NCBI GenBank assembly: GCA_965232605.1
Contig: CBDDQA010000006.1
Coordinates: 318,556 to 382,555, forward strand
DNA length: 64,000 nucleotides
Origin: an uncultured Candidatus Binatia bacterium
GTDB lineage: Bacteria; Desulfobacterota; Binatia; Bin18
Direction: 5' to 3'
Part shown: positions 1-64,000 of the stretch, piece by piece
Layout: every line of letters starts with the position of its first letter
Position numbering within the stretch: the stretch's first letter is position 1
Made by a program: the position numbers and the translations under genes
The notes under the pieces: model-generated
What the model was told of the DNA's origin: nothing
The model's database searches: none
The model's input: only the letters and a program-made list of their open reading frames with translations

Positions 1-76
1 CGTCTCTATGCCAGCCCAATCCCACCTGCAAAACAGGCTGGCCGCGATCATTCGTCGTGCGTCGAAGCTGCGTCGG

Positions 77-1093
77 CTAGTGTATGTGCGGCACGATGTG
101 CGAGGTAAAAAGATCGAGCGATCTTTGGCTTTCCTCCAGACTCAGTGAGCCCCAGGCGAACGAACCGACGAAATAATTGATCCCACTCTCCGAGACCAAT
201 TGCTGGATTTGATCCCGGACTTTGTCGACCGAGCCGACCAGGATCGTTTCTCCCGCGAGGCAGGCGTCCCAGGCGAAAAAATTGTCGTAGGCGTGATCAT
301 TGTGCTGATGCCAGAGCTGCATGATTGATTTGTACCAATCATCGTACGCCGGCTTCGCCACCGCAAAGGCTTGTTCGTCGGTCTCCGCCACATAGATTTG
401 GCGCATTGCGCCCAGTTTCAGCGTGTCGGTGTCGCCATTGCCGCCGTCAGCGGCGACTGCTCGATATCGAGCCAGGAGATTCGTGATGAGCGACGGTGGA
501 CCAAGGGTCATGAAGTGCATGCCCTCACGCGCGGCAAATTCGACCCCGGCTTCACTGAACGATGGATACCAGAGCGGTGGATACGGGTCCTGGAACGGTT
601 TGAGCGTCATCGGCACATCGCGAAACTCGAAATGTTTCCCGGCGTAATTCAGGACATCGTTGCACATCCCCTGACGGAATATCTCGAGGACTTCGGTGAA
701 AATTTCCCGGGTCTCTTCCGGATCGACACTGTAGGTCGCGATTTCGTACGGTGACACGCCACGGCTGATGCCGAGTTCCATGCGCCCGTTCGAAAGGTGG
801 TCCAGCATGCAGACTTCCTCTATGAGGCGCAGTGGATGATACATTGGTAATAAATACGCCATAGGGCTGAAGCGGATATGCTTGGTCCTCTGCGCGAGCG
901 CCGCGAAGAACACCGATGGAGAGGGCGCCATACCGAGCGGAGTCGAATGGTGTTCCGCCAGATGATAGCCGTAAAAATTGGCCTTGTCCGCCGATTCGAT
1001 TAGTTTGAGACGCGACTCGTACAGATCACCGACCGAATTCGAGCCGCGATCAACCCAGTCGAACATCCCGAATTCGATTTTTGCTGACATCAC
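77..1093 (-). CDS. LLM class flavin-dependent oxidoreductase (luciferase-like monooxygenase)
   Basis: 338 aa ORF with LLM motifs: LAEHHSTP, PSPSVFFAALAQRT, HPLRLIEEVCMLDHLSNGRMELGISRG. Confidence 0.9.
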   Translation of the reverse strand: MMSAKIEFGMFDWVDRGSNSVGDLYESRLKLIESADKANFYGYHLAEHHSTPLGMAPSPSVFFAALAQRTKHIRFSPMAYLLPMYHPLRLIEEVCMLDHLSNGRMELGISRGVSPYEIATYSVDPEETREIFTEVLEIFRQGMCNDVLNYAGKHFEFRDVPMTLKPFQDPYPPLWYPSFSEAGVEFAAREGMHFMTLGPPSLITNLLARYRAVAADGGNGDTDTLKLGAMRQIYVAETDEQAFAVAKPAYDDWYKSIMQLWHQHNDHAYDNFFAWDACLAGETILVGSVDKVRDQIQQLVSESGINYFVGSFAWGSLSLEESQRSLDLFTSHIVPHIH

Positions 1094-1209
1094 GGATTCT
1101 CCTTTTCCATGCTCACGCTCGCCACGCGTTCCTATATGAAAAGATTATTGATGCTATGGCCGCCAAGGGCATCCAGATGATTTCTATGATCAAATGCCAG
1201 CCGGGGGGA

Positions 1210-3573
1210 TCAGCCCCTCTCAGTTGCCAGCTCATTATCGGTAGTTGGTTGGGAAAACACCGTTATGGGGTGCTCTGGCCCCTCATAGAGCTCTATATCA
1301 ACCAAAGTGGTATTCGCTGAGCACCCTTGAGAGAGACGGGAAGACCCCTTATCCAGGGTCAGCATGTTGGGGTTCCCGTGTACATCCAAACTCCCAATCT
1401 GACCCGGCCGCTCCGGGTCATACCACGCCCCGGTATGGAGTTGCACGACACCTGGACGCACCGTATTCGAGATCACTGCTCCCGCCAGACACGCACCACG
1501 GTCATTAAAGACTTTCACCAGATCGCCGTCCTTAATATCACGGCGCTCAGCATCTTCTGGACTCAACCTGATCGGCTCACGCTGACGAATTTTACTCTCG
1601 ACACTGACTTTGCCATGATCAAACTGACTGTGAAGACGCTTACCGGGGTTTGGAGAAATCAAATGGAGCGGGTATTTCTTCGCCTTTGGCGAACCCAGCC
1701 ATTCTTCTGGCTCCAACCAGGCTGGATGCCCGAGACAATCCTCGTAGTGAAAACCGTCGATGTCGGCTGAAAAAATTTCGATCTTACCGCTAGGGGTCGC
1801 TAATGGATTTTCTTCAGGGTTTTTTCTGAACAATTGCAGAGTGCCCCCAGGCAGAAAAACATCATCCGGAAGTTGCTGAGCAGTATGCAGCTCAATCTGC
1901 TCACCGTCCCAAAACTCATCGAAACTTGGCAATTGGTAACCAAATGCGGCAGCATTATCTTTCGAAATTGTGTAAAGGTACTTCAACCACTGTTCCTCAT
2001 CGCGGTTTTCCGTAAAATCGTCTGCAAAGCCGAGTCGCTCGGAAAGCCCACTAAAAATCTGATAGTCCGAACGTGATTGCCTGTAGGGCCTAACCGCTTG
2101 CCGCATGGGAATTAAAAAGTTCGTCGCGGAATTGCAGCCCAAATCATTGCGTTCCAGCATCGTCGAGGCAGGGAAAACAATGTCGGCATGGCGTGCACTG
2201 GCGTTCCAAAAATGATCATTAATAATGATTGTGTCCGGCTTGCGCCACGCTTCCAGTAAACGGTTAATATCTTGATGGTGGTGAAAGGGATTGCCTCCTG
2301 CCCAATAAATGAGTTGAATATCAGGATACTGGTAACGTCCACCGTCGTAGTCAAACTCTGCACCGGGATTCAGCAGCATATCGGCCAATCTGGCAAAGGG
2401 AATAAACGTGCTCACGTCGTTCTCGCCCTGCGGTAATGCCGCCCACTTAAAGGGTAAAGCCCATTCTGTGCCCAAATCGTGAGTGCAGTTGTATCCCAAC
2501 GTAATCCCTCGACCCGGCAAACCAATCTGTCCCAACATCGCCGCCAAAGCGATACCCGCCCACCACGGCTGCTCACCCTTGTCAGCGCGTTGTACTGACC
2601 AACTGACCGAAATCATGGCGCGGCTGTTGGCCATGCGTCGGGCGAGGTCTCTTATTTTATCCGCTGGCACGCCACAGATAGACTCAGCCCACTCAACATT
2701 CTTGGGTTGACCATCAGTCTCACCGAGCAGGTAAGACAAAAACTGTTCAAAACCGACACAGTATTTGTCCAGAAACGCTTTGTCATGCAAATTCTCTACG
2801 ACCAAAGTATGGGACAGAGCCAGCATGATTGCTGTATCGGTATTCGGAATGGCGGCAAGCCACTCGGCGCCGACGGAGTCGGCTACATCATCTTGAACCG
2901 GGCTGATATTAACAAATTTGACCCCAGCCCCTTTTGCTGCCTGCATATGGCTGAAACTCGTATGCGCAGCAAGTCCTCCCGGAGAAGTATCAGCGTTTTT
3001 TGCAGAGGCCCCACCAAAGAGAACCACCAGTTCCGTATGCTCCGCCACCAGTTTCCAGGGCTGAGCTTGTAATGACAATGGATAGCCTTCTACTCCCAAT
3101 ACACGTCGAGTGATTACGTTACCCGCACCCAACGAGTAACTGTCTACTCCATCGGTATAGCCGCCAAACATTTTCATGAATCGGTGCAACTGGCCCAGGG
3201 CGTGATGAAATCGGCCCGCACTACCCCAACCATAGTCACCAGCATAAATGGCTTCATTGCCGTACCCCGACTTCACCCGTTGCAAGGCATCTGCAGCAAT
3301 ATCCAACGCAGCCTCCCAATCAACAGGCACAAATGGTTCGCCCCCTCGTCTGCTGCGGTCGCTGTTCTCCCGCTTCTCCAGATAGCTTTTGCGTATCATC
3401 GGCTGGGAAATCCGACAGGTCTCGTCTAAGGCGTTCATCAGCGAGGGCCCCATAGGCGATGGGTATTCGTCCTGCTCTACCGGAATAACGGAAGTAATTG
3501 TATCTCCCGCGCTTTCCACCAGATAATTGCCCCAGTGGGTTGAGGTAGGGGTCATTCGGTTTTCCTTTGGCAT
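1210..3573 (-). CDS. Molybdopterin-dependent oxidoreductase, BisC/DMSO-TMAO reductase family, apparently cytoplasmic
   Basis: Starts STHWG; contains YGWGSAGRFHHA, GGYT..DSYSLGAG, TPSGKIEIFS, and a C-terminal molydopterin-binding domain RLHSQ...GNPNMLT.D.GSSRLSQG. No twin-arginine leader. Confidence 0.9.
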   Translation of the reverse strand: MPKENRMTPTSTHWGNYLVESAGDTITSVIPVEQDEYPSPMGPSLMNALDETCRISQPMIRKSYLEKRENSDRSRRGGEPFVPVDWEAALDIAADALQRVKSGYGNEAIYAGDYGWGSAGRFHHALGQLHRFMKMFGGYTDGVDSYSLGAGNVITRRVLGVEGYPLSLQAQPWKLVAEHTELVVLFGGASAKNADTSPGGLAAHTSFSHMQAAKGAGVKFVNISPVQDDVADSVGAEWLAAIPNTDTAIMLALSHTLVVENLHDKAFLDKYCVGFEQFLSYLLGETDGQPKNVEWAESICGVPADKIRDLARRMANSRAMISVSWSVQRADKGEQPWWAGIALAAMLGQIGLPGRGITLGYNCTHDLGTEWALPFKWAALPQGENDVSTFIPFARLADMLLNPGAEFDYDGGRYQYPDIQLIYWAGGNPFHHHQDINRLLEAWRKPDTIIINDHFWNASARHADIVFPASTMLERNDLGCNSATNFLIPMRQAVRPYRQSRSDYQIFSGLSERLGFADDFTENRDEEQWLKYLYTISKDNAAAFGYQLPSFDEFWDGEQIELHTAQQLPDDVFLPGGTLQLFRKNPEENPLATPSGKIEIFSADIDGFHYEDCLGHPAWLEPEEWLGSPKAKKYPLHLISPNPGKRLHSQFDHGKVSVESKIRQREPIRLSPEDAERRDIKDGDLVKVFNDRGACLAGAVISNTVRPGVVQLHTGAWYDPERPGQIGSLDVHGNPNMLTLDKGSSRLSQGCSANTTLVDIELYEGPEHPITVFSQPTTDNELATERG

Positions 3574-3710
3574 AGTGAATATCCTTAGCTGGTTTGTACT
3601 TCAGACGGGTAGCAGCGCTAAATTCATATCGTTGAATAGGCTATCCAGCTCTACGGCTTACTACTGAAATCGGGGCTTCTTGCATACAGGATGATCCTCG
3701 ACATTCCTGA

Positions 3711-4202
3711 TTACAAGAGGACGGACTTGTTCTTATGGCCTGACCACTTCGGCAGATCATCGTGCATATCCATGACCCGCATCCCATAGAAAATATGACA
3801 CGTGGGTGTGAAGCTCGGTGGCACCTGGGGCGGGCGCCCGAAATCAAACAGGGAGGGAAACGCCAGCCACATCTTGCGGCCCTCATCCGCAATCAGCGTT
3901 CCACACACGGCACAGCTGACTTTGCAGGGGAGCATATGCTCATACTGCTGCCACTCGCTATTGTAGAAGCGGAGTTGAGCGATGCCGTGCGTGATGCGCA
4001 CGTGGCGTTTGTGAAAAATGGCGGCCCACTGCATAGGTGCGCCGTGCAGTGCCTGGCAGACCACGCAGTGACAGATTTTCGCGTCAACCGGATCTGCGCT
4101 CACTTCGTATTGGACGGCCTGACAGTAGCATCCGGCACGGTATTTTGCCGTAAAGGTCGTGTCCTCAATCGACGCAAATGCGTCTCCAAATTCTTTTTGC
4201 AT
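3711..4202 (-). CDS. GFA / CENP-V family Zn-binding protein
   Basis: GCYCQAV...ICHCVVCQ...SCAVCGT...PTCHIFY pattern. Confidence 0.85.
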   Translation of the reverse strand: MQKEFGDAFASIEDTTFTAKYRAGCYCQAVQYEVSADPVDAKICHCVVCQALHGAPMQWAAIFHKRHVRITHGIAQLRFYNSEWQQYEHMLPCKVSCAVCGTLIADEGRKMWLAFPSLFDFGRPPQVPPSFTPTCHIFYGMRVMDMHDDLPKWSGHKNKSVLL

Positions 4203-4214
4203 AAGGACGCTGCC

Positions 4215-5225
4215 CTACTCCTCCGTACGGGGGAGGTTCAAGCTGGCCTCGGCCAGGCACACGAGCGAGCCCAGTTGATTGGTCCCACGTACGGTACAGC
4301 CGACCCGACAGTGATCTCCCATGGCCTGGGCCGCCGTCACTTCGCCCTGCAGGGTCACCACATGCCCGGCCCGAAACGGCTCGATCGCACGCATGAGCAA
4401 GCGGCCGCCGGAGTAAAACGCGGACAGCGGAAACGACAGAGTGAGCATCTGCTCCACGTAGGACATGGAGGCCGGCCCGGCGTTGACGGCCCCGCCAAAA
4501 ATGTTCTGGCGCGCAAACTCCTCATCCGTATGGATATTGCTCGTCATGAGCCGGCCCGCCAACTGGATATCGTTATAGCCCAGAATCGTGTCCTGGCTCT
4601 CCGTGACCCGGAGCGCCGGTAGCGCAGTGCCCTCCGTGGCGTGCTCGGCCGTTAGGACCCGACGCGCTTCGGCCACAGGCTGCCCTGGCTTGACTGTCGT
4701 CCCCCCCGTCTCGGCTTCTCCTGAGGCGGGTACGGTCTTCTGTCCCTGGGCGTAGGCGAAGATGCAGGTGTAATCGTAGTCGGCGACCATGACTCCGCGT
4801 TGGTTCACCGCTTCCACGCGAAAGGTCACAAACCTGCTGCCGCGTCGTTCATACTTGTCCAGGACCCGACGGGTGGCGGTGATGCAATCACCGACCGCGA
4901 CCGGTGCATGCCACCGAACGTCGCACTTGGCAAACGGCGTCTGGCGGCGCGCGGTCTTGGAGTCTTCGAGCGCCACAAAACCGTTGTTCTCCGCCAAGTC
5001 GTAGCGCAGCAGCGGCGCGTAGGCTAACACCATGCTGGGCATGGCCAGGACTGCGGCCGGGTGTGTCGCCTCGTTGGTCTGATCCAGTTCCGACCCACGG
5101 GCGTGTTGGGTGGCCTGGGCGTACTCGCGCAGCGTATCCATGGTGATGGTGACCGTGGTCTCGGTTCCGGTCTGACCAATGGCCACCGCGTCATAGTCCC
5201 ATAGTTTCTCGGGCTCGTTGGGCAT
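4215..5225 (-). CDS. Double MaoC/hot-dog fold dehydratase-like protein
   Basis: Two hot-dog-like halves: PVAVGDCITATRRVLDKYERRGSRFVTF and NIHTDEEFARQNIFGGAVNAG. Confidence 0.7.
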   Translation of the reverse strand: MPNEPEKLWDYDAVAIGQTGTETTVTITMDTLREYAQATQHARGSELDQTNEATHPAAVLAMPSMVLAYAPLLRYDLAENNGFVALEDSKTARRQTPFAKCDVRWHAPVAVGDCITATRRVLDKYERRGSRFVTFRVEAVNQRGVMVADYDYTCIFAYAQGQKTVPASGEAETGGTTVKPGQPVAEARRVLTAEHATEGTALPALRVTESQDTILGYNDIQLAGRLMTSNIHTDEEFARQNIFGGAVNAGPASMSYVEQMLTLSFPLSAFYSGGRLLMRAIEPFRAGHVVTLQGEVTAAQAMGDHCRVGCTVRGTNQLGSLVCLAEASLNLPRTEE

Positions 5226-5373
5226 GCGTCCCTCCCTGCTCGTCCGTCCGGGGCTCCAGCCTACGCGAGACTGCTCCGGGGTGCAATTTGCGCTCGCTTG
5301 CCAAGAGACGACTCCGTAAGGGTATAAGGGGGAAAGCCCCCTGGGACGACCGGCAGAGGAAAGGAGCAGAGCA

Positions 5374-5745
5374 ATGAGTGCAATTGGAGAGAAAATTTCA
5401 GACTACACCGGGCAGGTCACGTCGGTGACGCTGACGGAGGCCGGCTCCATTATGAATGCCGAGGGAGAAGCCGGACCGTTCGGCACCTACCTGTATACGG
5501 CAACGTTCGGTCCGGCGGTGGGTCCGACGGGAGAAACGGGCCCACTGACGGGCCGGGTCCAGGATTTTCGCCCGGATGGCAGCGTGGTCCCCCAAGTCGT
5601 CACGGGAGTGTGGCGTAAGAGCGGGCTCCGCCAGTGGGAGGTGAAGGCGATCAACATGGCCGCAGACGGGACGTGCCTTTTCTTCGTCGAAGTGTGGGAT
5701 TTGGCGACACGGTCGCTCTCGGGCACGATCTACGCCTTGGACTAA
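5374..5745 (+). CDS. Hypothetical protein (123 aa, predicted beta-rich)
   Basis: Clean ORF with AAGGAG RBS just upstream; no recognised motif. Confidence 0.7.
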   Translation: MSAIGEKISDYTGQVTSVTLTEAGSIMNAEGEAGPFGTYLYTATFGPAVGPTGETGPLTGRVQDFRPDGSVVPQVVTGVWRKSGLRQWEVKAINMAADGTCLFFVEVWDLATRSLSGTIYALD

Positions 5746-5899
5746 GCTTCATCGCCTCCGAGATTCAAGCTCCAGAGGCGATGATGGCCGTTGACAGGCT
5801 ATTTTCAGCGGGGTATCTCACGTCCACCATATCCGCCGCCGGGTTGTTCCCCGGTTGCACCTCGCAATAGCAAGCCGTCCAGACCAATAGAGCCCTGTT

Positions 5900-7081
5900 A
5901 TGAGTCAAGAAGGAAAACCATTTCTGTTGCAGCTGTCCGCGGATCACCTGCTGACCCAGGCGCGCGAGCTGACCGGTATCGATCTCATCGACGAAGCGGC
6001 CGTGGAACCGCTGCGGATTTTACACGCCGCGTATAACACCGACGCCTGCCTGCACGAACAGGGCGTGGTCGCCATTGAAAAGAAACTCCTGCGCCTGCTC
6101 TGTAATCGCTTGCGGATGCAGCGGGACTTTGCCCGGCACCCGGAAATTGCCGAGGTCGAGATTCACAGTCCGACCTTTGTCTATGGCCAGCTGAGAAGCG
6201 GCACCACAAAGATACAGAAGCTCCTGGCGGCCTCCGGAGATTTTCACTATCTTCCCTTCTGGCAGACGTATCACCCGTCGCTGCTCACCGGGTCCAGAAC
6301 GGAGTCACCCCAACCCCGGATTGAGGAAGCGGACACCTTTATCCGCTGGTTCGATCACATGTCACCGGATGCCAAGTTGGGGCACCGGTTCCAAACCTTT
6401 GAACCGGAGGAGGAAAGCCTCTTACTCGAACACAGCCTGGTCAGCGGCGTATTCATCGCGTTCAATACGATGAGCAGTTATATGCAGTGGTTTGCCACCC
6501 AGAACCCGACCATGACCGTCGAATACCTGCGCGATATGCTGAAATACCTGCAATGGCAATCGGGTGAAAACAAGCCCTGGGTCTTAAAAAGTCCGCTGTG
6601 GTGCGGCCTGGAACCGTTTATTGTGGAGGTCTTTCCGGATGCCCGCCTGCTCATGACCCATCGCACTCCGCACAAGACCATCCCCAGCCTGTTCCGCTTA
6701 CTCGATACCTTTCACGCCCCGTTTTCCGACAAGCCCCCGGAGTATGAAACGCTCAGAATGGGGCTCGCGATGGGCATGGAGCAGCATCTCAAGGTCCGGC
6801 AAAGCCGGCCAGACATCAAGATTCTGGACATTCCCTATAATGAAGTCACCGGCCCCAGTGAGGCCGTGGCCACCAAGGTCTATCACTTCTGTGGCATGCC
6901 CTTGCGTGAGGAGGCCCTGCAAAATATACGCAACTGGGAGGCGGCGAATCCCATCCACAAATTAGGCGCGTTCACCTATGACCCGGCGGACTATCAGCTG
7001 ACACCAGACCTGATTAAGCAGGACTTTGCCTCGTATCTGGAGTTCCTCAACAGCACGTTTCCCTCATTGTTTATTGAGTGA
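5900..7081 (+). CDS. Sulfotransferase family protein
   Basis: PAPS-loop-like GQLRSGTTKIQ, WVLKSP, FPDARLLMTHR. Confidence 0.85.
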   Translation: MSQEGKPFLLQLSADHLLTQARELTGIDLIDEAAVEPLRILHAAYNTDACLHEQGVVAIEKKLLRLLCNRLRMQRDFARHPEIAEVEIHSPTFVYGQLRSGTTKIQKLLAASGDFHYLPFWQTYHPSLLTGSRTESPQPRIEEADTFIRWFDHMSPDAKLGHRFQTFEPEEESLLLEHSLVSGVFIAFNTMSSYMQWFATQNPTMTVEYLRDMLKYLQWQSGENKPWVLKSPLWCGLEPFIVEVFPDARLLMTHRTPHKTIPSLFRLLDTFHAPFSDKPPEYETLRMGLAMGMEQHLKVRQSRPDIKILDIPYNEVTGPSEAVATKVYHFCGMPLREEALQNIRNWEAANPIHKLGAFTYDPADYQLTPDLIKQDFASYLEFLNSTFPSLFIE

Positions 7082-7189
7082 GCTCGCCCGCGCAATAAAC
7101 AATGCCGGGCGTGGGATCGGGTGATACGGGCTCTTGCAAAGACACACCCGGTGTGACACCATCGGCTATCTTTAACCGGAGGGCATGTT

Positions 7190-8455
7190 ATGGGGCTTCA
7201 TACCATCGAGAACAACACTGTAGGGGTTAATTCGTCGGCCTATGTGCCTTCTCTCCAACTCACCGTCGGACAGCCGGCACCCATCGCGGCGAACGGCGGT
7301 TTGTCCTATATGTCGTTCGATCAGGACGGGGATGCGGGAACCGCGGCGGCGATGGAGGCGGCGATCCGCCAGGTTGCCGAGGGCGAAGGGCAAGCGGTCA
7401 TCGACATGATCGAGAACGCCCCTCCCGGCCCGATCGAGACCAGGTGGGGTCTTGGGTTTCGGAGCTACGACGAGTGCCTGGACTATATTCGGGCGAACAA
7501 CATCCAAGCTCCCGAAGGCGGCGTCGCACTGCCGCTACGCTACACGGTCTACGAGCAGCCGTCCTACTCGGTCGTCTCGTCCAACGCCATCTGGCGGGAC
7601 CCGGCGCGCGCGGATGTAGCCAAAATGTTTCGCCAAGAAGAGCAGGAGATCGGGCGGAGAGGTCTCTATTTTCCGCAAATCCTGCGCGACGCGCGACGGA
7701 TGGAAGAGTACTATCCCGGTCTCTCGCCCACGAGCCCTGAGTGCATGGACAAACTCGGCGTCTCGCTCGCCCACTGCGAATCGAAATGCCAGAACTTCTA
7801 CGATGCCGCCGAGGTCGAGCGCGTATTCTACCCGGAGATCGAGAAACTCCTGCTCGATTTCTTCCCCGGTGCGACTGATGCGCTCGTGTACAACCACGAC
7901 GTGTTTGACAAGGACTACAAGGGCACCGTCAAGGAAGATCAGGACAACAAGGACCCGGGGGTCAACACCTTCTACGCCAACATCGTCCACAACGACCTGA
8001 ATGACAACAGTGGCCGGGTACGCTGCCGTGAGCTGCTGACCAAGAACCTGCGCAACTTCGGGCGCACCCAGCACTACACCGAGGCCGAGGCCGACGCGAA
8101 GATGGCGCGGCGGTTCATGTCGATCAACCTGGCCAAGCCGATGGAGACCGTGGGCCAGCACCCCTTCGTGCTGTGCGCCTGGCCGTCTTTCGCCGACCAG
8201 CCGTACATCACCAACTACCGCATCTATGACGACCGCGTGGGCGAGACGACCCGCTTCACCTACCGTCCCGAGCACGAGTGGTACTGGCTTCCGCAGCAGA
8301 CCTCGACCGAAGTGTCGATGCTCAAGTGCTATGACTCGGTGACGGACGGCTCGGTGTCACGCTGGTCGTTCCACTCGGCCTGCATTGACCCGACTGCACC
8401 CAAGGACGCCCCGTGCCGCAAGAACGTCGTCGTGCGATCCTATATCTTCTTCTAA
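7190..8455 (+). CDS. CmcJ/NvfI-family oxidoreductase with long N-terminal extension (copy 1)
   Basis: YPEIEKLL...VHND...INLAKP...PFVLC...WYWLPQQTSTEVSMLKCYDS...FHSACIDP...RKNVVVRS; GGAGG RBS. Confidence 0.8.
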   Translation: MGLHTIENNTVGVNSSAYVPSLQLTVGQPAPIAANGGLSYMSFDQDGDAGTAAAMEAAIRQVAEGEGQAVIDMIENAPPGPIETRWGLGFRSYDECLDYIRANNIQAPEGGVALPLRYTVYEQPSYSVVSSNAIWRDPARADVAKMFRQEEQEIGRRGLYFPQILRDARRMEEYYPGLSPTSPECMDKLGVSLAHCESKCQNFYDAAEVERVFYPEIEKLLLDFFPGATDALVYNHDVFDKDYKGTVKEDQDNKDPGVNTFYANIVHNDLNDNSGRVRCRELLTKNLRNFGRTQHYTEAEADAKMARRFMSINLAKPMETVGQHPFVLCAWPSFADQPYITNYRIYDDRVGETTRFTYRPEHEWYWLPQQTSTEVSMLKCYDSVTDGSVSRWSFHSACIDPTAPKDAPCRKNVVVRSYIFF

Positions 8456-8618
8456 GAAGACAACCCGACGTAGCGCTCTCCTCGCTGCGTCGGGGAGAGC
8501 AGGGACGTAGCAATCTTTTACCCGGCGGGTGAGGGCCGGTTGCCAACGTGCAGCCCCTACTTGCTCGCGCTGACAGATTTCCCGGCTCGAGGTATTCACC
8601 GCATCTTAGAGGGACAAA

Positions 8619-9797
8619 TTGACGACATACGAACCTTTCACGGTTGACATTCCGGAAACGGCTCTCGTAGATCTTCGCGAGCGTCTGCAACGGACTCGAC
8701 TGGCGCCGGAGTTCGCGAACGATGATTGGCGCTTCGGCACGAATGGGGCCTATTTGCAGGAACTGCTGGACTATTGGGCGACAGATTTCGACTGGCGCGC
8801 ACAAGAAGCTGCGATCAACCAGTTTTCGAACTACAAAACGACGATTGACGGCGTTCCTATTCACTTCATCTATGAAAAAGGCAAGGGCCCGAACCCGACG
8901 CCGCTGATATTAAGCCATGGCTGGCCTTGGACGTTCTGGGATTGGCACAAAGTTATCGGTCCGCTCACTGATCCCGTGGCCTACGGTGGCGATCCAGCAG
9001 ATTCATTTGATGTCATCGTGCCGTCCCTGCCAGGCTTTGGTTTTTCGACACCACTGACGACGACCGGGTTCAATTTCTGGCGCTCTGCTGATCTATGGGT
9101 CTCACTCATGCGCGAGGTGCTGGGTTACGACAAATTTGCCGCCGGCGGAGGAGACTGGGGTTCGCTCACAACCGCCCAACTGGGACATAAATACGCCGAG
9201 CACATGATTGGCGTGTACCTGCTTTTGATGGCGCCGCTCACGCTCTTCAACGTGCCGCTCAGCACATTACCCGAAGAATCGGAGTTCTCCGCAGATGAAG
9301 CCGGTTGGTACGAACGAAACCAGAATTTTTTTACGGACGGAAGCGGCTATTCGGCCATTCAATCGACGAGACCCCAGACTATTGCCTACGCAATGAACGA
9401 CTCGCCCGCCGGGTTATGCGCCTGGCTCCTGGAGAAACGCCGCAGCTGGAGCGATTGCGGCGGCAATGTCGAGAGCCGCTTCAGCAAAGATGACCTGCTG
9501 ACGGGGATCAGTATCTACTGGTTCACCCAGTCGTATGGAACCTCGGCACGCTACTACTATGAGTGTACACACAACCAGTGGCAGCCAGCGCATGATCGGA
9601 CCCCGGTGGTTGAGGCCCCGGCTGGAGTTGGCGTGTTTTCAGAAGAGGCGTTCTTCATGCCACGGAGCTGGGCTGAGCGTTATTACAATCTTCAACATTG
9701 GACGATGATGAAACCTGGCGGGCACTTTGCGCCGATGGAAGAGCCACAGGCGCTTACTGAGGACATACGGACCTTCTTTCGCTCATTGCGGGGATAG
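8619..9797 (+). CDS. Epoxide hydrolase (EHN N-terminal domain, alpha/beta hydrolase)
   Basis: PFTVDIP..LVDLRERLQRTR, HGWPWTF, PSLPGFGFS, GGDWGS, GGHFAPMEEP; TTG start after GAGG. Confidence 0.92.
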   Translation: MTTYEPFTVDIPETALVDLRERLQRTRLAPEFANDDWRFGTNGAYLQELLDYWATDFDWRAQEAAINQFSNYKTTIDGVPIHFIYEKGKGPNPTPLILSHGWPWTFWDWHKVIGPLTDPVAYGGDPADSFDVIVPSLPGFGFSTPLTTTGFNFWRSADLWVSLMREVLGYDKFAAGGGDWGSLTTAQLGHKYAEHMIGVYLLLMAPLTLFNVPLSTLPEESEFSADEAGWYERNQNFFTDGSGYSAIQSTRPQTIAYAMNDSPAGLCAWLLEKRRSWSDCGGNVESRFSKDDLLTGISIYWFTQSYGTSARYYYECTHNQWQPAHDRTPVVEAPAGVGVFSEEAFFMPRSWAERYYNLQHWTMMKPGGHFAPMEEPQALTEDIRTFFRSLRG

Positions 9798-9960
9798 TGT
9801 CCACCCAGAAACCGCGATCAATAACGACGCCGAACGTAGTGCGCGCGCCGCTTCAGCACGGAAAATTCATACTCAAGCCCAACAGATGTACAAAACCAGT
9901 GAACGGGCTCTCATCGGAACAACCTGCTCAAGAGCGTCAGTGAGGAGGCGCGCTGCTCCG

Positions 9961-10407
9961 TCAGGCTAGGATAGCCTGAAATTCCTTCTCTGTTGGCTGG
10001 GTCTCGAACTTCGGAATCGCGGGGTTCATCGCATCCCACGGTTGGGCACTGGCCGTCCAAATATCGGCGGCAGGCCGCACCCAACTCGGATCATCCAAAC
10101 TCCCGGCGCGGAGGGACATCATGGCGGGATACGCCGACGGGAGGGCGACCAGCGGGGAGCTACACGTCGGACAGAAGCCATGGCGGACCGAGGTCCCGCG
10201 CTCCCCAACCGTCTCATAGTATTGAGGGCTCCCTTGGGTGAACTGCACCTGGGCGGCAGGAACACCAACGACGGTACTGTATGCGCTGCCCGTGATACGT
10301 TGGCAGTCACGACAGTGACAATTGAGAGACATCATAGGCTCAGCCGAACATGCATACCGAACCGCGCCACACGTGCACCCACCCGTAAAGGGAGTTGAAA
10401 CCGGCAT
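9961..10407 (-). CDS. GFA / CENP-V family protein
   Basis: GGCTCGAVRY...CHCRDCQR...FCPTCSS. Confidence 0.9.
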   Translation of the reverse strand: MPVSTPFTGGCTCGAVRYACSAEPMMSLNCHCRDCQRITGSAYSTVVGVPAAQVQFTQGSPQYYETVGERGTSVRHGFCPTCSSPLVALPSAYPAMMSLRAGSLDDPSWVRPAADIWTASAQPWDAMNPAIPKFETQPTEKEFQAILA

Positions 10408-10560
10408 AATAGAACCCTCCTTTTGCCTACGGCCTTAGCAGGGTGGCGTGTGTGTCACAAGTCGAAAGGCGAAGGTGGTATTGGTAGCCCTGGCAGAAGC
10501 TGATTCTTGTCCTGACTTGTGGTAGATGAGGATGAGAATACATTTTCGAGGGGCGCAAGG

Positions 10561-11499
10561 ATGACAGCAGCACAGATCAATCATGCCATCCCGAACGCGG
10601 ATGGCAGCCAGCGCTACGCGTATGATAACAGTTTTCAACCACTGCCGGCCGGGGTGACGCGGCGCAAGAATGGAGAATCGCAGACGTTTAGCGTCGAGGT
10701 GCACGACGGCCGGACCTTGTCACCGCCCCCCTCGTTAATGAGCAATGGCTATTGCCTGGCCCGGGATTTCGACACCGCACTCGACTTACAGCACGACGGC
10801 TTGGACTCCGAGCGGATCGTGCATACGTATTACCCCGAAATTCGTCGTCTCGTCACTGAAGCGCTTGGTGGTGCCGACGCGGTAAAACGCGCCATTGTTT
10901 TCGACCACACGATTCGCTCCAGGGTCCGAAAAGCCACAGGAGAAAAAGAGACCAACGGCGAGAACGTCGGCGGCTATGCGAGTGCGGCGCATAACGACAA
11001 CACGAGTGCTTCGGCGAAAAATCGGGTGCGCTTATTGTCCAAAGCGAAAGCGGCCGGCGGGAGCTTGACCTTGCCCACACCGCCCTTAACGGAGCCCGAG
11101 GCGGAAAAAATCGTGTCCGGGCGGTTCGGGATATTCAATGTCTGGCGGCATTTCCGCACGGACTACCCGGTCCTGGATTACCCGCTGGCGGTACTCGACG
11201 CCCAATCCGCCCGTCCGGAGGACTTCCTCAGCAGTCTCTATATTTATCCCGACCGCGTAGGGGAAGTGGTCAGTGTTGTCAGAAATCCCGAGCATCGTTG
11301 GATCTACTATAGCGCAATGCGTCATCACGAGGCGTTAATTTTCAAAGTGTTCGACTCTTCATCCGAACTCGGGGCGTGCACCGCCGAACAATGTCCGCCC
11401 AATACGGCGCATACCTCTTTTCGCCTCGCCGGCGCGGATGCTTCCACACCTGCGCGCGAATCGATTGAGTGCCGGGTTTTGGTGGAGTTTGTGGCGTAA
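10561..11499 (+). CDS. CmcJ/NvfI-family oxidoreductase (divergent third member)
   Basis: YYPEI, FDHTIR, AHND, FNVWR, PLAVLDA, HRWIYYSAM..EALIFKVFDS, HTSF, RESIECRVLV. Alternative start at 10519. Confidence 0.85.
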   Translation: MTAAQINHAIPNADGSQRYAYDNSFQPLPAGVTRRKNGESQTFSVEVHDGRTLSPPPSLMSNGYCLARDFDTALDLQHDGLDSERIVHTYYPEIRRLVTEALGGADAVKRAIVFDHTIRSRVRKATGEKETNGENVGGYASAAHNDNTSASAKNRVRLLSKAKAAGGSLTLPTPPLTEPEAEKIVSGRFGIFNVWRHFRTDYPVLDYPLAVLDAQSARPEDFLSSLYIYPDRVGEVVSVVRNPEHRWIYYSAMRHHEALIFKVFDSSSELGACTAEQCPPNTAHTSFRLAGADASTPARESIECRVLVEFVA

Positions 11500-11651
11500 C
11501 TGATGATTCCTGTAGAGACGTGTGGTAGGAGTGGGTATATTGTGAGGAGTGCACACCACAGTGACGCCTCACACGGGGGTCACAATTTGACCATACGGTC
11601 CGGAAGGTCACACCAGGGACCGCGCTCACGCGCGGAAAGGGAGGGTCTCAA

Positions 11652-12827
11652 ATGACATTGGCAGCAACGGAACTCTATACCGGCAACTACGGTATCATGG
11701 ACACGGACGGGCATATCATTGAACCGGCCGATCTGTGGACCGGTGACCTGATGGAAGCCAAGTATAAAGATCGGGGCCTCCGCTTCGGTCGGACTGCCGA
11801 GGGGCCGCATCTCCAGCTAGACGGGCAATTCCTCCGAGGCAATGACCTCAAGAGTGTCCAAGCGATCATGGGTATGGGTCGGACACTCACGGAGATGGAG
11901 GGACTCAAGATGGAATGGCCGGGGGACGCTGATCCAGCTGGCTACAACCCCACGGCGCGACTGGCCCGAGCGGACGCTGAGGGACTCGAATATACCGCGA
12001 TCTTCACGTCCCTCGGGCTCCTGTGGAATACCCACATCACGGATATTGAGTTGGCCCATGCCATGTGTCGGGCCTACAATCGGTGGGTGATTGACTTCTG
12101 CTCCGGGAGCAATGGCCGGCTTGTGCCGATAGCGCATTGCTTTCTTGGGGACCCCAAGGTCGCCGCAGAAGATCTCACAGCAGCGGTGAAGGCCGGCGCC
12201 AAGGGTGCGATGATCGTGACCTTTAATATCCGGAGATTACCCTTGGGGGATACGGAATGGGACCCCTTTTATGCCGCCGCCCAGGAGCTGGATGTACCGA
12301 TTTGCATCCACGTGTCTGGCGAGCTCCGGGAGTATCGGCCGTTTACCAGAATCCAGCCTAAAATCCTGCATGACGGTGGGCAATTTCTGATGTCCGTCCT
12401 GGGTGGCAGAGTGGCAATGGAAATCGCTCTCGTCGATATGTTTCAGTACGGGCTGTTCGAGCGCTTCCCGCGACTGCGCGTCGGCTTCTTTGAAGGCGGC
12501 GCGGGTTGGGTTCCTTCCTTGCTCGATAAAATGGAAGCGGTCTTCGATACCCAGGTCGGTGAGCGCGGTGTCAAGCTAACCGCTCGACCGAAGGAGACCT
12601 TCGCTCGGCAATGCTTTGTGAGCGGCGATCCGGACGAAACGGGGTGGGCCAAAACAATCGAAGACTTCGGCCCCCATCAGTTCGGCTGGGCGTCGGATTT
12701 TCCGCATCCGGACCACCCCGGAAACTATATGGAACATCTTGCTCACCTCGCCGGCAGCCTCCACACCCCGGAAGCCCGCAACGGCCTGTTAGGAGATGCT
12801 TCGGTCCGGTTTTTCGGGCTGGCTTAA
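11652..12827 (+). CDS. Amidohydrolase_2 family protein
   Basis: DTDGHIIEP, RAYNRW, PICIH, FERFPRLRVGFFEGG, WASDFPHPD. Confidence 0.9.
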   Translation: MTLAATELYTGNYGIMDTDGHIIEPADLWTGDLMEAKYKDRGLRFGRTAEGPHLQLDGQFLRGNDLKSVQAIMGMGRTLTEMEGLKMEWPGDADPAGYNPTARLARADAEGLEYTAIFTSLGLLWNTHITDIELAHAMCRAYNRWVIDFCSGSNGRLVPIAHCFLGDPKVAAEDLTAAVKAGAKGAMIVTFNIRRLPLGDTEWDPFYAAAQELDVPICIHVSGELREYRPFTRIQPKILHDGGQFLMSVLGGRVAMEIALVDMFQYGLFERFPRLRVGFFEGGAGWVPSLLDKMEAVFDTQVGERGVKLTARPKETFARQCFVSGDPDETGWAKTIEDFGPHQFGWASDFPHPDHPGNYMEHLAHLAGSLHTPEARNGLLGDASVRFFGLA

Positions 12828-12839
12828 CAGCCAAGGAAC

Positions 12840-13643
12840 TTGATGGCCACCCGGAGTTTCCCGACCGACGGTCCCCTCCGCCTGTACTACCACCGCACCA
12901 GCAGCGCCTCGATGCGCGTAACGCTGTATTTACGGTGTCGTGGCGTCCTGTCTTCGCACGTCAGCCTGGTGAGTACGGGTTTCGGCACCGATGACCGCGG
13001 TATCCCCGTTTACAGCCTGCCGCAAAACGATCCCGAAACGGAGCGGCTGGGGACGACGGACCTCAAGGCGTTCAACCCGGAGGGACGCGTCCCCGTCCTG
13101 TTGCTGCCGGACGGAAGGACGATGACGCAATCGGGTCCGATCATCGAGCTGATCGAAGACTGGTTCGACCATGACGGTCCGCCGCTGTTGCCCGCGGACC
13201 CCTGGCTGCGGGCGCAGGTTCGCCGCCTCATGTGGATCATTGCGGCCGATACCCAGCCGTATCAGAATATCCCGTTTATTATTCAGGCCATCGGCGAATG
13301 GGGGATGACCAAAGCCCCGCCGACGGAGCATCCGCTCCGGTTGCACTTCATCCGCCGTGAATTCGGCGCCATCGAACACATCATGTCGCAGTGTGCCGGG
13401 ACATTCTCTGTCGGTGACGCGATTACCTACGCCGACTGCTTCATCGTCCCGCAGATACGCAACGCGCTGCTGGCCGGCATTGACCTGCCGAGCGAGTTCC
13501 CGACGCTGAACCGCGTGTGGGAAAACATGCTGGCCGTGCCCGCAGTCCAGGCGGTTCTGGACCAGGCCGGCGGCGTCGTGCAGCCGCTGTTTTTCGATGA
13601 GGAAAAATTCGAAGTCTACGCTGACAACGCCAAACCCGAGTAG
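12840..13643 (+). CDS. Maleylacetoacetate isomerase / GST zeta-like protein
   Basis: SSASMRV, FNPEGRVPVL, TQSGPIIE, IAADTQPYQN, FSVGDAITYADCFIVPQI. Confidence 0.8.
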   Translation: MMATRSFPTDGPLRLYYHRTSSASMRVTLYLRCRGVLSSHVSLVSTGFGTDDRGIPVYSLPQNDPETERLGTTDLKAFNPEGRVPVLLLPDGRTMTQSGPIIELIEDWFDHDGPPLLPADPWLRAQVRRLMWIIAADTQPYQNIPFIIQAIGEWGMTKAPPTEHPLRLHFIRREFGAIEHIMSQCAGTFSVGDAITYADCFIVPQIRNALLAGIDLPSEFPTLNRVWENMLAVPAVQAVLDQAGGVVQPLFFDEEKFEVYADNAKPE

Positions 13644-13676
13644 GGGTTGTCGTGATGAATCGTCACAGGTTCTCAA

Positions 13677-14876
13677 CTACGCTTCGCTAACGACACGGCT
13701 CGCAGCCTCGATGGCCCCTTCGCCATGGGGGATGTTCAGCGCTTTCAGACCTGCGTCGATCACCGCCAGCACGCCCAAGGTCATGTGCGCGTTCACATGC
13801 CCCATGTGGGCGACGCGGAAGAAACCATGGTAGGCGGGGTCGGAAGGTTCCGCCATGCCCAGTCCGATGCCCAGGGTCACTCCGGCCTTTTTTTCGGTCC
13901 AGCGTCTCAGTTCGGTGGCGTGCGGGGCATCCATGGAAGCCGCAGTGACCGAGTGGGAACGGTCTTGTGGGTCGTTGATGTTGAGACGAATGGCACTGCC
14001 CACTCCCCACGCATAGAACGCGGCCCAGACCGCTCGGCTGAGTTTTGCATGTCTGTCCCAGGCTGCCTCGAGCCCTTCCTCTTCCAGCAGCATGGTCAAG
14101 GCTTCACGCAGTCCCAAAAGATGGTGCGTCGGGGCGGTGCCGAAAAAGTAGTGGTAAAACACTTCCGGGTGGATGCGCGGACGGAGATCCCAGTAAGGCG
14201 TCACCAGGTCCGCTTTCTTCCGAGCTTCGAGCACCCGCTGGTTGAAAAACATGAACCCCAGTCCCGGCGGAGTCATCAGGCCCTTCTGGCTGCCGGCCAC
14301 CATCAGGTCTACGCCCCAGCGATCCATCTCAAAGGGTTCACAGGCCAGGCTGGCCATAGCGTCGACCATATACAGGGCCGGGTGCCCGCAGGAACGGATG
14401 CACTCGCCCAGGGCGGCGAGATCATTTCTGACCGAACTGGCCGTGTCCGTTTGCACGACCAGAATCGCTTTGTAGCGACGGTCCGCATCGGCTCTCAGCT
14501 TGGCTTCTACCCGATTCAGGTCCACCGGAGCCGATTTGCCGAAATCTACCAGGTCGACCTCCACCCCGAGCCGTTCAGCCATGCTGGCCCAGAATGCGAC
14601 GAAGCGGCCCGTCGCCAGGGCCAGCACCCGGTCCCCGCGCGAGAGGATGTTGGTCAGGGCGGCCTCCCAGGTGCCGTGCCCGTTGGCGATGTAGATGGCG
14701 ACTTCCCCGGAACTTCTGGCCACCCGGTTCAAATCCGGAATCATGCCTTCCACCATTTCGTGGAGGGCACCCTCATAGATATTCGGCGCGGCCTGGTGCA
14801 TTGCTTGCAGGACGCGGTCCGGAATCACCGAAGGACCCGGAATAGCGAGATAGTGACGGCCCTGGCTTAATGACAT
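13677..14876 (-). CDS. Class V PLP aminotransferase (serine/alanine-glyoxylate aminotransferase family)
   Basis: LAIPGPSVIPDRV, ANGHGTWEA, VDAMASL, GSQKGLMTPPG, FRVAHMG. Confidence 0.9.
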   Translation of the reverse strand: MSLSQGRHYLAIPGPSVIPDRVLQAMHQAAPNIYEGALHEMVEGMIPDLNRVARSSGEVAIYIANGHGTWEAALTNILSRGDRVLALATGRFVAFWASMAERLGVEVDLVDFGKSAPVDLNRVEAKLRADADRRYKAILVVQTDTASSVRNDLAALGECIRSCGHPALYMVDAMASLACEPFEMDRWGVDLMVAGSQKGLMTPPGLGFMFFNQRVLEARKKADLVTPYWDLRPRIHPEVFYHYFFGTAPTHHLLGLREALTMLLEEEGLEAAWDRHAKLSRAVWAAFYAWGVGSAIRLNINDPQDRSHSVTAASMDAPHATELRRWTEKKAGVTLGIGLGMAEPSDPAYHGFFRVAHMGHVNAHMTLGVLAVIDAGLKALNIPHGEGAIEAASRVVSEA

Positions 14877-15005
14877 AGCATTCCCTGCCCCTCTTTTTCT
14901 CTGTGTTACGCGGCTTCAAACTCCACTCTTTGGACGTGTGAGAGACATGAGTGATAATCCTCATAGTCTAATATGTGTATGTTCCATCCTTACACTCAAA
15001 CGTAA

Positions 15006-15041
15006 GCCGCCGGTTACCGCTTACCCATATTGACCGGCGGC
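15006..15041. other. GC-rich hairpin in intergenic region (possible terminator or regulatory stem)
   Basis: GCCGCCGGT (15006-15014) pairs with ACCGGCGGC (15033-15041). Confidence 0.3.
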
Positions 15042-15292
15042 CCTTCAGCTTTCCAGCCTCCCCGAGATCGCTTCGGGCAGAGAGTATCAGCAAAGCTGAG
15101 AAAGGGGAATTTTCTGAGCCTGAAGAAACTGGCAACGTCCCTCCTTTTTCCTAACGGCACCGATGCACGTGGGATAGTCCTTGACCCCCAATGCCTTCTG
15201 TTTTAGAAGCCATCTGGTTCAAAAATTAAGGCCGGTGATCTGGGAATTCTGGTGGTTAGGGCTTGGTTTCCACTCTGAGTTAGGAGCAACAC

Positions 15293-16330
15293 ATGAAAAC
15301 ATCCATCATGGTCGGCGGAGCGACGTATACCGATACGCAGAGCATGGTTGAGCTTGTCCAACACGCCGAGCGTGTTGGTGTCGATCATGTCTGGTCGGCC
15401 GAGGGGTGGAGCCAGGATGCGGCAACATCCCTTGCCTATCTCGCTGGCCAGACTGAGCGCATCATCCTCGGCACCGGTATTATGCAGATCAGTGCCCGTG
15501 CACCGTCGATGCTGGCGATGACAGCCCTGTCCTTACACGATCTCTCCGGGGGACGCTTCATCTTGGGCTTGGGAACAAGCGGCCCCCAAGTCGTGGAAGG
15601 GTTGCAGGGCGTCCCATTTCACGCGCCGCTTACCCGACTGAAAGAGACCATCGATATTATCCGCATGGCCTTTCGAGGTGAGAAGCTCCGCTATGAAGGC
15701 AAGTTCCATACCCTGCCGCGCCCGGGTGGTGAGGGCAAGGCGCTCCGGCTTGACCATAAGCCCGTGGACATCCCCATCTTTCTGGCAACCCTGGCACCCA
15801 AGGCGCTTGAATATACGGGCGCAGCGGCAGATGGTTGGCTAGGTACCTCATTTTCGCCTGAGTGTCCCGAAGCCCATCTGGCGTATATTCGTAAAGGGGC
15901 AGAAGCAGCCGGACGGAAACTCAGCGACATTTCCCTGCATGCTGGGTGTGTGGTTGCGCTTGGCGACAATGTCGAAGAGCTCATCAACATGCGCAAGCCA
16001 TCTGTCGCCTTTAGTATGGGCGCTATGGGCTCGGCCACAACGAATTTTTACAATGCAGCCTTCCAACGCGCAGGGTTCGAAGACGATGCCAAGGCTATTC
16101 AACAACTATGGCGTAAGGGAAAACGCAAAGAAGCCGCCGAGCGCGTTCCGGACGCTATGGTGACGCAGTTCGGGGCTGTCGGGACCCCAGACATGATTCG
16201 CAAACGCTTTCAAAAATACAAAGACGTGGGAATTGACGGACTCACACTCCGCATTGAAGCCGCGGATCATGCGAAACGCATGGCAGATCTCGAACAGGTT
16301 ATGGATGTGGTTGGCTCGATTGAAAAGTGA
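15293..16330 (+). CDS. LLM class oxidoreductase, F420-dependent type
   Basis: WSAEGWSQDAATSLAYLAGQTERIILGTGIMQISARAP...SGGRFILGLGTSGPQVVEGLQG; AGGAG RBS. Confidence 0.9.
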   Translation: MKTSIMVGGATYTDTQSMVELVQHAERVGVDHVWSAEGWSQDAATSLAYLAGQTERIILGTGIMQISARAPSMLAMTALSLHDLSGGRFILGLGTSGPQVVEGLQGVPFHAPLTRLKETIDIIRMAFRGEKLRYEGKFHTLPRPGGEGKALRLDHKPVDIPIFLATLAPKALEYTGAAADGWLGTSFSPECPEAHLAYIRKGAEAAGRKLSDISLHAGCVVALGDNVEELINMRKPSVAFSMGAMGSATTNFYNAAFQRAGFEDDAKAIQQLWRKGKRKEAAERVPDAMVTQFGAVGTPDMIRKRFQKYKDVGIDGLTLRIEAADHAKRMADLEQVMDVVGSIEK

Positions 16331-16414
16331 ACTGATAACCCCTTTTCCTGAGATGGGACCTTTTATTATCGCGGAAGAATTGTAGACCGGCTATATCTGT
16401 TCAAAGGAGCAAAG

Positions 16415-17575
16415 ATGCACGACAACGACCAAGCCATGCGCGAGTTTGCCAAGACCTTAGCGCTGCCAGAATTTGAAGAAACCGCTTTCACGAAACCACC
16501 ACCGCTGCGAGAGGCGCACGTGGCGATCGTGACCAGCGCCGCGCTCCACCGAATCGGCAGCCCCAAGTGGAAGGTTGAGGATTTCCACTTTGAGACCTTG
16601 CCGAATGACGCCCGCGATCTGAAGCTCGGCCACCTGAGCCCGAACTTTGACCGAGCTGGCTTTGCCGCTGACATGAACGTCGTCTATCCGGTCGACCGCC
16701 TGCAGGAACTCTCCGATCAGGGGGTGATCGGCAGCGTCGCTCATCACCACTACGCCTTCGCCGGCAACCAACCCGAAGGGCTATCCGCGCTGCGCTTGGA
16801 TACTGGTCCGGCCTGCGCTCAAAAGATGCGTGAGGATGGCGTGGATGTTGTCCTGCTCACTCCGGTTTGACCGCTGTGTCCGCGTACCGTGTGTACGCTG
16901 GCCCACATCTTCGAGGCGGCTGGCCTGTCAACGGTCGTGATCTCGCCGATGCGTGATGTTGCCGAACGCATGCGTCCACCACGCGTGCTGTATGCAGAAT
17001 TTCCATTAGGGCTGCCTCTCGGCAAGCCCCGCGACGCGGCCTATCAGCACCGGGTGCTCGAAGCGGCCTTTGCCCTGCTGGAGCGGCCGAGTGGACCGGT
17101 TCTCGTAGACTTCCCGGAGACGATCCAAAGCAGGGGCGGAGAGCCCTTAGCGTGTCCGCTTCCGCCTCGTTATGATCCGAACCTGCACCCAGCCATTGAC
17201 GAAGCACAAGCGTTACGCGCCGCTTACGACCGCGCCGTAGCGAAAACTGGGCGGACCAGTGTCGGCCGGGTGATCAATGCGAATCAGATTCCTGCCGCAC
17301 TCGAAAAGTTCGTACGTATCGCGGAAGGGGAAGCCTGGGATCAGGTTGGGCTCGAGGAGACGACGATGCAGGTCGTGCACGATATCCGGGCCTACTACGA
17401 AGAGCTGGCCTGCGAACTGGTAGCCGACGAGCCCATTCCGGCGTGGAGCGCTGAGCGTTGGTTCTACGACAAAACCGAGGCCGGTCAGGTGTTGCTGACG
17501 GCCCGCCGTACGCTGAAGGAGAGTGGGGCGGACCGTCCAATTTGGTTTTTCATGGCCCCGGGCTCACGCCAGTAA
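16415..17575 (+). CDS. Selenoprotein of the GrdB/PrdB (glycine/proline reductase selenoprotein B) family, 386 aa, Sec at UGA 16868-16870
   Basis: ORFs 16415..16870 and 16889..17575 are in the same frame, separated only by TGA plus 6 sense codons. Joined, they read VLLTPV-U-PLCPRTVCTLAHIFEAAGLSTVV...RPPRVLYAEFPLGLPLGKP, i.e. the UxxC motif. The N-terminal half has DMNVVYPVDRLQEL..GVIGSVA. Confidence 0.85.
16880..16901 (+). promoter_or_regulatory. Candidate bacterial SECIS hairpin
   Basis: Stem GCGTAC (16882-87) / GTACGC (16893-98), loop CGTGT with G as 2nd loop base 19 nt after UGA, extended by CC/GG with a bulged T. Confidence 0.65.
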
Positions 17576-17630
17576 AGCCGGTCGTAGTTGGACATCGGAT
17601 AAAGATTCTTTACAGCGAAAGGAGAGGCAT

Positions 17631-18473
17631 ATGAAGCTGAGTGTGAACTTGCGGAATTGGGGTCCGCATTCGACCGCTGACCTCATGCTCGAATGTGCCC
17701 ATGCGGCCGATGAGTCCGGCCTGGATACGCTCTGGATTAACGAGCATATTGCGATCCCCCCGAATCTCGAAATGCCAGGCGGCTTCCCTGATTTCTCACA
17801 AGGACGGGTTCTCGATCCGTTTGCGACGCTCGCCTTCCTGGCCTCGGCGACACAACGGATCGGCCTCGGTACGGCCGTCATCCTCCTCCCCTACCGTCCC
17901 CCGCTGCCAACGGCAAAACTCGTCGCAACCGTCCATGAACTGTCGGGCGAGCGTTTGCGTTTGGGCGTAGGCGTGGGCTGGATGAAAGAGGAATTTCAGG
18001 CCCTCGGGGTCGACTACCGTCGGCGCGGGGCAATGACGAACGACACCTTGGCCTTTATCCGCCAGTGTTTTGATGGGGACGATATAACTGAAGCGAATGG
18101 GCAACCCTTTTTATTTCGGCCTCGCCCCGCCTGCCCCCCAATTTATGTTGGGGGTGCACCACCGCATAGCCTTGAACGCACGGTAAAATACGGTCACGGC
18201 TGGATTCCAGCTGGTGTCGAGGCGGAAGCCCTCAAGCCCGATATTGAAAAGCTGCAACAGATGGCCCGGGAGGCGGGCCGCGCGGCGCTTGAAGTGGTTG
18301 CCATGAAAACCTTGCCTATCGACGATCCACCAAAGGCGATCGACTACGCGAAAGGCTTTGCAGAGGTAGGCGTGGCCCATCTTGTCCATACCCAGGGGTA
18401 CGAGAGTGCGGCTGCATATCGACAGAACATCGCTATTCTCGAAGAAAGAATTCGACCCGCTTTAGCCGACTAA
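17631..18473 (+). CDS. LLM class oxidoreductase, F420-dependent type (Rv2161c-like)
   Basis: GGAGAGG RBS then MKLSVNLRNWG; WINEHIAIP, LDPFATLAFLASATQRIGLGTAV, RLRLGVGVGWMKEEF. Confidence 0.9.
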   Translation: MKLSVNLRNWGPHSTADLMLECAHAADESGLDTLWINEHIAIPPNLEMPGGFPDFSQGRVLDPFATLAFLASATQRIGLGTAVILLPYRPPLPTAKLVATVHELSGERLRLGVGVGWMKEEFQALGVDYRRRGAMTNDTLAFIRQCFDGDDITEANGQPFLFRPRPACPPIYVGGAPPHSLERTVKYGHGWIPAGVEAEALKPDIEKLQQMAREAGRAALEVVAMKTLPIDDPPKAIDYAKGFAEVGVAHLVHTQGYESAAAYRQNIAILEERIRPALAD

Positions 18474-18504
18474 GGAAAAGGTCCTGGGAGAGCCGGGAAT
18501 ACGT

Positions 18505-19701
18505 CTAAATCACCCCATCCTCTTTCAGCCGTGTTAGCTCTTCTTCCGAAAGATCCAATAACTGCCCGTACACCAGCTCATTATGCTGGCCGAGGGTCGG
18601 GCTGGGGGAGTCAATCGACGGCTGTTCACCGTTGAAGCGCCACGGTGGGCCTGGGATGGGTACGGTGCCGGCCATGGGATGGCTGATATCTTGGAGTATC
18701 CCGCGCGTACGTAAATGCGGCTCTGAGAGCAATTCGGCCACTTCTTTCACCGTGCCACAGGTTATGCCGACCGTTGAACAGCGTTCCATAACGTCCTGTT
18801 TGGTATGCTGCCTCGTCCAGGTACTGACAATGTCATCGAGTTCTTCCCAGCGCTTTGAACGTTCAGCTTTTGTGGCGAATTTTGGGTCGTCGCTCAGCTC
18901 CTGGCGATCCATGAGCGTACACAAGGCTTGCCAGCGTTGGTCGTCTAGCACGAGCAGCAGGACATAGCCGTCTTGGGTAGGATAGCAATCGTAAGGCGAA
19001 AAAATATGACCAGGCACGCTATTGCCGGCCCGTTCATAGGTCTCGCCTTGCCCCAGGTAGGCGGCAATGAGGCTTGCCATTGGACCAATCGCGGACTCAT
19101 ACAACGAAGTTTCCATGAACACACCCTCTCCGGTGCGGTCGCGTTGGCGCAAGGCCACGATAATCCCGGTGGCAAAGTGAATCCCGCCCAGAATATCCAT
19201 GATCGGGGTCCCGGCTTTTGTGGGCGGACCGTCCGGAGCCCCGGTCGCACTCATGAGCCCGGACATGGCCTGAACAATAGGATCAAAAGCGGGATAGGCG
19301 CTATACGGACCCGACTGCCCATAGCCTGTGCTCGAAGCGTAGACGAGTCGTGGGTTAATCTGCTTGAGGACGTCCCAGCCCAAGCCCAGCCGATCCATGA
19401 CGCCGACCGTAAAATTTTCAACCACCACGTCGGCATCTTGCACCAGTTGTTTGAAGAGCTCTTGGCCCCGTGGGGCTTTGAGGTTGAGGGTGACGCCTTT
19501 TTTATTGGAATTCAACATCACAAAGGGATAACTCTCGTTTGTGACTCCAGGGATGGGAAAAATCGTGCGGGCTCGCTCGCCTAGCTCGGGCGGCTCGATT
19601 TTGATGACTTCCGCGCCAAAGAATCCTAATACTAAGGCAGCATACGGCCCATTATAGAAATGAGTCAGGTCGAGCACCCGAACATCGTCTAAAGCTTTCA
19701 T
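18505..19701 (-). CDS. CaiB/BaiF family (class III) CoA-transferase
   Basis: LDDVRVLDLTHFYNGPYA...GAEVIKIEPP...NSNKKGVTLNLK...ADVVVENF. Confidence 0.95.
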   Translation of the reverse strand: MKALDDVRVLDLTHFYNGPYAALVLGFFGAEVIKIEPPELGERARTIFPIPGVTNESYPFVMLNSNKKGVTLNLKAPRGQELFKQLVQDADVVVENFTVGVMDRLGLGWDVLKQINPRLVYASSTGYGQSGPYSAYPAFDPIVQAMSGLMSATGAPDGPPTKAGTPIMDILGGIHFATGIIVALRQRDRTGEGVFMETSLYESAIGPMASLIAAYLGQGETYERAGNSVPGHIFSPYDCYPTQDGYVLLLVLDDQRWQALCTLMDRQELSDDPKFATKAERSKRWEELDDIVSTWTRQHTKQDVMERCSTVGITCGTVKEVAELLSEPHLRTRGILQDISHPMAGTVPIPGPPWRFNGEQPSIDSPSPTLGQHNELVYGQLLDLSEEELTRLKEDGVI

Positions 19702-19795
19702 ACTGCGCTACTCCTCCGTTTCTCGTATGCGAGCAGCTATCAGCCGAACACGGGAAAGGCAAGAAAGGCTAAGCTAATATGGGGGAAAGTAGGCT

Positions 19796-19821
19796 CAGAT
19801 TCGACTTATCCACCCAAGCCA
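19796..19821 (+). repeat. Dispersed 26-bp repeat, copy 1
   Basis: CAGATTCGACTTATCCACCCAAGCCA; 24/26 identical to 27119-27144. Confidence 0.6.
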
Positions 19822-19982
19822 TGGAGCAGTGAGACTTTCCCATAGGAAGGCATGCCCGGTCACAGCGGCGTCAAAAATGAGCCGTGCTTCGTTTGCAACC
19901 AGGACAGCTTCCTATCGGAGAGTCGATAAGATATATCTAGGCAACCTGAAAACCGACGCAAGATCAGAGAGGATGGAATACC

Positions 19983-21644
19983 ATGACGAACACGACTCAA
20001 CAGCCACACAGAAACGGATCGCTTGAATACTGTGACGCCGTCATCATCGGAGCGGGCGTTGGCGGCATGTACGCCTTACACCACCTGCGCGAAATGGGCC
20101 TGTCAGTGCGCGTGTACGACGGCGCCGGCGGTATCGGCGGAACCTGGTGGTGGAACCGCTACCCCGGTGCACGGGTCGATGGTCCGGGTAGTCCTTTCTA
20201 CTGCTACACCTTCTCGGAAGAGCTGGTGCGGGAGTGGGACTGGGCCGAGACCCAGCCAAGCCAAGAGCAGGTACTGGACTACCTTGAGCACGTCGCCGAC
20301 CGGCTCGACCTGCGCCGCGACATCCAACTTGAGACCTGGATACGCGACGCCCGTTATGACGAAGCGGTCCAGCGCTGGACCGTTGAGACCAGCGGTGGCG
20401 AGCGTGTCTCGGCTCAGTTTTTGATCTGCGCAGTCGGCACCCTCTCGGCGGCCCACAAACCCGACTTCCCCGGACTCGACGATTTTACCGGTGAGTGCTA
20501 CCACACCGGCCGCTGGCCGCAGGAACCTGTTTCTTTTGAGGGCAAACGCGTTGGCGTGATCGGGACTGGCTCCTCGGGGGTCCAGGCAGTTCCTGTCATC
20601 GCTCGCGAGGCCGCCCATCTGACGGTGTTCCAGCGCACACCGCAATACAGCATCCCGGCCCGGAACCGTCCCCTCGAGCCTGAGTTAATGCAGTACGCCC
20701 GCGAAAACTGGGACGAAGTCCGGGCGAAAATGAACGCCCATCCCGTCGGCATGCCGTTCGAGACCACCTCGCGCTTGGGCGCCGAGGACACCCCCGAACA
20801 ACGCCAGGCGCTCTACGAGGATCTGTGGCAGAAGGGCAGCTTCAACCTCCTTTTCGGCAGCTATGCCGACCTCCTGACCAATAAAGAAACCAACCGCACG
20901 CTGGCCGATTTTATACGCGGCAAGATTCGCGAGTGCGTGAAGGACCCCGAGATTGCCGAGAAACTGATGCCGGACTACTATCTGGGCACCAAGCGCCAGA
21001 TCCTCGATAATGGCTACTACGAAACCTTCAATCGCGACAACGTCACTTTAGTAGACTTACGCGAAGACCCAATTCAGACGGTCACTGCAACAGGTGTACG
21101 GACTGAGACCGGCGACCATCCGCTCGATATGATCGTGATGGCAACGGGCTTCGACGCCATCAGCGGCACTATGCTGCGCCTCAACCCCAAGGGGCGGGGC
21201 GGCGTCGACCTCAAGGAGAAGTGGAGCAGTCGCTTCGATAACTATCTTGGTATGGCGATTGCCGACTTTCCCAATCTGTTTATGATCCATGGCCCAGGCT
21301 CACCCTCAGTGCTCTATAACATGCCGCTCGGTGCCGAGCGCGAGACGGAGTGGATCGGCAACTGCGTGCAATATCTACGCGCACGGGGTCTGGGTGCCAT
21401 CGAGGCGACGCCGGACGCCGAGAAAGACTGGGACAAAGAGGTCAACGAACTCGCCAACGAGACGCTCTACCCCCTCACTGACTCCTGGTACACAGGCGCC
21501 AACATCCCAGGCAAGCCCCGTCAGTTCTGCGTCCACCTGGGTGGCCCGCTGTACTTTCAGCGCATCTCTGAGGCTGCCGCCAAGGGCTACGAGGGGTTCG
21601 TGTTTGAGGAGGAGAACAACGTGGACGTCTCCGCCGCGTCCTGA
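19983..21644 (+). CDS. Baeyer-Villiger monooxygenase (cyclohexanone/phenylacetone monooxygenase family)
   Basis: GAGVGG, GGTWWWNRYPGARVD, fingerprint FTGECYHTGRWP, GTGSSGVQ, FQRTP. Confidence 0.95.
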   Translation: MTNTTQQPHRNGSLEYCDAVIIGAGVGGMYALHHLREMGLSVRVYDGAGGIGGTWWWNRYPGARVDGPGSPFYCYTFSEELVREWDWAETQPSQEQVLDYLEHVADRLDLRRDIQLETWIRDARYDEAVQRWTVETSGGERVSAQFLICAVGTLSAAHKPDFPGLDDFTGECYHTGRWPQEPVSFEGKRVGVIGTGSSGVQAVPVIAREAAHLTVFQRTPQYSIPARNRPLEPELMQYARENWDEVRAKMNAHPVGMPFETTSRLGAEDTPEQRQALYEDLWQKGSFNLLFGSYADLLTNKETNRTLADFIRGKIRECVKDPEIAEKLMPDYYLGTKRQILDNGYYETFNRDNVTLVDLREDPIQTVTATGVRTETGDHPLDMIVMATGFDAISGTMLRLNPKGRGGVDLKEKWSSRFDNYLGMAIADFPNLFMIHGPGSPSVLYNMPLGAERETEWIGNCVQYLRARGLGAIEATPDAEKDWDKEVNELANETLYPLTDSWYTGANIPGKPRQFCVHLGGPLYFQRISEAAAKGYEGFVFEEENNVDVSAAS

Positions 21645-21777
21645 GCGCCTCAGAACATCGACCCGGGCGCTACCCTATACCGATCCGCTTTTGTGGAAGG
21701 CCGGCGGTATGCTGGCGTGGCATATCGGTCGTTCGGCAGTCCATTCCAAGCACGGGTATGCCGGAGGGTAGAGACTG

Positions 21778-22161
21778 ATGAATAGGAAACATGATGCGGG
21801 GGTCGCGAAGCATATCGGTACATACAGCGATGCGGTAGAGATTGATTCCGCACAACGCATCCTCTATGTGTCCGGTACCCCCGGTATTGACGCGGACAGT
21901 GGCCACTTGCCGGACGACTTCGCCGAGCAAGCAGACCTCGCCTGGCGTAACGTCGTGAACATTCTCAAGCGGGCGGATATGGGTGTTGAAGATATCGTCA
22001 AACTGACCCAGCATCTTATTCGGCGGGAAGACTTGAAAATCTATCGAGAAATACGATCACGGTATTTGGGGACGTGCGCTCCAGCCTCAATGCTCACCCT
22101 ACTCCCCGGTCTCGTTTGGCCGAATATGCTGATCGAGCTAGAGGTCGTGGCCGCGAAATGA
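21778..22161 (+). CDS. RidA/YjgF family protein
   Basis: YSDAV, LYVSG.PG, QA..AWRNV..IL, PASML, LIELEVVAA. Confidence 0.9.
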   Translation: MNRKHDAGVAKHIGTYSDAVEIDSAQRILYVSGTPGIDADSGHLPDDFAEQADLAWRNVVNILKRADMGVEDIVKLTQHLIRREDLKIYREIRSRYLGTCAPASMLTLLPGLVWPNMLIELEVVAAK

Positions 22162-22241
22162 AGCCAGGAAGGCACTGTCAAGGTATCGAAACGAAGCACG
22201 AACCTCACGGCGTGTGAGATCAGTTGAGGCGTCTCCTTACG

Positions 22242-22517
22242 CTACACCCCTAACCAATACAGTCCAATGAGGATGGCACAGACCGAGACGGCCCACACTT
22301 CAAACGCTATTCGTAGTGGCAATGGCGCCGTTCTGAGTTCCATGAAATCAAGAAAGACGAAACGGATTTTGACAAAGGTGATAATCAAAATGGCGGCGGT
22401 CGCGTAGTGAGACTGCTCCCCAAAACCGAACCCGTGCCCGAACTGCCACGACAGCATCGTCGCCACGATCAAGCCGACCCAAATACCGGTCACTCTGGAT
22501 TGAAGCCAAGCTGCCAT
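22242..22517 (-). CDS. Prokaryotic cytochrome c oxidase subunit IV-like membrane protein
   Basis: 91 aa, three hydrophobic segments, VKIRFVFLDFMELR motif. Confidence 0.75.
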   Translation of the reverse strand: MAAWLQSRVTGIWVGLIVATMLSWQFGHGFGFGEQSHYATAAILIITFVKIRFVFLDFMELRTAPLPLRIAFEVWAVSVCAILIGLYWLGV

Positions 22518-22520
22518 GGA

Positions 22521-23108
22521 TCACCGCATCAGATACAGCAGCGCGAAGAGCGCAATCCACAAGATATCCACAAGGTGCCAAAAACACGCCCCGCTTTCGA
22601 GCACGCCCACGCCTTGCCCATCAAATTTCGCACCGCGCACGAACTGCCAGAGGAAAATCAGCACACCAATCCCAAGCACCATGTGCAGCAGGTGAATGCC
22701 AGTCATCAGGTAGTAGTACATAAAGAAATTATTCGTCTCTATAGTCAAACCGGCGGCAATCTTTTCGCCCCATTCAAAATATTTGGTGACGACGAAACCG
22801 ATACCGCACAGGATTGCCAACCCGAAACAGCCGCCGGCCCGCGAAAGCTGGCCGGCCCGAGCGCCGTGAACGGCGAGGGCCACCAGCCAGGAACTCGTCA
22901 ACAGCAGCACGGTGTTGAGCAGCCCGAGGGTTTGGTTCAGCAGTTGCTGCTGTTCAACGAATAACGCGACTTCTTGCGAGCGATCGTAGACAAAGACCGA
23001 GAACAACAGAGAAAAGACCAGGATGTCGCCGATGATGAACATCCAGACGCCGGTTTCGCCAGGCAGGTGCGGCTTGCCTGAGTCCGGCAGCGCGGAAGTC
23101 GAAGACAT
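22521..23108 (-). CDS. Heme-copper oxidase subunit III-like protein
   Basis: GVWMFIIGD, NTVLLLTSS, FFMYYYLMTGIHLLH, FWHLVDILWIALFALLYL. Confidence 0.9.
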   Translation of the reverse strand: MSSTSALPDSGKPHLPGETGVWMFIIGDILVFSLLFSVFVYDRSQEVALFVEQQQLLNQTLGLLNTVLLLTSSWLVALAVHGARAGQLSRAGGCFGLAILCGIGFVVTKYFEWGEKIAAGLTIETNNFFMYYYLMTGIHLLHMVLGIGVLIFLWQFVRGAKFDGQGVGVLESGACFWHLVDILWIALFALLYLMR

Positions 23109-23123
23109 TGGTGAGTCGTCTAT

Positions 23124-23831
23124 CTAGGCGGCCACCGCCGGTTCAGATTGCGCCTGCTGTTTTATCGCGCCCATAAGGATGAAAGGCATCGCGACATACC
23201 AGGTAAAAAAGACCAAAAACGGTACCCACCAGACAAACAAGCCATCCCAGGCGAAAGGCCCCGTCTTGAAAAAGGTTAAAAGCCCGCCAGGAACAAACAG
23301 CACCGCCACCCAGAGATTGTAGTACCCGACCCAACGCGGAAATATCGGCTCCGCCTGATTATCACTCAAGATACACAGGCCGAGGGCAATGTTCTGGATG
23401 ATGAACGGCGCGAAGGTCATTAACAGCGTGATCCAACCAATATCGTTCAGCATCCGGGTCAGCTCGGGATCGTGATCAGGCCGAAATGCCGCCCCCGTCC
23501 AAAACACGGCTGAAAACACAAACACCAGCGTGGTGACACAGCCGGCGCCAAGTTGCGTGTACGTAAAGACGGGGACGAGATCGCCTTCGATACGTTTCAT
23601 CTGCATGGACAGCGCCGCAGCGAACGAACAAATAAATCCGGCACTGCTCATAATCAGCAAAATCCCGAAGCGCATGGGCAGGGTGTTTTCGCGATAGATC
23701 GTCGCAACTTCTTCGGCGCTGAGGTTCGGCGAAATCGGCGGAATGAAATTCGCGAACAAAAATCCGGCCAGACAAATCACGGCGAACCCTATCGCGGACC
23801 AGGCACAAATCATTTGGTTTCGAATATTCAT
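23124..23831 (-). CDS. Conserved multi-pass membrane protein preceding COX3-like gene
   Basis: 235 aa with about 5-6 hydrophobic segments; AAFRP, FPRWVGYYNLW, FKTGPFAWDGLFVWWVP. Confidence 0.75.
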   Translation of the reverse strand: MNIRNQMICAWSAIGFAVICLAGFLFANFIPPISPNLSAEEVATIYRENTLPMRFGILLIMSSAGFICSFAAALSMQMKRIEGDLVPVFTYTQLGAGCVTTLVFVFSAVFWTGAAFRPDHDPELTRMLNDIGWITLLMTFAPFIIQNIALGLCILSDNQAEPIFPRWVGYYNLWVAVLFVPGGLLTFFKTGPFAWDGLFVWWVPFLVFFTWYVAMPFILMGAIKQQAQSEPAVAA

Positions 23832-23973
23832 CTCTCCCCCTTTGAATCTGAGTTGACATTCGAGTTTTAGGCCATCTCGCGCTCATGCCGGAGCAGGCAG
23901 GATAAGCCTAAGCCTGCCCATCGCTTGCCGTCAAGCGCTGCCATAAATTAGGTTTTCGTTAACGGAAGGTAGG

Positions 23974-24300
23974 GGCAAACTCGACTGCGCGTTTAACAAC
24001 GCCGGCATCGAAGGCGCAGCAAAGTTCACCACGGATTGCACCGAGGAAGAATTTGAGCGCACGCTCGCGGTGAACGTGCCCGGCGTGTGGCTGTGCATGA
24101 AATATGAAATTCAACACATGCTCAGCCACGGCGGGGGTTCGATCGTCAATACGGCCTCAGCCGCGGGCCTGATTGGCCTCCCCTCGGCGCCTGATTATGT
24201 GGCCAGCAAACACGCGGTGGTTGGTCTGACGAAAACGGCGGCGCTGGAATACGCCAAGGCCGGCATTCGGGTCAATGCCGTGTGTCCCGGGGCGATTGAC
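23974..24300 (+). pseudogene. Short-chain dehydrogenase (SDR) internal fragment
   Basis: Frame reads [14 protein letters not shown]...[11 protein letters not shown]...[35 protein letters not shown]. No start codon or GxxxGxG upstream (in-frame stop at 23944); C-terminus lost. Confidence 0.85.
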
Positions 24301-24455
24301 AGGAGTTATTCTTTCCGCAACTGCTCGCCAGTCCCGATGTGATCGTCCTCGTCGCTGAGGAGGGGGAGACGCCCCGTGGGAGAGCGGGTAGCAGGAGAGG
24401 GTTGCGCTGTGTTAAAGACAGCACGTGTTAAAGACGGAACAAAGGAGGAGACATA

Positions 24456-25601
24456 ATGGCGAGCTATCCGGTGATATCGTCAGATGACCATGTGTTTGAG
24501 CCAGCGGATTTGTGGACGAGTCGGCTCGATAAGCCATTCCGCGATCGCGCACCCCACGTGATTCATCGCGACGAGGATGACACCGACTGGTGGGTATGCG
24601 ACGGCCTCGTGGGCCTCAGCGGCGGGTCAGGTGGCTCACTGTTGGGCAAGCGCTTTGATGAATCGCCCGACAAGCTGAGCTTTGCCGATAAGATCGAGAA
24701 TGTCCGGCCCGGGGCGTATCTGCCCGAAGAACGCCTCAAAGATATGGATGCCGACGGCATCGACCTGGCGCTGGTGTATCCCACGCAAGGGCTGCTGCTG
24801 TACAGCGTGCCAGATAGCACCCTCCTCACCGCCTTATGCAAAGCCTATAACGACTGGCTCGTTGAGTTTTGTGGCGGGTCGGCGGGCCGGATCAAAGGGA
24901 TCGCGATGTTGGATATCGACGACATTGGGTCGGCGATCCGGGAGATCGAGCGGTGCGCGAAACTGGGCCTCGTCGGGGCGATGATCTCGGTGTATCCGGC
25001 CGAGGAGAACTCATACGATCGACCTGAATACGAGCCGTTCTGGTCGGCGGCGGAAGATTTACGGATGCCGCTCAGCCTCCATATTGTGACCAACCGGCCG
25101 GCCGCGCAGACCGGCCAAGGCGATGGGGCACTCCGGTCACTGGACGGGCCGATTGATTTCGCGGCCCTGGCGAATGCGGATCACTGGGTGCGGATGTCCT
25201 TAGCCCGAATGATTCTGAGTGGGGTCTTTGAACGCCATCCGCGGCTCCAAGTCGGCTCGATTGAACAAGAAGTCTCGTGGGCGCCGCACTTCATCGAACG
25301 CCTCGACTACACCTATACGCAGCGCCCCCAAAGTGGCGGGTATCGGTTTGGGGAAGCGATGCTCCCCAGCGATTACTTCCGTCGCAACGTCTTCATCAGC
25401 TTTCAAGAAGATGCGGTGGGCTTGCGGGAGCGGCAGTTCATTGGGGTGGACAATCTCCTGTGGGGGTCGGACTATCCGCATGCCGAGTCGACGTTTCCGC
25501 GCTCGCAACAGATCCTGACGGAGATCTTGGCCGACTGTACGGAGGAGGAGAAGGCGAAGATCGTGGGTGGGAACACGGCTCGCATTTACAACCTCGGCTA
25601 A
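24456..25601 (+). CDS. Amidohydrolase_2 family protein
   Basis: ISSDDHVFEP, AYNDWL, PLSLH, FERHPRL, WGSDYPHAES; AAGGAGG RBS. Confidence 0.92.
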   Translation: MASYPVISSDDHVFEPADLWTSRLDKPFRDRAPHVIHRDEDDTDWWVCDGLVGLSGGSGGSLLGKRFDESPDKLSFADKIENVRPGAYLPEERLKDMDADGIDLALVYPTQGLLLYSVPDSTLLTALCKAYNDWLVEFCGGSAGRIKGIAMLDIDDIGSAIREIERCAKLGLVGAMISVYPAEENSYDRPEYEPFWSAAEDLRMPLSLHIVTNRPAAQTGQGDGALRSLDGPIDFAALANADHWVRMSLARMILSGVFERHPRLQVGSIEQEVSWAPHFIERLDYTYTQRPQSGGYRFGEAMLPSDYFRRNVFISFQEDAVGLRERQFIGVDNLLWGSDYPHAESTFPRSQQILTEILADCTEEEKAKIVGGNTARIYNLG

Positions 25602-25661
25602 GGGATGATTAACAAAGACCAAGTAAGAGAGCAGGTGGAAGGAATTGTCTTATTTTTCTAA

Positions 25662-25744
25662 CAGCGATGAGCGCGTCGGCAAACGCCATACCGGAAGCCC
25701 CGGCTCCGACAATAAGACAGTCCGTCTCGACCACGCTCGTGATC
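25662..25744 (-). pseudogene. 5' remnant of an FAD/NAD(P)-dependent oxidoreductase paralogous to 28632..30047
   Basis: Reads ITSVVETDCLIVGAGASGMAFADALIA and then breaks; near-identical to 29963-30046. Confidence 0.8.
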
Positions 25745-25763
25745 CTACATCTGCTGGAAGCTG

Positions 25764-25837
25764 TCTCATAAATGTCTGACGGATGCTCTATAGGCCGTCG
25801 ATCCTAGGCAAAAGTGGCGGCCCTCCTATTTATGAGA
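25764..25837. repeat. Short inverted repeat pair (possible MITE or IS-end remnant)
   Basis: TCTCATAAAT (25764-73) ... ATTTATGAGA (25828-37), adjacent to the gene remnant. Confidence 0.35.
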
Positions 25838-25862
25838 TGAGTTCTAGACACAATCTTTACCG

Positions 25863-26222
25863 TTATCCTAGCGATACGTTCAGCAGCCTGGCATAAATCT
25901 TGTGCGGCTCTGGTTCGGTGGCACCAAGTAGATCAATGCTGATATTCGTAGAATCAAAGTATTCGTACCACTCGGCTTCTACGACAACTTTCTCAAATTC
26001 GTGAACTTGTTCAGCGCTGCTCAGCCCAAAAACTCCGACGAACCCCTTTTCGGGAGCTTTCGGTAGAGTTTGATCAATCTTACTCCAGCCCAAAACGATC
26101 GCGCCGCCTGCACGCCCAGCGTTTATATAGGCGTCCAGCGATTTCAGATACGCGAGTTTGTCCACTTCACTCAAAGCGTGCCAACGGGTATTGGGATGCC
26201 ATACGATGGCTAATATGTGCAT
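25863..26222 (-). CDS. Hypothetical protein, DUF6616-like
   Basis: 119 aa, AGGAG RBS; WYEYFDSTN resembles the WHDYF.T.N ending I recall for DUF6616. Confidence 0.6.
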   Translation of the reverse strand: MHILAIVWHPNTRWHALSEVDKLAYLKSLDAYINAGRAGGAIVLGWSKIDQTLPKAPEKGFVGVFGLSSAEQVHEFEKVVVEAEWYEYFDSTNISIDLLGATEPEPHKIYARLLNVSLG

Positions 26223-26349
26223 GAGTTCTCCTCCAGTCCTCTCGCCATATTTGTCTGTCGCTTTATATGCGGATGACTACGACTCCGCCTAGCGGAGGTC
26301 TGCCACCTCACTATCATTACCCGACTCTGCCCCAACGCAGATATTCAAC

Positions 26350-27048
26350 TTACTCCCTTTCGGTTTCGCCTGCCCGTACGGCCGCTTGCCGCCTCAGAGA
26401 AGGCGGGCCCGTCGATAACCGCGCTTCATCCGTGGGCACGAAAGCGCCGCCGATTTTATCCAGCAGAATCTGTGCGTTCATTTCGATGCCTTTGCCGCCC
26501 GCAGCTTTCATCGCGGGAAAGTGTTCGAGCAAATTCTCCGCAGCGCCCCGGTAAACGTGCGATGGGTCGCCAGGCCAGGGCGGTAATGCCGCAATTTGTT
26601 CTGCATTGAGGTCCTTCAGGAAATGCCGCGCCTGCGGCTCCATCCGGACAAGGTTCGTCAGGCCTGCAAATTCTTTGTACGCGGCCACCTGTGACACGAG
26701 AATCCTTTTCTCGTAGAACGGATGGTCACCGAACAGCACCGTCCAGCACGCTTTGCAATAGAAACGGGTGGTATCAGCCGACTCATAATTCATGAATGCG
26801 CCCAGTTTCTCTTCGCCCGTCATGATGCAAAAGTCGTTCGGCAGCCAGCAGCAGTCCGCACACAGATTGTGTGGATATTCCGGGCCGCCGCGCTTCGTCG
26901 CATACCACAGGGCCGAGAGGCAATCGTGGCAACAACATTCGTGTCGGAAAAGCTCTTTGTTTGCGGGGAAGTCGATACGAACGGAACCGCATTTGCACCG
27001 AATAGTCGCCATGGTTTTTCTCGTGGGTTGGCCTTTCGAATCTGGCAA
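26350..27048 (-). CDS. Cys-rich GFA/DUF6151-like protein
   Basis: IRCKCG...ECCCHDC...RFYCKACWT pattern; start may be MATIRC near 27012. Confidence 0.6.
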   Translation of the reverse strand: MPDSKGQPTRKTMATIRCKCGSVRIDFPANKELFRHECCCHDCLSALWYATKRGGPEYPHNLCADCCWLPNDFCIMTGEEKLGAFMNYESADTTRFYCKACWTVLFGDHPFYEKRILVSQVAAYKEFAGLTNLVRMEPQARHFLKDLNAEQIAALPPWPGDPSHVYRGAAENLLEHFPAMKAAGGKGIEMNAQILLDKIGGAFVPTDEARLSTGPPSLRRQAAVRAGETERE

Positions 27049-27118
27049 ACCGACCCCTAACTACAATTTTACTGCGAGTCAATGTTTCTCCGTCCGTAAA
27101 CATTGTGGAAAGTCAGGC

Positions 27119-27144
27119 CAGACTCGACGTATCCACCCAAGCCA
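27119..27144 (+). repeat. Dispersed 26-bp repeat, copy 2
   Basis: CAGACTCGACGTATCCACCCAAGCCA; see 19796-19821. Confidence 0.6.
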
Positions 27145-27280
27145 GAGGGAAAGATCATACGGCGATCTCTCCGCGCAGCATTTTTTCTGGCTCTGCGGAA
27201 GGAGTCCCATGAGTCGAGCCTGACCCCATATGTCAGCGTGTCGCACCCTCGGCGACATCGGGCAACAGGCTTCGGCCCGC

Positions 27281-28621
27281 TTACCCACACACGTTTTGAT
27301 TGAGATGGTCGCGGAGTGTGTCGCCGGTGTATTCGCGCCGGTGCCGCCCGCGCTTCTGCAAGATGGGTACGACCTCGTCAACAAATTCTTTGAAGTTGTT
27401 CGGCATGACTGTCGGTGTGATGTTAAAGCCGTCGCCGCCGGTTTCATCGAGGATGGCTTCCATCTGGTCGGCGACCTGTTCAGGCGTCCCGACAAGCTGC
27501 GGGCAGCCAATCGTTGCGCCGTAGATTTTCCCGACTTCGCGCATGGTCAGTTTGTCTTTGCCCAAGTCGCCGGCCTTATACATCTTGGTAAAAATATCCA
27601 ATAAGCCCTGGATGCCTTCGACCTCGATGTCTTCAATCGGCTCATCAAGGTCGTACTGCGACAAATCGTGGTTGGAGTGCCCGGAAAGGAGGGCGAGGCC
27701 GCCTTCATACGGGACCAATTCATTAAACTCCCGCTGCCTGCGCTTCGCCTCCGCTTCGGTCCCACCCAGGATAGTCTGAATGCCCCAAATGTATTTGAGG
27801 CTGGATGGCTCTCTTCCGTTTTTCTTTAACCTTCCCCGCATATCGTCGGCAAAAGCCTTCAATGCCCGCGTGGTGAGCTGCACACCAAATGCCGCCTCCG
27901 CATGTTTGGCGCAAAAGTCACGCCCCGCGTCTGACGCGCCCGCCTGAAAAAGTACTGGGTACCCCTGCGGCGAGGGTTCAACCGCCGAAATACCGGGGCA
28001 TGAAAACCACTTGCCTTTGTGATTGATCGGGTGGACTTTGCTGGCATCAACAAACACCCCCGTCTTCTTGTCCGCTACGACCGAGCCTGGCTCCCAGCTG
28101 TTCCACAGTTTGTGGCAGACCTCCATGTATTCGTCCGCACGCTTATAGCGCTCGGTATGCGGGACCATTTTTTCCAGTCCAAGGTTCACGGCCTCGGCCA
28201 CGTGGGCGGAGGTGACGATGTTCCAGCCAATCCGCCCTTTGGTCAGATGATCAAGCGTGCTCAATTTGCGCACCGCCATATACGGCTGGTAGTAGGTCAG
28301 GGAAAGGGTCACCGCGTAACCGAGTCTCTCGGTCACCGCGGCCAGCATCGGAATGACCAAGGTCGGATCGTGCATGGGAAACTGGATGGCATGGGTGAGC
28401 GCTTCGTCCATCCGATTCCGGTAATTCCCGAATGCCGCTAAGGTATCGGCAAAAAAGATGGCATCGAACTTGCCGCGTTCCAGCGTCCGCGCCACGTCCT
28501 GCCAGATTTCAGGTTTGGCAAACGAGGCGGCGACCTGGCTGTCGGGATGCAGCCAGGAGCCCACGGAATGATTCATCGGACCAAACATCACAAAACCATT
28601 CAGATGCATCAATTTTTTCAC
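27281..28621 (-). CDS. NtaA/SnaA/DszA-family FMN-dependent monooxygenase (LLM)
   Basis: LERGKFDAIFFADTL, STLDHLTKGRIGWNIVTS, SPQGYPVLFQAGASDAGRDFCAKHAE, VVPILQKRG. Confidence 0.93.
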   Translation of the reverse strand: MKKLMHLNGFVMFGPMNHSVGSWLHPDSQVAASFAKPEIWQDVARTLERGKFDAIFFADTLAAFGNYRNRMDEALTHAIQFPMHDPTLVIPMLAAVTERLGYAVTLSLTYYQPYMAVRKLSTLDHLTKGRIGWNIVTSAHVAEAVNLGLEKMVPHTERYKRADEYMEVCHKLWNSWEPGSVVADKKTGVFVDASKVHPINHKGKWFSCPGISAVEPSPQGYPVLFQAGASDAGRDFCAKHAEAAFGVQLTTRALKAFADDMRGRLKKNGREPSSLKYIWGIQTILGGTEAEAKRRQREFNELVPYEGGLALLSGHSNHDLSQYDLDEPIEDIEVEGIQGLLDIFTKMYKAGDLGKDKLTMREVGKIYGATIGCPQLVGTPEQVADQMEAILDETGGDGFNITPTVMPNNFKEFVDEVVPILQKRGRHRREYTGDTLRDHLNQNVCG

Positions 28622-28631
28622 GTTTGGGCTC

Positions 28632-30047
28632 CTATCCTATCATTGACGACGCTTCGGCCAGCAGCCGTTCGGCATTTTTTAACGCCGGTTCGGCGTTGGC
28701 CTGCCAGCGATCAAGGGCCGTCTTCATGCGCGGTTCACTCAGGTGATTTTCCATGCCGCGGGTGAGATTCAGGCGCGAGCTTGCCTGCCACGCCGTGATG
28801 TCCGGCTCGGTCGCATGCAGCGCGGAAGTATTGAGCATACCGTGCATAAACCGGACCCAATCGAGCGGAACGTCGACCTGGGCGACGGGTGGGCAGAGCC
28901 GGTTCTTCTCGGCGTCGTCGCGGCCGGTGGACTCGATAAACCCGAGCATGGCCGCGTAATACGTCTGGACCGCGCCAATGAGGGATTGAATCACGATGCG
29001 GCCCGGCTCGAAAATCGGCCGGACGGGTCGCTTGTGGTAGCCGCAGGCCGTGCAATCCACATGCACGTGGCCGCGCTCAGTCGGAATCTCCCCTTTCTCC
29101 AGGATGATGCGGTCGGCGCCCAGACTTTGCACGCGACCCAGGCGGACCACGTTTTCGATCTGCATCAACGCTTCGCGTTCGGCGGCGTTCAGGATGGCGC
29201 CCCGAAACATGGTCGGCCTGATCCGCGGCTCGAAGCGTTGCAGTTGGCCGCACGCTTCGAGCCGAGGCCAAAGCGCATCTGCCGTCTCGGCCTGGGCGAG
29301 GGCCTCGACGCCAAGCGATAATCCGTTGACGGTCTCGGTGACCAGATCGAGCGGCTGGAGCGTCAGGCGGTCCAGCAACCAGGCTTCGCGGGGTCTAATC
29401 CACCTGATCCTGTCGGGCTCTTCACCGTTGTCGAGCAGCCAGTTGCAGGCATCCATAGCGGTCTTGCCTGCTCCAATGATGGTATAGCCGGTCGGACGCT
29501 CAGCCAGATTGGTCAGCTCACCGAGGGGAATGAATGTGACATCCGGGTCAACCGCAAACGACGGCGTATGCGTTGCCGGGACCGTCACCTCGAGATAGGT
29601 CGTATCTACAATCTTGCGGCGCACGCGTACCGTCGTACCGGCGCCGGTCACGCGTGAGGTGAACGCGTGCGCGTTTGCCCAGTCCCCGACGTAGTCACAC
29701 ATACCGAAGAAGCGCACCTGTCCCGACGGCAGCAGCACCTCGTCGAGCACCCGCTGGTAATAGGCACATATCTCCGCGGCCGTCGAGCGCTCGTAGAATC
29801 CGGCGTTCGGGCCGGTTTGGTCGATCGAATCCGTGCCCAGCATCCGCGAGTTGACCCCGTAGCAGGCCGAGGCGTGGTGAATACGCACGAACGGGTACGC
29901 ATCGTTCCAATGGCCACCCGGACAGTGGCGCCGCTCGACCATCACGACGTCAGCATCACATTCAGCGATGAGCGCGTCGGCAAACGCCATACCGGAAGCC
30001 CCGGCTCCGACGATAAGATAGTCCGTCTCAATCTCGCTCAGGATCAC
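28632..30047 (-). CDS. FAD/NAD(P)-dependent oxidoreductase
   Basis: DYLIVGAGASGMAFADAL, GGHWNDAYPFVRIH, IIGAGKTAMDAC. Confidence 0.85.
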   Translation of the reverse strand: MILSEIETDYLIVGAGASGMAFADALIAECDADVVMVERRHCPGGHWNDAYPFVRIHHASACYGVNSRMLGTDSIDQTGPNAGFYERSTAAEICAYYQRVLDEVLLPSGQVRFFGMCDYVGDWANAHAFTSRVTGAGTTVRVRRKIVDTTYLEVTVPATHTPSFAVDPDVTFIPLGELTNLAERPTGYTIIGAGKTAMDACNWLLDNGEEPDRIRWIRPREAWLLDRLTLQPLDLVTETVNGLSLGVEALAQAETADALWPRLEACGQLQRFEPRIRPTMFRGAILNAAEREALMQIENVVRLGRVQSLGADRIILEKGEIPTERGHVHVDCTACGYHKRPVRPIFEPGRIVIQSLIGAVQTYYAAMLGFIESTGRDDAEKNRLCPPVAQVDVPLDWVRFMHGMLNTSALHATEPDITAWQASSRLNLTRGMENHLSEPRMKTALDRWQANAEPALKNAERLLAEASSMIG

Positions 30048-30063
30048 GTTTCTTTCTTATTAT

Positions 30064-31335
30064 TCAGGCTTCGGTGAGCGTCTCCGCCGCCCTCACCCGC
30101 CGCGCTCGAGGCTCGACTTCGGCCGCCTGCAGGCGTTCTGCCTGCCACGCTTTCTTCAACATTTGCCGAAATTTTATGACCGCCACGTCAGTCTGCGAGA
30201 GGTGTTCGCGGCGCCAGTCCGACAGCATCCCCTGCCCCATGACCATCGCCCGATCCGGTCCGATGTTGCAGTGGTAAATATTGTTCGGCAGTCCCCATTT
30301 GCGCCAATGTACCGACTGCATGATCCACGCGCGGGCACGATCCTTGAATTCGCCGTGGAAGGTCGCGCACGTGAACACGCGGACCTTGCCTTCGTCGATC
30401 GGGACGGACCAGAAGATCGCGCCGGCCGGCCAGATCGGCGGGTGCGGCGCAAAATAAATATAGCCCGGGACATGCATGTCCCAACCCGATGCGTAGTGCG
30501 AGCCGCGGTGATCCGGCCCGGTCGTCTCCATGCCGACTTCCAAGCCGCCGCACTCAAGCTCGAGTCCGTAATGTTTTCCGTACCGCGCCTGGTCGAGAAA
30601 CTGCGAACAGCGCGCGTGGGCGAAACAGGCATGCGCCGCATCAGCGTTGTTGTCGATTGAATTCAGATAGTTGCAGTCCCAGTCCCAATGGATGAACCAC
30701 GGCCAAGAGCCCGACATTGCCTGGGCGACATGCGGAATGTTCTCGTCGAGGTCGGGCACCTTGTCGGGATCTCCCATGTAAGCCCAGATCACATGATGTC
30801 TTTCCAGCGCCGGATAGGCGCGTGTTCGGGTCTTGCGCGGTAATGGGCTGTCCGGACCTTCCGCGAGCGCTGCCACGCATTGGCCGCTGCCGTCGAACGT
30901 CCAACCGTGGTACGGACAACTGACCGTGCCGGGTGCATGCAGGTTGACCCAACCCTGCGACAAGCGCGCCAGGCGATGCGGGCAGACGTCGCTTAACGCG
31001 CGAGGCGAGCCGTCCTCGTCGCGAAATACGACGAGGTCCTCACCCAGTAAACGGGCCGATTGCAGCTGATTTTCTCGCAGGTCCTTCGCCGGCATCACGG
31101 GATACCAGAAATTGCGCAGGCCCTTGTAGGGGACATCATCCGGGATGCCTTTGGGCAGTTCTTGCAGATGCGGCGGGCATCGATCTGCCCACCGCTTCCA
31201 ACGCCTCAGATCGGAATGCGGCGCCAGCGAAGAAAGCGCCGCCCGAAACGTACTTTTTGATTCACACCGTATGAGTTCGCGTCGATTTCTCTCGACGTTA
31301 TGCGCGCGCCACCAGTCCCCGATCGTTGCTAACAT
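30064..31335 (-). CDS. Rieske non-heme iron oxygenase alpha subunit (CarAa/OMO/LigX-like alpha3 type)
   Basis: Rieske CPHR...CPYHGW; mononuclear Fe DNNADAAHACFAH; NFWYPV; EHLSQTDVAV. Confidence 0.9.
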   Translation of the reverse strand: MLATIGDWWRAHNVERNRRELIRCESKSTFRAALSSLAPHSDLRRWKRWADRCPPHLQELPKGIPDDVPYKGLRNFWYPVMPAKDLRENQLQSARLLGEDLVVFRDEDGSPRALSDVCPHRLARLSQGWVNLHAPGTVSCPYHGWTFDGSGQCVAALAEGPDSPLPRKTRTRAYPALERHHVIWAYMGDPDKVPDLDENIPHVAQAMSGSWPWFIHWDWDCNYLNSIDNNADAAHACFAHARCSQFLDQARYGKHYGLELECGGLEVGMETTGPDHRGSHYASGWDMHVPGYIYFAPHPPIWPAGAIFWSVPIDEGKVRVFTCATFHGEFKDRARAWIMQSVHWRKWGLPNNIYHCNIGPDRAMVMGQGMLSDWRREHLSQTDVAVIKFRQMLKKAWQAERLQAAEVEPRARRVRAAETLTEA

Positions 31336-31532
31336 GGATATTCTCCCCGTTGAGACGTGCGAATGAACGTCGCGTTAGCGTATAAGATGGACCGAGCGCT
31401 AACAACGGGTTAGAGGCTCTTATTTGGAATATGCGGACCTGGATTTACGGCGCGATATTTTTCCACCCGTCGCGTCTGGTAAACGAGTGATCCAAGGACA
31501 CCGGCGTATAGTCCGACGGGAGGGGAACCGCC

Positions 31533-31893
31533 ATGCCAGAGACCGATCCGCGCACGATCGATCAGAAACTGATCGAGGCGAATTTCTTTAGCGACCAGGA
31601 GGCCGTCTACGAGCTGTTCACGCAGATGCGGCGGGACGACCCCGTCCACTGGGCCGTGCGCGACGATGGCGTTAGCTTCTGGTCGGTCTTCAAGCACGCG
31701 GAATGCCGAGCGGTCCTGGACCATGCGGTGCTCTTCAACACCGGAACGACAGGGCAGATACCGCCGTTCGCCGCAGAGCTCGACATCGTGTCTAAGAAGG
31801 GTTTCGGCGTCGGCGAGAGCATCTTGACGACCGACCCGCCACGGCACACGAAAGTACGAGCAGTCTTCGAAGGGCCATTCAAACCGAAAGCGA
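31533..31893 (+). pseudogene. Cytochrome P450, N-terminal fragment
   Basis: YELFTQMRRDDPVHW...FWSVFKHAEC...SILTTDPPRHTKVRAVFEGPFKPKA, then unrelated sequence; no I-helix or heme Cys. Confidence 0.85.
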
Positions 31894-32035
31894 TGGTACA
31901 GCCACACCGCATGGCTGATAATCTCAGGCGGAAAGCGATGCTTTCGATACAGACTTGTGCTACGAGAACGCATACCCTCGTTACGACATGGAAAGCCGCT
32001 ACTTCACAAGGGCCTCGTTCACTTGACAATATCCA
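31887..32035 (-). mobile_element. IS6-family remnant (putative left end plus first ~29 codons of transposase)
   Basis: Minus strand MRSRSTSLYRKHRFPPEIISHAVWLYHRF is a typical IS6 transposase N-terminus; candidate end GGATATTGTCAAG near 32035-32023. Confidence 0.75.
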
Positions 32036-32156
32036 CGGTAGGCCTCTGCATGTAGTCGGGAAACTTTGCAGATGCCTTTGGTAGCCCTCATCGCATGGGA
32101 GGCCGACGCCGGTATCATAAAGCGCCCTCAGGGTTAAAGCCGAAAAGGGAATAGCT

Positions 32157-33473
32157 GTGAATAAAATGATGCACCTGACGGGTTTTATGGTTCATTGCCC
32201 GGCACCCCACACTCTGATGTCGTGGATATATCCACGAGAGAAGACGCGGCATTACTGGTATGAGCCTGAGTATTGGCAGACCATTGCCCGCACCCTGGAG
32301 CGGGGTAAGTTTGATATGTTCTTTTTTGCCGACCAGCTAGCCGCCTATGATGCCTACAAAGGCGGCATGGAGCCCACTCTCCGTTATGCTCTTCAGTTTC
32401 CCATCCACGACCCGGTTGTTTTGGTCCCCGCCTTGTCGACAGTAACCGAAAAACTCGGGTTTGCCATTACCATGTCCGCCACTTATTACGCTCCCTACAT
32501 GTTGGTTCGGAAGCTCTCTACGCTAGACCATCTGACAAAAGGCCGCATCGGCTGGAACATTGTCACCTCCTTTCACGGAAACGAAGCTCGGAACTTGGGC
32601 CTGGAGATGGTCATTCCTCATGATGAGCGGTATGAGCGAGCCGAAGAGTACATGGAGGTGTGTTATCAGCTGTGGAACAGTTGGGACTCGGACGCAGTGG
32701 TAATGGACATGGAGAGGGGAGTGTTTGCTGATCCAACTAAGGTCCGGAAGATAGACTTTAAGGGGAGATGGTTTCAGTGTACGGGACCGTCGAGTGTCAT
32801 GCCTTCACCGCAAGGCCATCCAGTGCTCATCCAGGCCGGCGCATCGGGCCGAGGCCGGGAGTTTGCTGCCAAGCACGCGGAGTGTATTTTCGGGCTGCAA
32901 CGCACCCCCCAAGCGATGCGTGCGTTTGCCGACGACATGCGGGCTCGGGCTAAAAAGTACGGCCGCAAACCTGAAGACATCAAAATTCTCTGGGGGGTGA
33001 TTCCTATTGTGGGGAAGACAGAAGAGGAGGCCAAGGCAAAAAAGCGGGCCAGTCTTGAACGCATTCCGATTGAGGCCGGGCTAGCACTGATGTCGGGTCA
33101 TTTCAATTACGATCTGTCACAGCTGGATTTGGACCAGCCCTTTGAGAACCTTGAAGTGCCAGGTATCCAGGGCATGGTAGAGATCTTCACTCAGCAGCCC
33201 GGGAAAAAACCAACGTTGCGGGAGGTAGCCACCATCTATGGAGCAGGGATAGCTATGCCGCATCTTATAGGGACGTCGGAGCAGGTGGCCGACCAGCTCG
33301 CCTACTTGCACAAGGAAGGTGGGGGCGATGGGTTCCAATTCAGCCCGGCCTACTATGGGCCGGATTACTTTGAAGAGATAGTAGACTTGCTCATTCCGGT
33401 GTTGCAGAAGCGGGGATTGTTTCGGAAGGAGTATGAAGGCGGAATCCTGCGGGAGCATTTGCAGCAGTATTAG
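32157..33473 (+). CDS. NtaA/SnaA/DszA-family FMN-dependent monooxygenase (LLM), paralog of 27281..28621
   Basis: LERGKFDMFFFAD, KLSTLDHLTKGRIGWNIVTS, SPQGHPVLIQAGASGRGREFAAKHAE. Confidence 0.93.
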   Translation: MNKMMHLTGFMVHCPAPHTLMSWIYPREKTRHYWYEPEYWQTIARTLERGKFDMFFFADQLAAYDAYKGGMEPTLRYALQFPIHDPVVLVPALSTVTEKLGFAITMSATYYAPYMLVRKLSTLDHLTKGRIGWNIVTSFHGNEARNLGLEMVIPHDERYERAEEYMEVCYQLWNSWDSDAVVMDMERGVFADPTKVRKIDFKGRWFQCTGPSSVMPSPQGHPVLIQAGASGRGREFAAKHAECIFGLQRTPQAMRAFADDMRARAKKYGRKPEDIKILWGVIPIVGKTEEEAKAKKRASLERIPIEAGLALMSGHFNYDLSQLDLDQPFENLEVPGIQGMVEIFTQQPGKKPTLREVATIYGAGIAMPHLIGTSEQVADQLAYLHKEGGGDGFQFSPAYYGPDYFEEIVDLLIPVLQKRGLFRKEYEGGILREHLQQY

Positions 33474-33559
33474 GACCACAACGACGATTTGGAGTTCTTC
33501 CGGGTCGAGTTGTTCAGATTTTGTTTCCTATCCTGATCACTTGACAGTGCGGGGCCTCA

Positions 33560-33757
33560 TTACTCTTCGATGATTTCGATTGCGAACTCGGGGCATCCCT
33601 GCGCTGCTAAACGAGCTTTTTCCTCGAGTTCTGCCGGGATGTCGCCGGCAATGAGTAGCACTGCGAGGTCCTCATCGTTGAGGCCGAAGAGCTCAGGTGC
33701 AAGCGCGTGGCAGCGGGCGTGGCCCTGGCAGGCATAGCGGTTTACGGTGATCTTCAT
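33560..33757 (-). CDS. Ferredoxin (P450-associated, 3Fe-4S type)
   Basis: CQGHARC...APELF...CPEFAI (CxxHxxC...CP). Confidence 0.9.
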   Translation of the reverse strand: MKITVNRYACQGHARCHALAPELFGLNDEDLAVLLIAGDIPAELEEKARLAAQGCPEFAIEIIEE

Positions 33758-33840
33758 GGGAGATAAACGGATAGCCCGCACATCCGCGACTAGTCGTTGA
33801 TTCTCTCGATAGCGGGAGGAACGGGAAGGCCACGTGTCTG

Positions 33841-35052
33841 CTATTTCTCACTCGCGGGGGTAAAGGTCAGGGGCATATACCTTGGGGCCCGAACAAAGCT
33901 GCCTACTTCCTGTGGGATATGACCGTCGGCGAATGCGATGTCGTCCATTGCGTCGAGGAGTTGATTGGTCGCCGTCTCCGCTTCCATTGCCGCGAGGTAG
34001 GTCCCGATGCAGAAGTGGCGACCAAGTGAGAACGTCATGTGGTTGGCGGCGCCGGTAAATTCCTTATCAGTTTGCAAATCATCCCGGAAAATATTGAAGG
34101 TATCCGGTTCAGAGAATTTCCGTGGGTCCCGATTCGCCGCGGCCAGCAGCAGAGTTACCGTCGAGCCGGCCGGGACCGTCACGCCATGAAACTCGACATC
34201 CTCCGCTGCCTGGCGCATGATCATCAGCACTGCGGCCGTATGCCGGAGGGACTCGGCGAAGGCGGTCTTGATCAAACTGCGCTCCTCGCGCACCGCTTGC
34301 AGTTGATCGGGGTTTTCCAGGAGACGGAGCCACATATTCGACATCTGTAAGTCTGTCGACTCGCTGCCGGCAACGAGGAGGAAGCTGATATACGACTTGA
34401 TATCGATGTCGGACATCCTTTCTCCGTCGATTTCGGCATGCACGATTTGGCTGATCAGATCGTCACGCGGGTTTTCCTTACGGTCCTGGATGAGTGGCAT
34501 CATATACGCCTTCAACTCATCATGCGTGCGGAGCCCCGCCGCAGTGAGGTCGGGGTCGCCTGTCGTATTGGTAAAGTAGTCGTGGATGTCGTTATACCAG
34601 CGATGGAACTTCCCCTTGTCCTGCGGGTCAAGCCCGAGGACGTCAATAATCACACTCAGCGGGAGCCTCTGCGTGAACTGGGACACCAGCTCGACTCTAC
34701 CGTCGTAGCGCCAGGCATCGATGAGTTGCTTCACGTTGTTCACAACAATCGACTCGAAGTTCTCTCGCAGCTTAGCTCCTCGCAGCGTGGGGATGACGAC
34801 AGCGCGAGTGTGCCGGTGTTCGCTTCCGTCCAGTTGCATAATGCTCCTGCCATGCACGGGTTCCAACTGCCAGGAATAGTTTTCCGTCGTGAATGACGGA
34901 TTCCTGAGAGCGGACTTGATGTCCTCGTGGCGGGAAAGGACCCAGCTGTTCAGTCCCTCCTGAAAATAGATCGGGTGATTCTCGCGGATGTCCTCAAGGA
35001 TCGGGTACGGATCCTTTTCATACTCGGACGACATGATATTGGGCGTAGACAT
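33841..35052 (-). CDS. Cytochrome P450 (resembles CYP134/CypX clade)
   Basis: DPYP, AGSES, ESLR (ExxR), AANRDP, heme motif FSLGRHFCIG. Confidence 0.93.
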   Translation of the reverse strand: MSTPNIMSSEYEKDPYPILEDIRENHPIYFQEGLNSWVLSRHEDIKSALRNPSFTTENYSWQLEPVHGRSIMQLDGSEHRHTRAVVIPTLRGAKLRENFESIVVNNVKQLIDAWRYDGRVELVSQFTQRLPLSVIIDVLGLDPQDKGKFHRWYNDIHDYFTNTTGDPDLTAAGLRTHDELKAYMMPLIQDRKENPRDDLISQIVHAEIDGERMSDIDIKSYISFLLVAGSESTDLQMSNMWLRLLENPDQLQAVREERSLIKTAFAESLRHTAAVLMIMRQAAEDVEFHGVTVPAGSTVTLLLAAANRDPRKFSEPDTFNIFRDDLQTDKEFTGAANHMTFSLGRHFCIGTYLAAMEAETATNQLLDAMDDIAFADGHIPQEVGSFVRAPRYMPLTFTPASEK

Positions 35053-35081
35053 AATGGCAACTTCCCTTTGACGCGGTCGAG

Positions 35082-35510
35082 TTAAAGGGGCAGCTGAGGT
35101 CTGAATTTAGGCAGCGTCACGTCATCACTGACAGTGTCGAACCAGACTTCAACCGGCATACCGACTTGGAGCTCGTCAGGTACGACTCCCGTCACCCAGG
35201 TTGTGAGTCGCGGCCCTTCATCCAGTTCGACCACCACTGCTGCATATGGAACGTCCTCGGCGAATGCCGGGTCGAGCGCCTGATACACGGTCGTCCAACA
35301 ATAGACCGTGCCCGTGCCTTTTGTCGGAGCCCATGCCCACTCCAGAGAGTGACAACTGGTGCACATGGGCCGCGGCGGATGACGCCACGTTCCACACTGC
35401 CGACAGCATTGAAAGCGCAGCTCCCGCTGCTGACACCAGTCATAGAATTCCTTTGTGTAGCCTCCCAGGACGGGCAATCGAACAAGCGGTGTTGCCTTCT
35501 CAGTCGTCAT
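35082..35510 (-). CDS. Zn-ribbon / OB-fold protein (DUF35, ChsH2-like)
   Basis: QCCRQCG..HPPRPMCTSC...GTVYCWTTV...PYAAVVVELDEGPRL. Confidence 0.92.
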   Translation of the reverse strand: MTTEKATPLVRLPVLGGYTKEFYDWCQQRELRFQCCRQCGTWRHPPRPMCTSCHSLEWAWAPTKGTGTVYCWTTVYQALDPAFAEDVPYAAVVVELDEGPRLTTWVTGVVPDELQVGMPVEVWFDTVSDDVTLPKFRPQLPL

Positions 35511-35522
35511 GTTGCGACTCCC

Positions 35523-36713
35523 TCAGCGACGTAAAATCGCGATCGACCCATGCCCGTGACCTCCCCAGCCGGTCACCACCCCGAACTCGGCGTCTTGCAC
35601 TTGACGCGAGCCGGCCTCGTGGCGGAGTTGCACAACGGCCTCAACCAGGTGGTTCATACCGGTATTGTGCGCCTGTGAGAGCAGACCGCCGTGCGTATTC
35701 ACCGGCAGCGCGCCGCCGAGTTCGATCCGTCCGTTTTCGACGAAAGGTCCCCCTTCGCCTTTCTTGCAGAATCCCGCCGACTCAATTTGCAAAATGGCCT
35801 GTCCGGTGAAGCAGTCGTAAATCTCGGCGAAATCAATATCGCTCGGCTGGACCCCGGCCATCGCGTAGGCGCGCGACGCGCAAAAGTCGAGCCCGATTTT
35901 AAGGATATCGGGTCGATTGGGAATATCGTGGGGTGGAAACGGATGGCCCGACGCCACGCCCGTTACATAGACAGGTTGCTTGCGCAGATCTTTGGCGCGC
36001 TCGGCAGACGTCATAAGTAACGCTGCCGCGCCGTCGGTCTCCAGGCAACAATCCAACAGCCGGTAGGGATAACTGACCCACCGCGACGACAAGTAATCCT
36101 CCAAAGTGAGCGGCGCCCGCTGCATGAGGGCGTTGGGGTGCAACTGGGCGTGTTTGCGCATCGCCACCGCCACCGCCCCCAGTTGCTCGTGGGTGGTGCC
36201 GTACAGTTGCATATGTCGCTGTGTCATCCATGCGTAATGTTGGGGCGGCGCCGCCACGCCGAACGGCGCGTAGTAGTCCCTGATGGTTTCCGCCGCTTGG
36301 AGTCCCGTCCCAGGGTCGGACGTCACTTGCCGAGCTCTCCGTCCGGAATAGAACCGGCTGCACAGAGGAATCAAGGCATACTGCGCAATCCCACTGGCCA
36401 GCGCGGTGGCGGCGGACTCGACGGCAGACACACACATGGCCCCGCCCATTTCCTGGAGAGCGGTGGTGTAATGCAAATCTTGCAGTCCCAGGTTCGCGCA
36501 AAAATCACCCGCCGTGCCGCCGCTCCCGGCGCCGTTGGGGAGAATCACCGCGTCGATGTCTCCGGGCTGTAGGCCGGCGTCCTCGATCGCGCCCATCGAT
36601 GCCTCCAAGGCAAGTTCGAGCGCACTCTTAGGCGTGCCGCGCGTGTAGTCTGTCTCGCCAATACCGACGATGCAGGTTTGGTCCCTCAAATCGGTTAACG
36701 CCGGCATACGCAT
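35523..36713 (-). CDS. Thiolase-like protein (Ltp2 / SCP2-thiolase type)
   Basis: IVGIGETDY, RLLDCCLETDGAAAL, EIYDCFT, NTHGGLLSQAH. Confidence 0.92.
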   Translation of the reverse strand: MRMPALTDLRDQTCIVGIGETDYTRGTPKSALELALEASMGAIEDAGLQPGDIDAVILPNGAGSGGTAGDFCANLGLQDLHYTTALQEMGGAMCVSAVESAATALASGIAQYALIPLCSRFYSGRRARQVTSDPGTGLQAAETIRDYYAPFGVAAPPQHYAWMTQRHMQLYGTTHEQLGAVAVAMRKHAQLHPNALMQRAPLTLEDYLSSRWVSYPYRLLDCCLETDGAAALLMTSAERAKDLRKQPVYVTGVASGHPFPPHDIPNRPDILKIGLDFCASRAYAMAGVQPSDIDFAEIYDCFTGQAILQIESAGFCKKGEGGPFVENGRIELGGALPVNTHGGLLSQAHNTGMNHLVEAVVQLRHEAGSRQVQDAEFGVVTGWGGHGHGSIAILRR

Positions 36714-36767
36714 TGCCCCCTACAGGTATGACATCGTTTCCAGGCTGTGGCTTCGGCAAAGACCGGG

Positions 36768-37208
36768 CTACCGCCATTCCTCCTCTGTATGCAGGCGGGT
36801 CAGGTGAATCTTTTTCATCTTCCACCGGCCATCTTCCTTCACATAGTCTTCGTGATAATGCCCCCAGCCCTTAAAGTTGCAGGTCGGCAGGCGCACATCG
36901 TCAAACATCGACCAGACGCCGCGTGCGGTTGTTGGGCTGGTCAGTTCGATTTCCGGCATATAGCCCTGATGTATCGATTTTGCGCCGGTCATCAGCGTAC
37001 GGATGCCGTCAACCAGCGCGTCGCGGCCCTTGATCTTGATGTCGCGCGGCAGCTCCTCGCTGGCGCGCGGCGCGCCCTCGTATACCGCCGAGATATCGGC
37101 AACGAAACATTCGCTCAAAAGATTCCACTGCTGCGTGTCCATCAATCGGAAATAGCGCGCTTTGAGCTGGCGGATCGCTTCCAGGTCGTTGTGTTGGTCG
37201 ATGGTCAT
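36768..37208 (-). CDS. NTF2-like (SnoaL_4 / BaiE-type) protein
   Basis: AIRQLKARYFRLMDTQQW...HQGYMPEIELTSPTTARGVWSMFD...GWGHYHEDY; GGGAG RBS. Confidence 0.9.
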   Translation of the reverse strand: MTIDQHNDLEAIRQLKARYFRLMDTQQWNLLSECFVADISAVYEGAPRASEELPRDIKIKGRDALVDGIRTLMTGAKSIHQGYMPEIELTSPTTARGVWSMFDDVRLPTCNFKGWGHYHEDYVKEDGRWKMKKIHLTRLHTEEEWR

Positions 37209-37363
37209 GTGTTGCTCCCTTGGGCTGCGTGTTGTTTGATCAGCCGTCACAGCGTACCTGGACGGGCTCCTCATAAAAGACCGGCCCAGGGTAGCGCGTT
37301 TGGGCAACAAAAACGAGGAGCGTGCGCTCCGCGCTTCCCCCTTTGAAAAGGGAATTATATCTT

Positions 37364-37534
37364 TTATTCACATTCCTTCGCTCGAAAAGGACGGAAAAAT
37401 GCCGCTCTGATCTTCTCTAGCGACCAGTTGGGCATGTCCTGGGTTTCCTCTTGTTCTGCTTTGCTCGGCTGGTAGGTGCTCGGTTGCAACATGATATCAG
37501 TCGGTTGCTCGATTCCAGGTTGCTTCTTTCCCAT
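37364..37534 (-). CDS. Small YQPxKAE protein A (56 aa), not in the ORF track
   Basis: MGKKQPGIEQPTDIMLQPSTYQPSKAEQEETQDMPNWSLEKIRAAFFRPFRAKECE; GGGAG RBS; stop lies inside the left TIR. Confidence 0.7.
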   Translation of the reverse strand: MGKKQPGIEQPTDIMLQPSTYQPSKAEQEETQDMPNWSLEKIRAAFFRPFRAKECE

Positions 37535-37580
37535 ATCTCAAGTCTCCCTTTGTTTGCGTTTTCTATCGGGTGTACGACCC

Positions 37581-38825
37581 TCAGCATTCAAGTTCATCAT
37601 CCATCAAGCAAGGTGATGACTGCTGAGGACAGAACCCAGTGGGGTTATTCCACGCCTCCCAGATGAGACGATAGCCGTCAGGATCATGGTGCCAGAGTTC
37701 ATTCCGGTTCCACGGGTAAGAGTTGTTAAAGGCCCACATTGCTTCCGACGCTTCGGCAAAATACTCAAACTCGTTAAGTCTGGCCCAATGCGGTTCAAGT
37801 GGGATTGATCCAGGAGGAGTACGCTGATGTATAGGCCCCAGCCCACTGCTTTGTTCTGATGTTTCTACAGCATCATAAAGCGCCTTGGAGGATTCATATT
37901 GTTGCCTGATGCAGATGTTTGAGAACCCATCGGCAATGACCTGAGCGTGAAAGGCATGTGCTAACTCATGCAATAGCACCGATTGTCGGGTATGGTCGAA
38001 GCGCAACCAGGACATGCCGTCCCACTCAGTCCCCAGTACGGCAATGCCAATCCGGTTCAATTCTATGTTGTAACATGCGGACCCCCGGTGCTCACGGCTA
38101 CAAGGCCACTCTTCTGACCAGTCTGAAGCAGTATCGAGGTAAATAGACACCCCACTGTCAATCAACTGCCAGATCGCAGTTCTGGGAACCGCATTATAGG
38201 AGGTGAGCCAAAGGAGTTGTGCTTTGATGATATCGAGTTCCCAGTTCAAAGCAGCCGGGGTGTAATCAGGAGACTCGTAGACGGTGGGAGAAATATGCAC
38301 GTCAAATCCTTCAATTATGTGGTGGGTTGGATATTTCCCGCCTGCATCAAAATCCGACAACTCCATGTGTTGTGTATTCTCGTTCCACTCAAAAGTGGCG
38401 GCGTCTCCCGGATTCGGGAAGTTTCGCATTTCAAACATACCATCCGCATCTTTCACAAATTCTTCATCGAATGTCACAACTTCAAATGTAGCCGAGGCAA
38501 ATTGTACGCCGTTGTCGCAGGCAACAATCCGATGTGTACCGTTACCGAGCAATGCCCAATTCATCTGTGCAATGAAGCCGTTATTTGTTACGCCGCCGCA
38601 TTCTGACCGCGTATCAGCGCGTGGCTGGTGCATAGCAACTGACATGGCTGCGCCCCCGTTGATCCGCACCGTGATTTGACTGGCATTGCATTTCCAGCCA
38701 GAAATGAACCCCAAGCCCGAGACGAGTGCCCCACGGGCAGGGCTTTCGAGAGTGGCGGGCCATCCGGGTGTTGCGACCAGGATAACAGTCAGGAGACCAA
38801 GTAGTGCTGCAAATAACCGACGCAT
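37581..38825 (-). CDS. Secreted protein with N-terminal beta domain and C-terminal HEXXH zinc metallopeptidase (ATLF/PPEP-like)
   Basis: Signal peptide MRRLFAALLGLLTVILVATPGWPA; VLLHELAHAFH followed by NEFEYFAEASEA. Confidence 0.75.
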   Translation of the reverse strand: MRRLFAALLGLLTVILVATPGWPATLESPARGALVSGLGFISGWKCNASQITVRINGGAAMSVAMHQPRADTRSECGGVTNNGFIAQMNWALLGNGTHRIVACDNGVQFASATFEVVTFDEEFVKDADGMFEMRNFPNPGDAATFEWNENTQHMELSDFDAGGKYPTHHIIEGFDVHISPTVYESPDYTPAALNWELDIIKAQLLWLTSYNAVPRTAIWQLIDSGVSIYLDTASDWSEEWPCSREHRGSACYNIELNRIGIAVLGTEWDGMSWLRFDHTRQSVLLHELAHAFHAQVIADGFSNICIRQQYESSKALYDAVETSEQSSGLGPIHQRTPPGSIPLEPHWARLNEFEYFAEASEAMWAFNNSYPWNRNELWHHDPDGYRLIWEAWNNPTGFCPQQSSPCLMDDELEC

Positions 38826-39217
38826 GGGCAGACTTTGCCTTTCTCTGCCCATCGGCTAGGATACCTGAGTCCGAACCCAACGCGGCTCCTACCCACTGGG
38901 CAGTGTTGGACCCCGTGCCGGAGAATCAGTTCGGCGCGGAGCACATTGATGTTCGCTTGGCCCAGGATTGCCGGGCCGCGTCCCTTTACACAGCAACGAG
39001 TGATGTGAAGTCTTGCGTGTTCACCACAGCACGGGTAGCTACTCCCGCACTTGCGCGTGGCTCTTGTATTCGGCAAGAGGCCCGACGCACGGACCCGCTG
39101 CCAGTAAAGGGACTACGGACAACATGGCGAAAGAAGTGTGCTAGGTCAAGCGGAAAACTATTGGGGCAAACATGCTAAAAGGACTGCATTCTCCCTCGGC
39201 AAGAAAAGGATACGACG

Positions 39218-39373
39218 ATGCGGAAAACTACAGTAACGGTTCAACCCCATAGCTATCAGCCGAAAAAAGCCGAATTGGAGGCTGATGTGAGCATTGACGC
39301 CACGCCAGAGGAGTTGGCTCGCGCCTTAATGCAGCCTGTAGTCGTTCAGAAAACTGAGGACGAAGAGGACTGA
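39218..39373 (+). CDS. Small YQPxKAE protein B (51 aa), not in the ORF track
   Basis: MRKTTVTVQPHSYQPKKAELEADVSIDATPEELARALMQPVVVQKTEDEED; AAGGA RBS; ends about 25 bp before the right TIR. Confidence 0.7.
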   Translation: MRKTTVTVQPHSYQPKKAELEADVSIDATPEELARALMQPVVVQKTEDEED

Positions 39374-39422
39374 TTGCGGGTCTGCAATCAGTCTGAAAAT
39401 GTGACTTTGCGATGTAATTCCC

Positions 39423-39450
39423 TTTGAAAAAGGGGGATTAAGGGGGATTT
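39423..39450. repeat. Right half of the palindromic intergenic repeat split by the cassette
   Basis: Rejoining 37337-37349 with 39431 onward gives CCCCCTTTGAAAAAGGGGGATTAAGGGGGATT. Confidence 0.7.
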
Positions 39451-39635
39451 GCCCGAAGGGGCGACTGCCCTCGGAGCGCGCGGCTGAGGATGGGACGGGC
39501 AACCATTTTCAAACTGAGACACTACCCATATCGCAATCTACGTTGACAGCTCCGGGGCTTCTCAGTAGACTGCCTCGTCACTCCACTAAAATACTCTTTT
39601 GATCGGCGTTGAACGGTTTTTCGTGAGGAATCATT

Positions 39636-41318
39636 ATGGCTGACACACAACTCAATCGTACCAGCGCCCACATCACCCAGCCCAAGTCGCAAGGGGCGTC
39701 TCAGGCCATGCTGTACGCCACGGGGCTGACCGAAGCCGATATGCAGCGCGCCCAAGTCGGTATCGCCAGCGTGTGGTTCGACGGCAATCCGTGCAATATG
39801 CACCTGGGCGACATCGCCACGAAGGTCAAAGAGGGCGTGGTTGCCGCCGACATGGTCGGGATGCGTTTCAACACGGTTGGGGTGTCCGACGGCATTTCCA
39901 TGGGCACGAGCGGCATGAGTTTCTCGCTGCAATCGCGCGACCTCATCGCCGACTCCATCGAAACCGTTATGGGTGCCCAGTGGTATGACGGCCTCATCAC
40001 CATCCCCGGCTGCGACAAAAACATGCCCGGCGTCATCATGGCGATGGGCCGGGTGAATCGCCCGGCCTTGATGATCTACGGCGGCACCATCCGCCCCGGC
40101 CACAGCCGCGGTAAGACGCTCGATATCGTGTCGGCCTTCCAGTGCTATGGCCAGTATATTGCCAAAACCATCACCGACGCCGAGCGCCAGGACGTCGTTC
40201 GCCATGCCTGCCCCGGCGCCGGGGCGTGTGGCGGCATGTACACCGCCAACACCATGGCCTCAGCCATTGAAGCGTTGGGCATGAGCCTGCCGTTCAGCTC
40301 CTCGACGCCGGCCACCGACTCCGGCAAGCTCGACGAGAGCCTCCGGGCTGGACGGGCGATGCGCGCCTTGCTGGAGCAGGATATCAAACCGCGCGATATC
40401 ATGACCCGTCAAGCGTTCGAAAACGCCATGGTCATGGTCATGGCGCTCGGCGGCTCGACTAACGCCGTGCTGCATCTGATCGCTATGGCGCGCGCTGTTG
40501 ACGTGGTCCTCACCATCGACGACTTCCAGGCGGTGAGTGACCGTGTGCCGTATGTGGCCGACCTCAAGCCCAGCGGCAAGTACGTGATGGAAGATCTGCA
40601 TAATATCGGCGGCACTCCGGCAGTGATGCAGTATCTCCTGGACAAAGGGCTGCTGCATGGTGACTGCCTGACGGTGACGGGCAAGACCCTGGCCGAAAAC
40701 CTGCGGGATCTGCCCGGCCTCCCGGCAGAACAGGACATTATTCAGCCGGTTGAGCGGCCGATTAAAGAGACGGGGCATATTTGTATTCTCAAGGGCAATC
40801 TCGCACCAGGCGGGGCGGTGGGCAAAATCACCGGCAAAGAAGGTCTGGTTTTCACTGGACCGGCCAAGGTCTTCGACTCGGAAGAGGACATGCTGCACGC
40901 GCTCGAACGCCAGGAGATCACACACGGCGATGTCGTGGTCATTCGCTACGAGGGTCCGAAAGGCGGACCGGGCATGCCGGAAATGTTGACCCCCACGTCA
41001 GCCCTGGTGGGTGCCGGTCTGGGTGGGGGCGTCGCGCTCTTGACCGACGGGCGTTTTTCCGGCGGCTCGCACGGTTTCCTCATCGGTCATATCGTCCCCG
41101 AAGCGCAGGAGGGCGGCCCGATCGGCCTGATTCAGGACGGCGACATCATCACCATTGATGCGGAGCAAAACATCCTTGACGTTGCCGTCAGTGACGAGGA
41201 GATGGCACGCCGTCAGGCACAGTGGACCATGCCGCCGTACAAGGCGACGCGCGGGACGCTGTACAAGTATATCAAGAGCGTGAAAGACGCCTCCGAAGGC
41301 TGCGTGACGGACGAATAA
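39636..41318 (+). CDS. ilvD: Dihydroxy-acid dehydratase
   Basis: PCNMH, DGISMG...[55 protein letters not shown]. Confidence 0.98.
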
Positions 41319-41407
41319 ATTCTTTGCGCCTGTCCGGCTAACGGCTTGTCGCCTCACTCGGGCGTCTGCTTGTTGAGCCGGCTTCTTGGCGGGCTTCCAC
41401 CAGCCTT

Positions 41408-41490
41408 GTAGGTCGGCTTAGCCGTAGGCGTAAGCCGACGTGGCGGGGACGGGGAGGAGTGTCGGATTACGCTTCGCTAATCCGACCTAC
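41408..41490. repeat. Inverted doublet of GTAG-family REP palindromes
   Basis: GTAGGTCGGCTTAGCCGTAGGCGTAAGCCGAC (41408-39) and GTCGGATTACGCTTCGCTAATCCGACCTAC (41461-90). Confidence 0.8.
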
Positions 41491-41831
41491 TGACTCAGCG
41501 GTGAGAGCCACGGCTCCGTCTTCCAAATACTCAGCATCCAGATCGAAGCGCCGCTTTCGCGTGCGACAGGCCCCTAGCCCTTTGCTGTGTCATAACTCGC
41601 GTACGGAGTTCAGCTTCATCACAGGTCAGAGCCTGCCCTCGGAGCCGTTGTAGTCCTGTGCGTATCGTTGGACAAGCAGCGCCGCCTCCGTCAGCATGGA
41701 ACTGAGGCCACAACCTTGCACTCGTCACGTTTGACAACTAAAGAAAACAGTGAGGGTCATACCACGGAATAAGGCATGCACTCACGGAGCGTGAGATTAG
41801 AGGCAGATCGTTCTGAGGAGGATTTACGCGC

Positions 41832-42659
41832 ATGAGTTATACCGACGTCGTCGAGAAAATCGACATACCAAGACCGCACAAGCATTATACCGAGCCCCAT
41901 TTTGAAGAGGTGCTTGGCCTGCCGATCGCGTATCGCCGCGAGGGGGCGGGCGAAGCCACGGTTTTGTTTCACGGGGCCGGCTTCACCCGCATGTGGCTTC
42001 CGTTCTATGCCATGCTTGCAGAAAAACTGGACTTCGTGGCCCCTGAGTGCCCCGGTTTTGGGGAAACGCCGCTGCCGCAGTGGGTACGCGGTTTCGATGA
42101 TCTCGCCATCCTCTACGACCAGTTGTTCGAGCAGCTTGGACTCTCCCACATCCACCTCATTGGTTTTTCGATGGGTGGCTGGGCAGCCGCCGAGTTTGCT
42201 GCGTTTTACCCGCGCCGGCTCAAATCGCTCTCGCTCATTACCCCGGTTGGACTGCGGCTGGAAGACGACCCTGGCGTCGATATTTTTCAGCTCTCCCCAC
42301 CCGAAGTCATGGACCGTCTCTTCAAGGACAAGGACGTGATGCGGGCATGGTTGCCGGACGGGGAGGATTTCGACGAAGGCATTCATATGTATAGTGAGTT
42401 CTCCGCCGCGGCGCGCCTCATGTGGGCGCCGCGTTACAACCTCAAGCTCGAACACCGCCTCCAGCGACTGACCTGTCCAACCCAGGTCATTGGGGCCGAA
42501 GAAGACCGCCTTGTCCCGAACGCCATGTCGGATAAATTTGCCGCCGTATTACCGAACTGCCGACTGACCCGCATCGCGGGCACCGGCCACGAACCGCTGT
42601 TGGAACGGCCGCGTGAACTCGCCGCTATTCTGACGGCTTTTATCGAGGAGGCGACATAA
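41832..42659 (+). CDS. Alpha/beta fold hydrolase
   Basis: LFHGAG, PECPGFG, GFSMGG nucleophile elbow, GTGHEP; stop overlaps the next start. Confidence 0.9.
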   Translation: MSYTDVVEKIDIPRPHKHYTEPHFEEVLGLPIAYRREGAGEATVLFHGAGFTRMWLPFYAMLAEKLDFVAPECPGFGETPLPQWVRGFDDLAILYDQLFEQLGLSHIHLIGFSMGGWAAAEFAAFYPRRLKSLSLITPVGLRLEDDPGVDIFQLSPPEVMDRLFKDKDVMRAWLPDGEDFDEGIHMYSEFSAAARLMWAPRYNLKLEHRLQRLTCPTQVIGAEEDRLVPNAMSDKFAAVLPNCRLTRIAGTGHEPLLERPRELAAILTAFIEEAT

Positions 42660-43996
42660 TGAACAAGCTACGTTTTTATTTCTTTCACCTGATGCCCTAC
42701 CCCCACATTCCGCCGGCGTCTGAAATCCAGTCCACCTGGGTGTCGTTGTCGAATAAGCATTATGACCCCCATCGCGGTCACTCGCTCTACACCGAATACC
42801 TCGACCAACTCGCCGCCGCCGAACAATTCGGCTTCGACGCGATTGCCGTCAACGAACATCACGCCAATTTCTATGGCACGATGCCGTCGCCAAACATTAT
42901 CGCCGCGATGCTGGTGCAGCGGACGAAAGACATCCCGATCGGCATTATCGGCAACGCCATCCCCCTGCACGGCAACCCCCTGCGGGTCGCCGAGGAAATC
43001 GCCATGCTCGACGTTATTTCGGGCGGTCGGATTATTTCCGGCTTTGTGCGCGGTATCGGGTGTGAATACTTCAACAACGGGATCGCCCCGGCCGATTCGC
43101 TGGCACGCTTCAACGAAGCCCATGACTTGATCCTCAAAGCCTGGACTGATGACGGCCCCTTTACCTGGCAGGGCGAGCATTTCTACGTCCCCAACGTCAA
43201 TCCCATTCCGCGCCCGATTCAGCAACCCCATCCGCCGATCTGGATCCCAGGCCAGGGCTCGCTCGAAACCTTGCAGTTCATTGCGGAACACAAATACACC
43301 TATATGATGGTCTTCTCTCCCCTGTGGTTCACCAAGATGGCGTTCGACGGCCTGCGGGAAGAGTGTCAGCGGCTCGGTTACGACGCACCCAAGAGCATGT
43401 TCAACGCCTGCGTCCCGACCTACGTCGCCGAGACCGACGAACAAGCGCACCGCGAGGCCAAAGCCCACCTGTCGTGGGTCTTCAACACCGGGCTCAAAAT
43501 CCCCGACCAGTTCTTTTTCCCGCCGGGCTATATGTCGACCAAGTCGTTTCGCAACTTCATCGGCCTGCTGCAAAAAGGGAAGGTCAAACCACAAGTCAAC
43601 CTGACCTATGACGAGCTGATCGCCGATCGCTATATCATCGTCGGCTCTCCGGAGACGGTCAAGAACGAACTCGGCCACTACTGCGACGAAGTGGGCGCGG
43701 GTGGTATCATCGGCCCGGGCTCGCCCTACGGACCAATGCCGAACTGGATGGTCATGAAGCATATGCAGATCGTTTCCGAGGAAGTCATGCCCGAATTCCG
43801 CGAAGCCGATGGCTTGCCGGACTACCAGCGAGCCGGGCCGAACTCACAACGCTCGCGGGCCGAACTCGCCGCAGTCAAAGGCAAACCGGAAGAAACTGCT
43901 CGCTCTCGGGTGACGGGCGGCGGCGACAGACTGATCGAACACCGCCTGGCCCACGTTGCAGAGGTGATTGATCCGACTATGGAACAGGCACAGTGA
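42659..43996 (+). CDS. LLM class flavin-dependent oxidoreductase with C-terminal extension
   Basis: AVNEHHANFYGTMPSPN, NPLRVAEEIAMLDVISGGRIISGFVRGIG, PIQQPHPPIWIPG. Confidence 0.92.
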   Translation: MNKLRFYFFHLMPYPHIPPASEIQSTWVSLSNKHYDPHRGHSLYTEYLDQLAAAEQFGFDAIAVNEHHANFYGTMPSPNIIAAMLVQRTKDIPIGIIGNAIPLHGNPLRVAEEIAMLDVISGGRIISGFVRGIGCEYFNNGIAPADSLARFNEAHDLILKAWTDDGPFTWQGEHFYVPNVNPIPRPIQQPHPPIWIPGQGSLETLQFIAEHKYTYMMVFSPLWFTKMAFDGLREECQRLGYDAPKSMFNACVPTYVAETDEQAHREAKAHLSWVFNTGLKIPDQFFFPPGYMSTKSFRNFIGLLQKGKVKPQVNLTYDELIADRYIIVGSPETVKNELGHYCDEVGAGGIIGPGSPYGPMPNWMVMKHMQIVSEEVMPEFREADGLPDYQRAGPNSQRSRAELAAVKGKPEETARSRVTGGGDRLIEHRLAHVAEVIDPTMEQAQ

Positions 43997-44179
43997 AGCG
44001 GACCCGACACTACCCGCAACGGCCTTCCGGCGGGCGACAGCGATGCTATGAGTCGAGAGCCCGCGCAGGAAGCGACAGCGAAGGCACGGGGCATCACCCC
44101 GAGAGCGAGCGCGAGGAGAAGGTGTCGCGGGCCGAAAACGCAGGCGTGAGCCGACTACAATCCACCGAGGGAACCTCAG

Positions 44180-45508
44180 ATGCAAATCGGATATTTCACT
44201 GAACGACCGTATCGCTGGCTGCCCGAAGAGCTCATTTTGAAGAACCGGGCGTTTTTCGCCATCTCGAACGAGCACTTTGACCGCGAAAAGGCGGCCGACG
44301 ACTACAATTATTATCTCGACGAATACTGCTACGCCGAGGACCTGGGCTTCGACGCCCTGGCCCTGAATGAGCATCATGGCAACCCGATCTGCATGGGATC
44401 GGTCATGAATGTCGAAGCCGCCATCCTGGCGCGGATTACCCGCAAGGCCAAGATCGTTCTGGTCGGGAATCCGCTGCCGGTACTCAAGCATCCGCTGCGG
44501 ATGGCCGAAGAGCTGGCCGAGATCGATCTGATCTCGCGCGGCCGCCTGGTCACCGGCTGGGTGCGCGGCGCGGGCAGCGAGCAGTTCTTCAATAATGCCA
44601 ATCCGGCCTATAACCGCGAGCTGTTCAACGAAGCCCACGACTTTATCGTGCAGGCTTGGACCAAGCCCGGCCCGTGGCGCTACGAGGGCAAACATTTCCA
44701 TTATCGCCACGTGAATCCGTGGGCCTTACCCTACCAGAAGCCCTACCCGCCGATGTGGATACCCGGAACGCTGAGCCCCGAGACCGTTGCGTGGTCTGCC
44801 GCCCATCGCTATCCGTATATCGGTCTTGGCACCCCGCTGCCGGCCACCTGCGAGTTGTGGGACTTCTACGCGGACGAGGCGGCCAAGCACGGCTATCAGG
44901 CCGGGCCGGAGAACTTCGGCTATATGGTCGCGACGGCCGTGGGAGAGACCGAGGAGAAAGCGCAGCAGGCCGCCGCGGGCTTCGTCTACGGGGGCGGGCA
45001 GAATGCCTTCTCGGGGGCGGAATTCATGATGCCGCCGGGCTATAACTCGAAAGCGGCCATTCGCAACCTGGCAAAGACCCAGACCAGCGCGTGGCTGGGG
45101 ATCAGCGGCCAGAAGCTGAAGGAGCAGCAGCAGGGCGCGGCCGGCGATATCGATTATGCGGCCATCCGGGGCAAGCTGCAGGCAGCCCTGGAGCGCGGGC
45201 AGCAGAATATGCAGGTCATTGTCGGCACGCCCACGACCGTGGTCCCCAAAATCAAGGCGATCATGAGCGTCCTGCGGGTCGGGATCTTCATCATCCTGCA
45301 CCTGCAGGGACCGCACGGTGACGACGAGCGGCGCACCAGCATGCGCTTATTCGCGGAAGAGGTGATACCGGCGCTCAAGGACCACGCGCGGGCGATCGAC
45401 CTGGCCGACCCGTTTGAGCGCTCGCCCGGCTCGGTGAGCTTGGGAGCCGGGACCAAGCGTGCGCCCGTCTCGGACCGCAGCCCGCTGCCCGAGCTAGGGT
45501 TCCACTAG
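44180..45508 (+). CDS. LLM class flavin-dependent oxidoreductase
   Basis: ALNEHHGNP, HPLRMAEELAEIDLISRGRLVTGWVRGAG, PYQKPYPPMWIPG. Confidence 0.92.
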   Translation: MQIGYFTERPYRWLPEELILKNRAFFAISNEHFDREKAADDYNYYLDEYCYAEDLGFDALALNEHHGNPICMGSVMNVEAAILARITRKAKIVLVGNPLPVLKHPLRMAEELAEIDLISRGRLVTGWVRGAGSEQFFNNANPAYNRELFNEAHDFIVQAWTKPGPWRYEGKHFHYRHVNPWALPYQKPYPPMWIPGTLSPETVAWSAAHRYPYIGLGTPLPATCELWDFYADEAAKHGYQAGPENFGYMVATAVGETEEKAQQAAAGFVYGGGQNAFSGAEFMMPPGYNSKAAIRNLAKTQTSAWLGISGQKLKEQQQGAAGDIDYAAIRGKLQAALERGQQNMQVIVGTPTTVVPKIKAIMSVLRVGIFIILHLQGPHGDDERRTSMRLFAEEVIPALKDHARAIDLADPFERSPGSVSLGAGTKRAPVSDRSPLPELGFH

Positions 45509-45570
45509 TCCAGCGGCGGTGTTCCCGGCCGAAACGGTTTGCGTCAACGGAGCAGAGAAAGCGAGGTCAC

Positions 45571-46533
45571 ATGCACCCTGCCAATATGAAAATCGGTGCC
45601 CTGACCCCCACCTGGACCGGCTCACTTGCGGGGCAAACGCCGACGATCCAACAGTCCTTGGCGTTTGCCCGACATGCGGAAGCCGTCGGCCTCGACAGCA
45701 TCTGGCTGACCGACCATCTGTATTGGGAAGCCTATGCCGACTTCCGCGCGGTGGGGATCGAGTTGCCCGCGGAATGGGAGGGAGTCAAAGGCGGGCAGTG
45801 GGAGTGCTGGACCTTTGCCGCGGCCCTCGCGACGCAAACCTCCACGATTCAAATCGGGACCCTGGTCTCCAATACGACCTTCCGCAATCCGGCCCTACTC
45901 GCCCGGACGGCGGATAATGTGATTGCCCTGAGTAAGGGCCGGCTCATCCTCGGCTTGGGGGCGGGTGATTTCACGTCCGAGCATCGCGCCTATGGCTTTG
46001 ACTTTGAGCGGAATGTCAGCCGCTTTGAGGAGGCGCTCCAGATCGTCCTGCCCCTGCTCAAAGGCGAGCGTTTCTCCTATACGGGGGAACTGCACCGGGT
46101 TGAGGATGCGGAACTCCTGCCGCGCTCCGAGGCCGGGGTGCCGCCGATTTTGATCGGGACCTTGAAGGGCAAGCCACGTATGTCCCGCCTCACGGCGCAA
46201 TATGCCGATATGTGGAACTGCATGATCGCGTTTAACGATTGCGCGATCGGGACGTTTCTCGGCGCCTGGGAACCGGTCCGGGTGGCCTGCGAACGCCACG
46301 GGCGCGATCCCCGGACGCTCTCTCGGGGCGCGACGGTAGCGGTCAATTTCACCGCTGGGCCGTATGAGATCATTCCCACCTCGGTGCCATTCTCCGGTTC
46401 GATTGAGCAGATCGCCGACCGATTTGCCGAGTACGCGGCACACGAGGCCGAACATGTGTCCGTGATTCCACACCCGTGGAACGAGGAGGGGCTCGATAAA
46501 CTCGCCGAAGTCGTGGCGTATCTCCGCAAGTAG
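45571..46533 (+). CDS. LLM class oxidoreductase
   Basis: IWLTDHL, WECWTFAAALA, IGTLVSNTTFRNPALLA, GRLILGLGAG. Confidence 0.9.
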   Translation: MHPANMKIGALTPTWTGSLAGQTPTIQQSLAFARHAEAVGLDSIWLTDHLYWEAYADFRAVGIELPAEWEGVKGGQWECWTFAAALATQTSTIQIGTLVSNTTFRNPALLARTADNVIALSKGRLILGLGAGDFTSEHRAYGFDFERNVSRFEEALQIVLPLLKGERFSYTGELHRVEDAELLPRSEAGVPPILIGTLKGKPRMSRLTAQYADMWNCMIAFNDCAIGTFLGAWEPVRVACERHGRDPRTLSRGATVAVNFTAGPYEIIPTSVPFSGSIEQIADRFAEYAAHEAEHVSVIPHPWNEEGLDKLAEVVAYLRK

Positions 46534-46580
46534 GGGGAGAGGCGTATTCACGAGGGGCCTGCCAACTCTTCGTATCCGAA

Positions 46581-46633
46581 GTCAGTAACTCCTCGGCAGG
46601 CCCATCCGTTCGCCCAGGAAATTCTTCACCATC
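46581..46633 (-). pseudogene. 3'-terminal remnant of an acyl-CoA dehydrogenase paralog/allele
   Basis: Encodes MVKNFLGERMGLPRSY*; 50/53 identical to 48376-48428, and all 3 differences are synonymous. Confidence 0.8.
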
Positions 46634-46708
46634 CCGTAAGATAAGTGAGACAGTCAATATGTGGACCGGGTGCAAGAAGTTCGTCCGGGGACGGATAAAA
46701 TGATTGCC

Positions 46709-46871
46709 CTAGAGCAGTTTTCACCGTAGTGTAGCGGACGGGCAACCACAGGGGGTTGCCCCTACAGAGATCATTCCCTCTCCCCTGGAGGGAGAGGGCC
46801 AGGGTGAGGGGGCCAGGGGGCTGCGCTCCTCGGGAGAGCGCCTCGCTACAGCAGAATGAAAACTGCCCTAG
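46709..46871. mobile_element. MITE-like element with CTAG ends and nested palindromes
   Basis: CTAGAGCAGTTTTCA ... TGAAAACTGCCCTAG (14/15). Inside: TGTAGCG...CGCTACA, GGGCAACC...GGTTGCCC and CCCTCTCC...GGAGAGGG hairpins. Confidence 0.7.
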
Positions 46872-46937
46872 CGAAGCGCGACGAGGCGCCTCTTGGCTGC
46901 GGGGCAGACGCAGCTTCTGCTGCGTCTGCTGTTCTTC

Positions 46938-48215
46938 TTAGAAGAAGATATAGGAGCGCACGACGACGTTCTTGCGGCAGGGCGCGTCCTTGGGCGCGGT
47001 CGGATCAATGCAGGCCGAGTGGAACGACCAGCGTGACACCGAGCCGTCCGTCACCGAGTCATAGCACTTGAGCATCGACACTTCGGTCGAGGTCTGCTGC
47101 GGAAGCCAGTACCACTCGTGCTCGGGACGGTAGGTGAAGCGGGTCGTCTCGCCCACGCGGTCGTCATAGATGCGGTAGTTGGTGATGTACGGCTGGTCGG
47201 CGAAAGACGGCCAGGCGCACAGCACGAAGGGGTGCTGGCCCACGGTCTCCATCGGCTTGGCCAGGTTGATCGACATGAACCGCCGCGCCATCTTCGCGTC
47301 GGCCTCGGCCTCGGTGTAGTGCTGGGTGCGCCCGAAGTTGCGCAGGTTCTTGGTCAGCAGCTCACGGCAGCGTACCCGCCCGCTGTTGTCGTTCAGGTCG
47401 TTGTGGACGATGTCAGCGTAGTAAGTGTTGACCCCCGGGTCCTTGTTGTCCTGGTCCTCCCTGACAGGGCCCGTGTAATCCTTGTCAAACAGGCCGTGGT
47501 TGTACACGAACGCATCGGTCGCATCCGGGAAGAAGTCCAAGAGGAGTTTCTCGATCTCCGGGTAGAACACGCGCTCGACCTCGGCCGCATCGTAGAAGTT
47601 CTGGCATTTCGATTCGATATGAGCGAGTGACACACCGAGTTTGTCCATGCACTCGGGGCTCGTGGGCGAGAGACCGGGGTGGTACTCCTCCATGCGGCGC
47701 GCATCGCGCAGGATTTGCGGAAAATAGAGACAGCCCCGACTGATGTTCTGCCCCTCCTTGCGGAACATTTTGGCCATATCCGCGCGCGCCGGGTCCCGCC
47801 AGATGGCGTTGGACGAGACGATGGAGTAGGACGGCTGCTCGATGACGGTGTAGGGCAGCGGCAGGGCGACGCCGCCTTCCGGGGCCTCGATGTTGTTCGC
47901 CCGAATATAGTCCAGGCACTCGTCGTAGCTCCGAAACCCGAGACCCCACTTGGTCTCGATTGGGCCGGGCGGGGCGTTCTCGATCATGTCGATAACCGCC
48001 TGCTCTTCCCCCTCTCTAATCTGGCGGAGCGCCGCCTCGATCGCCGCCGCGGTACCCGCATCCCCATCCTGATCGAACGACATATAGGACAAACCACCGT
48101 TCGCCGCGATGGGCGCTGGCTGTCCGACGGTGAGTTGGAGGGGAGGCACATAGGCCGATGAAACCGTCTTCGTACTCGTAGCAACACTGTTCTCGATGTC
48201 CTTGAGCCCGTCCAT
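46938..48215 (-). CDS. CmcJ/NvfI-family oxidoreductase with N-terminal extension (copy 2)
   Basis: Collinear with 7190..8455; the C-terminal ~150 aa appear identical. Confidence 0.8.
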   Translation of the reverse strand: MDGLKDIENSVATSTKTVSSAYVPPLQLTVGQPAPIAANGGLSYMSFDQDGDAGTAAAIEAALRQIREGEEQAVIDMIENAPPGPIETKWGLGFRSYDECLDYIRANNIEAPEGGVALPLPYTVIEQPSYSIVSSNAIWRDPARADMAKMFRKEGQNISRGCLYFPQILRDARRMEEYHPGLSPTSPECMDKLGVSLAHIESKCQNFYDAAEVERVFYPEIEKLLLDFFPDATDAFVYNHGLFDKDYTGPVREDQDNKDPGVNTYYADIVHNDLNDNSGRVRCRELLTKNLRNFGRTQHYTEAEADAKMARRFMSINLAKPMETVGQHPFVLCAWPSFADQPYITNYRIYDDRVGETTRFTYRPEHEWYWLPQQTSTEVSMLKCYDSVTDGSVSRWSFHSACIDPTAPKDAPCRKNVVVRSYIFF

Positions 48216-48249
48216 AATATACCCCCGAGTTAAAGATACCCCAGCGTGG

Positions 48250-48360
48250 CACGCAGGGCTTGTCTTGGCAAGGGTGTGGGATCGCTATTGCCTGATTCGC
48301 CTCTCGGCAATCTATCGAGGTTGGGCAGTGCCGATAGTGTGGCGAGTGCTGGAGCAGCGG
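48250..48360 (+). mobile_element. IS4-like transposase fragment
   Basis: VWDRYCLIRLSAIYRGWAVPIVWRVLEQ resembles the LSVVYRGRAIPLVW segment of IS4-family DDE transposases. Confidence 0.55.
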
Positions 48361-48376
48361 CCACTCGCACCAATGG

Positions 48377-49531
48377 TCAGTAGCTTCTCGGCAGGCCCAT
48401 CCGTTCGCCCAGGAAATTTTTCACCATCTCATTCGAGATGGGGCTGAAGGGGCCGAGGCGGGCGTCGCGGAAGAGACGTTCCATGGGGGTTTCCTCGACC
48501 AGCCCGTGACCGGCGAGCACGCGCATGCAGCGGTCGGTTGCCCGGATCGCCGCTTCGGTGGCGGCCAACTTCGCCATAGCGGCCTCGCTGGCACACTCCC
48601 TGCCGTTGGATTGCAACCAGGCCGCTTTCTGGGTGAGCAGGCGTATTTGTTCGAGCTCGGTCGCGACGTCGGCCAGCGGATGTTGCAGCGCCTGGTAACT
48701 GCCTATGGGGCGGCCAAAGGCCGTGCGCTCTTTGGCATACGCAAGCGCCTGATCCAAAACCGCGGCCGTAATGCCGACGTACATGGCCGCACACAGAATG
48801 CGCTCTTCGTCGAGGGATGACAGCAGGTGATACCAGCCGCGGCCCCGCTGGCCGACCAGGGCGTCCGCCGGAGCCCGCGCGTCGTCCAGGAAGACCTCGC
48901 AGGTGCAGGCCGCCCGCATGCCCATCAGTTCCAACCGGCGTACCTCGACACCCTCCTGGTCGCGGGGCGTCAAGATGAGGGACAGCCCACGGGCGCGTTT
49001 GCCTTCGACGTCATCAGTCCGGCACAGCACCAGGATCGCGTCCGCATCGTCAGCGAAAGAGGTAAAGAGCTTTTGGCCGCGCACAACCCACCCGTCTCCG
49101 TCTCGCTCGGCCCGAGTCGTGAGGCCCAGGACGTCCGTGCCGCCGCTTGGCTCGGTCATGCCGAAGGCCATCAGGAAGTCGCCCGAGGCGAGCCGTGGCA
49201 GCAGCTCGGCCTTTTGATCCTGCGACCCGTATTCACGCAGTGTCCGAGCGGTCATGGAGACCAGGAGCCAGTCGGTCGCGAGCGACGGGAAACGGGAGGC
49301 GAGTTCCTCGGTCAGAACGGCAGCCGTCATCACATTGGCGCCACTGCCTCCGAACTCTTCCGGGACGGAAAGGCCCATCCACCCCAGTTCGGCAAAGCGT
49401 TTCCAGAGTGCTCTGGGAATTTTTCGCGACCGGTCCAACTCCCGGATACGGGCTTCGGGCAGCTCCTCCTCAAAAAATCGGCGGACACTGTCGCGCAGAA
49501 TGTCGTGCTCCGCCGGCGAATCAAAGTCCAT
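48377..49531 (-). CDS. Acyl-CoA dehydrogenase
   Basis: AFGMTEPSGGTD, RGQKLFTS, ERTAFGRPIGSYQALQH, MERLFRDARL, GLPRSY end. Confidence 0.95.
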   Translation of the reverse strand: MDFDSPAEHDILRDSVRRFFEEELPEARIRELDRSRKIPRALWKRFAELGWMGLSVPEEFGGSGANVMTAAVLTEELASRFPSLATDWLLVSMTARTLREYGSQDQKAELLPRLASGDFLMAFGMTEPSGGTDVLGLTTRAERDGDGWVVRGQKLFTSFADDADAILVLCRTDDVEGKRARGLSLILTPRDQEGVEVRRLELMGMRAACTCEVFLDDARAPADALVGQRGRGWYHLLSSLDEERILCAAMYVGITAAVLDQALAYAKERTAFGRPIGSYQALQHPLADVATELEQIRLLTQKAAWLQSNGRECASEAAMAKLAATEAAIRATDRCMRVLAGHGLVEETPMERLFRDARLGPFSPISNEMVKNFLGERMGLPRSY

Positions 49532-49584
49532 GCTCAAGCCCTTCGTTCGGTTGACAGTCCCGTCGCCGTCCCCTGCGACCGGTC

Positions 49585-50418
49585 TCAACGCAACTGCAAG
49601 AAATGCTCGCCCCGGTACAAATCGCCGGCTTTCAGCGAGCCGACGTCAAAGGCGCGCAGATCCATGAAGTAATCGGGTTTGGCGTCCGGGAAGGGCCGAT
49701 AGCGGAGATCGTCACCAAAGAAACGCAGCACGACGGTATGGCGGGTCGGGCAGGCGGCATCGACCGGCGCGCCACCGTGCAAGGCCCCCGAATGCAGCAC
49801 CACGGCATCACCGGGTTCCAGAGCCCAAGAGACCACGTCCCACGCATTGGGGTCCTCGGCCCGCTCGGCTTCGATGTCCGGCAGGCGCGGAAAATGCTCG
49901 GCGCCCCACAGGGGCCGGGTCGGGTCCTTGGAGTCCATAAACGCCGCCCCATCGTACATGAGGCCGAGATGGGAACTCCTGACGACTTCCAGGGCGTTCT
50001 GAGCCGGCAGGGCCTCGAAACTGATCCAGATATTTGCCAGATGCGATCCCTCGGCCGGGAAATAGGGCGTGTCCTGGTGCCACAGGGTCCGGCCCACCCC
50101 TCCGCCGTTTTTGACAAAAATCTCCTCACCAAAATACCAGACATGCTCCGACCCCCAGAGGTCGGCCAGGAACTCCGCGAAACCCAGTTTCTTCAGCATC
50201 GGCCCGTAGACTTCGAGTGATTTGGCGGTGCCGAGATCGTTGTACTGCTCGTCGCTCGTACCTTTGTAGAGATCGAGAGCCGTCGGGCCTGGATTGGCGA
50301 GGTTGAAGTCCAAACACCGCCGGCACTCGGCGAGATCGGCCGCGCTCAAGAGCCCCTCGGCCTTGATCACGCCATCACTTGCAAAAGCTTGTCGCATCGC
50401 TTCGGTTACACGGATCAT
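49585..50418 (-). CDS. Phytanoyl-CoA dioxygenase (PhyH) family Fe/2OG oxygenase
   Basis: WHQD (HxD), ANIWISF, LEPGDAVVLH...HG; AGGAGG RBS before ATG at 50418. Confidence 0.9.
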   Translation of the reverse strand: MIRVTEAMRQAFASDGVIKAEGLLSAADLAECRRCLDFNLANPGPTALDLYKGTSDEQYNDLGTAKSLEVYGPMLKKLGFAEFLADLWGSEHVWYFGEEIFVKNGGGVGRTLWHQDTPYFPAEGSHLANIWISFEALPAQNALEVVRSSHLGLMYDGAAFMDSKDPTRPLWGAEHFPRLPDIEAERAEDPNAWDVVSWALEPGDAVVLHSGALHGGAPVDAACPTRHTVVLRFFGDDLRYRPFPDAKPDYFMDLRAFDVGSLKAGDLYRGEHFLQLR

Positions 50419-50543
50419 TTTTCGCCTCCTTCGGTGGCGCTCCCATTCGGACCGGCCAGCAGGGCGGAGCCGTGTGTTGTTCCTAGCTCCAAATCCCCTG
50501 CCCTTCAAGGTTTCCGCATCTCCACCGCCCGCATTGATAAAGG

Positions 50544-50636
50544 AACCCACCCCGCCGCTCACGCGGCACCCCTCCCAAGAGGGGATAAAAAAGCTCCCCT
50601 CCTCGGAGGGGTGGCCCGAAGGGCCGGGGTGGGTTT
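50544..50636. repeat. Nested palindromic intergenic repeat
   Basis: AACCCACCCC...GGGGTGGGTT enclosing CCCCTCCCAAGAGGGG and CCCCTCCTCGGAGGGG hairpins. Confidence 0.75.
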
Positions 50637-50744
50637 CTTTCATTGGCCTGAACGGCTGGTATCGAAACTACGTTGAGTGGTCCATGGCACCTAGATATCA
50701 GGTGAGAAGGACTCTTACGCTGTTGACCTTCCCCCGGTAAACGC

Positions 50745-51401
50745 TCAATCTTTCGCCGGCGGTGAGTCCAGAGCCAAGGTCACAAGGGGTAAAACGGCGA
50801 TAATCAACAGCACGATAAACGAGGGGTTGGACCACTCCACACCCATGGGCCGATAGACCTGGCCGGTTATCGCCGTATTGCCGAAATAGAGCAGCAGAAT
50901 GAGCCAGCCGCAGCGGCTCCAGAGCCGCAGGTTGACCCCTGGCTGGGCGGGCGGCGGTGCCGGAGTGGTCATGCCCAAGAGCGCCTTCCAGCGCTGCATA
51001 TCCCAGAGGATTAACGCCAGCAGCCCCACACTCATCAAGGTGACGACGATAGCGGTGGGCACCACTCCTGTGCTCCAGCAAAACACAAGAATTGCCACAA
51101 GAATAGGAGCGATAAGCGCCGCCCCCAAAGTCGCGTGGCGCTGCGTTATGAGCAACACGGCGGCCGTGAGCTGGAGTGCCCCGACAAATTGATAGAACCG
51201 ACCGGTCGCATGAAAGGCGTGCAGGAACTCGTGAAAAACCCCCGTGTTCGCCGGATCGGTAAACGGCTGTCCCAGCAGCTTCTTGAGCCCGGCGGGAATG
51301 AAGGCAAAACCGATCATCATGCGCAAGACAATGGCACTGATGCAGAGCCCCCGGCATTCATGCGCCCGAGCGATGCGCTCTTCAAGCCATATTAATGTCA
51401 T
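50745..51401 (-). CDS. DoxX-like membrane protein
   Basis: LRMMIGFAFIPAGLKK...FYQFVGALQLTAAVLL...LGAALIAPI; start uncertain. Confidence 0.7.
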   Translation of the reverse strand: MTLIWLEERIARAHECRGLCISAIVLRMMIGFAFIPAGLKKLLGQPFTDPANTGVFHEFLHAFHATGRFYQFVGALQLTAAVLLITQRHATLGAALIAPILVAILVFCWSTGVVPTAIVVTLMSVGLLALILWDMQRWKALLGMTTPAPPPAQPGVNLRLWSRCGWLILLLYFGNTAITGQVYRPMGVEWSNPSFIVLLIIAVLPLVTLALDSPPAKD

Positions 51402-51605
51402 ACTCCGGCCTCAGCAACGATACAGTCTCTGGCGATCTTCTAAACGGCTTGGGCGCGGGCGACTAGCCCCCCTGCCTCGCTGTGGAGCAGTGCTTCAACA
51501 GGTTCTGGTATTGAAACGAGGCATGATACTCACGCAGTGTGAGAGAAGTTAGCGCGTTTCACGATAGGTTGTAGCGAGGCCCGTATGCTCTCGGCTCAGG
51601 CTCTC

Positions 51606-51655
51606 GTAGGGTGTGCCCTGCGCACCAAGAAGCTGGTGCATGGGATGCACCCTAC
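51606..51655. repeat. GTAG-family REP doublet
   Basis: GTAGGGTGTGCCCTGCGCACC ... GGTGCATGGGATGCACCCTAC. Confidence 0.75.
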
Positions 51656-51847
51656 GGAAGGGAACGGCGGGCTATACGGAATCGTGAATTGCTCTGGAGT
51701 CCCTCTGTCGTTTCTCACCTCTGACCGTGCAGTCTCGTGAGGCCCTGCACTTGACTTGCGAATACAAACAAATCGGTATCTACTATGGGCCGGAAGAGCG
51801 GAGCGCGTCAATCGTTCCATGTCAGAGAGCGTCAGGGAGGTGCCGCC

Positions 51848-53104
51848 ATGAGCCTTTCACCCATGGGAAACTCTCACGTCGATTTCAACTGGCCGACAGC
51901 CGGTATGACCTCGGTCCCGTATCAAATCTTTTGTGATCCTGCGGTGTATCGCCTCGAACAGGAACGCATCTTCAGAGGGCCAACCTGGAGTTATGTCGGG
52001 CTCGAAGCCGAGGTCGCCAACCCTGGCGACTTCAAGGCCACGTTTGTCGGCGACACGCCGATTGTGGTGTCGCGTGACAAAGAGGGCGCTCTGCACGCCT
52101 TTGTCAATCGCTGCGCGCATCGGGGAGCCATGGTCTGCCGCGAGTCTCGGGGCAATAAGGCCAGCCATACCTGCATTTACCATCAGTGGAGCTATAACCA
52201 GAAAGGCGACCTGATTGGGGTGCCGTTCCGGAAGGGGATTAATCAACAGGGCGGCTACCCGGCCGACTTTGATCCGGCGCAACATTCACTCCAGAAACTC
52301 CAGGTCGATACCTACAAAGGGCTGATCTTCGCGTCGTTTTCTTCCGAGGTCGAGCCGCTCTTCGACTATCTTGGCCCGGCCATGCGGCCGTGGCTCGATC
52401 GGGTTTTCAACCGGCCCGTGCAAGTCCTGGGCTATACCCGGCAATTTACCCACGCCAACTGGAAACTCTATTCGGAGAATGTCAAAGACCCCTATCATGC
52501 CAGTCTGCTCCATCTCTTCCTGACCACCTTCGGCCTGTACCGTTCCTCCCAGGGCGGTGGCATCAGCATGGATGAGACTGGCCGGCACAGCATAGTGCGC
52601 GCCTACAGGAAGACGGAGCAAGAGGAGACTGCGGCGTATAAAGGCAAGAATATGCATAGCTATCAAAAAGACTATGCCCTGGCCGACCCGTCTCTGCTCG
52701 CCTCGCGTCAGGAATTTGATACCGACTTAAATGTCCAAATCCAGACGATCTTCCCGAGCCTGGTTGTCCAGCAGATTCAAAACACCCTTGCCACTCGACA
52801 GATTTTGCCCAAGGGACCGGACCGGTTCGAGCTCGTGTTTACCTTCTTTGGCTTTAAGGATGATGACGAGGAGATGCACCGCATCCGTATCAAACAGGCC
52901 AATCTAGCCGGGCCGGCCGGCTATGTCTCAATGGAAGACGGCTACGCCACGGAGCTGGTCCAGCAGGCGATTGTAATGGAAAAGGACGAATGCTCAATGA
53001 TCGCATTGGGTGGGACCGGTACAGAGGACCAGGAGAACCTCATAACCGAGACGGCTCTGCGCGGCTATTGGAATTACTACCACGACGTGATGGGGTTTTC
53101 ATAA
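51848..53104 (+). CDS. Aromatic ring-hydroxylating oxygenase large subunit (salicylate 5-hydroxylase / anthranilate dioxygenase-like)
   Basis: EQERIFRGPTWSYVGLEAE, NRCAHRG...CIYHQW, NWKLYSENVKDPYHASLLH, AGPAGYVSMED; GGGAGG RBS. Confidence 0.92.
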   Translation: MSLSPMGNSHVDFNWPTAGMTSVPYQIFCDPAVYRLEQERIFRGPTWSYVGLEAEVANPGDFKATFVGDTPIVVSRDKEGALHAFVNRCAHRGAMVCRESRGNKASHTCIYHQWSYNQKGDLIGVPFRKGINQQGGYPADFDPAQHSLQKLQVDTYKGLIFASFSSEVEPLFDYLGPAMRPWLDRVFNRPVQVLGYTRQFTHANWKLYSENVKDPYHASLLHLFLTTFGLYRSSQGGGISMDETGRHSIVRAYRKTEQEETAAYKGKNMHSYQKDYALADPSLLASRQEFDTDLNVQIQTIFPSLVVQQIQNTLATRQILPKGPDRFELVFTFFGFKDDDEEMHRIRIKQANLAGPAGYVSMEDGYATELVQQAIVMEKDECSMIALGGTGTEDQENLITETALRGYWNYYHDVMGFS

Positions 53105-53171
53105 AACGTCACCCACGGAAGACAGCCGCACGGTCTGATTGATCTGGCGACTGGAGCAAATGACGCTGCTG

Positions 53172-53296
53172 TGTAGCCGTCCGTCATTCCTGCGAAAGCA
53201 GGAATCCAGGCCCCCCGGCCTCTGGATGCCGGATCACAGCCTGCCCCGGACATGATCCGGGGTCCGGCATGACGAAAGCGGGCCGGCCGGGCTACA
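53172..53296. repeat. TGTAGCC...GGCTACA-bounded element with RPE-like hairpins
   Basis: Contains GTCATTCCTGCGAAAGCAGGAATCCA and GTCCGGCATGAC; termini resemble the inner repeat at 46730-46850. Confidence 0.7.
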
Positions 53297-53393
53297 GCCT
53301 AGCGTGAAACGCTATAGGGCACCCAGCGCCGAATTAGGGCAGGCCCCAAGGGTCGGTAGTGCATTAGTTTGAAAATATAATAAATTATGCAAT

Positions 53394-53483
53394 GCGGTCT
53401 ACTCGGAAGACCTCAGCCCGCAGCAGGACTACGACGGCCTGCGGGTCATCAACCCGTTTCTGGAAGAATCGGAAACCCCATGA
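53394..53483 (+). pseudogene. C-terminal remnant of a PIN-domain toxin
   Basis: AVYSEDLSPQQDYDGLRVINPFLEESETP*; matches the LYSED...DG..VINPF ending of PIN proteins and the remnant at 58082-58195. Confidence 0.75.
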
Positions 53484-53544
53484 CCACTTGTGTCCTGCGT
53501 TCCATGTGATATCCGCTCCCTGCCGCCAAGGGATACGCAGAAAG

Positions 53545-55518
53545 ATGAGCGCCAGCGACCTGAACTGGATTGCCAACTACATCTGGGGCATTGCCGACGA
53601 CGTGCTGCGCGACCTGTACGTGCGCGGCAAGTACCGCGACGTAATCCTGCCCATGACCGTGCTGCGCCGGCTGGACGCGGTGCTGGAAGACAGCAAGCGG
53701 GCCGTCCTTGACATGAAGGCCAGCCTCGACGCGGCGGGCGTGGTCGAACAGGACCCGGCCCTGCGCCAGGCCGCAGAACAGGCATTCTACAACACCTCGA
53801 AGTTCACCCTGCGTGACCTCAGAGCCCGCGCCAGCCGCCAGCAGTTGACCGCCGACTTTGAAGCCTACCTGGACGGGTTCTCGCCCAACGTGCAGGACAT
53901 CCTCGACAACTTCGAGTTCCGCAACCAGATTCTGCGTCTGTCCAAGGCCGACGCCCTGGGCACGCTGATCGAGAAGCTCACCACGCCCGACATCAACCTG
54001 AGCCCGGCTCCGGTCCTGAACCCCGACGGCTCGGTCAAACACCCCGGTCTCGACAACCACGGCATGGGCTCGATCTTCGAGGAACTGGTGCGCCGCTTCA
54101 ACGAGGAGAACAACGAAGAGGCCGGCGAACACTGGACCCCACGCGACGCCGTGACCCTCATGGCCAGGCTCGTCTTCCTGCCCATTGCCGACGCCATCAA
54201 ATCCGGCACCTATCTGCTCTACGACGGCGCCTGCGGCACCGGCGGCATGCTGACCGTGGCCGAGGACACCCTGCGGCAACTCGCCACCGAATACGACAAA
54301 GACGTGTCCACCCACCTCTACGGCCAGGAGATCAACGCCGAGACCTACGCCATCTGCACGGCCGATCTGCTGCTCAAGGGCGAGGGCGAAGCCGCCGACA
54401 ACATCGTGGGCGGCCCGGAGCACTCCACCCTGGCCAACGACGCCTTCGCCGCCCGCGAGTTCGACTTCATGCTGTCCAACCCGCCCTACGGCAAGAGCTG
54501 GAAGACCGACCTGGAGCGTATGGGCGGCAAGACCGACCTGCACGACCCGCGTTTCGTGATCGAGCACGCCGGCGATCCCGAGTATTCGCTGGTCACCCGC
54601 TCCAGCGACGGCCAGATGCTGTTCCTGGCCAACAAGCTGTCCAAGATGAAGCAGGACACCCCGCTCGGCAGCCGTATTGCCGAGGTCCACAACGGCAGTT
54701 CCCTGTTCACCGGCGACGCCGGCCAGGGCGAGAGCAATATCCGCCGCTGGATCATCGAGAACGACTGGCTGGAAGCCATCGTCGCCCTGCCGCTCAATAT
54801 GTTCTACAACACCGGCATCGCCACCTACGTCTGGGTGCTGACCAACCGCAAACCCGCACACCGCCAGGGCAAGGTTCAATTGATCGACGCCACCCAGTGG
54901 TACCGGCCCTTGCGCAAGAACCTGGGCAAGAAGAACTGCGAGCTGGGCGAGGAGGACATCGCCCGCATCTGCAACACTTTTCTGGCTTTCAAGGAGAGCG
55001 AGCAGAGCAAAATCTTCGACAATGCCGCCTTCGGCTACTGGAAGGTCACGGTCGAGCGGCCGCTGCGCCTCAAAGGCATCGACCCCAACCGCGCCTGCAA
55101 GGCTGCCGAAATCAAGAAGCTCAAAGAGACTGGCGAGCGGAGCGAAAGCGCTCCGCCCGTCATCAAGAAAATTCACAAGCGGGGCACCAAGGCCGACCCG
55201 TTGCGCGGCCGGTTCGTCACCACCATCAACGGCAAACCTGCCGTGGTGGAATACGAGCCCGACACCGACCTGCGCGACACCGAGCAGATTCCATTGCAGG
55301 AGGTAGGCGGTATCGAATCCTTTTTGCGCCGCGAGGTTCTGCCCTACGCCCCTGACGCCTGGTATCAGTCCGACAGCGTGAAGGTCGGCTACGAGATCAG
55401 CTTCACCCGCTATTTCTACAAGCCGCAGCCCCTGCGGACGCTGGACGAGATTCGGGCCGACATCCTGTCACTGGAGGAAGAGACCGAGGGGCTGCTCGAC
55501 CAGATCATCCGGGCATAG
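53545..55518 (+). CDS. hsdM: Type I restriction-modification methyltransferase subunit
   Basis: LNWIANYIWGIADDVLRD, GEHWTPRD, YDGACGTGGML, NPPY (m6A), GYEISFTRYFY. Confidence 0.97.
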   Translation: MSASDLNWIANYIWGIADDVLRDLYVRGKYRDVILPMTVLRRLDAVLEDSKRAVLDMKASLDAAGVVEQDPALRQAAEQAFYNTSKFTLRDLRARASRQQLTADFEAYLDGFSPNVQDILDNFEFRNQILRLSKADALGTLIEKLTTPDINLSPAPVLNPDGSVKHPGLDNHGMGSIFEELVRRFNEENNEEAGEHWTPRDAVTLMARLVFLPIADAIKSGTYLLYDGACGTGGMLTVAEDTLRQLATEYDKDVSTHLYGQEINAETYAICTADLLLKGEGEAADNIVGGPEHSTLANDAFAAREFDFMLSNPPYGKSWKTDLERMGGKTDLHDPRFVIEHAGDPEYSLVTRSSDGQMLFLANKLSKMKQDTPLGSRIAEVHNGSSLFTGDAGQGESNIRRWIIENDWLEAIVALPLNMFYNTGIATYVWVLTNRKPAHRQGKVQLIDATQWYRPLRKNLGKKNCELGEEDIARICNTFLAFKESEQSKIFDNAAFGYWKVTVERPLRLKGIDPNRACKAAEIKKLKETGERSESAPPVIKKIHKRGTKADPLRGRFVTTINGKPAVVEYEPDTDLRDTEQIPLQEVGGIESFLRREVLPYAPDAWYQSDSVKVGYEISFTRYFYKPQPLRTLDEIRADILSLEEETEGLLDQIIRA

Positions 55519-55578
55519 CCGTCCCGCCAGCACTGAACTATAGTTGACAAAGTGCACACATTGGATGACTATCCGTCC

Positions 55579-55863
55579 ATGGAGGTACGCTTCGATTGGA
55601 GTACGGAGAAGAACCAACAACTCGTTGAACAGCGAGGAATCTCCTTCGAGCGTGTCGTCACCGCAATCGAACAAGGTGGCCTGGTGAACGTGCTGGAACA
55701 CCCTAATCAGGAGCGGTACCCAGGGCAGTCGATCTACGTGGTAGACATCGAAGAATACATCTACCTCGTCCCGTTCGTGAGCGAGGCGGACGGCTCACGG
55801 TTCCTGAAGACGATCATCCCCAGCCGGAAGGCGACGCGTGACTATCACAGGAGGCAACCATGA
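55579..55863 (+). CDS. BrnT/DUF497-family RNase toxin
   Basis: FDWSTEKNQQLVEQRGISFE...LKTIIPSRKAT; 4-bp overlap with the antitoxin. Confidence 0.85.
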   Translation: MEVRFDWSTEKNQQLVEQRGISFERVVTAIEQGGLVNVLEHPNQERYPGQSIYVVDIEEYIYLVPFVSEADGSRFLKTIIPSRKATRDYHRRQP

Positions 55864-56138
55864 TGAGCAGCAAAATGAGTACCGAAGAGAGGGAAATTCT
55901 GGAGAAGTTCGAGCGCGGCGAGTTGCGACCTGCTTCCAACGTCGAGCACGAGCTCGTACAGGCCCGTCAAGCGGCTCGCAATACGTTTAACAAGACCCGG
56001 CGAGTCAACCTGCGGGTGACCGAACGTGACTTCAGTCTCGCCCACGCACGGGCACGGGAGGAGGGCATTCCGTATCAGACGCTTTTGTCGAGCGTCATCC
56101 ACAAATACCTGTCGGGTCGGCTGGTCGAGAAGAGATAG
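55860..56138 (+). CDS. CopG/BrnA-like ribbon-helix-helix antitoxin
   Basis: KTRRVNLRV...AREEGIPYQTLLSSVIHKYLSGRL. Confidence 0.85.
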   Translation: MMSSKMSTEEREILEKFERGELRPASNVEHELVQARQAARNTFNKTRRVNLRVTERDFSLAHARAREEGIPYQTLLSSVIHKYLSGRLVEKR

Positions 56139-56170
56139 GAGACCGACCAAGTCACACGGAGGAAGCGCAA

Positions 56171-56362
56171 ATGAGACCGACCGAGATCATCTTCGAGGTC
56201 ACGGAGGCCGTGGAAGGCGGGCACGACGCCCGAGCGCTTGGGTACAGCGTTTTCACCCAGGGCGATGATTGGGACGACCTGAAAGACATGGTGAAGGACG
56301 CGGTGCTCTGCCATTTCGACGAAGACAGCGCACCAAGAGTCATCAGGCTCCATCATCGCTAA
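56171..56362 (+). CDS. HicB-like antitoxin, C-terminally clipped
   Basis: EIIFEVTEAVEGGHDARALGYSVFTQGDDWDDLKDMVKDAVLCHFD...IRLH. Confidence 0.7.
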   Translation: MRPTEIIFEVTEAVEGGHDARALGYSVFTQGDDWDDLKDMVKDAVLCHFDEDSAPRVIRLHHR

Positions 56363-56366
56363 CGGC

Positions 56367-56420
56367 GCAGCATTTCTCGATCTCTCCAAGCGTGAAGTAT
56401 TCGAAACGCTCTTTGACTGA
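56367..56420 (+). pseudogene. Probable C-terminal remnant of a HicA toxin
   Basis: AAFLDLSKREVFETLFD* resembles HicA C-termini and directly follows the clipped hicB. Confidence 0.5.
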
Positions 56421-56423
56421 CAA

Positions 56424-57848
56424 ATGGCCGCCGAACTGAAACCCTACCCTGCCTATAAGGATTCCGGCGTACCGTGGCTGGGGGAGGTGCCGGCGCATTG
56501 GGAGGTGTTACCGCTTTGCTCTGTTGCTACGCCTAAGTCCGTTACAGGCCAACAGCACCGTGAGCTACTGTCGGTGTACCTGGACCGAGGTGTTATTCGT
56601 TTTTCTGAGGTCGAAGAGAAGCGTACAAACGTGACGAGCGAAGATCTGTCTAAATATCAAGCCGTCGATCCTGGTGATTTCGTCCTGAACAATCAGCAAG
56701 CCTGGCGCGGCTCTGTTGGAGTGTCCAACCTTTCCGGGATCGTTAGTCCCGCTTACCTAGTGCTTTCGTTGAGTCCGAGGCTTCATACTGGTTTCGCAAA
56801 CCTCCTCTTCCGAGAACGGGTAATGGTTACCCAATATCTCGTCTGCTCACGAGGTGTTGGTTCTATCCAAAGGAATCTCTACTGGCCACATCTCAAAAGG
56901 ATAGCATTTCCTGTCCCACCCCTCCCAGAACAAACCGCCATCGTCCGCTTCCTTGACCACGCCGACCGACGTATCCAGCGCTACATCCGCGCGAAGGAGA
57001 AGCTGATTGCGCTGCTGGAGGAGCAGAAGCAGGCCATCATCCACCAGGCCGTCACCGGCCAGCTCGACGTCCGCACCGGCCAGCCCTACCCGGCCTACAA
57101 GCCCTCCGGCGTGGAGTGGCTGGGAGAGGTGCCGGCGCACTGGGACCTACGACCGGCAAAATGGTACTTCCGAGAAGTAGATGAGCGTTCTGAAACTGGC
57201 TTGGAGGAACTGCTATCCGTGTCTCACATTACCGGAGTGACGCCACGAAGTGAGAAGAATGTCACGATGTTTAAGGCGGAATCGAACGTCGGACACAAAC
57301 TGTGTAAGCCCGGCGATCTTGTCATCAATACGATGTGGGCCTGGATGGCCGCCCTGGGCGTTTCCAGACAGGCCGGGATAATCAGCCCATCGTATGCTGT
57401 CTACCGGCCACACTCTTCTTCGAGACTGTTTGGCGACTACGCTGACCTCTTGCTGCGTACAACAACATACAAGAACGAATATATCTGCCGATCAACGGGT
57501 ATCCGCTCGTCGCGACTGAGGCTGTACCCGGAGGAATTCCTCCGTATCAAGTTGCTATGCCCTCCACTTGAAGAACAGCATGCTATTGTCGAGTTCGTAA
57601 GCAAAGAATCGACGAACGCACGGCGTTCTATTGATATCACGCACAGCCAAATCGACCTGCTCCACGAATACCGCATCCGCCTGATCGCCGATGTGGTCAC
57701 CGGTAAGCTCGACGTGCGCGAGGCGGCGGCCGCGCTGCCCGAAGTCGATCCTCTCGCTGCCGAAGACACCCTGGACGACACCCTCGACACCGACGCCCCT
57801 ACCGGACCGATCCCACGCGATGCCGGAGTGTTGCCCGTTAGTCAATGA
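56424..57848 (+). CDS. hsdS: Type I R-M specificity subunit
   Basis: Repeated PYPAYK(D/P)SGVxWLGEVPAHW conserved regions, PPLPEQ / PPLEEQ, two TRDs, LIADVVTGKLDVR. Confidence 0.96.
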   Translation: MAAELKPYPAYKDSGVPWLGEVPAHWEVLPLCSVATPKSVTGQQHRELLSVYLDRGVIRFSEVEEKRTNVTSEDLSKYQAVDPGDFVLNNQQAWRGSVGVSNLSGIVSPAYLVLSLSPRLHTGFANLLFRERVMVTQYLVCSRGVGSIQRNLYWPHLKRIAFPVPPLPEQTAIVRFLDHADRRIQRYIRAKEKLIALLEEQKQAIIHQAVTGQLDVRTGQPYPAYKPSGVEWLGEVPAHWDLRPAKWYFREVDERSETGLEELLSVSHITGVTPRSEKNVTMFKAESNVGHKLCKPGDLVINTMWAWMAALGVSRQAGIISPSYAVYRPHSSSRLFGDYADLLLRTTTYKNEYICRSTGIRSSRLRLYPEEFLRIKLLCPPLEEQHAIVEFVSKESTNARRSIDITHSQIDLLHEYRIRLIADVVTGKLDVREAAAALPEVDPLAAEDTLDDTLDTDAPTGPIPRDAGVLPVSQ

Positions 57849-57889
57849 GACCCTATGCTGTGTGACACAGAAATTGTGAGGCTGTGCCC

Positions 57890-58081
57890 ATGAGTGGAGA
57901 AACGGAATCCGAACACCGTTATAGGAGGTTGCGCGAGGTCATTGAGAAGATCATAGCCAGCGGCGGCGGATTGCGCATGGCCGATAACCTGTCCCGTGAG
58001 GAACTATACGACCGGGACAGAGCCAGGGCTGAAGCGCAGGCAGCGGCTGCCGCCGAAGACGAAGACCTCAAGCGCGGGTGA
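57890..58081 (+). CDS. Small antitoxin (partner of PIN toxin)
   Basis: LSREELYDR motif typical of VapB-like antitoxins; stop overlaps GTG of the PIN remnant. Confidence 0.65.
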   Translation: MSGETESEHRYRRLREVIEKIIASGGGLRMADNLSREELYDRDRARAEAQAAAAAEDEDLKRG

Positions 58082-58195
58082 GCAGCGCGTGCCCTGGGCT
58101 GCGACGTAGTCTATTCCGAGGAGTTCAGCGAGGAACAGGACTACGATGGCCTTCGGGTCATAAACCCGTTCACAGACCAAGCAGACCCACAATGA
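58078..58195 (+). pseudogene. PIN-domain toxin with large internal deletion
   Basis: GTG start overlapping the antitoxin stop, then shifted frame AARALGCDVVYSEEFSEEQDYDGLRVINPFTDQADPQ*. Confidence 0.8.
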
Positions 58196-58215
58196 CCACC
58201 GACACCTCCAAACGC
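58192..58215 (+). pseudogene. Abandoned hsdR 5' end
   Basis: ATGACCACCGACACCTCCAAACGC (MTTDTSKR) vs intact hsdR ATGACCACCGATACCAGCGAACGC (MTTDTSER). Confidence 0.65.
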
Positions 58216-58266
58216 CGCTGCCGAGTCCGAGTTCGACAACGGGCAAGAACCGTCGGATGTTGAGTA

Positions 58267-58932
58267 TTGACCATGCCAATGCCCGCCGAGCCAAAGATTT
58301 ACCATATCGTCCACGTCGACCGGTTGCCCTCGGTCATTGCGGACGGCTTCCTCTGGTGCGACGCAGAGGTTGTTCAACGCTTACCATCTGGCACCACAAT
58401 CGGTATGAACAATATCAAGCAGCGGCGGCTGACCGAACTCACGCTCACCAGTCATCCAGGTCTCTATGTTGGTCAGTGCGTGCCGTTCTACTTCTGCCCG
58501 CGGTCCGTCATGCTCTACATGCTCCATATGGCGAATCATCCTGAATTGGCCTATCGCGGTGGGCAGAAACTCATTGTTCATCTGGAGGCGGATTTATTCC
58601 AGACCGTTGCTTGGGCGGAGGAATACGAACAACGGTGGGCCTTCACGTTGTCGAACGCTGGAGCCCGCTACTTTAAGGATCGCTCCGACTTGTCCCAACT
58701 GGGCGAGATCGCTTGGGACGCCGTACAGAGTGATCGCTGGTCCGGCCGGGGGATCTCTTCATCGGTAAAGGAGGGCAAACAGGCAGAATTCCTGGTCGAA
58801 CATCGTTTCCCTTGGAAGCTGGTCTCGCGCATCGGCGTGTATTCACATCCAGCCTACGGCCGCGCCTGCGCAGCCCTTGAAACCGCCGCGCATAAACCAC
58901 CTGCCGAAATCAAGCGCAACTGGTATTATTGA
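58267..58932 (+). CDS. darT: DarT (DUF4433) ssDNA ADP-ribosyltransferase toxin
   Basis: IYHIVHVDRLPSV, CVPFYFCPRSVMLY, WAFTLSNAGA, catalytic KQAEFLV; overlaps darG. Confidence 0.92.
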   Translation: MTMPMPAEPKIYHIVHVDRLPSVIADGFLWCDAEVVQRLPSGTTIGMNNIKQRRLTELTLTSHPGLYVGQCVPFYFCPRSVMLYMLHMANHPELAYRGGQKLIVHLEADLFQTVAWAEEYEQRWAFTLSNAGARYFKDRSDLSQLGEIAWDAVQSDRWSGRGISSSVKEGKQAEFLVEHRFPWKLVSRIGVYSHPAYGRACAALETAAHKPPAEIKRNWYY

Positions 58933-58949
58933 CGGAAAGGAGGGCCGTC

Positions 58950-60008
58950 ATGATCGAATACAAGACGGGCGACATCATCGCCGAAGACGCCGAAGCGTTG
59001 GTCAATACCGTCAACTGTGTCGGTGTCATGGGCCGTGGCATCGCGCTTCAGTTCAAGAAAGCCTTCCCCGAGAACTTCAAATCTTATGCTGCCGCGTGCA
59101 AGCGAAATGAGGTACAGCCGGGTCGTATGTTTGTCTTCGAGACCGGCCAGATGTATCCGCGGTACATCATAAATTTTCCGACTAAGCGCCACTGGCGAGG
59201 CAAGAGTCGAATGGAGGATATTGATGCTGGTCTTACCGCCCTGGCGGAGGAAATCCGGGCTCTCAACATCCGGTCGATTGCTCTCCCGCCGCTTGGGAGT
59301 GGCCTCGGGGGGTTGGCTTGGTCTGAAGTATGTCCACGTATCGAGTCGATGCTGCGAGGGTTTAATGATTTGAAGGTCGTGTTGTTCAAGCCAGGGGGCG
59401 GGCCGACAGACAAGCGGATCAACCATTCCAGTGACGTGCCCAAGATGACAGCGGGACGGGCGGTGCTGGTTGGGCTTATCGATTGCTATCTTCGTGGCTT
59501 GCTGGACCCGTTTGTGACGTTGTTGGAAGTACACAAGCTTCTGTATTTCATGCAGGAATCCGGCGAGCGCTTGCGACTCAAGTATCAAAAAGCGCCTCAT
59601 GGTCCCTACGCAGAGAATTTGCGCCATGTGCTGCACAAGGTTGAGGGACACTTCATCTCTGGCTACGCCGATGGCGGCGATACTCCCGGTAAGCAGCTTG
59701 AACTTGTGCCCGGCGCAATCGAGGACGCGAACGTCTTTCTTGAGAGTCACCCGAAAACGCGCGAGCGTTTCAACAAAGTTACCGACCTAGTCGAAGGCTT
59801 TGAGTCGTCGTTCGGCCTGGAACTGTTGTCCACGGTTCACTGGGTCGTCAGTAAGGAGCAGGGCAAAACTATAAGTGATGTCGTTCGGCAAATCTACGCC
59901 TGGAACGAGGGAAAGAAGAAGTTTTCCCGGCGCCAGATCAGACTTGCGCTTGATGTCCTGTCGGAGAAGGACTGGATCGATTCAGGCGCTTTGCACGCTG
60001 GCTCATGA
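58950..60008 (+). CDS. darG: DarG macrodomain antitoxin (DNA ADP-ribosylglycohydrolase)
   Basis: GDIIAEDAEALVNTVNCVGVMGRGIALQFK, IINFPTKRHWR, PPLGSGLGGL; C-terminal GPYAENLRHVL...FGLELLSTVHW. Confidence 0.93.
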   Translation: MIEYKTGDIIAEDAEALVNTVNCVGVMGRGIALQFKKAFPENFKSYAAACKRNEVQPGRMFVFETGQMYPRYIINFPTKRHWRGKSRMEDIDAGLTALAEEIRALNIRSIALPPLGSGLGGLAWSEVCPRIESMLRGFNDLKVVLFKPGGGPTDKRINHSSDVPKMTAGRAVLVGLIDCYLRGLLDPFVTLLEVHKLLYFMQESGERLRLKYQKAPHGPYAENLRHVLHKVEGHFISGYADGGDTPGKQLELVPGAIEDANVFLESHPKTRERFNKVTDLVEGFESSFGLELLSTVHWVVSKEQGKTISDVVRQIYAWNEGKKKFSRRQIRLALDVLSEKDWIDSGALHAGS

Positions 60009-63000
60009 CCACCGATACCAGCGAACGCGGCCTCGAACGCCTGATCTGCACCGCGCTGGCCGGCCATCCCTGCGAGCCGCCCACGACGGGCACGGTGGCC
60101 GAACCGCCTGCGGGCTACGGCGGCGTGGGCTGGAGCGGCGGCAACTTCCACGACTACGACCGCGCGTATTGCGTCGATCTGGTCCAGCTCCGCGCCTTTC
60201 TGCGCACGACCCAGCCCAAGGCGGCGGACTCGCTGGGTCTGTCCGAGGACGGCCCGACGCGGCGCAAATTCCTGGCCCGTCTCCAGGGCGAGATTGCCAA
60301 GCGCGGCACTATCGACGTGCTGCGCCACGGCATCGACCACGGGCCGCACCACCTGGACCTGTTCTACGGTACGCCTTCACCGGGGAATGAGAAGGCCCGG
60401 GAACGCTTCGAGCAGAACCGCTTCACCGTTACCCGCCAGTTACGCTACAGCCGCGACGAAACCCAGCGGGCGCTGGACCTCGGGCTGTTCATCAACGGCC
60501 TGCCGGTCTTCACCTTCGAGATCAAGAACAGCCTGACCAAACAGACCGTGGACGATGCGGTCTGGCAGTACAAGAAAGACCGCAACCCGCGCGAGAAGCT
60601 GTTCGCGTTCGGCCGCTGCGTGGCCCACTTTGCCGTGGACGAGAGCGAAGTGCGCTTCTGTACCCACCTCCAGGGCAAGTCCTCATGGTTCCTGCCCTTT
60701 AACCGGGGCTGGAACGATGGCGCGGGCAACCCGCCCAACCCCAACGGACTCAAGGCCGACTACCTGTGGCGCGCAGTGCTGACCCGCGCAAGCCTGACCA
60801 ACATCCTGGAGAATTATGCCCAGGTGGTGGAGTCCAAGGACGAGAAGACAGGCAAAAAGAAGAAGACCCAGGTCTGGCCGCGTTATCACCAGCTCGACGT
60901 GGTGCGGAGGCTGCTGGAAGACGCCGGGACGCGCGGAGTGGGCCAGCGCTATTTAATCCAGCACTCGGCCGGCAGCGGCAAGAGCAACTCCATTGCCTGG
61001 CTGGCGCATCAACTGATCGGGCTGGCAAAAGACGACAGCCCGGTCTTCGATTCGATCATCGTGGTCACCGACCGACGGATTCTCGACGAGCAGATTCGCG
61101 ACACCATCAAACAGTACGCCCAGGTCGGTGCGACGCTCGGGCATGCCGAGCACTCGGGCGACCTGCGCCGCTTTATCGAGTCCGGCAAGAAGATCATCAT
61201 CTCGACCGTGCAGAAGTTCCCCTTCATCCTCGACGAGATCGGCGACGAACAGCGCGGGCGGCGCTTCGCCATCATCATCGACGAGGCCCACTCCAGCCAG
61301 GGCGGCCGCACCAGCGCAGCCGTGGCCCAGGCGCTGTCCCAGGCCGGTGAGGAGGGTGAGGAGGAGACCTACGAGGATCAGATCAACCGCCTCATGGAGT
61401 CGCGCAAGCTGCTCCCCAACGCCAGCTACTTTGCCTTTACGGCCACACCCAAGAACAAGACCCTGGAAATTTTCGGCACCCCGGACCCCCAGGCCGACGG
61501 CACGGTCAAGCATCACGCCTTCCACACCTATTCCATGAAGCAGGCCATCCAGGAGGGCTTTATCCTGGACGTGCTGGCCCACTACACGCCGGTGAACAGC
61601 TATTACAAGCTGGCCAAGATCGTGGAAGACGACCCCCAGTTCGATACCAAGAAGGCCCAGCAAAAGCTGCGGCGCTTTGTCGAGAGCCACGACCACGCCA
61701 TCCGTCTCAAGGCCGAGATCATGGTCGATCACTTCCACGAGCAGGTCCTGGCCCAGAACAAGATCGGCGGCGCAGCCCGGGCGATGGTCGTCACCAACGG
61801 TATTGAGCGGGCCATCCAGTACTTTCACGCCATCCGCGACTATTTGCAGGAACGTAAGAGCTACTACCGGGCCATCGTGGCCTTCTCCGGCGAGCCCGAG
61901 TTCAACGGAGCCAAGGTCAGCGAGGCGGCGCTGAACGGCTTTCCGTCCGCCAAAATCGCCGAGAAGATACAGGAAGACCCCTACCGTTTCCTGGTCTGCG
62001 CGGACAAGTTTCAGACCGGCTATGACGAGCCCCTGCTGCACACCATGTACGTGGACAAGACGCTCGCGGGCGTCAAGGCGGTGCAGACCCTGTCGCGCCT
62101 CAACCGGGCGCATCCCAAGAAGCATGACGTCTTTGTGCTGGACTTTCTGAACAAGACCGAGATTATTCGTGATTCCTTTGCCAGCTTCTATCGGGCGACA
62201 ATTCTGGCCGACGAGACCGACCCCAACAAACTGCACGACCTCCAGGCCGACCTCGACGGCGCCCAGGTCTATGCCCCCGAGCAGATCGACGACTTTGTAT
62301 CGCGCTACCTGGGCGGAGCCGAACGCGACCGGCTCGACCCCATTCTCGATCAATGCGTGGCGGTCTATCGGCACGATCTGGACGAAGACGGACAGGTGGC
62401 CTTCAAGGGCAAGGCCAAGGGCTTTGTGCGGACCTATGCCTTCCTGTCGTCAATCCTGCCCTATACCAACCCGGCCTGGGAGAAGCGCTCGATCTTCCTG
62501 AATTTCCTGGTCTCCAAGCTGCCCTCTCCTCGGGAGGAGGACCTGTCCAAGGGGATTCTCGACGCTATTGATATGGACAGCTACCGGGCCGAGAAGCGGG
62601 CCATGCAGCAGATTGTGCTGCCCGACGAGGACGCCGAGATCGAGCCGGTCCCGACCACTGGCGGCGGCCACGTGCCCGGACCAGAGTTGGACCGGCTGTC
62701 GAATATCCTGCGGGCCTTCAACGATCTGTTCGGCGACATCGACTGGGACGACGCCGACCGCGTGCGGCAGCTCATTACTGAGACCATTCCTGCCAGGGTG
62801 GCCGAGGATACGGCCTTCAAGAACGCCCAGCACAACTCGGACCGGGAGAACGCCCGCATCGAGCACGACAAGGCGCTGCTGCGGGTCATGACCTCGGTGA
62901 TGAAGGACGACACCGAGCTGTTCAAGCAGTTCATGGACAACCAGAGCTTCAAGCGCTGGCTGACCGATACGGTGTTCGGGCTTGCCTCCGAGCAGGCCGG

Positions 63001-63010
63001 CACCAGGTGA
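60005..63010 (+). CDS. hsdR: Type I restriction endonuclease subunit R
   Basis: LDLGLFINGLPVFTFEIKN, QHSAGSGKS (Walker A), IIIDEAHSSQ, FTATPK, KFQTGYDEP, QTLSRLNR. Confidence 0.97.
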   Translation: MTTDTSERGLERLICTALAGHPCEPPTTGTVAEPPAGYGGVGWSGGNFHDYDRAYCVDLVQLRAFLRTTQPKAADSLGLSEDGPTRRKFLARLQGEIAKRGTIDVLRHGIDHGPHHLDLFYGTPSPGNEKARERFEQNRFTVTRQLRYSRDETQRALDLGLFINGLPVFTFEIKNSLTKQTVDDAVWQYKKDRNPREKLFAFGRCVAHFAVDESEVRFCTHLQGKSSWFLPFNRGWNDGAGNPPNPNGLKADYLWRAVLTRASLTNILENYAQVVESKDEKTGKKKKTQVWPRYHQLDVVRRLLEDAGTRGVGQRYLIQHSAGSGKSNSIAWLAHQLIGLAKDDSPVFDSIIVVTDRRILDEQIRDTIKQYAQVGATLGHAEHSGDLRRFIESGKKIIISTVQKFPFILDEIGDEQRGRRFAIIIDEAHSSQGGRTSAAVAQALSQAGEEGEEETYEDQINRLMESRKLLPNASYFAFTATPKNKTLEIFGTPDPQADGTVKHHAFHTYSMKQAIQEGFILDVLAHYTPVNSYYKLAKIVEDDPQFDTKKAQQKLRRFVESHDHAIRLKAEIMVDHFHEQVLAQNKIGGAARAMVVTNGIERAIQYFHAIRDYLQERKSYYRAIVAFSGEPEFNGAKVSEAALNGFPSAKIAEKIQEDPYRFLVCADKFQTGYDEPLLHTMYVDKTLAGVKAVQTLSRLNRAHPKKHDVFVLDFLNKTEIIRDSFASFYRATILADETDPNKLHDLQADLDGAQVYAPEQIDDFVSRYLGGAERDRLDPILDQCVAVYRHDLDEDGQVAFKGKAKGFVRTYAFLSSILPYTNPAWEKRSIFLNFLVSKLPSPREEDLSKGILDAIDMDSYRAEKRAMQQIVLPDEDAEIEPVPTTGGGHVPGPELDRLSNILRAFNDLFGDIDWDDADRVRQLITETIPARVAEDTAFKNAQHNSDRENARIEHDKALLRVMTSVMKDDTELFKQFMDNQSFKRWLTDTVFGLASEQAGTR

Positions 63011-63047
63011 GGCACTCGGTGTGACGGCCCAATAACCCGACAGAACC

Positions 63048-63824
63048 TTAAAAGTCCATCGGCAGCCGTAAGTGGTCGTGATAGATTCGGTCGCGGTACT
63101 CCAAGAGCTGGGGAGACAGCGCCTCGGCCACCACGGGATCGGTGTTCACGAACATGGCCCGCAGGGCCGCATCCATCGGACATAGTTCGGGCGGCAGGGG
63201 CGCGACGAATACGGCAAAGGTGGACCAGTAGATGTCCAGGGCCGACAGGCTGTCCCCGATCAGATACCGGCGGCCGTGGGCCTGCTGTTCGGCCAGGCGC
63301 GCACCCAAGGCCCGCAGGGTCTGGGCGACGTGCTGAGGGGCGGCTGCGACCGAGGCCGGGCTATAACCGTACTTGCCGCCCAGATAGGACGCATAGGCCC
63401 TGCCCTGTTCGCCCACTTCGGGGTTGGACAAGAGGCCGTGGACAAACATGATCCGGCGGAACCAGCCAAAACCGGTCTCCCCACACAACTCGTTACACAG
63501 CCCGAACATGAGGATGCGCTCGGTCTCATCCTCCGGCATGAGCGAGGGCTGGGGGGCGAGCCGCTCGACCAGATAGAGTTGTTCATTCCAGGTGGTGCGC
63601 GGCCGTTCCTCATTCCAGACGGCGACGGGCGCGCTGCTCTGACGGGTCCAGTCCTGCAAGGCGGCATCGTGCCCGGCCGCTTTGCCGACCAGCGTAAACG
63701 GCAGGTTCTTGATGTGACACATACCTTTGAGCCCCTCGGCCCAGGGGTTGGGGCGGCCCGGAGGGGCAACAATCCGTAATCCGTCCAGGGTTTTGGCTTG
63801 CTCAATGTCGATATAGTCTGCCAT
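63048..63824 (-). CDS. Glutathione S-transferase-like protein
   Basis: PNPWAE, APVAVWN, YLIGDSLSALDIYW; AGGAGG RBS region upstream. Confidence 0.7.
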   Translation of the reverse strand: MADYIDIEQAKTLDGLRIVAPPGRPNPWAEGLKGMCHIKNLPFTLVGKAAGHDAALQDWTRQSSAPVAVWNEERPRTTWNEQLYLVERLAPQPSLMPEDETERILMFGLCNELCGETGFGWFRRIMFVHGLLSNPEVGEQGRAYASYLGGKYGYSPASVAAAPQHVAQTLRALGARLAEQQAHGRRYLIGDSLSALDIYWSTFAVFVAPLPPELCPMDAALRAMFVNTDPVVAEALSPQLLEYRDRIYHDHLRLPMDF

Positions 63825-64000
63825 GCGGTCTTCCTCCTCGGTGTTCACGCTGTCGAGCCTTTAGAGCAGGAAATGGACAAGAGGACAACTCACGGCTCGT
63901 GTCGGATGACGCTGTGCTCATCCGATCGAGCAGATATCACTATCAGTTATTGTTTGACATCGCCTATCGCTTCCGGTACACGAAGTCGGCAGCAACGCTG

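Follow-up and report, generated by a model that had tools for sequence, protein, structure and literature searches.

The gene that lies between two luciferase-like (LLM class) oxidoreductase genes in a sponge-associated Candidatus Binatia bacterium is established, by comparison with homologous loci, as a genuine selenoprotein gene, in which UGA152 is predicted to be read as selenocysteine (Sec) with the aid of a SECIS hairpin. The best explanation of this gene, which we hold with moderate confidence and by analogy to known enzymes, is that it represents a widespread, stand-alone selenoprotein of the GrdB/PrdB superfamily that would act as a pyruvoyl-independent U-x-x-C reductase of a small substrate, its LLM context being local. 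The family is widespread, and most of its hosts are aerobes from the sea, fresh water, soil, or sponges.

Within the window (the whole 64-kb stretch of DNA analyzed), the trio LLM1, PrdB-like ORF, and LLM2 occupies positions 15293-18473 in one orientation, with gaps of 84 and 55 bp; re-measured coordinates and gaps were identical to those given in an earlier note on this DNA. LLM1 (15293..16330, + strand) encodes a 345-aa LLM class flavin/deazaflavin oxidoreductase (Pfam PF00296, 251 bits). The ribosome-binding site AAAGGAG (16403..16409, +) precedes the PrdB-like selenoprotein gene (16415..17575, +), which has 386 codons including Sec152 and ends at a TAA stop (17573-17575). LLM2 (17631..18473, +) encodes a 280-aa TIGR03619-type LLM oxidoreductase (PF00296, 155 bits); its ATG start has AAAGGAGAGG before it, and the ORF list also contains an alternative overlapping GTG start at 17523. 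Opposite-strand genes border the trio at both ends: an aminotransferase gene (13677-14876, −) and a convergent gene for a CaiB-type family III CoA-transferase (18505..19701, −; PF02515, 414 bits), which closes the co-oriented trio. Upstream of LLM1, the intergenic region (14877..15292, +), from which the aminotransferase gene diverges, contains a weak sigma-70-like site (14931-14958; promoter-like match 9/12) of a type no more frequent than in shuffled sequence, and comparison of genomes places a recurrent breakpoint between relatives in the same region, at 14945/14946. In this genome the selenoprotein gene probably shares a transcript with LLM1 and LLM2, since the gaps are short, ribosome-binding sites are good, neither gap contains a terminator-like site, and sponge metatranscriptome contigs span the selenoprotein gene, one of them joining its 3' end to LLM1 in an alternative gene order.

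The protein's relationship to PrdB extends well beyond its active-site motif. Its best-aligned segment (aa 30-222; 16502..17080, +) corresponds to positions 26-218 of 238 in the NCBIfam PrdB model TIGR04483, that is, to the whole PrdB length, although the score (118.3 bits) falls short of the equivalog trusted cutoff of 300. The Pfam GRDB model (PF07355) is matched above its gathering cutoff (38 bits versus 22; E = 1.5e-9), but only over profile positions 200-345 of 347, ending at Sec, and TIGR01918, which represents the GrdB/F/H/PrdB subfamily, is matched below its cutoff (47.1 versus 65.45 bits) and only over positions 271-406 of 431. The active-site motif, U152-P-L-C155, is a U-x-x-C as in PrdB; its putative resolving cysteine, Cys155 (16877..16879, +), occupies a family-invariant alignment column. 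In a confident AF2 model built for a Cys homolog of 61% identity (pLDDT 91.6, pTM 0.91), the same segment is an α/β core with the CxxC between a strand and a helix. Conserved polar residues beyond the motif include S75, D79, R80, N88, H112, E167, R190, and Q211. More than 1000 homologs were found, and JGI labels homologs 'D-proline reductase (dithiol) PrdB'.

The core is followed by a family-specific C-terminal region (aa 223-386; 17081..17572, +) composed of a linker and a helical domain. The earlier note had counted about 130 extra C-terminal residues; approximately 165 conserved residues lie past the PrdB match, and the AF2 model shows some 128 of these, starting at AIDEAQ, as helical. The extension is present in all full-length homologs. 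In a search of 1.84 billion representatives its domain was confined to this family (216 clusters), and it had no match in Pfam, NCBIfam, or the PDB. The linker carries an invariant cysteine, Cys247 (17153-17155, +), and the domain contains the family's most conserved peptide, DIRAYYEE (17381..17404, +; consensus D[IV]R[AST]YYEE[LA]), in which Y327, Y328, and E329 are close to invariant. As modeled, then, the protein is shown to consist of a PrdB-like α/β core with a U-P-L-C redox center at a strand-to-helix junction, plus a helical C-terminal domain exclusive to the family.

These features place the protein beside, but not within, the characterized systems. PrdB of Clostridium sticklandii and C. 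difficile is homologous over essentially all of its length and has an equivalent Sec in U-x-x-C, but it comprises only ~240 aa and lacks the additional helical domain. GrdB, GrdF, and GrdH share the GRDB domain (profile positions 200-345, up to Sec); the N-terminal half of GrdB (~200 aa) is missing from the PrdB-like protein, whose own extension is C-terminal and unrelated. FarB/FarE of Synergistota is likewise a GrdB-superfamily Sec enzyme with proposed C-X cleavage at the α-carbon without a pyruvoyl group; however, it is anaerobic, has two subunits, feeds GrdA/GrdCD, and reportedly lacks CxxC cysteines, whereas the PrdB-like family retains U-x-x-C (PMC10838667). A marine PrdB family that combines pfam07355 with a UxxC motif was recorded in selenoprotein surveys as early as 2005 and again in 2008 (PMC1088965, PMC2398784), so the earlier suggestion that the system may be undescribed does not hold. 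Our family resembles this Sargasso Sea/GOS 'PrdB' family in Pfam assignment, UxxC Sec motif, predominance of Sec over Cys forms, and an abundant presence among oxic marine bacteria, a match made on Pfam, motif, and occurrence against Table 2 of PMC2398784; homologs of the PrdB-like protein come from Tara, SAR92, Porticoccaceae, and Halieaceae genomes. Those surveys equate the family with PrdB and make no mention of the C-terminal domain, the missing PrdA, or the gene contexts (PMC1088965, PMC2398784).

A catalytic cycle can be proposed by homology, bearing in mind that profile scores to the model enzymes are weak (118 versus 300 for PrdB; 47 versus 65 for the subfamily). As in PrdB and GrdB, the selenolate would attack a small substrate at an electrophilic carbon or heteroatom; Cys155 would then resolve the adduct, generating a selenenylsulfide that thioredoxin or another general dithiol system of the cell could re-reduce. 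Since no pyruvoyl proprotein gene accompanies the selenoprotein gene, the substrate is probably activated without a Schiff base, comparable to the betaine (GrdH/GrdI) and fluoroacetate (FarB/FarE) branches. Neither GrdI nor FarE is a proprotein, and both thus provide precedents for pyruvoyl independence; GrdH/GrdI acts on an onium substrate, and C-F cleavage of fluoroacetate by a GrdB-like enzyme has been proposed from operon and transcriptome data (PMC10838667). The conserved C-terminal domain probably forms a substrate-binding lid, the role that a second subunit plays in Stickland enzymes.

A general thiol-disulfide or peroxide-type redox protein, akin to thioredoxin or glutaredoxin, would instead reduce disulfides, sulfoxides, or peroxides without cleaving a C-X bond in a metabolite. 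The placement of U/C-P-x-C after a β-strand and before a helix is consistent with this activity, as are the aerobic hosts and the lack of fixed metabolic neighbors; in the PDB, the sole sequence similarities are weak ones (E about 0.7) with the CPYC active-site segment of glutaredoxin, and selenoprotein surveys group the family with thiol-dependent redox proteins (PMC1088965). We nonetheless regard such a function as unlikely. Homology spans the entire length of PrdB instead of the motif alone, the fold is unlike thioredoxin-fold PDB entries (Foldseek returned no match below E = 1e-3), and the many conserved polar residues outside the motif, together with the highly conserved extra domain, suggest a specific ligand pocket. 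Retention of Sec in >90% of species is, moreover, typical of nucleophilic catalysis.

The earlier note had proposed that a Sec nucleophile is coupled to flavin- or F420-dependent LLM oxidoreductases, and had termed both LLMs F420-type. Of the two, only LLM2, a putative F420 enzyme, passes an F420-LLM model (TIGR03619, Rv2161c-like; 196.2 bits, cutoff 166.9). The best NCBIfam model for LLM1, TIGR03559 (Rv3520c-like), is matched at 302.7 bits against a cutoff of 335, and three close orthologs of LLM1 are named 'LLM class flavin-dependent oxidoreductase' by NCBI. No F420 biosynthesis genes (cofC/D/E/G/H, fbiA/B/C) were detected in the 64-kb window by Pfam search of ORFs of at least 200 aa and lists of smaller-ORF families. 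The proposed coupling is not supported as a trait of the family. A survey of the neighborhoods of homologs with the extension, the check that the earlier note had suggested, found an LLM gene within 600 bp in 10/11 loci of the Binatia clade but at only 1 of the 72 other loci, where it is on the opposite strand. Outside that clade, neighborhoods thus lack the LLM enrichment whose absence the earlier note had named as refuting its proposal. Bac_luciferase was not among the 25 most frequent neighbor families (133 neighbors of 68 homologs). Reciprocally, marine Alphaproteobacteria, among other groups, commonly carry LLM1 orthologs (65-78% identity), and none of four such orthologs from other lineages (67-77% identity) had a GRDB gene within 5 kb.

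The proposal could still apply to Binatia, where LLM1, the selenoprotein, and LLM2 might form a functional catabolic or detoxification module in which a flavin- or F420-dependent LLM supplies or uses up the substrate of the Sec enzyme, or returns that enzyme to its reduced state. In addition to the co-oriented trio with its short terminator-free gaps and opposite-strand borders, and the metatranscriptome contig connecting the 3' end of the selenoprotein gene with LLM1, adjacency within Binatia takes three configurations (LLM1 upstream, LLM1 downstream, or a third LLM upstream), the trio travels as a single block in two loci (L001 and L005), and on a marine gammaproteobacterial contig (L042) a Sec paralog is immediately followed by an LLM1 homolog of 60% identity. 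The three configurations and the gammaproteobacterial contig may point to a lineage-limited functional link. Adjacency in Binatia is nevertheless weak as evidence, because eight of the window's ~50 genes encode LLMs, gene order around the locus varies even between genomes that are 90-97% identical (homology to shuffled relatives starts exactly at the ribosome-binding site of the selenoprotein gene, a block border), and an 83%-identical relative (L081) has no adjacent LLM gene. With LLMs making up ~12-16% of the region's genes, ~22-30% of genes would have an LLM neighbor by chance, so that ~4 independent arrangements yield p ~0.04 at best. Metatranscriptome contigs may also contain DNA, and we know of no chemistry that joins LLM enzymes to selenol/thiol recycling. 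We therefore give a Binatia-specific module only a small chance of being correct; the Sec-LLM pairing is at best a lineage-limited arrangement. Gene order across genomes indicates that the LLM-Sec-LLM arrangement is local to a catabolic region of sponge-associated Binatia that is rich in LLMs and highly rearranged, and that it is not an obligate coupling.

A more specific version of the small-substrate reductase, which we offer as a speculation and consider improbable, is a single-polypeptide, pyruvoyl-independent selenoenzyme of aerobes whose substrate would be an osmolyte abundant in the sea or in sponges, for instance a betaine-type onium compound, reductively cleaved at a C-N+ or C-S+ (or C-halogen) bond α to its carboxyl or thioester group. 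The invariant acidic and aromatic residues of the C-terminal domain (E263, Y327-Y328-E329-E330, and W349) would then form a cation-binding lid, and the adjacent LLMs of Binatia could act on the same class of substrate. In a variant of this scheme, the invariant linker residue Cys247 might self-process to a pyruvoyl group, making the protein a fusion of PrdB with a mini-PrdA. Should an osmolyte or an organohalogen turn out to be the substrate, marine carbon and nitrogen cycling would gain a selenium-dependent reductive step that tolerates oxygen; selenoproteome surveys of the surface ocean place the PrdB-like family among the selenoprotein families of highest abundance.

It is very improbable that the gene encodes an ordinary B subunit of D-proline (or glycine/betaine) reductase whose partners PrdA/GrdE, GrdA, and PrdC are encoded elsewhere in the genome. 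PrdB is the best NCBIfam match and the name that JGI gives to homologs, but the score lies far under the equivalog cutoff and also under the subfamily cutoff, PrdB lacks the extra 165-aa domain, and the hosts are aerobic heterotrophs (for example, SAR92, Halieaceae, Acidimicrobiia, and Binatia). The partners are also missing, with none seen beside any of about 80 homologs. Pfam searches of all window ORFs of at least 200 aa and of 55 smaller ORFs, which lie mostly outside called genes, found no prdA, grdA, grdE, or thioredoxin gene, in agreement with the earlier note; PrdA, GrdA, Trx, and TrxR were not among the 25 most frequent families of the 133 immediate neighbors of 68 homologs. Genes prdC/D/E/F were absent from the window and from those 25 families, and the GrdB-type partners grdA, grdC, grdD, grdE, and grdI do not accompany the PrdB-like gene. 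No family dominates these neighborhoods, the most frequent being AMP-binding (8/133). In characterized organisms, however, prd and grd genes are operonic (PMC13188914). Since partner genes are found neither in the window nor beside the homologs, the earlier non-Stickland reading can be retained, and gene content shows the gene as a stand-alone one that appears to have no conserved partner.

The family nonetheless carries the labels "D-proline reductase" and "glycine/sarcosine/betaine reductase B", names of Stickland fermentation enzymes that are almost certainly missing from its aerobic hosts. Its distinct architecture (a C-terminal domain of its own and no pyruvoyl partner), its retention of Sec in >90% of species, and its well-defined SECIS set this frequent mis-annotation right and make the family a clear-cut subject for biochemical work.

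The gene is a single reading frame broken only by TGA at 16868-16870 (codon 152, +), the Sec codon that opens the U-P-L-C motif. The earlier note's assignment of a Sec-encoding gene was borne out by 80 species representatives of 383 homologous loci, from Binatia, Pseudomonadales (SAR92, Porticoccaceae, and Halieaceae), Acidimicrobiia, Chloroflexota, and Myxococcota: the aligned codon is TGA in 74 and TGT in the remaining six, and full-length database homologs have Cys at this position. Eleven nucleotides past the UGA begins a predicted SECIS hairpin (16882..16898, +) with a 6-bp stem (GCGUAC/GUACGC) and a CGUGU loop. Its fold energy is unremarkable by itself (z = 0.12), but its stem positions are paired in 99.5% of alignment cells, with two compensatory pairs, including a UA to CG change in 22/69 sequences. 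In Cys forms the peptide is unchanged, but the hairpin retains only 3-5 of its six pairs and the loop GUG is gone; distant Sec paralogs (31-33% identity) keep 6/6 pairs in stems rebuilt from different bases. That the TGA is instead a true stop or a disabling mutation, leaving two ORFs or a pseudogene, is almost certainly wrong: gene callers do cut the gene into products of 151 and 228 aa, but the identical TGA recurs across several phyla with both halves conserved, orthologs have Cys at the same codon, and the covarying hairpin degrades once TGA becomes TGT. No selA, selB, selC, or selD was found in the 64-kb window (no tRNA, no Rfam match, and no Pfam match). Separately, the contig of a relative contains two more Prx-like UxxC genes with an in-frame stop codon (of any type) at the U position.

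Three co-oriented genes separated by gaps of 84 and 55 bp make up the locus: a luciferase-like (LLM) oxidoreductase gene, LLM1 (15293-16330; 345 aa, assigned by Pfam and NCBIfam), a PrdB-like selenoprotein gene (16415-17575), and a second luciferase-like gene, LLM2 (17631-18473; 280 aa counted from the ATG preceded by AAAGGAGAGG). The trio is bracketed on the opposite strand by genes for a class-V aminotransferase (13677-14876) and a CaiB-type CoA-transferase (18505-19701). The 386 codons of the selenoprotein gene form one frame broken only by a TGA at 16868-16870. Its product scored 38 bits against the Pfam GRDB model (cutoff 22), and residues 30-222 matched positions 26-218 of the 238-position PrdB model TIGR04483, at 118 bits versus a cutoff of 300. 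Beyond this PrdB-like core lie a further ~165 residues. The earlier note had described the order, orientation, and spacing of the trio and the C-terminal surplus of the selenoprotein correctly. Its label of 'F420-type' has backing for LLM2, which passes the NCBIfam TIGR03619 cutoff, and is not secured for LLM1, which scores below the TIGR03559 cutoff and whose close orthologs are named 'LLM class flavin-dependent oxidoreductase' by NCBI. An exact-sequence look-up found no record of LLM1 itself. A 27-nt repeat (3988-4014) hinted at another PrdB-like gene within the window, but neither tblastn nor Pfam supported one.

Comparative sequence data indicate that the TGA at 16868-16870 encodes selenocysteine (Sec). 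Searching 5.8 billion proteins returned more than 1000 homologs; the full-length ones (~395 aa) carry Cys at the position aligned to the TGA, and the frequent 227-aa database entries are Sec orthologs truncated at the TGA by gene callers. Relatives were surveyed at one genome per species, giving 383 loci; among the best 80 of these, the Sec position is TGA in 74 and TGT in 6, always within the motif [U/C]-P-L-C. Family loci are hosted by Binatia, Pseudomonadales (SAR92, Porticoccaceae, Halieaceae, and Azotimanducaceae), Acidimicrobiia and other Actinomycetota, Chloroflexota, and Myxococcota, and Sec is strongly retained among aerobes.

A 6-bp SECIS hairpin (GCGUAC-CGUGU-GUACGC, 16882-16898) starts 11 nt past the UGA. 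Its fold energy is unremarkable (z = 0.12), and the case for a SECIS therefore depends on comparative data. In an alignment of 69 distinct Sec-form sequences the stem is paired in 99.5% of cells, with compensatory changes from UA to CG in 22 of the 69 and from AU to GC in one, and the covariation score was reached by no shuffle. This reading is convincing despite the conserved peptide beneath the hairpin because of two internal controls. In the six Cys-form genes the peptide PLCPRTVCTLAH is unchanged, yet 3-5 of the 6 stem pairs are left and the loop has gone from GUG to GUU in all six; in Sec paralogs (31-33% identity), unrelated stems (UCAGAC/GUCUGA and GGGUGC/GCGCCC) are paired at 6 of 6 positions with the same spacing. 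That the TGA is a real stop codon, as gene callers have treated it, is excluded for practical purposes. Within the window we found neither Sec machinery nor any tRNA or Rfam family, and only one unconvincing candidate for a further selenoprotein gene (minus strand, 14775).

The paralogs constitute a second stand-alone PrdB-like Sec subfamily with the motif U-P-[VI]-C and a SECIS of its own. In marine Gammaproteobacteria (loci L014, from 15667; L017, from 11336; L018, from 16889; and L042, 7184-8464) its gene and that of the main family are a few kb apart, and in the first three of these it adjoins two CaiB-type CoA-transferase genes.

The C-terminal extension is a dedicated domain of the PrdB-like subfamily and no accident of the window gene. 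It is present and conserved in all full-length homologs and contains the best-conserved peptide of the family, D[IV]R[AST]YYEE[LA], which was chosen automatically as the most conserved stretch during the locus search, along with the invariant or near-invariant residues C247, P250, E263, W349, and G357. When 1.84 billion cluster representatives were searched exhaustively with the extension alone, it retrieved only 216 clusters, all belonging to the selenoprotein's own family as full-length proteins or post-TGA fragments. The domain matched nothing in Pfam at E up to 1 or in NCBIfam at E up to 5, and two outliers, P0156 (1019 aa, no Pfam domains) and the chimeric-looking P0210 (an odd domain mix), gave no Rosetta-stone clue. 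An AlphaFold2 model of a Cys homolog 61% identical to the window protein was confident (pLDDT 91.6, pTM 0.91); it has an alpha/beta core with the C-x-x-C between strand and helix, an invariant Cys on a long loop, and then seven helices. A profile search of PDB sequences returned glutaredoxin active-site segments only (E about 0.7), and when the model was compared to the PDB with Foldseek no match fell below E = 1e-3, the top hits being photocobilin (TM 0.26-0.30).

The Sargasso Sea and GOS selenoproteome surveys placed 'proline reductase PrdB' among the commonest marine selenoprotein families, the GOS entry being defined by pfam07355 and a UxxC motif with 235 Sec versus 110 Cys sequences (PMC1088965, PMC2398784). 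GrdH-like matches in marine metagenomes are, according to PMC5537630 as cited in PMC9321204, mostly from Proteobacteria. The window selenoprotein is a member of that catalogued, uncharacterised marine PrdB family, and the word 'undescribed', which had been tentatively applied to the system, must be withdrawn because these surveys already list the family. What is new relative to them and to current annotations is a stand-alone protein with its own domain that scores below the cutoffs of the PrdB and GrdB/F/H models.

The earlier note had proposed that the Sec enzyme and the LLMs form a module, an idea that a survey of homolog neighbourhoods did not support. Adjacency was scored as a tblastn match within 600 bp to any of the eight window LLMs, each used as a query. 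An LLM lies this close to the selenoprotein gene at 10 of 11 Binatia-clade loci and at 1 of 72 loci in other lineages, where it is on the opposite strand. LLM1 orthologs at 65-78% identity are plentiful; the four that we sampled on long contigs neighbour amidases, transporters, aminotransferases, or other LLMs, and no GRDB gene lies within 5 kb of any of them. These results refute a Sec-LLM module shared by the whole family.

The adjacency seen in Binatia is less telling than it appears, because ~12-16% of the genes in this region are LLMs, genomes 90-97% identical differ in gene order, and one relative (L081, 83% identical) has no LLM adjoining its selenoprotein gene. The order is LLM1-Sec-LLM2 in the window, L001, and L005; X-Sec-LLM1 in L002, L004, L006, L007, L082, and L083; and in L003 and L008 a third LLM precedes Sec-Y. 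A functional link confined to this lineage is favoured by the movement of the trio as a single block in L001 and L005, by a sponge metatranscriptome contig joining the 3' end of the selenoprotein gene to LLM1 in the alternative order, and by L042, where the Sec paralog is directly followed by an LLM1 homolog (60% identical). We nevertheless regard such a link as unlikely, given the single instance among the 72 outside loci and a nominal p for chance adjacency of ~0.04 that treats four arrangements as independent when two share LLM1. Co-transcription of the trio in the window genome is predicted and likely. The selenoprotein is real and mis-annotated, whereas the Sec-LLM module, which gave the observation its appeal, is unsupported.

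The selenoprotein has a Sec-x-x-Cys centre within its PrdB-homologous core, a conserved private domain, and no pyruvoyl partner. If it follows the chemistry established for protein B and for PrdB, its selenolate would attack the substrate, Cys155 would resolve the adduct to leave a selenenylsulfide, and a cellular dithiol system would reduce the latter. Because no proprotein is encoded beside the gene, the closest parallels in mechanism are two branches of the superfamily that work without a pyruvoyl group: betaine reductase GrdH/GrdI and FarB/FarE, the fluoroacetate system, the substrates of which have a good leaving group on the alpha carbon (PMC10838667). More speculatively, the acidic and aromatic conserved C-terminal residues would fit a cationic ligand. 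The rival reading as a mere thioredoxin-like disulfide or peroxide reductase seems to us less likely.

A Pfam search of the window that included 55 small ORFs, mostly outside called genes, found no match to thioredoxin, glutaredoxin, thioredoxin reductase, GrdA, GrdE, or PrdA, in agreement with the earlier note. Neighbours were compared by clustering at positions -4 to +4 and by Pfam at -1 and +1, and the search for a conserved partner gene turned up only families of general catabolism (AMP-binding, SDR, sulfatase, ECH, PhyH, DUF2855, HTH_67), none of them frequent. The 133 immediate neighbours at 68 non-Binatia loci showed no dominant family (AMP-binding 8, DUF2855 4, HTH_67 4), and Bac_luciferase was absent from their 25 commonest families. 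A canonical Stickland subunit whose partners are encoded remotely is a very improbable reading of this gene.

The window shows 90-97% nucleotide identity to long-read Candidatus Binatia MAGs, its sequence words occur in sponge metagenomes and sponge-host runs, and an independent 9.6-kb contig matches 13708-23339 with one mismatch. Its ~50 genes are dense in catabolic functions. Beside eight LLMs (77-1093 and those starting at 15293, 17631, 27281, 32157, 42659, 44180, and 45571), they encode a Baeyer-Villiger monooxygenase (BVMO), a P450, two Rieske oxygenases, an acyl-CoA dehydrogenase, PhyH, a thiolase, CaiB, two amidohydrolases (amidohydrolase_2), an epoxide hydrolase, and a molybdopterin oxidoreductase. 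The LLM/oxygenase set amounts to an expansion of paralogs, rich in oxygenases, in the genome of a sponge-associated member of the Binatia.

Between window positions 12000-30100 and L001-L007, which are MAGs within this identity range, gene order is shuffled gene by gene with relative orientation preserved. Homology blocks (for example 13658-14887, 15275-16386, 16403-17588, 17595-18497, and 18488-19729) start at a ribosome-binding site and end 13-25 nt beyond a stop codon. Integron-like or repeat-mediated cassette exchange was rejected as the cause: there is no shared breakpoint motif or attC-like repeat family, a 26-nt repeat occurs only twice, and no integrase was found in the shuffled region. 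Spacers at the rearrangements hold gene remnants (11175-11444 in L002, L006, and L007; 1358-1658 in L082; 5651-5897 in L005; 939-1276 in L007), including a ~190-bp C-terminal fragment resembling acyl-CoA dehydrogenase (...GGAGYMEEFEISRMYRDSRVSRIYAGSSEVMKI...), a C-terminal piece of another gene, and 338 nt from the 5' part of the selenoprotein gene, which adjoin LLM2 in L007. These remnants point to repeated illegitimate recombination or deletion. In run X4, another sample of the same study, a contig fuses 14945 to 22267 with 13 nt of filler, and therefore represents a strain variant without the 7.3-kb block 14946-22266 (LLM1, selenoprotein gene, LLM2, CaiB, BVMO). An 83-nt direct repeat (92% identity) at 25662-25744 and 29963-30045, one copy of which is the 5' end of a NAD-binding gene (28632-30047, minus strand), has the flanks of both copies contiguous via the repeat in L002, which suggests that the rearrangement arose when the ends of paralogous genes recombined.

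A type I restriction-modification system occupies 53392-63010 (HsdM 53392-55518, HsdS 56424-57848, HsdR 60005-63010), with a DarT/DarG-like toxin-antitoxin pair between hsdS and hsdR (DarT ADP-ribosyltransferase 58267-58932, macro-domain protein 58929-60008). On the L081 contig, two Prx-like (AhpC-TSA) genes (1276-1950 and 12269-12670) are interrupted in frame by a stop within the motif W-U-P-[YF]-C and are split by gene callers; DUF772 transposase genes lie close by. Both are probably further selenoproteins. The 26-nt near-identical element CAGAYTCGACKTATCCACCCAAGCCA occurs only twice in the window, at 19796-19821 and 27119-27144, upstream of the minus-strand CaiB gene and of a minus-strand gene at 26350-27048. 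No copies are expected by chance and the compared loci contain no exact match; the element may be a regulatory site common to both genes.

What the first reader, a model, noticed from the sequence alone, without database searches (positions are those of the whole stretch)
16415..17575. Hidden selenoprotein: in-frame UGA in a UxxC motif with a SECIS-like hairpin
Seen: the two ORFs are one reading frame broken only by TGA at 16868, giving ...LTPV-U-PLC..., and a 6-bp stem with a G-containing loop starts 12 nt after the UGA. Known: GrdB and PrdB carry catalytic Sec in UxxC, and bacterial SECIS elements lie just 3' of the UGA. Inferred: a 386-aa selenoprotein that standard gene callers would split into two hypothetical genes.
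Basis: partly seen in the sequence, partly recalled or inferred. Interest (0 to 1): 0.8.

Follow-up and report, generated by a model that had tools for sequence, protein, structure and literature searches.

The report
Selenocysteine gene of marine PrdB-like family
The stop codon in the middle of this gene is almost certainly read as selenocysteine, so the two "hypothetical" ORFs are one 386-residue selenoprotein; the call is correct, but the family was already catalogued in ocean metagenomes in 2005 and 2008, and its real function is still unknown.

Summary
Window 16415-17575 (+) is one reading frame broken only by TGA at 16868-16870 (LTPV-U-PLC). A 6-bp hairpin follows, GCGUAC-CGUGU-GUACGC, starting 11 nt after the TGA.

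Across the window and 89 related loci, 84 have TGA and 6 have TGT (Cys) at this column. These loci come from Ca. Binatia, Gammaproteobacteria, Myxococcota, Actinomycetota and Chloroflexota. Of 21 full-length protein homologues, 20 have Cys there. dN/dS is 0.05-0.23 on both sides of the TGA.

The hairpin is constrained at the RNA level:
- 99.1% of cells are paired across 68 distinct Sec forms.
- Two pairs show compensatory changes (U-A to C-G, A-U to G-C).
- Third codon positions inside the hairpin are nearly frozen, while flanking ones vary freely.
- The stem is broken in all 6 Cys forms that encode the same peptide.

The family is not new. The supplements of the Sargasso Sea (2005) and GOS (2008) selenoproteome papers list the same protein as "Proline reductase PrdB" (62% identity, E 1e-152). 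That label is doubtful. The score is far below the PrdB equivalog cut-off, no PrdA-type partner or any conserved neighbour was found, and there is a family-specific 164-residue C-terminal domain in an aerobic catabolic context.

Sec machinery in this genome could not be checked. Verdict: a correct call, a new (Binatia) member of a known selenoprotein family.

The parts
16415..17575 (+). Complete selenoprotein gene: 386 codons including Sec152, plus the TAA stop
   Evidence: One frame with a single internal TGA. Full-length Cys homologues of 380-400 aa align end to end at 44-62% identity. dN/dS is 0.05-0.23 on both sides of the TGA.
16404..16409 (+). Shine-Dalgarno-like AAGGAG, 5 nt before the ATG at 16415
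   Evidence: Read directly from the sequence. No function test was done.
16868..16870 (+). UGA codon 152, read as selenocysteine (inferred)
   Evidence: TGA in 84 and TGT (Cys) in 6 of 90 orthologous or paralogous loci from five phyla. Cys in 20 of 21 full-length protein homologues.
16877..16879 (+). Cys155 codon, the partner of Sec152 in the U-x-x-C motif
   Evidence: Invariant in 58 full-length homologues and in 74 of 74 Sec forms.
16878..16902 (+). SECIS-type hairpin. Lower pairs are 16878-16879 with 16901-16902. The 6-bp stem is 16882-16887 with 16893-16898. The apical loop is CGUGU at 16888-16892.
   Evidence: 99.1% of cells are paired over 68 distinct Sec forms. Pair 18/28 is U-A in 52 and C-G in 16 with none unpaired, and pair 19/27 is A-U, G-U or G-C. 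Third-position entropy is 0-0.8 bit inside the hairpin against 1.5-1.9 bit at flanking four-fold degenerate sites. The intact stem is present in 17 of 20 Sec forms and 0 of 6 Cys forms that encode the same PRTVCT peptide.
16889..16891 (+). GTG (Val159) that ORF finders use as a false start for the C-terminal fragment; it lies in the SECIS loop
   Evidence: the ORF listing. Database proteins P0036, P0042 and others begin here with M. In 5 of 74 Sec forms this codon is GTC or GTT, which are not start codons.
16502..17080 (+). PrdB/GrdB-like core, residues 30-222
   Evidence: TIGR04483 PrdB model positions 26-218 of 238, 118.3 bits. PF07355 GRDB matches residues 9-149 and its model ends 2-3 residues before the Sec.
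17081..17572 (+). Family-specific, mostly helical C-terminal domain, residues 223-386, with the DIRxYYEE motif
   Evidence: No Pfam or NCBIfam match. phmmer against 1.84 billion representatives gives only 216 hits at E <= 0.001. The listed hits match full-length family members or fragments consistent with them; one 1019-aa hit (P0156) was left unresolved. The domain is helical in the AF2 model of homologue P0001.
17153..17155 (+). Cys247 codon, an invariant cysteine in the linker to the C-terminal domain
   Evidence: Invariant column in 29-sequence and 58-sequence alignments. Its role is inferred only.
15293..16330 (+). Upstream same-strand neighbour, a luciferase-like monooxygenase (not a conserved partner)
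   Evidence: PF00296, 251 bits. A neighbour of this type is present in only 12 of 85 loci.
17631..18473 (+). Downstream same-strand neighbour, a luciferase-like monooxygenase (not a conserved partner)
   Evidence: PF00296, 155 bits. See the context clustering.

Best explanation
Window 16415-17575 is one gene for a 386-residue selenoprotein. UGA at 16868 is recoded to selenocysteine.

Recoding (inferred by analogy with the E. coli fdhF/SelB mechanism). The hairpin 11 nt downstream (6-bp stem, 5-nt loop with an invariant U flanked by G) acts as a bacterial SECIS. It is bound by SelB-GTP-Sec-tRNA(Sec), which delivers Sec to the ribosome when the UGA is in the A site.

The protein. It has a PrdB/GrdB-type alpha/beta core. 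Sec152 and Cys155 sit between a beta-strand and the N-terminus of a helix, the geometry of a redox-active CxxC centre. A family-specific helical C-terminal domain follows.

Catalysis (inferred). The selenolate of Sec152 attacks the substrate. Cys155 resolves the adduct into a selenenyl-sulfide. A cellular dithiol system then re-reduces that bond.

Identity. The gene belongs to the family catalogued as 'Proline reductase PrdB' in marine metagenomes. It most likely works as a stand-alone reductase in aerobic catabolic gene islands, not as a subunit of a clostridial-type D-proline reductase.

Shown: the single frame, the conserved TGA/Cys column, purifying selection on both halves, RNA-level constraint on the hairpin, and family identity.
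Inferred: actual Sec insertion, the catalytic cycle and the substrate.
For: - Frame and TGA.
- TGA in 84 and TGT in 6 of 90 loci, from Binatia, Pseudomonadales/SAR92/Porticoccaceae, Myxococcota, Acidimicrobiia and Dehalococcoidia.
- Cys at the column in 20 of 21 full-length homologues.
- dN/dS 0.05-0.23 upstream and downstream of the TGA.
- The six codons between the TGA and the false GTG start keep their amino acids (C 74/74, R 74/74), while the four-fold third positions of the Pro and Leu codons vary (1.7 bit).
- Hairpin: 99.1% paired, compensatory U-A/C-G and A-U/G-C, 0 of 500 shuffles reach the observed pairing or covariation score, and slid controls collapse to 4-68% paired.
- Frozen third positions occur only inside the hairpin.
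- With the same PRTVCT peptide, Sec forms use CGT/TGT/ACG in 20 of 20, and 17 of 20 keep the full stem. Cys forms use CGC in 6 of 6 and 0 of 6 keep the stem (Fisher p = 3.6e-4).
- Family: PF07355 38 bits (cut-off 22) and PrdB model 118 bits.
- The same protein is listed as a selenoprotein in the Sargasso and GOS supplements, at 62% identity, E 1e-152. Sec aligns with Sec of a second 'PrdB' subfamily.
- The AF2 model of the 61%-identical Cys homologue has pLDDT 92.5, with the Sec-equivalent Cys157 between strand 150-154 and helix 160-173.
- A relative uses Sec elsewhere: three more W-U-P-[YF]-C Prx-like genes lie on the contig of the 83% orthologue.
Against: - No selA, selB, selD or tRNA-Sec is in the 64-kb window. 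The rest of the genome could not be searched, so Sec decoding in this organism is inferred.
- The hairpin alone is not thermodynamically unusual (z = +0.79) and is matched by 1.6-12% of random TGA sites.
- No Rfam family matches it.
- The compensatory C-G pairs are concentrated in Actinomycetota, and the six Cys forms are all marine Gammaproteobacteria or Pseudomonadota MAGs. Both sets may therefore represent few independent events.
- There is no experimental evidence for the protein.
- The proposed catalytic cycle rests on analogy only. No solved structure resembles the model.
Confidence: 0.92

Rival explanations
1. Split gene. The TGA is a true stop, and the two ORFs (151 aa and 228 aa from GTG 16889) are made as separate polypeptides that assemble.
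For: The codon at 16889 is GTG or TTG, both possible starts, in 69 of 74 Sec forms. Gene callers make exactly this call.
Against: The 18 nt between the TGA and the GTG encode PLCPRT, which is conserved as protein while its four-fold sites vary. This stretch contains the invariant Cys155. Five Sec forms have GTC or GTT there, which are not start codons. No Shine-Dalgarno motif precedes it. The Cys forms are contiguous proteins. The GTG conservation is explained by its position in the SECIS loop.
Confidence: 0.03
2. Pseudogene or sequencing error. The TGA is an accident in this assembly.
For: A single in-frame stop is what a point error would give. The window comes from an uncultured organism.
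Against: The same TGA is found in 83 other loci from independent assemblies and five phyla. Both halves are under purifying selection. The identical codon is recorded in reads from 2005 and 2008.
Confidence: 0.01
3. The UGA is read through, but not as Sec. It could be decoded by near-cognate Trp or Cys tRNA, or by a non-canonical tRNA, in a genome without the Sec system.
For: Sec machinery was not seen in the window. Cys would be functional at this site, since Cys forms exist.
Against: A conserved hairpin at SECIS distance, lost in Cys forms, has no role in simple read-through. The family is Sec-dominated, 74 TGA to 6 TGT in species-representative genomes. Several other UxxC selenoprotein genes lie on a relative's contig.
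Confidence: 0.03
4. Functional rival: the protein is the PrdB subunit of a genuine D-proline reductase (or the GrdB subunit of a glycine/betaine reductase), as the database labels say.
For: The best NCBIfam hit is PrdB over nearly the whole model (positions 26-218 of 238). JGI and the literature name the family PrdB. The U-x-x-C motif is shared.
Against: The score of 118 bits is far below the PrdB equivalog cut-off of 300. The GrdB/GrdF/GrdH models score 38-54 bits against cut-offs of 602-800, and the general 'selenoprotein B' subfamily model scores 47 against 65. No PrdA/GrdE/GrdA-type gene was found among the window ORFs that were scanned or in the precomputed Pfam tables of nine related loci. 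There is no conserved neighbour at all in 85 loci. The protein has 386 residues and an extra 164-residue domain found only in this family. Its neighbours are oxygen-dependent enzymes and acyl-CoA enzymes.
Confidence: 0.07

Closest known systems
Marine 'Proline reductase PrdB' selenoprotein family of the Sargasso Sea (Zhang, Fomenko and Gladyshev 2005, PMC1088965) and GOS (Zhang and Gladyshev 2008, PMC2398784) surveys
   Same: It is the same protein. Supplementary sequences AACY01802489, JCVI_READ_1715939 and JCVI_READ_2029005 read ...LLTGT-U-P[LM]CPRTVCTLAH...DIRCYYEELACEL. Identity to the window protein is 62%, E 1e-152. They share the UxxC motif and pfam07355, and Sec forms outnumber Cys forms (42:1 and 235:110 in the papers; 74:6 here).
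   Different: This copy is from Ca. Binatia and has P-V instead of G-T before the Sec. The papers treat the family as proline reductase, and in the passages I read they do not discuss the C-terminal domain, the missing PrdA or the genomic context.
D-proline reductase subunit PrdB of Clostridium sticklandii / C. difficile (TIGR04483)
   Same: The core is homologous over about 190 residues. Sec lies in a U-x-x-C motif inside the region matched by the PrdB model, so the position is probably equivalent.
   Different: From established knowledge, PrdB is about 26 kDa, is encoded next to prdA (the pyruvoyl proprotein) and works in anaerobic Stickland fermentation. Here the protein has 386 residues and an extra domain, has no prdA nearby, sits in an aerobic catabolic context, and scores 118 against a cut-off of 300.
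Glycine/sarcosine/betaine reductase protein B (GrdB/GrdF/GrdH, PF07355)
   Same: It passes Pfam's GRDB threshold (38 bits against 22). The Pfam model ends 2-3 residues before the Sec column.
   Different: It lacks the roughly 200-residue N-terminal part of GrdB (models match from position 200-280 onward). No grdA/grdE/grdC partners were seen. Scores are far below the equivalog cut-offs.
Bacterial SECIS elements (E. coli fdhF type; bSECISearch consensus)
   Same: A hairpin lies immediately 3' of the UGA, with 17 nt between the UGA and the apical loop, a small loop containing G-U, and an internal loop below the upper stem. The consensus numbers are recalled from memory.
   Different: The upper stem is short (6 bp) and its sequence is family-specific. 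It matches no Rfam model. Binding by SelB is untested.

Membership tests
Bacterial selenoprotein gene (UGA-Sec with SECIS) | In-frame UGA with protein-coding conservation on both sides | tested here: met
   a single frame, TGA in 84 of 90 loci, dN/dS 0.05-0.23 upstream and downstream.
Bacterial selenoprotein gene (UGA-Sec with SECIS) | Homologues with Cys at the UGA position | tested here: met
   Cys in 20 of 21 full-length proteins. TGT in 6 of 80 genome loci.
Bacterial selenoprotein gene (UGA-Sec with SECIS) | Hairpin just 3' of the UGA with a G in the apical loop, conserved at the RNA level | tested here: met
   99.1% paired, two pairs with compensatory changes, frozen third positions, and a stem that is broken in Cys forms. 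The loop has an invariant U (column 23) with G at column 22 and/or 24.
Bacterial selenoprotein gene (UGA-Sec with SECIS) | selA, selB, selC (tRNA-Sec) and selD present in the genome | not testable with these tools
   None in the window and no tRNA-Sec in any fetched locus. Whole Binatia chromosomes could not be read. Indirect support: three other UxxC selenoprotein genes on the contig of the 83% orthologue.
Bacterial selenoprotein gene (UGA-Sec with SECIS) | Selenium actually incorporated (75Se labelling or mass spectrometry) | not testable with these tools
   This needs an experiment.
Marine 'PrdB' selenoprotein family (Sargasso/GOS catalogues) | Sequence similarity to catalogued members, including the UxxC Sec motif | tested here: met
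   62% identity over 333 residues, E 1e-152, to JCVI_READ_1715939, with Sec aligned.
Pfam PF07355 GRDB superfamily | Score at or above the gathering threshold | tested here: met
   38 bits against 22.
D-proline reductase PrdB (TIGR04483 equivalog) | Score at or above the curated equivalog cut-off | tested here: not met
   118.3 bits against 300.
D-proline reductase PrdB (TIGR04483 equivalog) | Encoded with the pyruvoyl proprotein PrdA (and PrdC etc.) | tested here: not met
   No such Pfam or NCBIfam hit among the window ORFs scanned or in the gene tables of L001-L009. No neighbour is shared by more than 12 of 85 loci. A distant location in the genome is not excluded.
D-proline reductase PrdB (TIGR04483 equivalog) | Size of about 240 residues with no further domain | tested here: not met
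   386 residues. Residues 223-386 form a family-specific domain.
Glycine reductase protein B (GrdB, TIGR01917 / TIGR01918) | Score at or above the cut-off; full-length GrdB architecture | tested here: not met
   TIGR01917 scores 37.7 against 602, and TIGR01918 scores 47.1 against 65.45. Only model positions from about 270 to 406 are matched.
Glycine reductase protein B (GrdB, TIGR01917 / TIGR01918) | UxxCxxC motif and grdA/grdE partners | tested here: not met
   The motif here is U-x-x-C-x-x-x-x-C/S/G, and the third position is Ser in 26 of 74 Sec forms. No partner genes were seen.

The most novel reading that the evidence does not exclude
The family labelled 'proline reductase PrdB' in ocean surveys is not a proline reductase. 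It would be a stand-alone selenoenzyme of aerobic bacteria. Its private C-terminal domain, with invariant Cys247, would replace the pyruvoyl partner. It would carry out a so far undescribed reductive step in the oxidative breakdown of lipid-like or alicyclic compounds. This would also extend selenocysteine use to Ca. Binatia, for which I found no report.
Probability: 0.55. Interest if true: 0.55.

Novelty: new member of a known kind. Interest (0 to 1): 0.3.

Why it matters
For annotation, this gene and its many orthologues sit in public databases as two 'hypothetical' fragments. For example, the C-terminal fragment cluster P0036 has 104 member sequences. The comparative signature given here (TGA column, hairpin, codon pattern) allows them to be rejoined.

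For biology, the family is one of the most abundant selenoproteins of the surface ocean (third in the Sargasso Sea, 235 Sec sequences in GOS). It keeps Sec over Cys in aerobes at 74 to 6 in representative genomes. It still carries a name borrowed from an anaerobic clostridial enzyme that the evidence here does not support. That makes its true substrate a well-posed, testable question. The existence of the selenoprotein itself is not a surprise to a specialist.

Tried and rejected
- Rfam, at gathering thresholds on the whole window and at E <= 10 on 16800-17000, found nothing.
- Thermodynamic significance of the hairpin: z = +0.79, so it was rejected as evidence. The base rate of such hairpins after TGA is 1.6-12%.
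- ARAGORN found no tRNA in the window and no tRNA-Sec in any of 89 loci.
- I scanned the window for other in-frame TGA joins with Cys nearby. Only 16868 stands out, and GC3 is too weak a coding signal at 58% G+C.
- Pfam/NCBIfam scans of about 45 window ORFs for sel genes or PrdA/GrdE/GrdA found none.
- An exact-sequence look-up of the window's C-terminal ORF found nothing on record.
- PDB by sequence: nothing for the single protein. The profile gave only an insignificant glutaredoxin CPYC-motif hit, E 0.74.
- Foldseek of the AF2 model against the PDB: best E 6.6e-3, TM 0.26-0.30 (photocobilin). I treated this as no match.
- The search for a conserved neighbour found none.
- A 1019-aa hit to the C-terminal domain (P0156) has no Pfam domain and was not pursued.
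- The promoter/terminator scan found nothing above chance.
- eval_structure energies for Cys-form hairpins were not used, because forced non-canonical pairs make them unreliable. Pair counts were used instead.
Full report
**1. The observation**

Window 16415-17575 (+) translates as one frame of 387 codons. The only internal stop is TGA at 16868-16870 (codon 152), in the context VDVVLLTPV-*-PLCPRTVCTLAHI. An AAGGAG lies 5 nt before the ATG.

Mechanical ORF listing splits the frame into 16415-16870 (151 aa) and 16889-17575 (228 aa, from a GTG).

Eleven nucleotides after the TGA begins a perfect 6-bp stem, GCGUAC (16882-16887) paired with GUACGC (16893-16898). The loop is CGUGU. Two further pairs lie below an internal loop.

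The hairpin by itself is not remarkable:
- The fold of the 63 nt after the UGA is no more stable than shuffles (z = +0.79).
- 12% of all TGA trinucleotides in the window are followed by some 6-bp hairpin at this distance.
- 1.6% are followed by one as G+C-rich.

**2. Is the TGA a codon?**

The joined protein passes Pfam's GRDB model (PF07355, 38 bits, cut-off 22). It also matches the NCBIfam PrdB model over positions 26-218 of 238 (118 bits).

A search of 5.8 billion proteins returned two kinds of relatives:
- Full-length proteins of about 380-400 residues at 44-62% identity.
- Closer relatives (65-94% identity) that are all fragments of about 227 residues starting just after the TGA column.

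In the alignment, 20 of 21 full-length homologues have Cys at the column and one has Ala.

On the DNA of the close relatives, each fragment is preceded by a 122-152-residue ORF with a GRDB hit. That ORF ends 18 nt before the fragment starts, which is the same geometry as in the window.

A scan of one genome per species (GTDB) gave 336 confirmed relatives, of which the best 80 were kept. Of those 80, 74 have TGA and 6 have TGT at the column. With the metagenome loci and the window, the totals are 84 TGA and 6 TGT. By their record titles, the carriers are Ca. Binatia, Pseudomonadales (Azotimanducaceae, SAR92, Porticoccaceae, Halieaceae), Myxococcota, Acidimicrobiia and other Actinomycetota, and Dehalococcoidia/Chloroflexota.

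The 95-97% identical genes, and 92-97% nucleotide identity over the flanks, place the window in Ca. Binatia.

Nei-Gojobori dN/dS between the window and 13 orthologues is 0.05-0.23 for most informative comparisons, both for the 75 codons before and the 95 codons after the TGA. Some close or saturated pairs give no useful value.

The six codons between the TGA and the false GTG start keep their amino acids: Cys155 in 74 of 74, Arg in 74 of 74. The four-fold third positions of the Pro and Leu codons vary (about 1.7 bit).

A sequencing error, a pseudogene or a pair of separate genes cannot produce this pattern.

**3. The hairpin as a SECIS**

On 68 distinct Sec-form sequences, the eight proposed pairs form standard pairs in 99.1% of cells.
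- Pair 18/28 is U-A in 52 sequences and C-G in 16, and is never unpaired.
- Pair 19/27 is A-U in 64, G-U in 3 and G-C in 1.
- Pair 17/29 alternates between G-C and G-U.
- No shuffle of 500 reaches the observed pairing or covariation score.
- Sliding the 3' arm by 1-3 columns drops pairing to 4-68%.

The U-A to C-G change couples a synonymous Arg change (CGT to CGC) with a Thr-to-Val replacement (ACG to GTG). The RNA pairing is therefore kept through a protein change.

Third codon positions within the hairpin and loop (columns 15, 18, 21, 24, 27, 30) have entropies of 0.28, 0.82, 0.41, 0.41, 0.10 and 0.00 bit. Four-fold degenerate third positions immediately outside it have 1.5-1.9 bit.

The cleanest control is the set of sequences that encode the identical peptide PRTVCT:
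- The 20 Sec forms use CGT, TGT and ACG without exception, and 17 keep all six pairs.
- The 6 Cys forms use CGC (6 of 6) and GTT (6 of 6), vary the other third positions, and none keeps the stem (Fisher p = 3.6e-4).

There are caveats. The 16 C-G sequences are mostly Actinomycetota. The six Cys forms are all marine Gammaproteobacteria or Pseudomonadota MAGs. The number of independent events is therefore smaller than the counts.

The loop keeps an invariant U (column 23) with G at column 22 and/or 24. The distance of 17 nt from the UGA to the loop, and the G in the loop, fit the published bacterial SECIS consensus as I recall it. That consensus was not re-checked here.

No Rfam model matches. 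I expect this for short, gene-specific bacterial SECIS elements.

**4. What could not be shown**

The window has no tRNA gene. None of the roughly 45 ORFs scanned is SelA, SelB or SelD. No fetched locus has a tRNA-Sec. Sec decoding in this organism is therefore inferred.

One indirect point supports it. The contig carrying the 83%-identical orthologue (L006) holds three further in-frame TGA genes of the peroxiredoxin-like W-U-P-[YF]-C type.

**5. What the protein is**

The family is already in the literature.
- The Sargasso Sea selenoproteome paper lists 'Proline reductase PrdB' as its third most abundant selenoprotein family, with 42 Sec genes and 1 Cys homologue (PMC1088965).
- The GOS paper lists it with pfam07355, motif UxxC, 235 selenoproteins and 110 Cys homologues (PMC2398784).
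- Their supplements contain this very protein: AACY01802489 reads VLLTGTuPMCPRTVCTLAHVF...DIRCYYEELACEL, and JCVI_READ_1715939 and JCVI_READ_2029005 are further members.
- The window protein is 62% identical to JCVI_READ_1715939 (E 1e-152).
- Its Sec aligns with the Sec of a second, shorter 'PrdB' subfamily from the same supplement.

Binatia, for which I found no selenoprotein report.

**6. Is it a proline (or glycine) reductase?**

The defining features are not met.
- Scores are far below the curated cut-offs: PrdB 118 against 300; GrdB, GrdF and GrdH 38-54 against 602-800; the general selenoprotein-B subfamily model 47 against 65.
- The protein is 386 residues, not about 240.
- Residues 223-386 form a mostly helical domain with no Pfam or NCBIfam model. 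In 1.84 billion representative proteins it has only 216 relatives at E <= 0.001. The listed hits match full-length members of this family or fragments consistent with them, apart from one unresolved 1019-residue hit.
- No PrdA/GrdE/GrdA-type gene is in the window or in the gene tables of nine related loci.
- Clustering the flanking ORFs of 85 loci finds no neighbour shared by more than 12 of them.

The neighbours that do recur are luciferase-like monooxygenases, acyl-CoA ligases, enoyl-CoA hydratases, short-chain dehydrogenases, family III CoA-transferases, Baeyer-Villiger monooxygenases, PhyH dioxygenases and TonB-dependent receptors. These are aerobic catabolic islands. Several genomes carry two paralogues.

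**7. Structure**

An AlphaFold2 model of the 61%-identical Cys homologue P0001 is confident (pLDDT 92.5, pTM 0.92). It shows an alpha/beta core followed by a helical domain. The Sec-equivalent Cys157 lies between strand 150-154 and helix 160-173, with Cys160 (Cys155 in the window protein) at the start of that helix. This is the arrangement of redox-active CxxC centres.

No solved structure resembles the model: the best Foldseek hit has E 6.6e-3 and TM 0.26-0.30, and sequence and profile searches found nothing.

Cys247 in the inter-domain linker is invariant.

**8. Most likely mechanism**

Recoding. A SelB-type factor recognises the hairpin at 16878-16902 and inserts Sec at UGA 16868. This is inferred by analogy, and the cis elements are shown.

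Catalysis. Sec152 acts as the nucleophile. Cys155 resolves the adduct into a selenenyl-sulfide, which a dithiol system reduces. This is inferred from the UxxC geometry and from the chemistry known for PrdB/GrdB, which is reductive cleavage of a bond at a carbon next to a carboxyl group.

The substrate is unknown. I consider D-proline unlikely (about 0.07).

**9. Verdict**

This is a new member of a known selenoprotein family, so it is of modest interest as a discovery. It remains useful as an annotation fix and as a pointer to a long-standing mislabel whose true function is testable.

Noticed in passing
L006:1276-1950, L006:12269-12670, L006:15229-16623: The contig with the 83%-identical orthologue carries three more in-frame TGA genes of the AhpC-TSA/Prx-like type. 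Their motifs are FYRGAW-U-PYC, HRSAVW-U-PFC and FYRGEW-U-PYC, and the last is fused to a guanylate-cyclase domain. All are split by the gene caller.
   Followed up: partly
window 77-1093, 15293-16330, 17631-18473, 27281-28621, 32157-33473, 42659-43996, 44180-45508, 45571-46533: There are eight luciferase-like monooxygenase paralogues in 64 kb. The window also holds a Baeyer-Villiger monooxygenase (19983-21644), a P450 (33841-35052), two Rieske oxygenases (30064-31335, 51785-53104), a PhyH dioxygenase (49585-50643) and three CmcJ/NvfI-family ORFs. This is an oxygenase-rich catabolic region.
   Followed up: partly
window 7231-8460 and 46933-48162; 46581-46633 and 48376-48428: A 1.23-kb inverted duplicate (92.4% identity) encodes a CmcJ/NvfI-family oxidoreductase. 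The second copy sits in a 1.74-kb segment bracketed by 53-nt direct repeats (94%). One of those repeats is the 3' end of the acyl-CoA dehydrogenase gene 48377-49588(-). It looks like an insertion or duplication scar.
   Followed up: partly
window 25662-25738 and 29963-30039: A 77-nt direct repeat (93.5% identity). One copy is intergenic and the other lies in the 5' end of the 471-aa NAD-binding ORF 28632-30047(-).
   Followed up: no
window 53392-63010: A type I restriction-modification operon: hsdM 53392-55518, hsdS 56424-57848 and hsdR 60005-63010. A DarG antitoxin gene (58929-60008; 451 bits, cut-off 250) and an upstream 221-aa ORF (58267-58932, probably DarT) are inserted between hsdS and hsdR.
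   Followed up: partly
window 16403-17595 compared with L001, L002, L010-L016: Among Binatia assemblies at 92-97% nucleotide identity, the selenoprotein gene behaves as a 1.19-kb block whose neighbours differ. It is collinear with the window in L010 and L014. In L001, L002, L011, L013, L015 and L016 it is followed by the homologue of window 15275-16386. In L002, L011, L013, L015 and L016 it is also preceded by the homologue of window 26360-27113.
   Followed up: no
L020+L021, L029+L046, L035+L037 (same chromosome or contig in each pair): Several gammaproteobacterial genomes carry two Sec-containing paralogues of the family. A Solirubrobacterales contig has two Cys forms seven locus tags apart (P0064, P0067).
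   Followed up: no
protein P0089 (Acidimicrobiia MAG): One full-length homologue has Ala instead of Cys/Sec at the catalytic column (PV-A-PMCSRTV). It may be an inactive or differently working form, or an error.
   Followed up: no
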